This document shows positions 1 through 59,169 of a stretch of DNA of 59,169 bases, piece after piece. Location: contig JBEWZL010000263.1 in assembly GCA_045837725.1 (NCBI GenBank), positions 248,001 through 307,169 of the forward strand, in the 5' to 3' direction. A model generated the notes under the pieces. It made no database searches. It was not told the origin of the DNA and saw only the letters and a program-made list of their open reading frames with translations. Each line of letters opens with the position of its first letter. The stretch's first letter is position 1. A program made the position numbers and the translations under genes. Origin of the DNA: Vermamoeba vermiformis. Lineage: Eukaryota.

Positions 1-3000
1 AAAACTTTGGAAACTAATGTCCAAGATGGATCCGTTGTTTTCACATTTCGACAACAGGACTCCAATGCGAACTATATTATTGGTGATATTCGCTGTACTG
101 CCTCGAACTAGCCTTTGACGGCATAGTAGTCTCCATGACGAGTTTTCTGAGCTCTGTCAGCGCTGTATTGAGTTCAACCTCGTTCAAGATGATCGTCTCC
201 ATTTGCTCGCGGGTGATTTGGCTGAAACAAAGTCTTATTAAGACCAACTCTATTAAAACATAATTGAGATATTACGTACCATAGGGCATAAAGTGAAGTG
301 ATGCCGTTGCGTTGAAAGTCGTGGTAATAATGTTCCATATTCAGACCTCGAAAGAAGTTCAACATGTCAGCAGGCAAAGTACTTAGCGTGCACGTGATTG
401 GCTGTAATTGGCGCGGTGTGGGGTCTTGAACGGTAATGTACAAACACAAAATTGTTTTTCGCTCTGAAATTTCACTTTCGTTAGATCTGACTAACACTGT
501 TATCGTATAATCGCTTACCTAGCATTTTGGGTCCAATACAGAGCAATAAGCCATTATAATGCATCTTTAATGCCTAAATAAGACAGTTAGATCCTGGTCC
601 AATTAACGCAAGTAGCGGATGTGGCTCACCCAAAACGCTTTGAAGTTCGGGTCCCAAAATGCTTTAGGCAACGAGTGCTTATCGGTGAGCACGGGTGATA
701 TTAACTGAATGCAGTAGTGTCCTGTCGGCATGGTCTGTGAATCACAAATGCACATTTCACGTGCCATCAACAACTTTGGCAACTCATTGATGTGGCTGCA
801 AATAAAGGTTAGCACCGACATTACCAAATTAGGCAAGAGACTTACGGGATCGCTTGAATGCGCGGGTCATTGGGTATGAACAGCTCCATGTACTGTTGCT
901 TGATCGTGCCCAAACCAGGCCACAACAGCCCTCCGTGCCAAGCTGGGGGTGGCTCAATGCGTGTCAGCACGAGTGGTCCGTCAGCAATGTACGGCAACAA
1001 CACTTTTTGCTGCGCTTTGGAGCTGTCACTGGCCTTAGTCTTCTCGGAACTGCTGTGTGATTGGCGCAAGTTGTCGGGAGTTCTGTTCCTTGAAGGCGGG
1101 TACAACTGATTTTGCTCCGAATAATTCACACCCTCACTGCTATTGTTGGTGTTGTTATTCGTATTATTGATGTTGTTATTGTTGAGGGCCTGTGTCGTGT
1201 TAGATACTGGGATCATTTTTCCGTCCGGGCCACTGTAATAATTCCATTGGTAATTGGTGTTATTGTTGTTGTTATTCACGGCGTTGTTTATGCGCGCTGA
1301 AGGGTCCTCTTGACTGTCATTAATCGTGATCACATTTTGTTCCTGGTAGCTCGGCACAGCTGCAGTCTGTTGGTGTTGCACTAACGGTGCCATCGTCTTT
1401 GTGACTTTATCAGGACTGACTCTGAAATATTTATCTAATGGACCTATGATACGCGGTGAGGTGCTGTCATTATCGTTGGTATTGTTACCCTCCGCGATGT
1501 TGTTTGAAAATCCCTCGGGGTTCGGCTGAACATGCTGTCTTGGACTGATTGAGGGCGCAGTATTAGTGCCGGGGATGGCATTATTGTTATTGACTGCATT
1601 AGCTCTCGGCATTGGAGGACTATTCGGGGGCAAGTAGCTCTGCTCATCGAGCTCAAAATTGGTCAGTCCAAACTCGCTCGACCTCGCCAAGTCATTGTCA
1701 GGTCTCGTCTGTTGTTCCTGCCCTTGCTGCTGTTCAATTTGGATGTCTGGCACTGCCTGATGATCCGTGTACTGTTGCGTTAATTGTCCTAAATCATCTG
1801 GTGAGTGTGCTGGCGAGGCATGATCTCGCTCAGGCGAGCGATTACTTTGTTCGTCTTGGCCGTATGGCGCAGCTGACTCTTGTGACGCTTGTGACTGACT
1901 GGCGGCGCTCCAATACGACCAGTATTCGTCCGTGCGATAAATTTGGCGGCGCGAGGGACGAGAGTTGGGTTTCAATCGATTCAACTCGCTTTGATCCGCA
2001 TCGGGCACCTCAATGTGCATCGGATTGTTGTTTTGAGGTCCGTTGTTGGTGTCGCTAACCTCGCCTGAGCGCTGTAGAAATCTCGCAGTGCTAATCATCA
2101 TACATCTGTTTCTTTCAGTGTTGTTATTGACCTGTGCACTGGCACCATCACTTTGATTGTTAGCTCAGGTTGTGCATCTGTCACTTTGTCACTCTCCGGT
2201 GGCTGATTTGACTGCTGTAGTGGCTCTACTTCCATCGGCTCTGCGCTTGCACTGCTAGTCGTAGTGGCGCGTGAATCTAAGGGCTGAGTGCTATGTGTAG
2301 ACACTTGAGTTGTGCTCGTGTTATTGATGTTATTGTTATTATCGCTATTAGTCGGGCTTGTTGAACGAGTTTGAGCGCTTTCAGAACTCGGCACTAATCT
2401 TCGTGGTGGCAAGGCTACTGACCGTCGCATAGGTTTTTCTGGTTTTCGGTTAGTATCTAGAATAACGACATCGTCTTCAGAAGCGCTGTTTGAATTATTA
2501 CTTAATAGCTCCCTAGGTGATGGTTCTTTGCTCGCTGTAGTCGTTGGTGGCTCTATTACTGGTTTACTGTCAACTTGTTCGGTGGTGGGTTGTGGCTGGG
2601 TGTTGTTATTATTTACAATGGGCGCGGGTTGAGGCTGGTCGTATGTCGCGGCACTGGCTGACTGCACGTCGGCAGTATCTAAAGTGAGCTGCAATTGCAC
2701 TGGATGATTCAAATTTGCATCGTATGTGGCGTCGACTTGTTGAGCGGTCGTGTGCTCTGGGTGACCGAAATATTGCACTGGGGCTGGTGATGAGTCATAC
2801 GCCGCTGTGCTGCCTGCTGGTTGTGACTCGACATTCATCGGTTGACTGTTGTACTGGGATGACACTAAGCCCGCACTGTATGGCACTGTGTTGTCTGTCA
2901 AATCAACCGGTTGATTGTAATCAGCACCGTCTACGTAACGTGGAGGCAATTTCTGTGGATAAGCGGAGTACGAGTACGTCTGTTGTTGTTGGTGCTGCTG

Positions 3001-5430
3001 GTACGTTTGGGGTCCGAACGAATTGTAGTAGCTCGTTTGATTCCCCGCTGGTACTTCAACCGTGTGCGGCGGATACTGTTGCGAGGAAGTACGCAGCGTA
3101 GCATTGCTTTGACTGGGATTGACACTCACTCGCAATGAGTTTGGCGAGGTCGAGTGCGGTTGCAAATTTGGCTGTGAACTGAACGTAAATTGTGGCTGTG
3201 AGTATTGTCCCTGTTGTTGGTAAGACTGTGAGGGATACTGCGCTGGTTGTTGCGTGGAGTATTGCGCTTGGTTTGAGTGGGAGTACGGTGCTGGCTGCGT
3301 TTGAAACGAGTGATTGTACTGTGCTTGTAGACTTGGCTGCGAGGAAGAGTACTGCCCTTGTTGCGTTTGGCTTGTATAACCAGTCCCATAAGTCGGTTGA
3401 GTAGCAGACATCGAGGGCTGACTTGGGGCGAACTGATTGGCGTACTGCTGGACCATTCTGCGATACTGATCTTGATAATTATGGTACGGTAAGTTTGTGT
3501 TTGTGGTTGTGGTTTGAGCTGAAGGCATGTGCTGCGTGGCATTGTGTGAGACAACAGGCACTGCGTGTGGCACTGAAGGCTGTTGCATTGACGGTGAAAT
3601 TGCTCGCTGCGGGGGTGCTGGAGAAGTGGAAGGCGAAGGTGATAAAGCCCGTGCTTGTGGTTGTGGTTGCGATAACGCATGTCGAGCTGGCACTGATTGA
3701 GGAGCTTGCGGCTGTGTTGTTTGTGACGAGGTAGTGACAGCGTGGCCAGTGCCAGAAGATCGCTTCAAAATTGGTGGTGAAGGCATATTGGGACGCTTTG
3801 CAGCATTGGGAGATTTCTTGGCATCTGTCGAGGTTTTGATGTTTGGGGTGCCACTGAGAGTTGAAAGTGTGACCTCTGGAAATACAGTTGGAAGGGACGT
3901 GTGCAGTGGTACTCGCACGGCTGGTGAGGTGGTTCCTTTTGGCGTAGGTGTCGGGGCTCGTTGTGGTGGCGCAGGGGCGGGTTTGTTTGTTGTACTGGTT
4001 GTGCTCGTTGTGCTCATTGCGCTCGTTGTGCTCACTTTGCTTGTTGTGTTAGTCGGTGCAGTCGCTGTAGTGGTGGCTGTGGCGGTGGTTGGAAAAGATC
4101 CACGCAGTGGTACTCGAGCGGCAGGTGAGGTGGCTCCTTTTGGTGGCGTAGGTGATGGAGCTCGTTGTGGCACAGGAACGGGTTTGTTTGTAGTACTAGT
4201 CGTGCTCACTGTATTCGAACTGGCTGTGTTCACTCTGTTTGCTGTGGTCGGTAGGGTCAGTGTAGTGGTCGCTGCGGCGGTGATGGGTTTTGGCGCAATT
4301 GGGGTAATTGGCTTGGTCGCGGTACTCTGCAGGCCCGCAGTCAGCGTCGCCTTTTTCTGCTCAAGTGCCTTTTGAACGACAGCAAGAGCAGTGACTGTGT
4401 CTTGCAATCTGAACGCGATGCCATTGACTTTAGGGTCTACTTTCGGTGGGGCTGGATTAGCACTCGTATTGCCAGTGCCCAATTGCGAGACTGGTTTCTG
4501 CGTAGGCAGCCCTAGTTGCGTATTTTGTGCCTGTGGCTGAGCGTTGTTCGAAGGCAAGACAGTGGGCCCGGGGTGCGCGACGATAATGCCTTGTTGAGTG
4601 ATTGCAAAGCGATAGCTTTGCTTGGGACTGCTTGGTACTCTCGCCACGACATTGGCAGGGACTGGAATGCCTGCTGTGTTCGTCGCATTTGGAGGCAACA
4701 CTACGGGCTGAATTGCTATCCTATGCAGAAGAGTTAGTCGACTGGATCGTACTGGCGGATGGACTTACTTGGGTGGCGCTGGTGTAGGTTGTTTAGGTGC
4801 AATGGTAATGGGCGGTTTATTCGTGCTGGTAGCAGGTGTTGGGGCCTTGTTAGGAGTATTTGGGTTATTGGGTAAGGCTGGACTCGCTAGATGCTTCGTG
4901 CTAATGCGAGGGCTTTCGGTGGCTGCAGTGGTTGTAGTTGAATTACTCTTGGTAGATGAGTAATTACTACCGCCATTATTATTATTATTACTGACAGATT
5001 TGTTCGCGTTTACGTCAGTTTGTGATCCGGAATCTAGTACACGGCATTAGCAACTAAGTAATATGCTTTAAAATATTTTACCATCAGCTGCACTGAAAAA
5101 TGAAGAAAACCATTCATTGGCTTGCTCTAAATTATTTTTCGGGGATTTTCTTGGGTGTTCGATCTCAGATGTATCTCGCTCTCCACTTCCAAGAGTGTCG
5201 CTTATTTTTCTCTTTTTACTAAATATTATTTAGTAATTAATATCGTATTATTGAGCTATTCTAATTTAGTTAAAGCCAGATCGACTACTTTGCAGACAAA
5301 AATTCTGTTCTTGCTTGACTGAAAGTAGTAATTATTACCTATTAGCGCTTGGCTCTTCTATGTCTATTGCAAATTCATTCTCGTCTTCAAATCCTTCGTT
5401 CAGATCGATCACTTCGTCGTCGTTGGACAT
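1..5430 (-). CDS. Large multi-exon low-complexity (T/S/P/Q/N-rich) protein with a C-proximal SAM-like domain; runs off the left edge
   Basis: ATG at 5430 (MSNDDEVIDL...). GT-AG introns join it to ORFs 2098-4701 and 842-2101, with a frame break near 2072-2167. Exons near 130-380 give LPADMLNFFRGLNMEHYYHDFQRNGITSLYAL..QITREQMETI, a SAM-like pattern. Confidence 0.7.
3880..4215 (-). repeat. Internal ~40-aa duplication in the low-complexity protein
   Basis: STTSTTNKPVPVPQRAPSPTPPKGATSPAARVPLRGSFPT versus STTSTTNKPAPAPPQRAPTPTPKGTTSPAVRVPLHTSLPT. Confidence 0.85.
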
Positions 5431-5602
5431 TGCTTCGTCTTCATTGCAAAGTCAAATAATATCCACAAAAATTTATTTATAGTATGCTCGTCATGCGCAT
5501 GATTAACTTAAATTTAATAAATAATTTTTTTTTGGCGGCAACACGTTTTGTATCAGATCGTTTTGTAAGATCGCAAAAGACTTCCGACAAAGACCGTCGC
5601 GT

Positions 5603-8127
5603 TTATTGCTGCGTAACAAACGTCGAAACAGTTACATGATCACTGTGCTTCAAAGCTTCTTTCAAATGCTTCGCGCACGTAAATATCAAGCCAAGGTTAA
5701 ATGCCAAAAACGCAGCGTTAAAATGTTCGTTTGCGATGTTTTGTGGTTCAGTTCTAAATAAGGAAATTAATAAATTTAATAAATTAATCAGTCAATCTTT
5801 TTGAATCGTAATCTAGTTTTCCGTGACTTACTCTGCCTCGGCCTTTTGACACGCTTGCAAATAGTGATAAGAGTACTATGATAATCAAGTCAGTTAATAG
5901 TGCTATTGTTTATATATACATATCATTTTTCTTACCGATGCCTCAGTGCCCATCTCGCCAGGGTTGCAATTTTCTATTTTTGAAATTGTATTCGAAAATG
6001 ATTCCTCACGCTCCGCGTACGTGCTCAATAATAATACAGGACCTATAATATGATTATAAGACATCGTAACAACCATATGCTTCGACTTACTATCTTCCAT
6101 AATGGTGTTAATGTTCTCCAAAGCTTTTTGCAAATTTCCTAATTTCATGAAACAAAACGCCAGATCCAACCGAAGTGTGAACCTACAACGATAAATGAGA
6201 TACTATAGCTACGACGCGATAAATATATCACTATTTAGGAGTACCTAAGGTTCGCTGATTGCACGCCTTGAGGGCACAAATGCAAGGCCTCTTCTAAATT
6301 ATTTACAGCTTCGTCTAATATAGACTTTTTGGTGCCCTAATAAACCATTAATAAGCCGCTGTTCAAATAAGGCAAATTATTATAACGTACCTGTACTAAC
6401 AAAATTCTTCCGCTTCTTCTCAACGCGCCAATCAAATTGTTTTTGCACGCGTTGACGTCGAATATTGAAGGTCTGTTCATCGATTTATCGCCAATTTCTA
6501 ATGAATTATGAATGCTCAACGCCTAAAGAATGAATTAGCAATTGGTCTAAGAGTGTTGTTCGAGTGACCTCGTACCTTTCTGTATTGTTTTGTAGCTTCA
6601 ATATAATCCTCGTTATTGAAGTAAATGTTGCCTTTCAACATGTGCGAATAAGGTTCGTGCGGGTACATTTCAATGGCCTCGTCGATGGTCTTCAACGCGT
6701 CTTCGATTTGACCTACGCAGGCAACAACGTCATTAATATGCATGTCTAAATGCTATTCATAATGACATTCGTACCTTCTTTGCTCGAGATGTTAGCCATG
6801 TTATAATACGCGACTAGATTTTGTGGCTCAATTTTCTTTAATCGCCTGAATTAAAAAGTTAGTCCAGGTTTGCTAACAACGACTAGCGAGGACTTACTTC
6901 GATAAGAAATACGCCTTTTGAAGCATTTCCGATCGGTCGGCTGGTTCGTCTTGCGCGTCAGCGACCTCCATCAAAATTGCCGCACAATTCCTAAAAAGGA
7001 AAAACTATTAGATCCGCACATTGCTTTCGGTACCATATTCTGACTTACATTAAACTAGGCGTATGATTAACATTGATATTCAGTGCATTGAAGTAATATT
7101 TCAGTGCTCGTGCCGTGTTCTTCTTTTCAACGTCGTACAAATAAGCCAAGTGATAGTGGGCCAAAAAATTCTCGTCTCTGTAGTCGCATTTAATTGCCTC
7201 TTTTAGCAGTTGAATTGCTTCTGACACACGTGATTTTAGCTTAGCGCCTATAATCACTAGTATTAATATAAAACTTTGGTAAAATTGTGCACGCGCGACT
7301 TGCCTTTTCTTTTGTAATAAATGATCGTCGCCAAATTGGTCAAACAAACTGTGTTATTGCTATATTTGGCAGTTAGTACTGTACAAAGAAATTTTCGCAA
7401 AGAATAAATGTACCTCGAGGCCTGCAACGCCTTCTTATAATAGGCCTTGGCAGTGACGCTGTCATGGAGTTCGTATTCGTAGTAAATGCCTTTGTGCAGC
7501 AAATACTCGCTCGTGGCCAGTAATTGACACAGCTGTGCCACTTGCGCACAATCACGTGCTTGTCCGTTCATGAACAGATTGTACGCGTATTCGACTTGAG
7601 CACCCAAATCTCCGGGCTTAGTTGCTGCTCGTGCGCGAGCAATTGATAAATTCTTTTCAACATTTGCCAAGTGATTCTAAGAAAACATTAGCACAATAAT
7701 AATACTTGTAGATAAAAAAAAATTCTATACCGGATCCTCCTTTGCGAGTGTCTCATTGATGGCTTTGATTTGCTTCGCGTTATCTTCGAGCTGTATATTG
7801 TCATTAGTAACATAACTACTCTCAACGGTTTGAAATGGATCTAATTTGAAAAGTCAACGAAAAATTTGATGAACTCACCGAAGCGGATGCAGTTGACAAA
7901 ATGCGCGTTAATGCCCGGATTGAGATCCATTTAGCCACTAAGTCCGCTTGAGCTTCTTCATAAGCGTTAAATAAGGTCTCCTTGTCTAAAAGTAATCGCA
8001 GGATCTCAAACACGAGCTGATATTGATTGTCTTGACTTTCTGATGCTTTTAAATTTTCCATTAACTTTGTAATATTGCTGATCTTGTTTGGTGGCAAGCC
8101 AATGAATTTATGTTCGAGTTTCTTGGT
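5603..8127 (-). CDS. Tetratricopeptide-repeat (TPR) protein, multi-exon; may be the 3' part of the upstream F-box gene
   Basis: TPR-like exons such as AKAYYKKALQ, AHYHLAYLYDVEKKNTARALKYYFNAL, SHMLKGNIYFNNEDYIEATKQYRK and LAFCFMKLGNLQKALE. The last exon ends ...FVTQQ*, TAA at 5603-5605. Confidence 0.75.
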
Positions 8128-8292
8128 CTGAAAAAATTAATTAATATTTCGGTATTTTGAATGAGCTTGTATGGCCTAAAAAAAGCCAGACAAAGATTAA
8201 ATATTGTATTTATATAGATAATAATATTTTTGAAAAATATTTCAATGGATTTGGAGTTAGTATTTTGAACGATCTTGAGTTGATGGTTGGAT

Positions 8293-9756
8293 CTAGCTGT
8301 TAAGGGTACATTTACTTACAGATAGCGCACGTTGAAATAAACTACTTTTAGTTCCATTCTTTTTGCTGAGATCTGCTTCTACTCCAGCCACGATCGAAGA
8401 TCTCATTATTGAGGTGCCTCGATCTCTAATTAGTTTTGACGACGCTGACCTAACCGCTAGTCGAAGCATCGTGTTGAGGTACAGGACAAATAAATAGATG
8501 GACAAAAAGGTTTCTTTGGCCACTTGTTTTTTTGGCAGATCGCAAAAATTTACTTTTGGTCAAACGAGGTTAGATAGGAACACAATTACTACTATAATAA
8601 ATATCCCTCTTGCTCGTTTAAAGCTTTCAGGTCCGTTCACGTCCGCACTAGTGAAGAGATCAAACAAGAATAAGATCAGCGTTGCAATTAAAAATAGAGT
8701 CTGCAGAGGCGCCAAATAAAAAATCCACGGGGCCATATAGCACACTGCTAATATCAATCTGATGCCTTTGTGGCGTATTACTTTACACAGAGCAAATACG
8801 ATGAGACCAAATCCAACCATGACGAGTTGATGAGCCACGGGACCGATCGATAATAGAATTAATAGCGCGATCGATCCTAATCGTGCTAATATACTTCCAT
8901 TACGGCAAGTGAAATTTCCAAGAATTGTGTTGGTAATAAGTTGATGCTTGTTCTGAAAAATGTTCCAAAGGACCACGGCTTCAAGTCCCATAATAAATAC
9001 TGCATTGTGTTTTCCGACGTAGTCGCTGCCTTAATTTGACTGACTAGTGCATCGGGTCTGAACAGCAACCCATCCAAAAATGGCAAAAACGATAGCAAGA
9101 TCTAGACACAAAATTAATTCAGTGTTGTTATCAATCTATCGGACCAATATAATATCAGTTAATAGAATATTAATATTATAATATATTCGCCAAGTTCTTA
9201 CGAAAAGGACAACGAGTAGCTCCGAAATACGAGTTCTGTTTTTCAGATCCGCGCTTCTGGTTGCTTTTTTTATGTATCGCCAAATTATGAATGGATATAA
9301 CCACACGGGATATATTAATATGGTCTTAATAAACTTCCACAAAGTTTCAGGTCTCTGCGCTAAATTATGATTTAGCCAAGGAACGTAAAGCTGATCGACT
9401 TTGTATCGCTGTGAATTGTTTGAAAATCTCGTTAAAGTGTGGTTAATAGTCGACATATTCATCGGTAAAGAGCGTCTAATAACCAAAAAATAAGCTATCT
9501 TTGGAGAAAAGAGCTCATCCGCTCCAAATAAGTCGAGCTTGTTTGGCCAGCCTTCAATTTCCTCGTATATATCCGGATAATTTTGTTTGATTTTAAATGC
9601 TAGTCGCTCTTTCAACCATGAAGGGTGCTGGGATATAATCTTGTGCCAGTATTTGCTCGTCAATGACAAATTCAATAGCTCCTCGTCTTTGAAATTCATT
9701 GGGTCAAAAAATTGTTGCATAATTTCGAGTTGCATATCTAACGGCAAATAACTCAT
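8293..9756 (-). CDS. F-box protein with downstream hydrophobic/transmembrane region
   Basis: N-terminal LPLDMQLEIMQQFF...LLNLSLTSKYWHKIISQHPSW is an F-box pattern. Downstream ORFs 8293-9098 are hydrophobic; internal splicing is uncertain. Confidence 0.7.
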
Positions 9757-10102
9757 AGTACTCTGACTGCCAACAAATAAAATTTAATCATAATAATTAA
9801 AAAATAAAGCGGTAATTTTACGGTGAATAAATCAATTATGCTTATAAATTATAGAATATTGATTTATAAATTAATTAAGTACCTTTCTTTGGGTAGGTGG
9901 TTATTCCTTCGCATTATTGAAAGCGCCGCATATGCGCTGATAAGCAGGGCAGTACTGCTCGTTAGCGGCAATTTATGTAATATAAACATCAGACTTGTAC
10001 ATACAAACATTTAATTAGAACAGTTCCGAAATTTTTTTTCCATGCAAAAATCCTTCTGAAGTTGTTACCGTTACAGTCTATTTTGTCAACATTAATTATG
10101 TT

Positions 10103-10642
10103 ATGAACACAACACAATCTACCGAATCAAGTGCCTCGAAACCCTCTCCTGAGGTCGTTGCCCGGCTGCTGGAGATAGCGCAAGAGATCGACAAAGTAAA
10201 AGAAAAATTAAACGAAGCAAAAGCAAACCTTGAAGCATGTTTTTATGCGCAAAAGAAAATCCCAAATGTATCGGAGAGTACTCGCATCAAGGTGAACAAG
10301 CTGATTTACCACATCGAAGATAAAATCGACGATATCTGCGCAGAAATTAGAGCTCTTCAAAAAATAGTAGCTATTGATGGTATTATATTTTTATATTCTT
10401 GATTGTTCTCGCGCTATGCAAAATTTCTTCAGAGATTCGCAAAAACGCGTTTTTCAATAATTTACGATTGTTAGTACATAGAGCTGTTACCCAGAGAGCG
10501 TACGAAGTCAATGCTCCGTTGGTTGCTGGTAAAATCTTGCTTAGAATGGGACGTTCTACTACATCTCCCCAATAACGAAGAAGAAATTATTGAACTATTT
10601 TGGAAAGAGAGAAGGTCAAAAAAAGGAGTTAATTATAATTAA
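10103..10642 (+). CDS. Hypothetical coiled-coil protein, 2 exons
   Basis: ORF from 10103, a phase-1 GT-AG intron at ~10380-10481, then a second exon ELLPRERTK...GVNYN*. Confidence 0.6.
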
Positions 10643-10740
10643 ATAATTGTGTTTGATCTCCAATGCAATATATACGCTGCGGATAAGTTTCTAATCGATT
10701 TTATTCGCTGCTTACAAAGGCTGCAAATGAGATACAAAAT

Positions 10741-13700
10741 TTAAATTCTTGTAAATCCCGCCGCATAGGCCTCAGCCCAAGCGTATTGTAATTTTTCGAG
10801 AATTACTTGCTTGTCGCCATAATCGGGCAAATATAAGGTCCAAAAACACGTGCTACTCATCGGCAAGGCCTGAATATTATCAAACTTCGTAATGTTGATC
10901 TTCTTGTTCATCTTTGTAGGCAATGTATTTAATCCAGTGATATAATGTACGAATTTTCTCTTTTGTTCCGCGTCAAATTCTTGAATCAGATCCAAAACCT
11001 CATTTGGTGTCTTCGAATCACTGTCAAATCTGCTGAATTCAATAGCCGCTATTAACTGCTTGGTATCTATAGTCTCTCGTCCGCATATTAATAGTCTTAA
11101 TAAACTTTCATCGCAGTTCATGACCATTTTGTAGTTGTAACTAGAGTCAAAAAATCCATCGCGGATCGAATCCAAAGCTTCGACTCTAGAGCCAATCAAT
11201 GTATATCTAACCTTCCTATTAACATAATCACTCTTATTCTCGTTCGTGACGTATTCTGCGTGATCGGATCCGTCTTCGAAGTCCCAATCAATCGTTGTTG
11301 AATTGACCGGCAAATCAATATGCAATACAGACGACACTCCGTTGAATAAATCTTCGTCAAAATTCTTCAAATCTGCTAAGCTAAATTCTGCTTCGACTCC
11401 TTTCTTCAAATATCTGAAGAAAAAGTTCGGAAATTGAACACCGATCGGGATCCGATCCACAATGGCCACTCGAAACATTATTCTTCCAATGGTATAATAT
11501 ATCTTCTTCTCTTCGTCCGATAAGCTCTGTTCGATATCTTTCATCGCTTTAGGCAAGTACGGTGCGTGGTTATAACTCTCAAATAAATTCTTGTCGCTCT
11601 CCATCAATTCCTTGAAAAACAATGAATATGCATCTGACTTCAATCCACCGGCATCAACACCGTCTTCTCCGATAAATGATATCACTAGTGGTGCTAATAT
11701 TTGTGCCGAAGACATGGTGAAGAATAGCTGTACCAAATAATCGACGATGTTTTTCCGAACGATCGAGACAGTTTGAGTCTTGCCTTCGACTTCCAAATAA
11801 GGAAAAAACTCTGCAAAGATATCTAAAGTCAGAGCTCTTGTGTATCCCAATAGCATAGTTGACAGTGTGTCGTTTTGGAATATCCGCAAAGCCATCTGAG
11901 CCATCAAGATTGGGGTACCTGACTGCGAGTCAATCGTCGGATCTGCTCCGTGCTCGAGCAACAAATCTCCAACCTCTTTCCACAATGGATGACTGGCATC
12001 AGTAGCAACAGATGTAGGGCAAAAGAATCGATCTGCCACGAGCTTCAACGGAGTCAAGCCTCGTGCTGTAGGATCGATGTTGGGATTAGCGCCATAAGTC
12101 AGCAGTGCCCGTACTATTTGGACGTGAGTGTTAGAAACAGCGTGGTGCAGGCACGACACTCTGTTGAAAGTTGTGTTCGGATCGACGCCAAGGGACAAGA
12201 GCTTGTTGACTGAGGCGTAGAGACCCGACTCGGAGAAGAAAACTATCGCTGGCTTGTCATTGATCACGAGGTCGGCGGGCAGTAAATTCTCTTCAGCCAA
12301 AACTTCGAATAACTGCCACTTCTCGGCGGTAATGATCGCTGAACATAGCCGTGGCGCGTCGCTGAATGAGACAGCGTTCGTTCTGACCAACTCTCGCATG
12401 ATCACTTCAAATGCTCTAGCACTGCCTTGATGAATGGCAATGTCTATGGGCAAGTGTCCATTAGCATCTTTCACGTTCAGTGAAACTCCTTCATGAACGG
12501 CAAAAGTCATCACTTTCTTAGAGTTCATTGTACTCGCCACGTGCGCCAAGTTTCTATTATTCATGAACGGCGTCGAGTCATTCGTGAATGCACAAGTCTT
12601 GTAGAACTGAATGAATAAGTCCATCATCTCTTCTTCGGAGTGTCGTGCTGCCACGTCAATTGACAGCAATCCATCTGCGTTTCGGTGATCACGTTGAATA
12701 GATTTGACGTGCGTGTCTAAGAGTGCCAGTACTTGTTTCAAATAGATCGGATTATTACTCAGCCAGGCCGTGTGATACAAAGTGTTGCCGTTGTTGTCAA
12801 TGTTATTCGTGCTGTCATATTGAATGATTTCCTCGGCCAAGTCCACGTAACCCATCTTCACAGCGAGGTGCAGTGGTGTTAGTCCATTCATATCTTTCAT
12901 TTGCATCAACTTCTTAGCCCGTTCTTCATCGAGCCTAATCACTGACTTGATCAACTCTACTCCTCGTCCACGGGCATTAATTATGTAATGCAATATATTC
13001 TCTTGCGTCTTCTTGTCAATGTCAATATCGATAGGCAGTCCTTCTTTTATAAGGAGCGGTACTAACTGGTCTAACTGCACGTCCAATGCGTATCTTAGCG
13101 CGGAATGTCCGTTATAATCAACAGCAGTTAACAATTCTGGGAAATACGCGACAATCTTCAGCGCACATTCGAGTTGTACGTATTGCAATGCCACGTGTAA
13201 TATCGATGCACCGTCTAGTGTTCGAACGTCGAATGAAGCACCGAGCGAATCCAATTCTGTTAGTGCATCGAAATCTCCCAACGACGCAGCTAAATGCATG
13301 GCCGATAGCGAATTACTGTCCAATCTATTGATGTAGCTATTTAGAGCAAGTTTATCGTTGTTATTAATCTCGTTGAATAGGTCGATCAATTCCTTCATGG
13401 ATCCGCTCTTCTCTTTCACGATCAAATGCAACAGTCCTTCACCTTCACTGTTCTTGTCGTGCTGGAACTGATCTATTTTTAGCGCCTCTTTGAGTACATC
13501 ACGTGACGCGTTCTTTTGCAGGAAATAAGTCACGAGGGGCGGCAGACCTTGTTTGTTGCAAATTGAAAAGTCTAAAGAATTCGATTCGCACAACACGTGT
13601 AGCATTTGAACTGACTTGACGTAATGTGTCAAATGGTTGCCTAATTTGTCCACGAGTGGTCCGATCATTTCCTTTTTTGGCAATAAAGATCGTGCAACTT

Positions 13701-14266
13701 CAACTTGGTTCCAAATGACTGCCGTGTGCAAAATTGTTTGACCGTTCTTTGCGAGCCATTTGAATGCTTCGGGTATATTTTCGGAGAAATATTTGATGGC
13801 GTCAGCGCGGCCCAATTTGACGGCTAAATGCAGACAAGTCAAGCCTTGGATGTCTTCTTTGGGCACGAGATACTGCATGGACTTCAATTGTGCTAGCACG
13901 TGTAGTTGACTATTAGCACAAGCGCGGTGGGCGAGAGTGGATCCATTCGCGTCAATTTTAATCGCTAATTGAGAATTCGATTTCAGATCGTTTATGATCT
14001 GTTGTTCTGCGACTGGAATCACGACTGGACGAGTCCACTTTCGACCAGTAGGCGTCTAATAATTTTATATTAATATTGGCATTATCAAAGCATCAACTCT
14101 ATAGAGCGTGAAAAGCAAGAAATATAATTATGAAATCCGTCAATGAAAAATATTCAGAATTTTTAAATACCTTATCTTGATTAACATGCGCTTTGTCATT
14201 TGTAGAATTACCGAATTTTGAAATTAAATTGGCTACAGAGCCTCTGCTTGATTCGTCGCGCTCCAT
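10741..14266 (-). CDS. Ankyrin-repeat + HECT E3 ubiquitin ligase (HACE1-like architecture)
   Basis: Many ankyrin motifs (GLTPLHLA, GQTILHTA). HECT motifs FIGEDGVDAGGL and FVHYITG, with the catalytic Cys in LPMSSTCFWTLYLPDY. A short first exon (ATG 14266) splices to a ~3.3-kb exon. Confidence 0.93.
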
Positions 14267-14609
14267 TTAGATCTTGTCAGTCTTGTGTAGGGTTCCACGG
14301 TCTTCTCACACGAAGAATAAAATTAACCGTCGTATATGGACTGACTATGGCAGGTTTCTCTCGCGAGATTGAAATTTCTAAATCGTGAATACTGAATTGT
14401 CAGTAATCCGTCAGATCTTCACTCAATACAAGGTTTTACCATTAATCCATTCTCTTTACGTGCTTCTATGATAATTACACAGAATAAAATTGTTCTGACT
14501 GAAATTTTTTGGCGATTTCTGACTTGAAATCACGATTTCAGCCGTTATGAACGCACTACGAGTGGTGATCTCCAAACGATTTTTCTCCACATCAAAACGA
14601 TTATTTAAA

Positions 14610-16348
14610 ATGGAATCTAAGAGATCTGTTCGCGTATTGTATCACGTAAGCTAATTTTTATGCAAAGTCGATACTCGTAGCGTGTATTAATTTTTTAAAA
14701 TTAAGTGCCCTTGCCCTGATGGTGCATATGCTATGTTAGCTGCATATTTGCGATTTAAAAATGAACCTAATACTGGTAATATTTATTTTGATTTTTTTTT
14801 CATATTATTTTTTCTGATTAAATTCGCATAATTCATCTAGAAGTCAAATACGTCCCGCATATGACCTACAAGGCCTTGGAAGTGAAAAATAATCCTTTAT
14901 TCACAAAAGAAAGTGAAATCTATTTGTAAGTCAGATTTGGATCCGCTCTTCCTCACTTGATTATGCTAATGAGCCATTCATTCAGAGTTGATTACATCGG
15001 CCCCGAAAATTTCATCACGGAATTGTCGCCATTGGTCAAAAAGATCACCGTGCTCGATCATCACAAGACCGGCTTAGAATTGGTCGACAAACTCAAAGCT
15101 GAAAACAAAATGCCTGAAAACGGTACTATATTCATATGCGCTATAATCAATCCTATAACGGGCATAATTTTATAATATCTTAATAACCCTCAGTGTTTTG
15201 AAATCGGATCGGATCTGGTTAAGTTAACTAATTCTCTTTTTATTATAGTCGAGGCTCATTATACTATGGAGAAATCAGGTGCTACAATTTCATGGGACTA
15301 TTTTTCAGCTCAAAAGCGATTGATCGAAGATGACGCTACTCTCAAGTACGATAACATGAGTCTGACTTTTTATTTGAGTGTTTGCAAGAATTAATTTATT
15401 TCCTTATTTAGACAAGCTGAAAGATTCTACAGTTACATCGAAGATAACGATTTGTGGCGCAAATCATTGCCGTTCACGAACGAATTTTCAAGGTACAGAT
15501 CTAGATCGCATCGAGATTTGATTATACATCCTAAGCACAACCATATTATATTATTATATGTTATCATTAATATTAATTATCATTTGCGAATGAATTTAAT
15601 GACATACGAACCTCGTCGCAAATTTTTTATTAGCAGTTGTTAATTTTTTTTTATTTGCAGCGGCCTGAGAGAACGAAATTTAGCCTTTGATTGCGACAAA
15701 AATCCAAATATTTACGCAGAATTGCAATACTACGATGTTGATGCGTTGATTGAAACCGGCAAAAAAGTTTTGGAAGAAGAACAGCGTGTTATTTCACTCA
15801 TTCTTGACACTGCTTTTACTGTACGTCCTATCATTATATTTATTATTAATATGCTCATAATTAACCTGAAAAAAATGATTAGATTAAATTGGGGGGCAAA
15901 GACAATGATTACGGCGAATGTTTGGCGGTCACTACTTCACGCGCTGATTTACGCAGTCAAATGGTACGAAACAACTTATCTTTCCTTATTTGGTAATGAG
16001 ACTGACGAGTGGTAATAGGGCAATGAGTTGGCGATTAAAAGTCAGAAAGCTGGATTGCGCGGCATTGGTGCAATTGTCTACACTGAAAATGATATGCACG
16101 ACAAGACTAAATACAAAGGTATTATTATTTCCTGTTAAAAATCCCGAGCTAATTATCTGTCGTAGTGAGCTTGAGATCGATTAAGGATGAAGATACTACT
16201 CCTATTTCAACCGCTTACGGTGGTGGAGGTAAGATCCAGATCTGAATATCTACTTAAGCGTACTGACCCTTTTATTGCAGGTCATAAGAACGCCAGTTCG
16301 TTTTCAGTTTCGATTGATGAATTCAACACTTGGAGAAAGACTAACTGA
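14610..16348 (+). CDS. DHH/DHHA1-family phosphoesterase (nanoRNase-like), multi-exon
   Basis: Spliced motifs VLYH|CPCPDG, VLDHHK, KSGATISWDYF, YIEDNDLWRK and YGGG|GHKNAS. Confidence 0.85.
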
Positions 16349-16491
16349 AGTTCGAACAAGTGAATGATTGGTAGTAAAAGTGAACTTGAAACTTTTTGAT
16401 CGCGCACTATTTAGTTCCGAGAAAAGCATTTGGCTTATGTAGACGTACCTTCTGAAAGTACATTTATTATATATTCTTTGTTGTCACAAGG

Positions 16492-18234
16492 CTATTTATA
16501 GACCAAATGCAACATGCTTTCCTCGTTAGGAACGCCAAGTCTGAGCGGGAAGCCATAATAACCCGTGCCTCTGTGCACGTAAATGCGCTTAGTGCCCTGT
16601 GCCCAATAACCTTGTTCAGCGACTTTGACGCCGAGCAGTCTCGGTACGCTGAATACTGTTGCATCAATGCCCCACGTCAAAAATCCTAATTGACCACCGT
16701 GCAAGTGTCCTGATAAGACAAGATCGGCCTAATAGCGTAGTGTTAAGTCAGCGGCACATAGCTAACGGATGGATCCGAGTTCAACTTACGTATCCTTCAG
16801 GGACAAATTTGAAGTGGAATGGATTGTGCAAGAGTAAGATCGTCGAAGCACAGTCTGTGCGACGCGGTTTGCTGCGAATGAATTGTTCCATCTTTGGCTT
16901 GACGTCGCGGAAGTGGAAGTCAGATCCGAGCACTTGGATTTTACCGAGGTCTTCAAGCACACTTAATACACAGTTGACTATATATCATGTGCTACTTACG
17001 TGTCTCGAGCACAAGTTCGTCGTCGATCAACAAAGGAATGTTCAATTGTTTCATTGCGTCAATGGTGTGAGAAATAGCTTCGTAGTCATGGTTCTGCGCC
17101 GAAATTTTCTTAGTAATCACTATTCAATAAAGAACCTATTTAGACTTACGCCCAAGCATGCGACGGTTTTGTATGCAAAAGGCTTGAGTGGTGACAATGC
17201 CTCCACGAGTGCACCGGTATGATGATGAGCCTTAAGGGTTGTGTTAGCGAATATATAAAGCAATTGTATTCGGGCCATAAATCGATCGTACCTGCATAGT
17301 AAAGAAATCTCCCGTCAAAAATATCAAGTCAGGCTGCTCTGCAACAATTTTCTCGCAAATTGAGCGAAGTCTATTTATCGGGTTGAAAGGTCCTAAATGC
17401 GGGTCTGTAACTTGACATATCTTCAAGACCGAGCAATTGTTGGCATTACTAGATTTATGAGGTGTCAGTCTAAGTCCAATTATACTATAATTGGGCTACG
17501 CGAATACTTACATAAGTGCCGGATCCGATGTAAACTTATAACCTTGCAATTGAATCAATTTCGAGCCCACATCCTTTCTATCAATTACAATGTGTCGTTT
17601 TTCGAATGGAGGTCTGTGCATGGAATGATAGAGACCAATAGCTGCTCGAGAGTTAGTTCATGAACCATTATTTCAGTGAACGAGGACGAAATGAAACTTT
17701 GTTGAAACTTACTCCAAATTACTGCTGAAACAACAAGTGTCCACTGAGGTGATACAGGGTACACTAGGCTTAATAATGAATATGCCACCCAGTGGAAGAA
17801 AACTACGGCAAAGAACCACGAGGATGGAATGTCAACGAGGATCCGCACAGGTGTTGGGTTTAATTTTCCTAAATTATTGAATATGTTAAAAATTATGATT
17901 AATATTCCTAAGTCAATAATATTGCGTATCGGCTTATTTAGATTATTTTGAATTTTTAATTTTAAAAAGTCTTACCTCTCGTGTATGTAATCATCATAGC
18001 AAAATAAGCGAATGAGAAATACATATATACCACTTCGAGAGCAAATGGATGTGGAAATGATCTGTAAAGGCTCTTCAACAGGGCAGTTTGGATGAGAATC
18101 ATAATGGTGGGAAATAGCAATGTCCTTAGCTTGCCGGTCTTTGAATCGTGACGCGCAGGACCAAGTGTTAAATTAAAAAGTGAATAGGCACAAACGAGTC
18201 CTATTTCAACGTATGCTAAGCTGTCTAACCACAT
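16492..18234 (-). CDS. Transmembrane metallophosphoesterase (TMPPE/YkuE-like)
   Basis: N-terminal hydrophobic exons, then calcineurin-like motifs DPHLG, LTGDFF, ACLG|NHDY, LLHNP, GHLHGGQ and HRGTG..PLRLG. Confidence 0.88.
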
Positions 18235-18290
18235 CTCTTCTGTTACTTGTCGTTCGATTGTTATGCTATATGGTCATCATATTAAGATAT

Positions 18291-18485
18291 TTACATTAAA
18301 TGAATTCCCGTTTCTCCTTCGCCTTTTATTCCGCTCCGTTTTTTGCCTGCGTGGCTGTTTGGACCAGCTGGGAAATTCAAACCAACCTTACTTGTGACGT
18401 GTAAGATTGCTAACAACGCCATAACGAGAATTATAGGAATTATAAAAAGGAAAAACAGCAAGTTAACCATAACCTGTCTGATCAA
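18291..18485 (-). CDS. Possible small single-TM protein
   Basis: Short ORF with one strongly hydrophobic stretch; no clear start exon. Confidence 0.25.
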   Translation of the reverse strand: MIRQVMVNLLFFLFIIPIILVMALLAILHVTSKVGLNFPAGPNSHAGKKRSGIKGEGETGIHLM

Positions 18486-18667
18486 GCTCGTTCTTGCTTT
18501 GCGCGAGTAAGATGGGTAGTAGGGAATAGCTAATCTACGCCTATGTATAAGCTAGCGAGCTGATTTTGTTATTAATTAATGGATCATCATTAGATTAATT
18601 TTACATGGTTTATATTCGCTTTTGAGCGCTGATCGGATCCTACAAAGTGATTGGCGCGATTGTTTTC

Positions 18668-19249
18668 TTAAGCAGAGCCTTCCTTTTGCAACTTAGCTTC
18701 GAGTCTGGCACTGTCTTGCAATAATTGAACGTCAACGTGTTCTTTGGGCATGTGCACATATCGAACTACTGATCCTCTGATAAAGCAAGTTTTGACCGAC
18801 ATCTGAAGAGAGAAAAATATTAGAAAAAATCCTAATATGCATTGCACGTGATTTTCTTATATAATATTAAATATTATTGTTAAAAAGTGCGTGCTAAGGA
18901 AATTAAAAAATTGGCGAAACTAATAATTTTTTAATTAATCCTAAACTAGCCGATAACCGTAAATAAAATTCTGAATATAATTGCTTATAGAATATTAAAT
19001 GTAATTACCAAATGAGGGTATTTTTCTTCATCAACAACGCTGATATTTGTTAATTTGAGGTTTAAGTATTGATCGACAGCGTGCAGTGTGCCTTCAATCA
19101 TAATATCATTCTTAAGTTCAACTACAATAGTTTTGCCAATAAGAGTCTTGAAAAATGAATAGAAAAGCTAAATACGAAAATCATTAGTCGTAGATCGCAG
19201 CTATAGAATTGCTCCCAGCCTCTTGGTCGCGTATAAATCAACTTACCAT
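18668..19249 (-). CDS. LSM2: U6 snRNA-associated Sm-like protein LSm2 (exons 19247-19249, 19009-19167, 18668-18802)
   Basis: Spliced translation MLFYSFFKTLIGKTIVVELKNDIMIEGTLHAVDQYLNLKLTNISVVDEEKYPHLMSVKTCFIRGSVVRYV...*. Missed by the ORF track; the first coding exon is ATG only. Confidence 0.97.
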
Positions 19250-19507
19250 CTTTATATATTACAATAAATAGTATTATGCGCTCTTATGGTTGCTGATATG
19301 AAAAAGAAAATATTTTTCAATGTGCAACAGAGGATCCGCCAGGGCAATGCAACCGGCACAGTGCTTGGATGATAAACTTTAATTATAATACAGTTATTTA
19401 CGCCTCGATTATGATTACAAATCAATATTAATGCCGAACAGCAAACAATAAACCTCTCGAACTCAAGATCAAGCTTGCAAAGGCCAAATTGAACTTCAGC
19501 TTACTAA

Positions 19508-21219
19508 TTACTTAGCGACCATAGACTTTGGTCTTCCAAAATAGTTCTGTAATAGGCGATTAATAAACTTGCACACCAAGGAGGTCGGTAAGTTCAACAT
19601 CCGCAACGTACCAATTGATAGAGCAACGCTTTGCGCTCCTCAACCTCTTGTCTTTGCATTAATTGCATCTGTCGCTCGACTTCGTCGTCGTTCTCCATGC
19701 CGTCATTATTATTGATTTGATGCAACAACCCCAAGGCGATCAGTTTCTGTCGTTGCATTTTAGTGAACTCTTCACGCTTTTTCTGGGCCTATTGATAACA
19801 AAGGGTTAGCATTCTATTCGATATGCACTAATATATCAAAACTAATACTAGATTTGATGTATATAAAAACTACCTCGTACATTTCCCGTTCTTCTGTTGT
19901 CATGACGCTGACCTTCTTTTTCATCATCTTTTGCTGAGCCCTGCGAATACAACGTTATTATACGTCCATGCCGAGGGCTGCTATAAGGTACATACCTCCT
20001 TAAGAACTCAGGGGTGACAGGAACGGTCAAGGCGCGCTTCGATTTCTCGGGGATGAAACTGACAGTGCCAGCAGCTGCTTGGGCCCGGGCTCGTTGTACG
20101 GCTGTCTTAGCGACCGTTTTAGTCTCAGGCTTGGTAGTGTGGCGCACGTTGTTTTGAATGTTGGTTTGGTTTTGGAGTTGTCGTGTTCGGTTGGGAGCGA
20201 CTGTGGTGTTGATCTCGGCCGAGATCTTGGACAGAGGTCGTCGCTTTTGCAGCTCTTGCGCGTTGTAGGTGGCAGTGTATGATTTAGCAGGAGGAATGAC
20301 CTTCTTCTTGGCCTCTTCGACGCGTTGTTGGAAACGGCTAGCACCGATGTTTGATTTGTAACGAGGTTGCATATTGTTAGTCTTCGTGTTCTTGGCCATC
20401 TGCATTTGTAACAGCTTCTCCTTGATGCTAACTGGCGGAGGAACCTTGACTGCAGTCTGCACTTTAGGCTTGGATGCGAGGTTAGCAACACGAGGCGCGT
20501 GAATAGGAGCGGTAAGAGCTGGCTTAGGCTTGGGAGCAACAGGCTTTACGACTGGCTTGGACTCCTTGACGATAGGCTTAGAAGGTTGCACGACCTTCTT
20601 CTGTGTTTGTTGTGTCTTGGATGCGGTTGCAGCGTGACGCTTGTTGTTGATCACGGTCTGAACTGTAGCTTTCTTTGTAGGATTTACTTTCGTGATGGTA
20701 CTGACAGGTCTCTCGCTAATACTGCTCTCGTCCTCGCTAACAGAGTCGTACTCCTTGGTCACGGAGGTAATCTGTGGTTTGAACTTCGATGCGCTGTTCT
20801 GCTCGGCAAATAACAATGAGATTCGAACGACGCCACAAGCTATATTACTTACGAGGGTGGGAGTTGAGACCTCGCTAAAGTAGCCAGGAGGGGTCTTCAT
20901 TTGGAACGGGGAGGCTTCAACGGATGCGATTTCACTCAGCATATCCTCGTCGTCATCCTCATCCTCTGAATCAATATCTAAATAATCCTTTTCTGCGCGA
21001 ATTTGCTTCTCTATATAAGGAATAATAAGCTACTATTCGCAATAATTTTTGAATTTTAAAAAGTGCGCGATCCTTACCAAACCATTCGTCTGCCTTTGAA
21101 TCCTCAGCAGTATCGACCTTGGTAAAATCGATGAATTTTGGCGCGTTGAATTCGTATTTAGGGTCCACTTCCCACTCTTGGGGACCTGCGCTTGTGTCTT
21201 GCTCGAAATCTGCTGACAT
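19508..21219 (-). CDS. TPX2-like spindle/microtubule protein
   Basis: N-terminal YEFNAPKFIDF...ADEWF resembles the TPX2 Aurora-A-binding motif. It is followed by a basic disordered middle and LTVPVTPEFLRR...MTTEEREM. Confidence 0.7.
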
Positions 21220-21589
21220 TATTGCTACCCTATCTAAATGCTTGAAGACGAAACTTAATTGATCTTCAAACGTGCTATGATACAAATAAAATAATAAAAT
21301 GAACGTTGAGGAAGGCACGAAAAAAGTTGAGTTTCGGAAAGTAGCCGTTACAACAAAGAAAAAATGGCGGGAAACCTCTTTTTTTTGCCAACGTGCAATT
21401 CCGCGCACTTCAGTGACTACCAAAAAAGTTCAACAGTCTAACACAAACAAATGCAAGGGTATTTGAACGCGTGCATTGGGATTGCGGTCGATCCTCTCTA
21501 TGTATCGTCATCCAAACTGAAATACCTTCACAGTAGTGCTCTCGAATAATTACAGTGTTTATTATTTCTACGATGTATCTGTTATTTAC

Positions 21590-22050
21590 TAGACTTCGCT
21601 CGTTTGATCCTGTGGCCGACATCTCTGTGTTGTTCTTGAACAATAACACTAGCTTTCATCCCGTTAACGCACCAATCACTCACCCCATTCTTGAGGTAAG
21701 TAGAACCGAACTCGGTGTAAAAGTGATGTATATTATAAATAATTTCCTATTTTTTTCGTTTCAGATGTCGATTTTTGCTCAGCAATTATTCTCGCGGCGG
21801 TTGTGTTGTGCCACGATCCCGTTACTTGTAAGAGCTAACAGTTTTAGTAAGTACTTCTTGCGCATCTCCTATTGCTGCTGGAGTCACGTCATTACTCACC
21901 GAGGCATTGTTGGCTAAGGAAGCCCACCGTAGTATCAAATTAGACCTCACTGGGACTCCTAACTAGGTCCAAGCGTGCGTGCCTGGTTGCGCTGTCACTG
22001 ACTTGGGCATTCCAAGGTTCACTGAGCTTTCTTCAAGACCTTGAACATCC
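21590..22050 (+). pseudogene. Degenerate C-terminal fragment of an S53 (sedolisin/TPP1/physarolisin-like) peptidase
   Basis: STSCASPIAAGVTSLLTEALLAK resembles GTSASAPxxAGxxxLLNxxxL. ACVPGCAVTDLGIPRFTEL resembles PGWDPVTGLGTPNF. Stops and frame breaks are present and there is no N-terminal part. Confidence 0.45.
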
Positions 22051-22210
22051 TCTTCCTCTTCCTCTAAGCCCATTGTGTATATAATGGGCTTTTTGTGCCT
22101 TAAGTAAAGTAAACCAGCTTAAGAACACTCCATTTTACTTGCCAATGATGAGAACACATTAGGCACCGGAAAATATATTTGCTTGTAATATTTGGTGGAT
22201 CTTGTACGCT

Positions 22211-25200
22211 ATGCCGTTAATTCAGCCGCGCAAAGTAACGGAGATCCACGACTGGCATCTCGTTAAGCAAGATTCGCACCTGATCTTGGAGAAAAAGGCG
22301 CCAGTAAAGAAGGCCTTTGGTCAATCGGTCACTAATTATAGAATATTATTGAAATTTAATCGTCAGCAAGTCGCACAAGCTACTTCAGAAAAAGACATAC
22401 TCGAGTGTTGGAATCAACTTCAGCCTGGAGCGGATGTGCATTCATTCGCGCAAGTTCAGTCACTTAATTATGCGCCCAATCATTTATTTGCGTTAATCGA
22501 TCAATTATACAAGAAAGAATTGGAAGAGATCGGGATCGCTTTGAAACCCACGCACGTAAGCAACAAAAAATTAAAATAATAATTTTAAATAATAATTAGA
22601 GTATAGTTTGAGTATATAATTGTATTAATACAGCGATTACGTGATTATAAATAATTTTCTGGAGATCTGTCAATTTCAAATAATCCCCAAAAACCCAACT
22701 ACAGTAGTATTAACGACGATCATTATAGCAAGATGAAGCGGAATATTTAGCAAATATATACTCAATAGTACAAGAATTAAAAACAATTTACGAGCATGAA
22801 GGGACAAACCGCCTCACAGACGAAAGTACGCAAGATCCTGCTTAAAGAAAATTCTGAAACAGTACTAATCATATTTTAGGTACCAAGTCTCTCATAGGAA
22901 TGCTATGCCTAGTCTCACGATCATGCTTAGACTGTTCTAAAAGATTATTATTGAAAAGACTCATGAAAAACGTAATTGACGGCAGATCGGATCCAAATCA
23001 AGGATTATTCGTGCCTGAGGATAGTAATAATAGCGATAAGAATTCTGAAGGAATAGTCGACGAGCTACAGGTAATTTCGAATCTTTGTAAAAACGAATCA
23101 TTTGGATTGTAATTTTAGTGAACTTTTCCTTTTCAGGAAACGCTTCTTTTTCACTGAAAAGCAAATTTATTACTAATAATATTAATATAGCTCCGTACGC
23201 ACTTTGTGGATAATGTAAATAATTTGTATACTACTGAAACCAAATTGAACGAGGTAAGAAAACAATTCTAGGGCTAATTTGGTAATTAATCACGTCGCTA
23301 TTAATAGGACCTCTTGAATATAAACAACAGAATCAAACGAATTGAAAATATTCCGACCCAGTAAGTTATTGCAACAAAATTTTGTTCTTGCGCAGCACGG
23401 AGTAATTCCGGGATATTGAATTCAATTGCTATTTTTAGAGCATTCACACGTGACGCAGTGTTCTACGTGCCAATCATCGACGAGGTGAACAAAGCGTTTG
23501 ACAGTCAATTCATCGATCAAATTCTCAACAACGACGACTCGATTAGTGACGTGGAACTGGAAGAGAAAGTGTTCGAGTACTTTGATCAGGTCTTCATGCA
23601 GTATGTGGCACTATATAATATTTATGATTAGAATACACTCAGAGCTATTTGCAATAATTTTTGATGATTGGATCCGCAAATTTATAATTGCATTTTTATG
23701 CTAAGCCTTTACATTTTGATATTAAGTCATATATTGCAATCTACGAGGCATTTAGTATAAGTGTATAAGTGATGGACTAATATTATATTTTAGGATGCAA
23801 GATCCAATCACGGTAGCAGTCCGCAACACGAGTAAACTCTTAGAAGGTCGATTGCGAGAGAAAATGATTCGTGCTGGCAAAATACTGTCGTCACCCACTA
23901 GCAACAGCAATTTAAAACTGTCCCAATCTATTGACTCGACGCCGTCCTCGGTCATCGATGCGTTGAAAGAAGATGTGGCACAGTTGTTAGGTAAGCTTTG
24001 CGATTATTTATTGGTAGATTAGTGCTATCTTAATGACACTATTGCTATTTTTAGAAATCTTCAAGGCCTCGTTTCAACTTTCATTCCCCAATTTGAGCGT
24101 GAGATCGACGCGTGTCCTGAACGTGATTAAATACGTCTTGGGCGATATATTTGCAGCCAATTTGCATTCACTATTGTTGGAATATTACAAATCTGTCGTA
24201 AGTACCATCGCAGCTGTTTCAGCAAGCAAGTTACCATATTTGGAAAATTTTCATTCGACCACCTTTTGCTAAACCATTCTATTTCGTATTATTTTTATTA
24301 ATTCCGATTGGCTGATCTATTTTTAGAACGGTGAAAAAGACGGCATTGCTTCATTGAAGTGCATCGAGTTCAAAAAACAAGCGTCATTCGACAAGATTGG
24401 CATCAACAAGAAGTACTGGGATGCATTGAAAGTAAGACCTATTGGCGCTACAATGAAGACGGTGTTAAGTAGTATTGTTATTAGGACCAATCGGCGATCA
24501 ATGATATTTCCAAATTTGGCGCGCTGTTCGTGAAAACCAATAGCATCATCAAAAAATTGCGATTTTTGGATCAAATGGCCACGCAGCTCTGTCAACACGC
24601 AGCGAGCAAACAAAAGAAACAAGAGTCGATGTAAGTCATTGCGAATATTGCCAGTTAGGAAATATTAACTTTGATTCGTACAGTGGTGCGGATGATTTTC
24701 TGCCGTTAGTGACGTACATTATGATCCAAGCGAATATTCCGTACATTTATTCCGAGCTCGAATTCATCGCGGATTTCATTCCCGAGACTCATTTGCTCGG
24801 CAAGAATGGTACGTACAAAGACCTCAATTTGACACGTGTCATATCATATTTTTCTTATCGAACTGTTGCATCTAATTGCGCTAAGTTCGCGTTAGTACGT
24901 GTCACTTTTTGACGCCAAATTATTAACGTTTCGAGCTTAAAATCGCCTTTAGCTAACGCTGCCTTATTAGGCTATTTGCTGGTGTCAGTTCAAGCAGCAA
25001 TGCACCACATTCTTATCATGGACACACTCGAAGCACGTGACTTGGCCAGGGTCGCCAGCTCTCTCGGCACCAATTCCAACAATTCGTCACGCAGAAGCAG
25101 CATCGTCTCGGATATTAGCGACGACAACAACAGAATGTTAATTTCACCAGTCGCAGCTCAGTTGACCACACCGACAAAGAGCAGAGCGAGTTCAGGTGGT

Positions 25201-26795
25201 TCAGTTGATTTGCAGCCACCGACACCTGAAGGCTCGCGCATGAATTTTGACGAAGAATCGAGCACGGGAGGCAGTCCTGAAGGCAACAAATTTGATCAGT
25301 TTTTGAACGGAAATAACTCGCTGTACATTTTGAACGGAGAACCGGCCGGACACGAAGGTACGTCAAAAGACATTCGATATTACCTAATAAGGAAATAATT
25401 CATAGTTTGCGAATTGAGTTCTTCGAGTCAACTTCAGCGAATTATAAATTTGAATTTTGCCTAATAAGGAAAGCTAATTTTAATTTTGCAGTTGTAAACG
25501 ACACGGAACAGGCGCTTAATTTGTCGATCAAATTGATCTCGTGCATCATCAGCATTTACAAGAAACACTGCAAGACAGTGAACAGCACTAAAGAGTTCCA
25601 AGTGGCCTCCGATCTCATTCACCAAGATGAATTTTACCGCGCTTTTGTCACTGACAGCGCTCAACTGCATTCAGTACGTTACCCTCGCAACATTTCCTTA
25701 TTAGGTAATTGCCAAAGTTAACATCAACTCTTCTGTTTAGGTGACAGCAGTCGGCATGACAGAGCATCAAAAGATTGTGTTTTTTGTAAATATTTATCAC
25801 ACGCTCTTGTTGCACAGTTACGTGGAAATGGATTCCATTCCTGACAGCAACTTCAGCAAAGTGTCACACGCTCGATCCGTCGGTTATCAAATAGGTAAAA
25901 AACATTGACTAATAACATTATACTTACACGTTAGTTAATTCTTGTATTAGGTGGTTATGCTATTTCATTGTTATCCATTGAACATGAAATTTTACGAGCC
26001 TGTTCGCATCGACCTGCATTCTTTGGTACGAATTATAGTTAAAGCATATATATATATATATAGTATACTCTTTGGATGATAGTGCTAATAATGATTTATA
26101 AAATAATTGTTCGTAGGTTCGAGTTTCCTGATCTCAAAGTCCCCTCGTGGAGGAGCAGTTTCACAACTCTCGTTAACTCAACCTTATCCTCAGGTAAAGT
26201 CATAGTGCTGTATATTATATACTAGGTCCCAGTTATTAATATAAACACAATTCAGATCACGTTTTTGTTGTGCACATTGACGAAGAGCAGTCCGCCAGTG
26301 CGCGTGTTGACGATGGAAAATGTCGAGTCAATTCTGCACCACGCAGCGTACTCGTACATTTCTAAAGAGGTCCTGGTAGAGAAGAAAGTCGTAAGTAATT
26401 GTTATAGTTTATATGGTTACAACTCGTGAGTCACCGGTGATTTTGCGGATCCAGATCCGTGTCGTTCATTTATGTTAAGCTTGTCAGAGTTTATTATGGT
26501 ACTAATAATATGGTGTTAGATCACGTTGCCAAAGCTAGTTGATTGGTACAAAAAAGATTTTGGAAGTTCAACCTCGGCGGTGTTGAAATGGATCGCACTT
26601 TATTTGCCAACAGAACGCAAAAATCAATTTACACAACTATTACACACGAATTCATATCGAATTGCATTCAAATCATATGAATTTGGATTCAAATTCGAGA
26701 CTGATTCGCCGGATCAAGCGGCACTGGAGCTCGCGTCAAATCATCACAGAACAAGTCTCATTGTCCAAGTTGGGGACGGGCCAGTGATAAAATAG
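22211..26795 (+). CDS. Multi-exon protein with VPS9 (Rab5 GEF) domain and C-terminal DUF547-like domain
   Basis: VPS9: GADDFLPLVTYIMIQANIPYIYSELEFI...GYLLVSVQAA. DUF547-like: KIVFFVNIYHTLLLH, IGGYAISLLSIEHEILR, SSPPVRVL and LPKLVDWYKKDFG. Confidence 0.85.
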
Positions 26796-27098
26796 GCCAC
26801 TTCTAAATAAGGAAATGCTGATTTGTAAAGTTGTATACTGTATTATAAATTTTTGTACGGGACGAGATCTGGATACATGCATTTTTCTTGAACGTTCCGA
26901 TTGAGTCTGAAAATTATTCAAAGCGTCTTCATAGATGAAATATTACTTAAATAAGTTATATTCTTGAATTACCGGTTGGGACTAATTTGACACGATTTGA
27001 CATCCGAACGTAAACAATTGTTTTTTCACTTCCATTTCAATTATTTTAAATCCCAAGTGATCATAAGGATACATTGTATATATTTTAAGCATATCCAA

Positions 27099-27752
27099 AT
27101 GATCCGAAGTTATCCATTAGAATCCAAGCCAACGCTGCAGTGGATTACATTTTTCTTCGCAGTCATCGTGGAGCTATATACAGCGACAATAGGAATATTA
27201 TTAGCATATGCAGAGCCAGGCGAGGAGATGCCATATATTGTATTTTCATACACTACATACCCGAGAGTCATTTTGCTGATCATCTGTTCAATACTTGTCG
27301 GCGGCAGAAAATTCTGGCAACAATATATTAAAATAGACGTATTTTTGGTGATGGCAATTTCATCGGTAATAGCATTTGTCTTCATGCAGAACGACGATCC
27401 AGATGCGCTGAAAAATAGGCCGGTTATGTTGCATTCCTCGATAGCCTACGCCATAATGCTATTCTTCCTCATTGGCAATTATCGAGTTATGTTGAAGTGG
27501 TACCCGTGGACTAGAAAGAGATTCTACGTGTACAAGCTGGTTCGATTTTACGCGATCTTGTTCTTCACTCTGCAACAAGTCATCGCGCGACAAATTCAAA
27601 ACTCATCAGCAGTTGGTTATTTTGCAGCTACGTTAGGCTTGCTCAATATTATGATGACATTTGCCGTGATTAAAGAAGGTCAAGTCAAGATCGCCTCTCG
27701 AGCGGCAAAACAGAAACGAGAAGCTGAAGAGCAATTACTTGACAAAGTGTAA
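27099..27752 (+). CDS. Single-exon multi-pass membrane protein, unknown function
   Basis: 217-aa ORF from ATG 27099 with about six hydrophobic segments. Confidence 0.7.
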   Translation: MIRSYPLESKPTLQWITFFFAVIVELYTATIGILLAYAEPGEEMPYIVFSYTTYPRVILLIICSILVGGRKFWQQYIKIDVFLVMAISSVIAFVFMQNDDPDALKNRPVMLHSSIAYAIMLFFLIGNYRVMLKWYPWTRKRFYVYKLVRFYAILFFTLQQVIARQIQNSSAVGYFAATLGLLNIMMTFAVIKEGQVKIASRAAKQKREAEEQLLDKV

Positions 27753-27986
27753 ATATCAGCGTGTTAGTCATAAAGAAATCATGATTGATGCTGCGATCAC
27801 GTGTCTCTCATTTTTTCAAGATTTCCTCGAGGAGGCCGGAGATATTATTTAAAGGATTGGTTATAAAAAATTAGCCCCCAAAAAAAGGGGAAATCCCCGG
27901 AAAAAAAAAAAAAAAAAAAAATCCGATTGCCGATCGAAGTTATTGGTGAGATATTAAGCTATCTTGACTATGACGAAGCTACGATA

Positions 27987-39291: not shown

Positions 39292-41797
39292 CTATTCGAC
39301 GTTATTTCCTTGTCGCGAGTACTCGGAATCTGCGCCGGCTTTATATTTTGGCATATGCTGTCTTGCAGAGAGTAACTGTAGCGGAACGTTTCGGTTCACT
39401 TACGATTCATTTGCCTCTTTTTTCACTTCCGCAGATTGCGCTTCAATCAATCTTCGTTGTAAAGTCATATGTTGGTGGTACAGCTCTTCGTACTGCTGGT
39501 GGTAGAATGCTTCTTTCTGTCCCATCTTCTGTTTCTGAGCCAACAGTTTCTCCTTCAATCTTTCAATCTCTCGATCCTTTTCATCGATACTCGAGTGACT
39601 AGCTCTGACATTAGGCAGTGCTTGAGGGACTGGCGGGACTGGTGGGGCTGAATGATGATGGTTTGACAGCGACGAGTTGACGCCCGAGCGAGCTTTGTTC
39701 ATGGTGAGCTTCGTCAGGAACATGGTAGCCACGGATATGCCTACAATCGTTGTTAATCATAACGAAGAAATATGTACCATGCAAAGATACGGACGAGAGA
39801 CAGCAGCCTCGAGGAGGGAAGAGAAAGAAAAAGAGTATACATTGGACCAACCCTAATGGCGAAAAAGCCCCAGAAAGTCCTAGTAGCGCGAAGTTATCTT
39901 AAAGATCTTCAATGAGCGAGTCGAGCTCAGTTTGAACACACGCCATGACTTGGCAAATAGCGCTCTGCCCTACAATTAGTTGTTGGTTTCAAAGCACAGT
40001 ACCGCGCTTACCCGAACATTATTGTGAACCCAAACGAAAGTAGCCAAGACTGCAAGTAGCATCCAGCTGCTGTAACATTTGTCAAGGTCCACGTGAATAG
40101 GCTGCTGTACAAGAATACAGAACCAAGCAAAAATGCAAATAACAGGTTCGAAGAGCTCGCTCTAAAACTCGTCAGTCAACGAGAAAATTGATGTCGATTT
40201 CGTACTTAATGATCGGTGACTTTCGCTTGACAATTGTGAAAATCATGAACCCTATTGAAACTAGAGAAAAGAACAGAGCGAGAGCAAAGAACGCCCATTC
40301 GGAAGGAAATCCTTTTTAAATCTAACGTCAAATTGCAATAACCTTAGTAAGCTTTGCCGTACCATTAAACTGAGGTTCAAAATTCCGTTCATTCCACGTC
40401 GGAAAAGGGTAAATAACTCTGTTGTCTTCAAATTGAGCCAACGGTGGGCCAATTACAATGCGCGTGCCATTGACGAATTGCAGGAAGACGCATGACAATC
40501 TGTTCGTGTGATCCACCCCAAAGAAGAACTGCCCCATGAAAGTATTCATATTGATACGTTCCACGGCTGCTAAGACGTCACTTTGTGAGAAACTATTTGC
40601 TGTCTATTATCCAAATGTCAATAAAAAAGTATTGTCCCGTTTAATTCACATTTAAAGTTTACCATAAGAGCTGTTTGATAAATTTCTCCGGCCATCGCTC
40701 CAAATGCAGCGTAGTCATCGGGAATCGAGCCATGTATTTTTTGGTAACTCTGCACGAACTGTCTCGTGTCACCAAATATTGGATCAGTTGGATATAAAGC
40801 AAAGGCGTCAAACTGAAGATCGTTATTACCTTTGGGTTTTTTTTTTCTCGTGGAGCGTTTGCCGGAGGGGGGGATTATATATTTGAAAGGCAGAAAGGTA
40901 AGGAAGCTTGGACTATACTTCTGGACTCGCATCTCCTCCAGCACGTATTGCGCACTTTGGCCGAATGCGCACGTTAACACAATATCAATAGCTCGTGTCT
41001 TCAGATCCTAAATTTTTTTTTAGATTTTCTTGCAGTTTCAATTAGATTTTCGAAGCAACTGCAACGATGACCTACTTGTATTATCTCCCGCAGCTCCGTC
41101 ATGGCTTTATCGTCCACTAAATCAGTAGTGGCACTCCAGTTGTATCGCTGTACTACTAAAACGCCTCCGGCCTTCGCCTTTCAAGAAGATTAGTTCTGGT
41201 AACTTCGAGAAATGGATAACTTACTTGAACATCGGTTAGCTCACCACAGGCCTCCGTAGTGAGTATAGATTGCGAAACTATAAACGCGATCTTTTTCGCG
41301 CCTTCCAAGCGGAAATACGGAAATGAGACAAGAGGGCATCTCGACGCGGTCGTAACTACGCTCAGTGCGTATGGATTGCTCTCGATAAATCGCTTTGAGC
41401 TCGCTGAAGTGCCTAGTAGAACTCTGGGCTGTCCGCTCAAAAAGTTGGAAACCGGGTTGCTAACATCGCTGCCAATTGGTCCTAATAGATAATCTACTGT
41501 TGGATCATTTGTTAATGTAGCGTAGTTGTCAAGCACGGAGGGTATTGAGCCATTATCGGTCAGTACTTTCAGCACAAATTGATATTTTTCTCCGCGGATC
41601 TCTACTGTCGAGTTGATCTTGGACAACCACAAATTCAGTCCGCGCATCACTTGGACTCCCTGCTGTGCGCGAGTATTTGTGGAGTTGCCAATAGTAACAG
41701 AAATGCCAAGTGTTATCGTGCCAGCAGCAATGTTAGCAAAGCTGTGGTGAACCAAAGCAAGCACCACTAATGCTAAGATCCAGCGCCGTTTCGACAT
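39292..41797 (-). CDS. Class C (GABA-B/Dictyostelium Grl-like) GPCR with periplasmic-binding-protein ectodomain; TM4-TM6 apparently missing
   Basis: Signal peptide; ectodomain motif VDYLLGPIGS; TM1-3 motifs KRKSPII|KASS and GCYLQSWLLSFGFTIMFG|ALFAKSWRV. An in-frame stop follows at ~39880, then a TM7-like segment and a coiled-coil tail. The 3' end is approximate. Confidence 0.75.
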
Positions 41798-42369
41798 TGG
41801 CGTTCACTATTGGTATGTCTTTAAATGTAAATTTAAATGCTAATACAATTTTAGCGCAACATGGGTTTGGACAAAAGTAAATTATCGCTTTAGATTTCGC
41901 AAGTTTTCCGAACGCTAAAAATTGGCATACCTGTTGCATTTAATTTCACTTATGTGCATAATGTAACCACCGAACATGGCGCCAGAAGTTATGCTCAGGG
42001 AAGCACAAGCACAGCGTGAGTAAAAACAATTTTTAATTGCAAATGCAAATCCGAACCAGATGATAAATTAAAACAAAACATCGAAGCACTATTTAGTTTA
42101 CTACTATTAATAAATATTAAGGTATCATAAATTAATAATAGTTGGAAACGTTTTAGATTCAATCAATTAATTCAAGTAGATAACGTTGAAAATTGCATAA
42201 ATTAGGCGCGTTAAGAATTTTCTTTTATGTAAACGTTATGCTCACAAAATATCTTCGCTTACTGAATTATTTGCCGCATGATTCTTTGCTGTTGATCGAG
42301 AACAAATAACTAGTAAGCACCATTCTACGCATGTATTTCAGCTGATGAAATTACACAACAGCTTGTCAT

Positions 42370-42717
42370 ATCTTGATTGGGTTGAAGGGAATGAACGTGA
42401 TTGAAAGTCCGAACGGTTGAGATCGCCCACGTGCTGCAGCGAGATCTCCAACCCCGAGGTTGTCCGAAATCCCTTCCGCCGGGGGAGGCAACTTCGGGAG
42501 TCATTGTAAACTAATATTATCACACTGTTCCGGAACGATCTTCCGTTCCGCAGCGGAGGATTTAACAGAGAGAAGGAAGACATTTTTATCATTATTTGTA
42601 GGCCTTGAATGCACTAGAGCTCAACCGAAGCAAGCCCAAATATAACTATGAGTGGGTTAATTGCTTCTGAGCATATTCCACGATTGTTGGAACAAAATAA
42701 GGTACGCCGATCGAGTT
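42370..42717 (+). ncRNA. Candidate structured RNA with partial RNase P RNA-like motifs (unconfirmed)
   Basis: Motifs GAAAGTCC (42403), AACAGAGAG (42564) and AAGCAAGCCCAAATA (42628), several hairpins, and terminal pairing of 42372-42380 with 42707-42715. The P4 partner is poor and the 3' end overlaps the ABCC first exon. Confidence 0.2.
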
Positions 42718-45700
42718 GTAACGTGAACAAAACCTAATCTAATTACTCGTTATCAATAAATTAATAAATGATAAGAAAAGGCTGATTACTCGTTATTAGG
42801 ACGAAGAGACTCAAGAGAAATATATTGTAGGCAAGCCCTTAAATCCTAGTCTCAACGCGCGTGCATTCTTTAACTCAGCGTCGCCACTCGTGCGCAAAGG
42901 AAATAACTCGCCTATTGTGGATGCTGACATTTGGAGGCTGGATGACGAGAACACCGCTGGATTTATTTGGTCTAGAGTAGCTCCCGAATGGGAAGCAGAG
43001 CGCAAAAAGCCAGAGTACGTTGATTGTAAATTGAAGCATTACTGCATCCTAACTTTTAACATTCTGCAGTGCATCGTTGTTTCGTGTCTTTCGGAAAGTC
43101 GTGGGCAAAACATTTCTCGGGGCACTTGGTGTATTCGCTATGTATGGTAAGCGAGTATCTTTCTCCAGTAGTTCGATCTAACTTCCGTTACAGGTGTTCT
43201 CTCTTTCGTGAACCCAGTCATGTTACCTTTCTTAATTACCTATGTTAATGACCCCAACGTGCCAAACTATGCAGGCAAGTAGTAGCTATCCGCTTAGACA
43301 CTAGGACTGATCATTAACCTTAGGCTACATTTATGTGCTCTGTTCTGTTCTCGGCCAGTTAGTGGCTTCATTTTGCTATTACAATGGCATGCTACGAGGA
43401 AATTTGTTCGGCATTAGAGTACGTCATGTGCAGTTAATAATCGTGATTCGTCTAACTCGTGATTCAGATCCGTTCCGCGATGATCTCCCTCGTGTACCGT
43501 AAGAAATTGGATGTGGCTACAGGTGCACTAATACTCATCTCTTATAGGTAAATCACTCACGATGGCTCCGAGAAGAGACGCAAACACTGGTCAAGTAGTC
43601 AATCTTATTAGCTCGGACGCGCTGTTTATTGCTGACACGATGAACTTGTTCTTGCCTGGCATTACGGCACCGGTTCAAATCATTAGTAAGTGCACTTACT
43701 TTTTGCCGAACCATGTCACTAACACGTGCGATAGTCGCTATTATCATTTTGGCAGTCTACATTGGCTACTACGTTGTCATCACAGTTGGCATGTTAGCAA
43801 TTGCCCTGCCAATCGCTGCAGCGCTCGGTCGTCGCTTTGGCATGTATCGTCTTAACATTCAAAAGAACGGAGACAGACGCTTGAAGTTGACCAACGAACT
43901 CCTGCAAGGCATCCGCATTGTCAAGTACTACGCTTGGGAGAACGCGTTCAGAGATAACATTGAGACCAATCGCGACGAGGAACTGAAGAGTGTGCTTGGC
44001 TTGTCAAACAGCAGAGCACTTCTCATCTTCATTATGCGCTACTCTACTGTGATCGCTGTCGCCATTACTTTGGTACGTTTCACGCTTCATAATCGGTCTA
44101 TTTGCTAATGCACCTAGATTACGTATTCAATCTACGTGCCCGGCGGACTAACGCAATCTATTGCCTACTTGGTGTTCTCAGTGTTAAGCATCGTGCAGAC
44201 AGCGTTCATCTTATTGCCCGTGTCTATGTCATTCATCGGCCAATATCTCAACAGCTTTGGACGCGTACAAACCTTCGTCTCACAACCGGATATTGTTCCT
44301 GCTGAGACTACGAACGACGGAGAGGTCAAGATTGTTATTGAAAATGGCGAGTTCACGTGGCCTGGCGCTCCTCAACCAGCTGTCAAAAACGTCGCTTTGA
44401 ACGTATGTTTGGCCAATAATCATCATTAATCGAAACTAATAATGCAAATAGGCGAAGAAAGGAGATCTAGTGATGGTGGTCGGTTCTGTTGGCAGTGGCA
44501 AGTCATCATTGATTTCTGCCATGCTGGGAGAAGTGCCGCGCACTGCTGGCAATCTCAAATTGAATGGTTCCTTGGGCTACGCAGCGCAAGAGGCCTTCAT
44601 TTTCAATTCGACCGTGCGCGAGAACATCATTTTTGGCAAGCCATTCGACATGCAAAAGTACCAAGCCGTGTTGGAGGCTAGTGCTTTGATGTCCGACTTG
44701 GCACAGTTCACCGCTGGCGATCAAACTGAGATTGGTGAGCGAGGTGTCAACTTGTCAGGCGGTCAAAAGCAACGCATTGCCATTGCTCGTGCACTCTACG
44801 CTGATGCTGACATTGTACTGCTGGATGACCCGTTGAGTGCAGTCGACGCGCACGTCAGCAAGCACTTGTTCGAGGAGGCTATTCAAGGCATGCTCAAGGA
44901 CAAGTTGGTAGTTTTGGCTACAAATCAACTTCAGTACCTGCCATTTGCCACCGACATCATCTTCCTGCAAGGCAATGAAATGGTCGCAAAGGGCAAGTTC
45001 GCGGATTTGATCAAGTCGAATGCCGCTTTTGCCGAGCAAATGACCAAGTACGGAGTGATGAGCGGGGAGAAGAAGGAAGACGAGGAGCAAGAAGAGAAAA
45101 AGAAGGAGGTGGCCAAGCCGACTCAACAAGCACAGCAAAAGACTGGCGAGAACAACAGCGGCTTGTTGATCAAGGACGAAGAAAAACAAGCGGGTTTGAT
45201 TGGCCCCGAGGTTTACTCGTACTACATCAAGAAAGGAGGCGTCGTGTCATTCGTCGTGATGCTGTTCTTCTTCGCGATTACCACTGGAGCTCGTGTCACT
45301 AGCTCGTGGTGGATCTCGCAGTGGACTTCAAGAACTCACCCTGGAGACGTTGCCTTGACTTCCAGCCAATGTAAGATAAAATTATATACTGCAACAGCGG
45401 CTAACTATTCGGATAGACATTGGCATCTATGGCGGCCTTATTGGTGTTGAAGTATTCTTCGCTCTTGGCGCAATCTTGATGTCGGTCTTGTTGACCATTC
45501 GTGCCTCGAAAAACCTTCACTACGGCTTGCTGAGCAAAGTTGTGCGTGCTCCAACAAGCTTCTTTGATACAACTCCTCTTGGAAGGTAAGAAAAAGATTT
45601 CAATGATTTAAGACGGAGACGAGCTAACAGTATTGCAGAATTTTGAATCGATTCTCGAAAGAATTAGACTTGATCGACAGTGTGTTGCCACTGCAGTTCT

Positions 45701-47359
45701 TCAATCTTTTCAATGCCATATTTATCCTCGGCAGCATTTTCGCCTCGATGGCCTTTGCATCGCCCTACATGCTCATTCCTGTCGCTGCCTTGATCGTGGG
45801 CTATTTCTTCTTCAACATGTACTTCACGAAGACTTACCTTGAGATTCAACGTCAAGAAGCTCTGTCACGTGCTCCAATGTTTTCAAGACTCGGCGAGACT
45901 CTTCGCGGTGCAGCAACCATTCGCGCGTACAAGATGGAGAACGTGTTCCGCAACTTGAACAACTTCATCATTGACACCAACTCGCGCCACAGATTCGCTC
46001 AAGTTTATGTCCTATCGTAAGCTCTTTCACACGTGATGTTACATCCCTAATCTAACAATTACGCAGTTGGTATGGCTTACGCTTGGACGCTCTCGGCTCC
46101 TTGTTGATTTTGATCTTGTTGGTGCTCATCGTCACTCTCAGAGTCGCAGCGCCTGGCACTCTGGTTGGTCCATTTGCTTGTAAGTATCCAACACTTGAAA
46201 CTTCAAAAAAGAGACTAACGCAAATACAATAGCGTTGGCGTTGTCCTACACCTCGAGTTTGACTTCAGTATTGTCCTTGTTGAACAGCAACAAGACAGAT
46301 ACCGAAGCTCGTCTCAACTCTGTGGAGCGCATCAAGGAGTACGACTTGTTGCCGCAAGAAGCACCTGAAATCATTGACGAAAATAGACCTCCCAAGAACT
46401 GGCCCGAGAAGGGTGACATTACATTCAAAAACGTCTCATTGCGTTACAGCCCACAAGGCGAGAAAGTTCTTAACGGCGTCACTGTGGATATCAACGGCGA
46501 GGAGAAAGTTGGCATTGTTGGCCGCACTGGTGCTGGCAAGTCAACGATGTTGCAAGCTCTCTTCCGATTGGTCGAATTGGCAGAAGGCGCTATTGAGATC
46601 GATGGCATTGACATATCGACCATTGGCTTGCGTGACTTGCGTTCAAAGATCTCTATCATCCCACAGGAGCCAGTGCTATTTTTAGGCACCGTTAGATACA
46701 ACCTCGATCCGTTCAATGAACACAGTGACGTGGAGCTATGGGAAGCATTGAAAATGGTCAACTTATCCGCGGTTATTGAAGGCTTGGCAGGACAACTCGA
46801 TGCTACCGTTGAAGAAAATGGTTCAAACTTCAGCGTTGGTCAGCGACAATTGATTTGTATGGCACGTGCCCTGCTTCGAAAGACCAAGGTACGACGCACT
46901 CACCATATTCTCGCTCTGGTAATCCTGCTAATACGTTCTTCACAGATCTTAGTCATGGATGAGGCGACTGCGTCAGTGGATTTGGACACGGACATGCTCA
47001 TTCAGACCATGGTGCGAAGAAACTTTGCGAACAGAACTTCGTTGACCATCGCTCACCGGTAAGTACTACGAGAAAAGTTAGTACCTTAGCAATGTCACTT
47101 ACACTTTCATTACAGATTGAACACAGTAATGGACTCCACGAAGGTTATGGTGCTGAACAGAGGTCAGCTTGTCGAATATGACAAACCGATCCAATTGTTG
47201 AATGACGATAAGACAATCTTCCATTCAATGGTGCAAGCCACCGGTCCCGAACAAGCAGCACATTTGAAGCGCATTGCCAACGGAGAGATCGGTGTTGTAC
47301 AGTCATTGCAGTCTTTGAAAGAAGTTTCATTGAGCGAAGCTTCGGTATCAAATTTGTAA
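42648..47359 (+). CDS. ABCC/MRP-type full ABC transporter (TMD-NBD-TMD-NBD)
   Basis: [14 protein letters not shown]1: [29 protein letters not shown]2: [31 protein letters not shown]. Confidence 0.96.
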
Positions 47360-47404
47360 ATATATTTATGTGAATACAACAATTAAAATTTAAAACCAAA
47401 AACA

Positions 47405-48373
47405 ATGATTGATACATTCGAAACGATTCTTGATGGAATAGATGAAGCCGACTTGTTGCCGGTTAGTTTCACGCTTGAAGATCTGGAAGGTATTATTTTG
47501 TTTTCAGAATACCACGATAATTTTGCTAATATTTAGGTAATAATGGTTTAGTTAAAGAAAACATTGGAATAAAAAGGGTAAGCCGAGCAAAAATGTTTAC
47601 CGTCGTCTCACTAAATTGATCCAAGAAATTCTCGGAATTGACCACGGACACGCAAGCGCAGACAAAAGAAGAGCCAGAACTTAAGAAGCCTAAGAGTTCT
47701 CCGGAAAAAGATAAACCAAAGCCTAGAACAATTTTCAACAGTCCTTTAGGTCACGTCGAGTATTACGCCAACTTCATTGAGCGAAGTGAAGCGACAAGAA
47801 TACGAGACGCACTTATTAAGGATGTGCCTTGGGAGAAGGAAGAAATTGTGATTTTCGGCAAAAAAATTACGGCGCCGCGGCTTGGTAAGTTCTTTCACTT
47901 TTCTTCGCCAATTCGCTAACTAAGCCTCAGTCTATTCATTCGGCGACGAAGGAGTTTTTTATCGTTACAGTGGAACTAAAAGAACAGCTGCTCCATGGCA
48001 CGCAGAATTGCTGAAAATGAAGCAAGACATTGAAAAACACTACGGCGACAAATTCAACTTTGCTCTAGTAAACTATTACCGTGACGGCACCGACTACATC
48101 GGTTTTCACAGCGACAAAGAAGGTGATTTAGTGGCTGGTGCACCAATTGCCTCCGTCAGTCTCGGAGCTGAGCGAGATTTCATACTAATGAGCAACAACA
48201 ACTCCGCACAGAAACATACCTTACTGCTGCAGAACGGCAGTTTGCTATTCATGCGCGGCAATACGCAGAAGAATTACAAGCATTCCGTGCCTAAATCAAA
48301 AGTCCTATTGAAAGAGCCGCGGATCAACATTACGTTCAGGATGATAGATCTGAAGAGAATTAACAAGAAATAA
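47405..48373 (+). CDS. AlkB-family 2OG-Fe(II) dioxygenase, ALKBH2/3-like DNA demethylase
   Basis: Motifs NYYRDGTDYIGFHSDKE (HxD), IASVSLGAERDF, YKHSVPK and RINITFR. Two short upstream exons lead back in frame to ATG 47405. Confidence 0.9.
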
Positions 48374-48412
48374 TAATTTAATATTATGTACATTTAACCT
48401 TCTATAAATACA

Positions 48413-49496
48413 TTACTTTGCCACTACGAGATTTAATCCTTCAGGCACCCTGGATTTGAATTGTTAGGATATTATTATTTGCATTGTATTGCCAGTACTC
48501 ACCATTTCGTGTCAACTTTCCAATCGATGTCACCACCGTATTCTTTGAGCAAGTGTTCCTTATCGATGAACTCAGCAAGCTTGGTGTCGGACACGATGTG
48601 GATCTGCGATTAGGGGTAAGCATTGGGAGCACACGTAATATGATTTGACATACACGCTTGGTCATTTTCTTCTTGAACACGATCTTAGCAAATCCAATCA
48701 TGATTTTTGTTATCAGTCCTGCGTGAATGACGTAAATGGCGTGGATCCGCGTCGGAAAGTGCTCCATCAACGCAGTACTAGGGAATGTTAGCATTGCAAT
48801 TAGCCATTGATTCGATATCACGTACGCAAATTTCTTCATTTTCGAACTAGTTTCGATATTTCCAAGTCCAGCACCGCGCATGTCGTTCACGAGAATTATT
48901 CCTTTTCTAAATACACTCAAACTAGATCCGGGAATTAGATCGATTGCTCAATATGCTAAGTTAATTTACTTACGGCTCGTTGGCCATAACAGTGTCCCAG
49001 AACCAAAAAATATACGCGATCATTTGAGCTATGGTGTACTTTTTCGGATGGAAGTGTTCCATAAACTTGTAAACGACTAGTCTTCCTTCTCGATCTGTTC
49101 TTCCCTTATAATATATCTGACTACCTCCTGCAGCCATTTGTTCGTTCAGATCTTGCAGGCGAATGCTCCCGGTCCCGAGGTTGTGTTCTTTGCGAAGAGC
49201 CTGATCGTGTTTAGTGGTCGTAATGCGTACAATTGCATTACTTACTAGGTAGCCTTCTAATGTTTTAATCGCCCTTTCGACATTGTGCTTGCGGCAAATT
49301 AGAAATATTAACAGAAATCGTTCTGAAAATGAACCTGCGACTGGATGCTTCTTCATCTCTTCCAAAAGCTATTTAAAAAATTAAGTAAAATATTTTATAG
49401 TGTAGTAATTATTATTGGCGGTACCTGACGCTCCTCTTCGAAGATGTGATCGGGATCGTGCTCGGTTGTTAATTGGAACTTGTCTTGTGCTTCCAT
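48413..49496 (-). CDS. CRAL-TRIO/SEC14-like lipid-binding protein
   Basis: FLLIFLICRKHNVERA, TDREGRLVV, GIILVNDMRG, HFPTRIHAIYVIHA and LLKEYGGD. Confidence 0.88.
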
Positions 49497-49735
49497 TACT
49501 TGGTACCTTTATAAATAACAAACGTTGACGCCGCTTTAAATATATTGTTGCGCCGGAGGTTGCGTAACAAAGTTCTTACGCTCACCTTTCGTTTTTCGGC
49601 AACCCTTCTTTCAATTCATTTTATGGTCCTATTGTCTTTCGTAAACTAATTGTTGAGTTTACGTTGTCTTGAGCCACATTTTTAATTAAAATTAATTTTG
49701 AGATATTTTTAGTTTCACTTTGACTTCTTGACACG

Positions 49736-50790
49736 ATGAACACACAACTCGTAGTCTTCTGCTTATTTATCGCTGCTGCTTTTGCTACGCGCGGAGTAGA
49801 CGTCTCGGCACCTACTTCTCAATCCTCGTTCAGTTGCATGGTCAACAACGGCTACCACTTCGCTGTCGTTCGAGTAAGATAGAAGATCTGGCCTCAAAAA
49901 ATTCAAATAAATTATTCACACTGCGCAGATAATTAATCTAATACTGTAGGCTTACCGCAGCAATGGAACTCCGGATCCTAACGGTGCTCAAACGATTAAA
50001 AAGTAAGTCAGCAGAACGGCAATTTTAAACAAAAAGGAAAATTCTAACACTGTTTCATTAACAGCGCTTGGGCTGGTGGTGCGTATTTACTGCGATCGTA
50101 ATCATGATTGACTTGTTCTAATTTTTCTTTGCGGAACAGGTATGGCTCATGTCGATGGCTACATGTAAGTATCTGCGATTCAATCTCCTCTTATATTATG
50201 TTCTAATTGTGCTTTAGCTTCCCTTGCCCTACTTGCGGTAACCCCGCTAAGCAAATGACTGACACCGTCAACAGCCTTCGTGCTGGTGGTGCCAAGTTCG
50301 GCATGATCTGGTAAGCTTCACAATCCTTCAATTTGGCCACAATTAATGCTCTGCGTATTGTATACAGGCTCGATATTGAAGGTCCGCAATACTGGCACTC
50401 GAGCCAACAAGCCAACAGAGATTTCTTCAACGGTTTGGTGGCCCAAGGACGCGCCATGGGTACGTGTTACCAATGCACCCACGCAGCTCCTCTAATATTA
50501 TTTCCATATTTAGGCATTCACATGGGTGTCTACACCAGCAAATCTCAATGGATTCCAATTATGGGTGACTGGAGCGGTGGTTCTAGCATGCCTCTTTGGT
50601 ACGCCCACTACGACAGCAACCCCTCGTTCTGTAAGTCATTCGCTGCGCCAATAATTACACCACGAGCTAATACTGATCGTCCACAGCCGACTTCTCTGCC
50701 TTTGGTGGTTGGTCCAAGCCCTCCATCAAGCAATTCAAGGGCACTACTTCTTTGTGCAGCGGCAGTGTCGACGAGAACTGGTACCCTTAA
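49736..50790 (+). CDS. Secreted GH25-like (protist-type) lysozyme
   Basis: Spliced: signal peptide, GVDVS, AVVR|AYRSNG, IW|LDIEG, GVYTSKSQW, PLWYAHYD, DFSAFGGWSKPSIKQF and VDENWYP*. Confidence 0.93.
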
Positions 50791-50827
50791 TTCACCCCAC
50801 AGCCTTATGTCTCGTGCACGGCGTTCT

Positions 50828-51837
50828 TTATTTCGGCGTGTAAGTGCCACAAATCACGTCCCAATAAATGTACGAGCCAAAATTGCCTTTTCCGCTGCTG
50901 TGATGCAAGTCGTGGAAAGTAGCGCCTTGGTAGCCAATGTATTTGAGAACGTGCGACAAGTGCCTGCGTGCACAAGCATTAGTAAATTAGCAAGCAGTGG
51001 CTTGTATACGTACCATGGTAAGACGTAGCCAGAGTGCGCTTCAGTGCCGCGCATTTCGCGGAACAACAACCAGATCCAAAGTGTGGTAATGTGAATGCCC
51101 GAGTACAAGCCAGCAATCAACGGAGGAATCAGCGCGGGCAGTAAGAAGTTGAACACAAATTCCATCGGGTGCGCGATCTCTCCCACCAAACTAAGAATCA
51201 AGGTTAAGGTTGACGCGCGACGGATCCAGGTCATGAATTTCTTACCTGTAGGGAGCGTTGTATTTGTGATGAATGTAGTGATATTTGCGGAACATCGTCT
51301 TTTGATGGAAGAGGCGGTGAACCCAGTAGAACAAAGCGTCTTCGAGAAGATTGAAAAATACAAATTGAGCGGCGAATTTGGACCTAGTCACGAGGTTAGA
51401 CGCGACAATCCATATTAATACGTTAATAACATTACATACCAGCTCGGGAACTCCAATCCCGTCTGAAAATTACAATATCTGAAAATAGGATAGCCGAGGA
51501 ACACGCACATTGGCAAGACAATGATGAAATGCTCTCTGAATGACTTCCAAAACTCTCGCGTCATTTCATTTAAATCATTCTTACGATTCTATAAATATAA
51601 TGTAAATTAAACAGCAAAGAATAATGTTATTTCAAAGATTTTTTCAGTTAATATTAAATTAATACTTACCGGCTGGATCTTGCGGTCTTGAAACAGCGAA
51701 TATTTTTCTATAAATATATACGGTAAATTGCAGACGAGCCAAATCATTTTATGCGCAATAAACGTCCCGATCGCGAGAATCCAGAAGTCGGAGAAGTTAT
51801 TGGCTATAGGTGCCCATAATGCGGTGCCTATTGACAT
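50828..51837 (-). CDS. Sterol C4-methyl oxidase / fatty-acid-hydroxylase superfamily (ERG25/SMO-like)
   Basis: Histidine boxes FYWVHRLFH, YHYIHH, AHPME, EAHSGY and FHDLHH, ending GNFGSY.YWDVICGT. Confidence 0.88.
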
Positions 51838-52180
51838 TTTTATTGCTGTGACCGGAGAGTTGTTGTTACTCTCCTCCGTTTGGTAAAATTATTGAATTTC
51901 ATGAACGCGCAGATGCGAAAGCAACAACTGGTTTGGCAAATACCCAAAATAATCTGCAATTCAGATCACGTCTATTTTTGTCTATTGTTTGCTACCCTCG
52001 AGCGATTAAAAACATGTTTCGGCACAAATGGCAAATACGAAAATCGAAACGCGCAAACTCTTTTTTTATCGCGAAAGATTTAAAATTTTGTCTGACTTCA
52101 CACAAAATACTACAAGTCGTATTTTTGATTTTATGATTGTAGTAGATAGTTAGCGCAAGATATTTATTCGATTAATCAGG

Positions 52181-55100
52181 ATGGGGCAGTTATTTATTTT
52201 CGTTTCATCGATGATTTATGTCGCCATGATCGGCATAACGATACTATGGGGTAAGTTGTTATTAGTACTGTACCAGCTTTTTAATAACAAATTTAACTTA
52301 ATGATCTTCTTTTAGTTTGGCTTATAATGAATAGAATCAACAGCGAATTTCGGAAAAAAGATATTAAATTAATATCGAAAAGAGAGAAGGAGATTCGAAG
52401 ACTTAGCGTTGGTGGTGGTGACGGTTACAATGCTTCAGAACCGCTTCGAAGCAGATCTGCCTATCCAAACCCGATGTCAGCACGAGTAAGTATACCTGCT
52501 TAAGCTAATAACAGTACTAATATTATTTAGCTTTCTTCGTTCAAAGATGCACGAGAGAAGTCGATCTCGATCAGCTTCAAAAATCTTGGCTTGAAGCTCG
52601 CTGATGGCAGACAGGTTTTGCAAGGTGTCACCGGTAGTTTCGAAGCAGGTGAGTTATAATTGCAAGCGAAATTTATCAAAAAGATCATCTTCTAATGACG
52701 TAGGCAAACTGTACGCGGTGATGGGTCCGAGTGGATCTGGCAAAACGACGTTTTTGAGCGTCATTTCAGGGCGATTATCGCGAGGTACTCAATGCACTGG
52801 CGAATTGTACATCAACGGCAAGCTCGAGACTAGCATTGCTAATTACAACAAGATGGTGGGATTTGTTCCTCGTAAGTCGTAAATACGAAATACGAAAAAA
52901 TATCTAAATTTCTATTTTAGAGGACGACACCATGTTGCGCGAATTAACCGTGCGCGAAGTACTCAAGTTCAGTGCTGAGTTGCGTTTGCCTTCCTACACG
53001 AGCTCGATGGAAATTGACAAGATTGTCGAGGATGTTATCTCGTTGTTGGGACTCAGTGACATTCGGTACTCGGAGATTGGCAGCGTGGACAAGCGAGGTA
53101 GGGGACTTGTAGTCCCACGAGTAGACATGCCTAATTGTGATGCGTGCAGGTATCAGCGGTGGTCAGAGAAAGCGAGTCAACATCGGCATGGAATTGGTCG
53201 CCGATCCAATCATCTTGCTTTTAGACGAGCCTACTTCGGGCCTAGATTCGAGCAGGTACGTTTTAAGCTCAACCATGACTAATCTTCGAGACTAACGTGT
53301 ACGTGTACGCAGCTCAAAAGAAGTCTGCAACGTGTTGAAACTCTTGACTTCCATGGGCCTGACAGTTGTGTCAGTCATTCACCAGCCACGCTACGAAATC
53401 TTTCAAATGTTCGATGAAGTTTTGTTGCTCGGCAAGGGAGGAAGAACGGTCTATCTGTAAGTACACCAGTACTGTAGCTGTTGCGATTAAGTGTTACTAA
53501 CTGTACTACTTAAGTGGTCCCACGGAACACGTCAGTAATTACTTTGAAGAGCTCGGCTTCGTGTGTCCTCCGCACGTCAATCCTGCGGACTTTTATTTGG
53601 ACGGTAAGGCACTCATATAATTTGATGGGATTGCATTCTAATGGTACTTGTTAGTCATCTCCGGCGATGTTCGTCCTTCAAAGCCGATGCCAATGTTGGC
53701 CGATATTTCGCTCAAGTCTTCGGACAGCATTATTCCGATCAACAAGGGCTCGCGTCAGAACGAGAGCTTCAATCCTCAATTGCTCGTTGAAGTGTGGCAA
53801 CAGCGCGCTGAAGAGATTCACGCCGCTCAAGAAGGTACGCCTTATACTTAGTACGATTATGTTTAGCTGACAACTGCGCAGAGGTGAAGCCTAAAAAGCC
53901 GATTGAAGGCACGAAGAGGGATTTGGTTCATTCAATTCTCGCGGGCATGTTGCCTTTAACGCTGCTCGTGCCAATTTTGTTTTCATCGAACAACACAAAG
54001 CGTGTCTTTGGACTGCTGTATGGCACCATGTTAGTCACTGTGATGTTTAGGTAAGTACCGTACGATATTGCTGGCGAAGGCGATATGTATCTCATTCCCA
54101 CCAACAGCATTGCCCTCATGGTCATACTAGACGAGTCACCCATTGCGATTTCATTCCTCGCCGTCGTGTTGTGCTTGGTCGTCGCAGAGTTTATATACAC
54201 AACCGTCAAGCTCTCATCAAGCGGCAAACCTGAAGAGGTACGTTCAAAATACTAAATGTGAGAATAAGGCCAAATTATTAACCGCTGGCCTCGGTAGATG
54301 GAATTCTTACTCAACTACGTGTGCGGGTTCTACATGGGTCCACTGATGGCCTTCGTTGAATGGCTACCGTTCAGAACGTACCAACAGAACGCAGCAGCTG
54401 AGCTCGGTTTTGCATCGTGCGCACTTTTAGTGCTCGTGTTTGTGTTCCCGTGGCTTGCCTACGAGCTCGTGTATCCCACGTGGTTGGACTTGGTGGGCTT
54501 TCTTGCCGGCATCTGCATTCTCGCCTTCATTATCGTCAAGATGACACGCTACAGCAAGCTGGGCATTGTTGAGCGAGAAAGAAAGTCCGTCGGCGTGTTC
54601 TATCAATTGGTCGTGTTCACAACGCGAGGAGCATTGCAGCAAATTCGAAACTGGAAAGGTGCGTGTTGAATTTGTCGTGAGAGGTAGCGTCGTGCCTAAC
54701 TAAATCACAGGCCTTGCTTTTGATTTGGGAATCGTGTTTATCGCTGGTAGCTTTTTGGGTCTCGTCTTTGGTGGTCGTCCGTACAAAGTAAGTAACTGAC
54801 TTTCACTACTCTTAATAATGAATCTAACTTGTGCCCTAGGGTCCGTTGTTGTCTCCTTTCGGCTTGGAGGTTGGCGGTAAAGTTAAGTGCCCGCCCTTGT
54901 TGATGCAGTTGTATCCTCCCCTATGTCAAATTGGTACGTTCGTTAAACATATCTGGCAGCCGGTATTAACTGTTACACGGCAGCGATGTATCCCATGGAC
55001 GATCCAATCATTGGCCAAGCGTCATTGTCGATTTTAGCCTTATCTTTGTCCGCCGTGGCTTCATCGATTCGTATCTTCGGCGATGAACAAGTTGAATTTA

Positions 55101-55743
55101 AGCGCGAGAGTGCTACAGGCATCAGCACGGGCGCTTATTACCTCGGCAAGTCAATATCGCACCTGTTCACGATTTTCACGGCCCCAGCTGTGTTCTTGTT
55201 CGCTTTCACTTCGCTTGCTGGTAAGTCTCTGACGCGCACAATTTGCGATGTTAACCGGTTTATTGACAGTCGTGGAGGGCAATTATTGGGAGCACTACCT
55301 CTTATTCGTTGCCGCGTACTTCGTGTCAGCAGGCATTGCGTACGCTGTCTCCGTGCTGACTCCGCCAAACTTGGCTCAACTTGTTGGTATCCTTGTCTTG
55401 CTTGCCTCTATGATGTACTCTGGGTACGTGATTCATAATTCCATATTTTGTTGATCAACATTTGCTCATTGTCCGGAATAGTGCGAGTCCCACTCTCAAC
55501 CAATTAGAACACAACAAGATTATGCCGAATGTGTTGCAATATCCCGCTCATGGTTCCTTCTTGCGCTGGGCTCAAGAGTTATATTACTTGATTGAAATCA
55601 AAATGTACCGATTTGGTGTTCAGAGCATGCATGCCATTTACTCTTACAGCTTGGATGATTGGGTTCTCTGTTGGTTGTGGATGGCTACTCTGGCTATTTT
55701 GTTCAGATTGATTGCTTATATTGCTCTTGTAAGACGGGAATAA
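52181..55743 (+). CDS. ABCG half transporter with N-terminal TM anchor and extra TM segments between NBD and TMD
   Basis: [48 protein letters not shown] and [11 protein letters not shown] motif [18 protein letters not shown]. Confidence 0.93.
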
Positions 55744-56374
55744 ATCTGTTGCCAGTCAATGTGGTTGTTTCTTCATTCATCAGCAATTGCTCTGTCAAAG
55801 GCCTTGATTCAACTACTCTATTAGCACCACTGATGCAAGCAGGGCCTGAGCCATTGCAAGAATAATGGACCATTGCCAATCAACAGAAGAATTTAGTACT
55901 ATTGAAGATTACCATCCAATTGAGCTCTGCCTCAACTTAGTGCACATGTAGGGCAAGCCTCTGTTTAAGCCACCAGGTGTGGATTGGCAAACAGAGCCTT
56001 TTCTTATTGGAAATGGCAGTTCAAGTCACACATTTCCATTAACTATTTGCAGTCCAATGGTATTGATCTGTTAGATTTAAAGTGAGTGTAATAAAATTGG
56101 GGCATCTTCATTTTTTGAAACTTTATCATCAACTTCAGACAAATATCTATTTTATTGATATATCCTGGAGAGAGCAATGGAGAAATTGACAATCCTGATG
56201 GCATTAAACAGGACAGCTAATCATACTCGTACCAGACTGCTTTAATTTTTCTTAAACAAAAAAAGTGAAATTGTGTATAAGATTACAATACAGCTAAATA
56301 CAAATAAAAGACAGCATTTCATGGTGGATTGTAGCTTGTACACTTAGTTTACAAGATCAGGTTACTTCCATGCC

Positions 56375-56833
56375 TTGCTGGTTAGAACATGTGCATCTCT
56401 CTTCAACCATAGTCTTTTTACTTCTTGTAAGTTTACCCACCATCAAAAAAATAAACTCCTTTGTGAAGATTGCATTAAAGCAAACAAGAAGGCAAACAAT
56501 CAAAATTACAATGAGAAAAAATATAAAGTTGTAGAGATGGAAAGGGAATTGATGTGTGCACAAAAACAATGTTTGTTACCTATTTCCAAATTCTTCACCA
56601 AGAAAGGCTCCAAATATTATTGCCTTCAATGCACCAAACATTCAAAACATATGCAGGTACACTACTGCCTGTTTGACATTGATGGAGCAGAAAAAATCAT
56701 TCAAAAGATTTGCAGCACCTCACTAGACCAAACTGGAGATTCAAATCCTACATATAGTGAAGATATTAAAACAAGTGCCCCACAGCAGCCCCTAAAAGAC
56801 AAAAGAAAGCACAAAGGCAGTGAAGAGGGGTAA
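56375..56833 (+). pseudogene. Cys/His-rich putative zinc-binding ORF, probably decayed
   Basis: CEDC, CAQKQCLLPISKF and YYCLQC motifs; no CpG within the ORF. Confidence 0.3.
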
Positions 56834-57297
56834 AACAAAAAAACAGAAGAAACCCCAAATGCAACTGTCTAAAGCTCAACCCTTGTGTGGTCAAACTGCG
56901 CTCAACCAGTCACAATTCCAGACCGTGCGTTTGAGAAACCATCGATTCTCGTAATTAGAACCAACCGTAATGTACTTCCAGGCATGATTATATATATAGT
57001 TAGGCTTAGCTAATTTAAGGCTTATAGGCCTAAAGCCTGGAAAATGTCATATTTTTGAATAAACGTTATTTATTTTTGAATATACAATTATGCCTTAAAT
57101 CAGTACTATCTTTGTTTTCCCAATTTTGAATCACAAACATTGTTTTCCCATCCATTTGCCTTGGCAGGTTTACGATGAAGACTGAGCCTAAAGTTAAGGA
57201 ACTTAGTTTCATCGGGTAACTATTTTGAATATGCATACTTACAAAATGTCTATTCATTTGTATGCACGTCCAACCAGTAGAGTGCAGAATTCTCAAT

Positions 57298-58020
57298 CAA
57301 CCGTAGTCCAAGGACTACAGTCAAATGCAGAATTCCTGACTGAGCGTAGTCCAAGGACTACGGTCAAATGCAGAATTCTCGACTAACCGTAGTCCAAGGA
57401 CTACGCTCAAATACAGAATTCTTGACATACCTGAAAACGGGCAAAGCAGCTTAAATTGTCTCTATGACCTGTAGAAGGGTATATAAGTAATTTTGAATAT
57501 ACATTAATTAAAAGTGTATATTCAAAAGTTTGTAAAGATAACGTGACCGTAGACCAAGGACTACGGTCAAATGCAGAATTCCCAACTGAGTGTAGTCCAA
57601 GGACTACGGTCAAATCAAGAATTCTCAACTAACCGTAGTCCAAGGACTACGCTCAAATGCAGAATTCCTGACAACTGGTCAGGGTTATACTGTATACTTC
57701 GAGCATAGTCCGAGGACTACGGTCAAATGCAGAATTCTCAACTAACCGTAGTCCAAGGACTACGCTCAAATGCAGAATTCATGACATACTTGAACAGGGA
57801 GAAACTGCCCAAAGTTATAACAGGTGACCTGAGAAAGGGAACGTAAGTTATTTTGCATATACATTAATCTAATTTGTCTATTCAAAAGTTTGAAAAGCTG
57901 ATGAAACAACCGTAGTCCAAGGACTACGCTCAAATTCAGAATTCTCAACTGAGCGTAGTCCAAGGACTACGGTCAAATGCAGAATTCCTGACTGAGCGTA
58001 GTCCAAGGACTACGGTCAAA
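57298..58020. repeat. Array of 11 palindromic 43-bp units (core CGTAGTCC-AA-GGACTACG, then TCAAATGCAGAATTC) in clusters of 3+3+2+3
   Basis: Cores start at 57302, 57345, 57388, 57548, 57591, 57634, 57704, 57747, 57911, 57954 and 57997. Confidence 0.97.
57491..57527. repeat. AT-rich 13-bp inverted repeat with 11-nt loop; degenerate copies at 57223-57259 and 57851-57887
   Basis: TTTTGAATATACA-N11-TGTATATTCAAAA. Confidence 0.9.
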
Positions 58021-59169
58021 GATTCACACCTATAACCCTGAAGACTTGCATAACCCTAACAGTGCAGAATAAGTCCAAACCATCCAATATAGCCATTGCA
58101 TATTACTTGTATGCTATAGTAAGGTAGATTAGCATCAGAGTGACAAAATAAAGAATTGAATTTGAATATTTAAAAAAAAATAATAACTATTTATTTTCGT
58201 GGGTCCGCATTTGATTACTTACTGCTGCAATGAAAGGAAGCCATGCAAATACAGGTGTTCTTATATATTATATAGTGGTGTTGTTGGCAAGTTGAATGTA
58301 ACAGAAAATGAACAAAAAAATCTTTTTTTGGTCAAGCACGTGATCGATGCTCGTCAAAATCTGACCAATGCACGCACTGCCAACCTCCTAATACATGTCT
58401 CAAGGGGCACATCAGTAGTGTGCTACTATTCAAATATGTCAGAGGTCAAGGAGAGGGCCCATTGGTGAGGATCCGATGGTCAGCCGATGTTGGATCGAGA
58501 TCAGGATTTGCCAATTTCAGGCTGGTGGCTTCCAGTAAAGTAAGTAATCCAAGAATATTAATATAAATATTAACTACACTATGTGGTTAAACTGGTGGCA
58601 TAATCTGCTACTATATAATAAAATAAATATTTATTAAAATCAAATCTAGCCGTTACCAAAAACTTTACAACTTTTTGGTAACAGTTTGAGCCAGTAAGTA
58701 TCAATTCATAGTGACAATAATATGAGTATTATGGTAAAATTAATGTCATATTTCTAGGATAAATAGTAAGTGAGATTTTCCCAATCCAGAGGCTCGTGCA
58801 CGATCCAGGATCAATCAGTGTGGAGCTTCAGTGACTGCTGGTAAGTGTAAAAACACACTCAAATAATTAATTACAGTGCTCTAATACTAGTTGTCAGGTC
58901 AACAGAAGGCAGCAAGAGCTGGTTAAGCAGATCCAGAAAAGTCGAAGCTGTATTTTTTGAATATACAAATAAATATTTTGAATATTCATTTTTGTACAAA
59001 CAAATTTAGTGTCTGTATGAGTGATAGTTGGTATATATATCTTTCTACATTGGTCGCAGGTGGTTTTTGTTGAAGTTTGTGGGATTGATATGTCCCCATA
59101 TTGAAAATGTTTGATGTCCTGGATTGCAGAATGCTGAGGTTCTCTCTGCCTTTGATAACCCTGCAAAGG

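Follow-up and report, generated by a model that had tools for sequence, protein, structure and literature searches.

In the hrs of AcMNPV, the palindrome is centred on an EcoRI site. As far as the available parts of the cited papers describe them, baculovirus hrs are built of repeats that all include an imperfect palindrome (PMC4535591), and the sopC site of the F plasmid is a 43-bp sequence repeated directly 12 times, SopB binding a 16-bp inverted repeat in every copy (PMC3177203). With the same restriction to the available parts of the sources, HINE/DINE-1 elements are non-autonomous Helentrons that have a 5' subTIR with a complementary inverted repeat 3–22 bp away, central repeats and no target-site duplication (PMC4067079; PMC7492417), and the clam MITE DTC84, a pearl element, contains ordered repeat variants, each with a palindrome (PMC3879986).

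Here, we describe an array of 43-bp palindromic units in the window, the whole stretch of 59,169 bases that was analysed. We hold with moderate confidence that the array represents a single locus of a non-coding family interspersed in the genome of a microbial eukaryote and that each of its modules is a DNA transposon of the non-autonomous kind that carries tandem repeats at its centre, as known from HINE/DINE-1 elements and tandem-repeat-containing MITEs. A transposon with internal tandem repeats is an ordinary kind of sequence.

Palindromic units and their two arm types

The array comprises 11 units of 43 bp, each carrying the 16-nt palindrome GTAGTCC-AA-GGACTAC. A search of the whole window for the core GTAGTCCAAGGACTAC, allowing up to two mismatches, found it 11 times, always on the plus strand (starts at 57303, 57346 and 57389; 57549, 57592 and 57635; 57705 and 57748; and 57912, 57955 and 57998), with no match elsewhere; 0.21 matches were expected by chance, and none of 100 shuffles gave as many. 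The cores were spaced 43 nt apart within clusters and 160, 70 and 164 nt apart between them, in agreement with the 11 units and the within-cluster 43-bp period described in the earlier note. The core was exact in nine units, and the exact 18-mer CGTAGTCCAAGGACTACG was present in seven of the 11. GAATTC followed every unit but the last (10 of 11), as had been claimed; an additional GAATTC preceded unit 1, and 11 of the 24 GAATTC sites of the window fell in 57287–57987.

The two mirror-image unit types that had been proposed were both found. Units 2, 5, 7, 10 and 11 have type A arms (TGAGC..GGTCA; TGAGT in unit 5 and CGAGC in unit 7), and units 3, 6, 8 and 9 have type B arms (TAACC..GCTCA; CAACC in unit 9). 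In units 1 and 4, previously unclassified, position 4 is C and position 23 is G, and the arm extensions of unit 4 are perfect over 12 nt. The central AA keeps its orientation, as the earlier note had it: AA is present in 10 of the 11 units, GA in unit 7, and an inverted form in none. The two diagnostic A/B differences lie at the mirrored positions 4 and 23 and break the local hairpin in nine of the 11 units, yet in each of the three A–B pairs the two adjoining units are fully complementary at these positions, with GAATTC as the centre of symmetry of the pair. This pattern keeps viable a pair of readings that we nevertheless consider unlikely, namely that a mobile element of rolling-circle (Helentron-like) or other ssDNA-handling type uses the units as reiterated recognition hairpins, or that they form a chromosomal binding array of sopC geometry, for example at centromeres or chromosome ends. 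If the units were recognition hairpins, action of the enzyme on the long A–B hairpin in single-stranded DNA would have preserved the A–B mirror pairs, and the family would be a mobile element of a sparsely sampled eukaryotic lineage.

The A–B pairs fold into a long hairpin at −32 to −33.6 kcal/mol for 144 nt (z approximately −7.5), whichever strand is taken. This fold, together with the diagnostic differences that keep A–B pairing, would suit a source of hairpin RNAs, the transcripts of which would form single hairpins of 7–12 bp or A–B hairpins of ~34 bp and feed small-RNA silencing of the family. Likeness to known RNAs extended to miRNA precursor models only, below threshold: Rfam gave no family at gathering score, and the six miRNA-type matches obtained at E ≤ 1 scored 19–27 bits against gathering scores of 60–195, far below threshold, as any hairpin would. 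No tRNA was found. RNA-seq runs under the same species label contributed two reads (X21) and one read (X23), partial and 90–95% alike, and these are uninformative on expression in view of the depth over the neighbouring genes, since the genes at 55500–56975 were likewise without reads from either run except in the bin 56730–56852 (mean depth 0.17, X21). A hairpin-RNA source seems very unlikely; it is compatible with the transposon reading.

Arm substitutions within single hairpins of the array were without compensation, and the spacer AAATGCAGAATTC was as conserved as the hairpin itself. The array units therefore look like the product of recent amplification or homogenisation rather than of selection on each hairpin, as judged from their sequences. 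The mirrored A/B variants pose a minor puzzle for the evolution of quasi-palindromes, with templated mutation, inverted duplication followed by conversion, and selection on the long hairpin as candidate routes; the puzzle becomes approachable once all copies of the family are to hand.

Modules within a repeat-rich block

The units are grouped into three modules of 268–360 bp arranged head to tail, giving a higher-order period of ~360 bp that was absent from the earlier note (Table 1). Each module opens with a second palindrome, in which the 13–14-nt motif TTTTGAATATACA is followed after 11 nt by an inverted copy of the motif, and continues with a short lead, two to five 43-bp repeats in the fixed variant order x-A-B and a tail of ~65 nt. 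Inverted pairs of the 13–14-nt motif bound the modules (57243/57490, 57515/57850 and 57875/58954), and exact TTTTGAATA occurred eight times in the 59 kb, all within 57053–58984, against an expectation of 1.85. As DNA, head palindrome 2 folds at −9.4 kcal/mol (z −5.65), and cluster 2a is 92% identical to cluster 1 over 128 nt. This anatomy can be read directly from the locus, as can the position of the three modules at the edge of a larger block of repeat-rich DNA that spans ~56.98 kb to the window end and had likewise gone unreported.

Table 1. Positions of the repeat features in the window
Feature	Position	Strand	Remark
Left part of repeat-rich block	56985..57221	+	Unique-DNA boundary ~56985-57013
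Two direct TTTTGAATA motifs	57053, 57074		Inside left part of repeat block
Head palindrome 1, degenerate: ATTTTGAATATGCA, 11 nt, TGTCTATTCATTTG	57222..57256	+	Inverted repeat
Cluster 1, units 1-3 (C/G hybrid, A, B), 43 nt each	57298..57426	+	
Tail 1, common to tail 2 (57786-57849)	57427..57489	+	Alignment
Head palindrome 2: ATTTTGAATATACA, 11 nt, TGTATATTCAAAAGT	57490..57528	+	57491-57527 self-inverted, 85%
Cluster 2a, units 4-6 (perfect-arm palindrome with one core change, A, B)	57544..57672	+	
27-nt insert, breaks 43-nt register (spacing 70); contains CAGGGTTATA	57673..57699	+	
Cluster 2b, units 7-8 (A, B)	57700..57785	+	
Tail 2	57786..57849	+	Alignment
Head palindrome 3: ATTTTGCATATACA, 11 nt, TGTCTATTCAAAAG	57850..57888	+	Direct repeat, 81% to 57465-57537
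Cluster 3, units 9-11 (B, A, A)	57907..58020	+	Unit 11 truncated after GGTCAAAG
TATAACCCTGA, exact inverted copy of 57679-57689	58031..58041	-	
Lower-copy repeated non-coding DNA to window end	58042..59169	.	Contig depth
Direct doublet of TTTTGAATAT motif	58954-58988		Inside lower-copy repeat DNA
31-nt palindrome	58652-58682		Inside lower-copy repeat DNA

The 11-nt inverted repeat that the earlier note had drawn between the insert and the sequence beyond cluster 3 is an exact copy, and a third copy with one mismatch lies at 59154–59163. Searching with a 10-mer of this repeat at up to one mismatch gave five matches against 2.33 expected, a number equalled in nine of 100 shuffles; taken alone, the 11-nt inverted repeat is in no excess over chance. 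The CAGGGTTATA pair was also considered as hAT-like termini and was rejected, since it has no flanking 8-bp duplication and the pair is within chance.

As in classical MITEs, the modules are small and non-coding and are represented by many variant contigs. Around the modules at this locus, no target-site duplication of the classical MITE kind was visible: the module at 57515–57863, for instance, lies between ..AAAAG and TTAAT.., and the module flanks differ (..TTAATTAAAAG / module / TTAATCTAATT..). The spacer between modules is always 11 nt, which argues for tandem duplication of one block rather than for independent insertions.

Dispersal of the family

Contigs from X1, a DNA run of the same organism and possibly the sample from which the window was assembled, were aligned to 3,670 bases of the window. 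Of 444 such contigs, 251 were at least 99% alike, 142 were 95–99% alike and 51 were 90–95% alike, and 117 matched two places. The unique flank was represented by one contig of 1296 nt (55718–57013, 0 differences, depth 291.6), and nine bins in 55869–56975 had exactly the depth of this single contig. From 56976 on, the summed depth was 1264–17880, with 16586 in the first bin past the boundary. The repeat part reached 4–61 times the unique depth, as a summed contig depth that does not equal copy number, and was made up of hundreds of variant contigs with differing flanks. Over 58042–59169, single contigs had a depth of 1262–1510, compared with 291.6 for unique DNA, and showed 15 differences in 381 nt.

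All 12 of the loose contig ends listed, out of 34, lay at module borders. Among those listed, five were no more than 8 nt from the edge of TTTTGAATAT or inside the motif (57236, 57242, 57505, 57524 and 58975), two coincided with the opening base of a unit (57386 and 57994, the latter in two runs), two came immediately after the GAATTC that closes a cluster (57421 and 57425, the latter in two runs) and one was 8 nt past a head (57264). Two of the foreign flanks were searched for in the window and were absent from it. Variant copies were also present in X3, a water metagenome run, at a depth of 46–64 compared with 0.6–3.3 on the unique part; one of them has about two extra units (joint 57990>57906), and another joins 58992 to 57488 at the motif. 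ATAACCC-type motifs occur in the flanks of other genomic copies as well. Both the multi-copy state with different flanks and the breakage of other copies at module borders are thus direct observations. Where the earlier note had inferred an unrecognised mobile or viral element, the many variants with different flanks speak for a mobile or at least dispersed family, and the viral part of that inference is unsupported.

A single-locus minisatellite without wider distribution, the case that the earlier note had set against its own reading, would account for the finding of no further copy of the repeat block in the 59-kb window and of none in the JGI metagenome, IMG/VR and prokaryote collections. 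The hundreds of variant contigs, their raised summed depth, the foreign flanks and the copies in X3 contradict it; this reading is extremely improbable.

A serious rival, possible but on balance unlikely, is a satellite of higher-order structure that is not mobile but dispersed or duplicated in segments, for example a subtelomeric or pericentromeric block, and that would owe its spread to segmental duplication, unequal exchange and ectopic recombination rather than to transposition. The ~360-bp higher-order period agrees with it, the constant 11-nt spacer fits a satellite-like higher-order repeat equally well, and the lack of a target-site duplication at the locus is also in its favour. Moreover, all 2.2 kb up to the window end are repeated in layers of differing depth, the window ends inside repeats 1.1 kb past the array, and telomere-like ATAACCC(T) motifs lie at 58031–58060 as well as in the flanks of other copies. 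However, the window contains no run of telomere repeats, and the arrays at this locus are short, with two to three units per cluster, classical satellites forming long homogeneous arrays of kb to Mb. Other copies, furthermore, join unrelated sequence exactly at module borders, including apparently genic sequence in X3, and such border joints are the pattern of cassette-like mobile modules.

If the modules are instead non-autonomous transposons, the 13–14-nt motifs would be their (sub)terminal inverted repeats, the target of an enzyme whose gene lies elsewhere in the genome, and the 43-bp palindromic units would be cargo. Slippage or unequal exchange would add or remove a single unit or A–B pair at a time, with the nested palindromes promoting these events, and tandem duplication of whole modules would have produced the local higher-order array. 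Mobility itself and a superfamily assignment are likewise putative, as is any function that the palindromes may have in enzyme binding or as hairpin signals. Satellites are thought to arise from transposons via such module-borne tandem repeats, and the family would be a clean case of tandem repeats inside small interspersed modules in a poorly sampled microbial eukaryote. In annotation, the final 2.2 kb of the window are best masked as repeat and left out of searches for genes and regulatory sites.

Host setting and likeness to described systems

The window consists of nuclear DNA of a eukaryote and carries cellular genes of ordinary kinds (HECT/ankyrin, ABC transporters, F-box, GSDH and AlkB-like). 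A protein-atlas look-up placed the HECT/ankyrin ORF in a HACE1-like family, and in a homology search with its HECT part, in which 8000 candidates were scored, only two proteins reached E ≤ 1e-20 (98% and 84% identity). With these cellular genes, no viral, phage or plasmid match and no Rep or capsid ORF, the earlier suggestion of a viral hr-type or iteron-type origin is unsupported. The portion of the element inside the window contains no Rep, integrase, transposase or capsid ORF, no partition, parA/parB-type or viral genes lie near the array, and Pfam searches with six ORFs of 66–93 aa in the repeat block gave nothing below E 0.04; the lack of coding potential here is likewise a direct observation. 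The 18-mer had no match in IMG/VR and three single matches in JGI metagenome contigs, in unrelated GC-rich sequence and read as chance; two cores 27 nt apart had no match in prokaryote genomes, and blastn against plasmids and phages gave no match. The 16-nt palindrome did not occur in the literature searched, where 43-bp repeats were represented by sopC and human loci only, with no eukaryotic family of this kind.

These searches bear on the reading of the array as a protein-binding site of the cell or of an integrated episome or virus, that is, an origin, enhancer or partition-type site at which dimers of one protein would bind palindromes of 16–26 bp every 43 bp, about four helical turns apart. 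Its form is near that of F-plasmid sopC and the baculovirus hrs, and a palindrome core exact in nine of 11 units would suit it. Against this stand the lack of matches to plasmids, phages and IMG/VR contigs, the lack of a partition, Rep or viral gene nearby, a non-palindromic spacer as conserved as the palindrome, and the many variant copies with different flanks, which would be unexpected for a single origin or centromere; we judge it unlikely. The resemblance to sopC lies in the repeat length of 43 bp, the count of about a dozen direct repeats and the 16-bp inverted repeat within each, and is formal only: in the available part of PMC3177203, sopC is a bacterial plasmid site beside sopAB, and it has no sequence similarity to the array. 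A sopC-type partition site is unsupported, there being no parA/parB-type ORFs beside the array and no plasmid match. With the baculovirus hrs, the array shares clustered direct repeats with imperfect palindromes and a GAATTC at a symmetry centre, here that of the A–B pair, but it differs in its cellular eukaryotic setting without viral genes, in the lack of a sequence match and in its many copies with variable flanks. An hr of this type is unsupported as well, because the array lies among cellular genes rather than in a large DNA virus genome and had no IMG/VR match.

Among mobile elements, the foldback element Tetris and the TIR-220 satellite are similar in that internal repeats of a non-autonomous element seed satellite-like arrays, and Tetris in its many rearranged modular forms (PMC4079207, available part). 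There, however, the arrays are inverted in two long TIRs, whereas here all 11 units have the same orientation. A foldback element is unsupported, because long TIRs with opposed subrepeats were not found, all 11 cores matching best on the plus strand and AA never being inverted. DTC84 is likewise short and non-coding, with at most five core repeats whose variants stand in fixed order, a palindrome per repeat, variable copy number and flanks that act as a cassette; as described in the available part of PMC3879986, it differs in having an AA target-site duplication and a microsatellite, neither of which was seen here, in its mollusc host and in the lack of sequence similarity to the array.

The HINE/DINE-1 layout, as far as the available parts of its sources describe it, offers several points of comparison. 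The locus departs from it in having no microsatellite in the left flank (between 57222 and 58110, TRF at a score of at least 30 gave only the 43-bp arrays), in repeats that are themselves nested palindromes and in modules that stand in tandem with a fixed 11-nt spacer. HINEs have a short stem-loop 8–35 bp from the 3' end, for which the many stem-loops of the array would be candidates. They insert into TT without a target-site duplication and share their termini with an autonomous partner that encodes Rep/helicase/endonuclease; at this locus no target-site duplication was seen, and no such partner was found inside the window. HINEs carry subterminal inverted repeats of 11–15 bp at both ends, and here the inverted 13–14-nt motif lies at the module borders, with its inverted copy 11 nt away at 57490–57528 and 57850–57888 and in degenerate form at 57222–57256. 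Central tandem repeats, two to three 43-bp units per cluster, make up about half of the module, and the locus further resembles HINE/DINE-1 in its palindromes capable of forming stem-loops, in the absence of a visible target-site duplication and in the modular recombination of flanks and arrays.

Hairpin units and their two mirror-image types

The core GTAGTCCAAGGACTAC, in which 7-nt arms surround an AA centre, matched the forward strand of the 59,169-base window at 11 sites with up to two mismatches; all 11 lay within 57303-58013, and no further core was found in the rest of the 59,169 bases. The count expected by chance was 0.21, and 11 was reached by none of 100 shuffles. The core was exact in nine of the 11 units, and the exact 18-mer comprising the core and its flanking C and G was present in seven of the 11. 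Start-to-start distances between units were 43, 43, 160, 43, 43, 70, 43, 164, 43 and 43, and GAATTC directly followed 10 of the 11 units, with one more site ahead of unit 1; the array held 11 of the 24 GAATTC sites in the window. These results confirm the earlier note's observation of 11 palindromic units with a 43-bp period within clusters, all but the last followed by GAATTC. Aligned in a 43-nt register beginning 5 nt ahead of the core, the units gave the majority consensus TGACCGTAGTCCAAGGACTACGGTCAAATGCAGAATTCTTGAC, in which palindromic 12-nt arms flank AA and a spacer of 17 nt comes next. Variation gathered at positions 1, 2, 4, 23, 30 and 39-41, and the spacer AAATGCAGAATTC was no less constant than the hairpin core.

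Within the local hairpin, positions 4 and 23 are partners; they were G/G in units 2, 5, 7, 10 and 11 (type A), C/C in units 3, 6, 8 and 9 (type B) and C/G in the hybrid units 1 and 4. Since the G/C state was seen in none of the 11 units, these states show that the two mirror-image types that had been proposed are real. The AA centre was inverted in no unit, consistent with the fixed loop orientation claimed previously, so B cannot simply be A inverted. The A/B difference disrupts the local hairpin in nine of the 11 units. In all three adjacent A-then-B pairs (units 2-3, 5-6 and 7-8), pairing is perfect between TGAGC, the left arm of A, and GCTCA, the right arm of B. Predicted folds were -8.8 kcal/mol for a single A unit, with one mismatch, and -5.4 kcal/mol for a single B unit, with only the 7-bp core left paired; for a 144-nt cluster, the long A-B hairpin was favoured on either strand (-32 and -33.6 kcal/mol, z about -7.5). 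No compensating change accompanied the remaining arm substitutions: unit 4 has T>A, unit 7 has G>A, and unit 1 has G>A at position 22.

The ancestor would have been a perfect palindrome resembling the unit consensus, in which the same C>G change on one or the other strand would have produced A or B. The mirrored positions and the neighbour pairing of these changes point either to an old inverted duplication, after which core and spacer would have been homogenised in direct orientation, or to templated (quasi-palindrome) mutation between neighbouring units. Selection may possibly act on a long A-B hairpin, as single-stranded DNA or RNA.

Higher-order modules

The clusters belong to three modules, a higher-order structure absent from the earlier note. 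Every module opens with a second palindrome, the head, consisting of ATTTTGAATATACA, 11 nt and TGTATATTCAAAAGT (predicted fold -9.4 kcal/mol, z -5.65). The modules aligned at 78% over 404 columns, a 73-nt block recurred 360 nt apart with 81% identity, and clusters 1 and 2a (units 4-6), 92% identical over 128 nt, have the variant order x-A-B in common. A tail of ~65 nt is common to modules 1 and 2; module 2 carries a 27-nt insert containing CAGGGTTATA, where the 43-nt register is broken, and module 3 ends abruptly at 58020, adjoining the inverted copy TATAACCCTG. All eight exact window copies of TTTTGAATA lay within 57053-58984 (expected, 1.85; eight reached by none of 100 shuffles).

Because the inter-module spacer is always 11 nt, the modules arose by tandem duplication of one block and not by three separate insertions. 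This local duplication keeps a non-mobile reading a real rival, in which the family would be a dispersed, satellite-like repeat; we consider that reading rather unlikely.

Features of the window
Feature	Position	Strand	Remark
HACE1-like ankyrin+HECT ORF	10741-14055	minus	uninterrupted, 1104 aa
GSDH domain	32226-32936	minus	Pfam E 9e-38
GSDH domain	38362-38841	minus	Pfam E 1e-30
F-box gene			
ABCC transporter			split into exon-like ORFs
AlkB-like oxygenase			
CRAL/TRIO			weak match, below cutoff
ABC-2 membrane part			
Module 1	57222-57489		
Head palindrome	57222-57256		degenerate form
Period-43 array	57283-57426		Tandem Repeats Finder; 83-92% matches across the three arrays
Module 2	57490-57849		
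Head palindrome	57490-57528		
Period-43 array	57546-57668		as above
Module 3	57850 to about 58020		
Head palindrome	57850-57888		
Period-43 array	57911-58020		as above

Genomic setting and copies elsewhere

The window is eukaryotic nuclear DNA. A homology search with the HECT part scored 8000 candidates, of which only two proteins (98% and 84% identity) reached E<=1e-20, a scarcity that suggests a thinly sampled lineage. The window has three glucose/sorbosone dehydrogenase (GSDH)-type genes, with two to three tandem paralogues at 30263-38841 (minus); a C-terminal module without an assigned family is common to them, with 30803-31330 reading like 33779-34306. At 842-4764 (minus), two long ORFs of low complexity (440 and 888 aa), in which N, Q, T, S and P are abundant, had no Pfam match and are probably one gene. 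A 21-bp tandem repeat at 26647-26694 (two copies, 86%) contains GAATTC-type palindromic pieces and has no sequence kinship to the 43-bp family. Downstream of the last long ORF (56348-56833, plus) comes the array, 1.1 kb from the window end. The ORFs in 56900-59169, all short, had no family match; at the array region no tRNA was found, and Rfam gave only sub-threshold hairpin matches.

Four sequencing runs (DNA and RNA under the same organism label, and a water metagenome) were mapped onto 55500-59169. Among the DNA contigs, possibly from the window's own source sample, a single contig covered 55718-57013 with zero differences at depth 291.6, and all nine bins in 55869-56975 stood at exactly 291.6. 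From 56976 to the window end, the summed contig depth, which does not equal copy number, was 1264-17880, and over the array 3356-17880. In all, 444 contigs were placed (likeness classes 251/142/51), 117 of which fit two places; right of the array, single contigs still departed from the window sequence, by 15 differences in 381 nt, and had 4-5 times the unique depth. This shows that the genome contains many variant copies of the array family. All 12 loose ends listed, among at least 34, fell at module borders: five inside the TTTTGAATAT motif or within 8 nt of its edge, two places on a unit's first base, two just past a cluster's last GAATTC and one 8 nt beyond a head. Other copies had foreign flanks that differed among themselves; neither of the two checked was present in the window, nor was a second copy of the repeat block.

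The same enrichment was seen for a relative in the water metagenome, whose unique part had depth 0.6-3.3, with differences, and whose repeat part had 46-64. One copy there carried about two extra units, one joined 58992 to 57488 at the motif and one departed from the head at 57524 into genic-looking sequence. The RNA runs are uninformative on array expression, since the neighbouring genes also lacked reads except in one bin (depth 0.17).

Three further observations were made in this region. The lower-copy repeat right of the array contains a 31-nt palindrome at 58652-58682 (GTTACCAAAAA..TTTTTGGTAAC; 84% self-complementary). A metagenome contig has 10 other letters in place of the 265 bases 56162-56426 (joint 56161>56427), which could be an insertion, deletion or intron difference upstream of ORF 56348-56833. 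The ABC-2-type transporter gene had, at its 3' end (55500-55745), 2-3 times the unique depth among the DNA contigs (835 and 711 vs 291.6), which hints at a paralogue in another part of the genome.

Relation to known systems

We read the array as part of an interspersed non-coding family of modular build, in which arrays and flanks most likely recombine as cassettes. Such a pattern is known from non-autonomous DNA transposons with central tandem repeats, and the family is dispersed and probably mobile. The suggestion of an unrecognised mobile or viral element is supported in its mobile part, given the variant copies with different flanks; the viral part is not borne out in this cellular setting, and no sequence match to IMG/VR, plasmids or phages was found. 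Scans of IMG/VR, JGI metagenome contigs and prokaryote genomes yielded no related locus. We likewise do not read the array as an origin-type element, as had been proposed, given the cellular setting and the many copies with different flanks. A foldback element is ruled out for the family by the one orientation common to all units. Baculovirus homologous regions and plasmid partition sites show formal likeness only, in view of the cellular setting, the lack of sequence match and the many copies with different flanks; for the F-plasmid site sopC, even the numbers agree (43 bp and 16 bp).

The closest layouts described are those of HINE/DINE-1, non-autonomous Helentron elements, and the clam MITE DTC84. 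The former are described as carrying subTIRs of 11-15 bp, with an inverted repeat complementary to the 5' subTIR at a distance of 3-22 bp from it; they also have a microsatellite, central repeats and a 3' stem-loop, and their target is TT, without target-site duplication (PMC4067079; PMC7492417). The array family resembles these elements in its head palindrome, its central repeats and the lack of a visible target-site duplication at this locus but differs in having no microsatellite. DTC84 carries as many as five core repeats in a fixed variant order, with a palindrome in each (PMC3879986).
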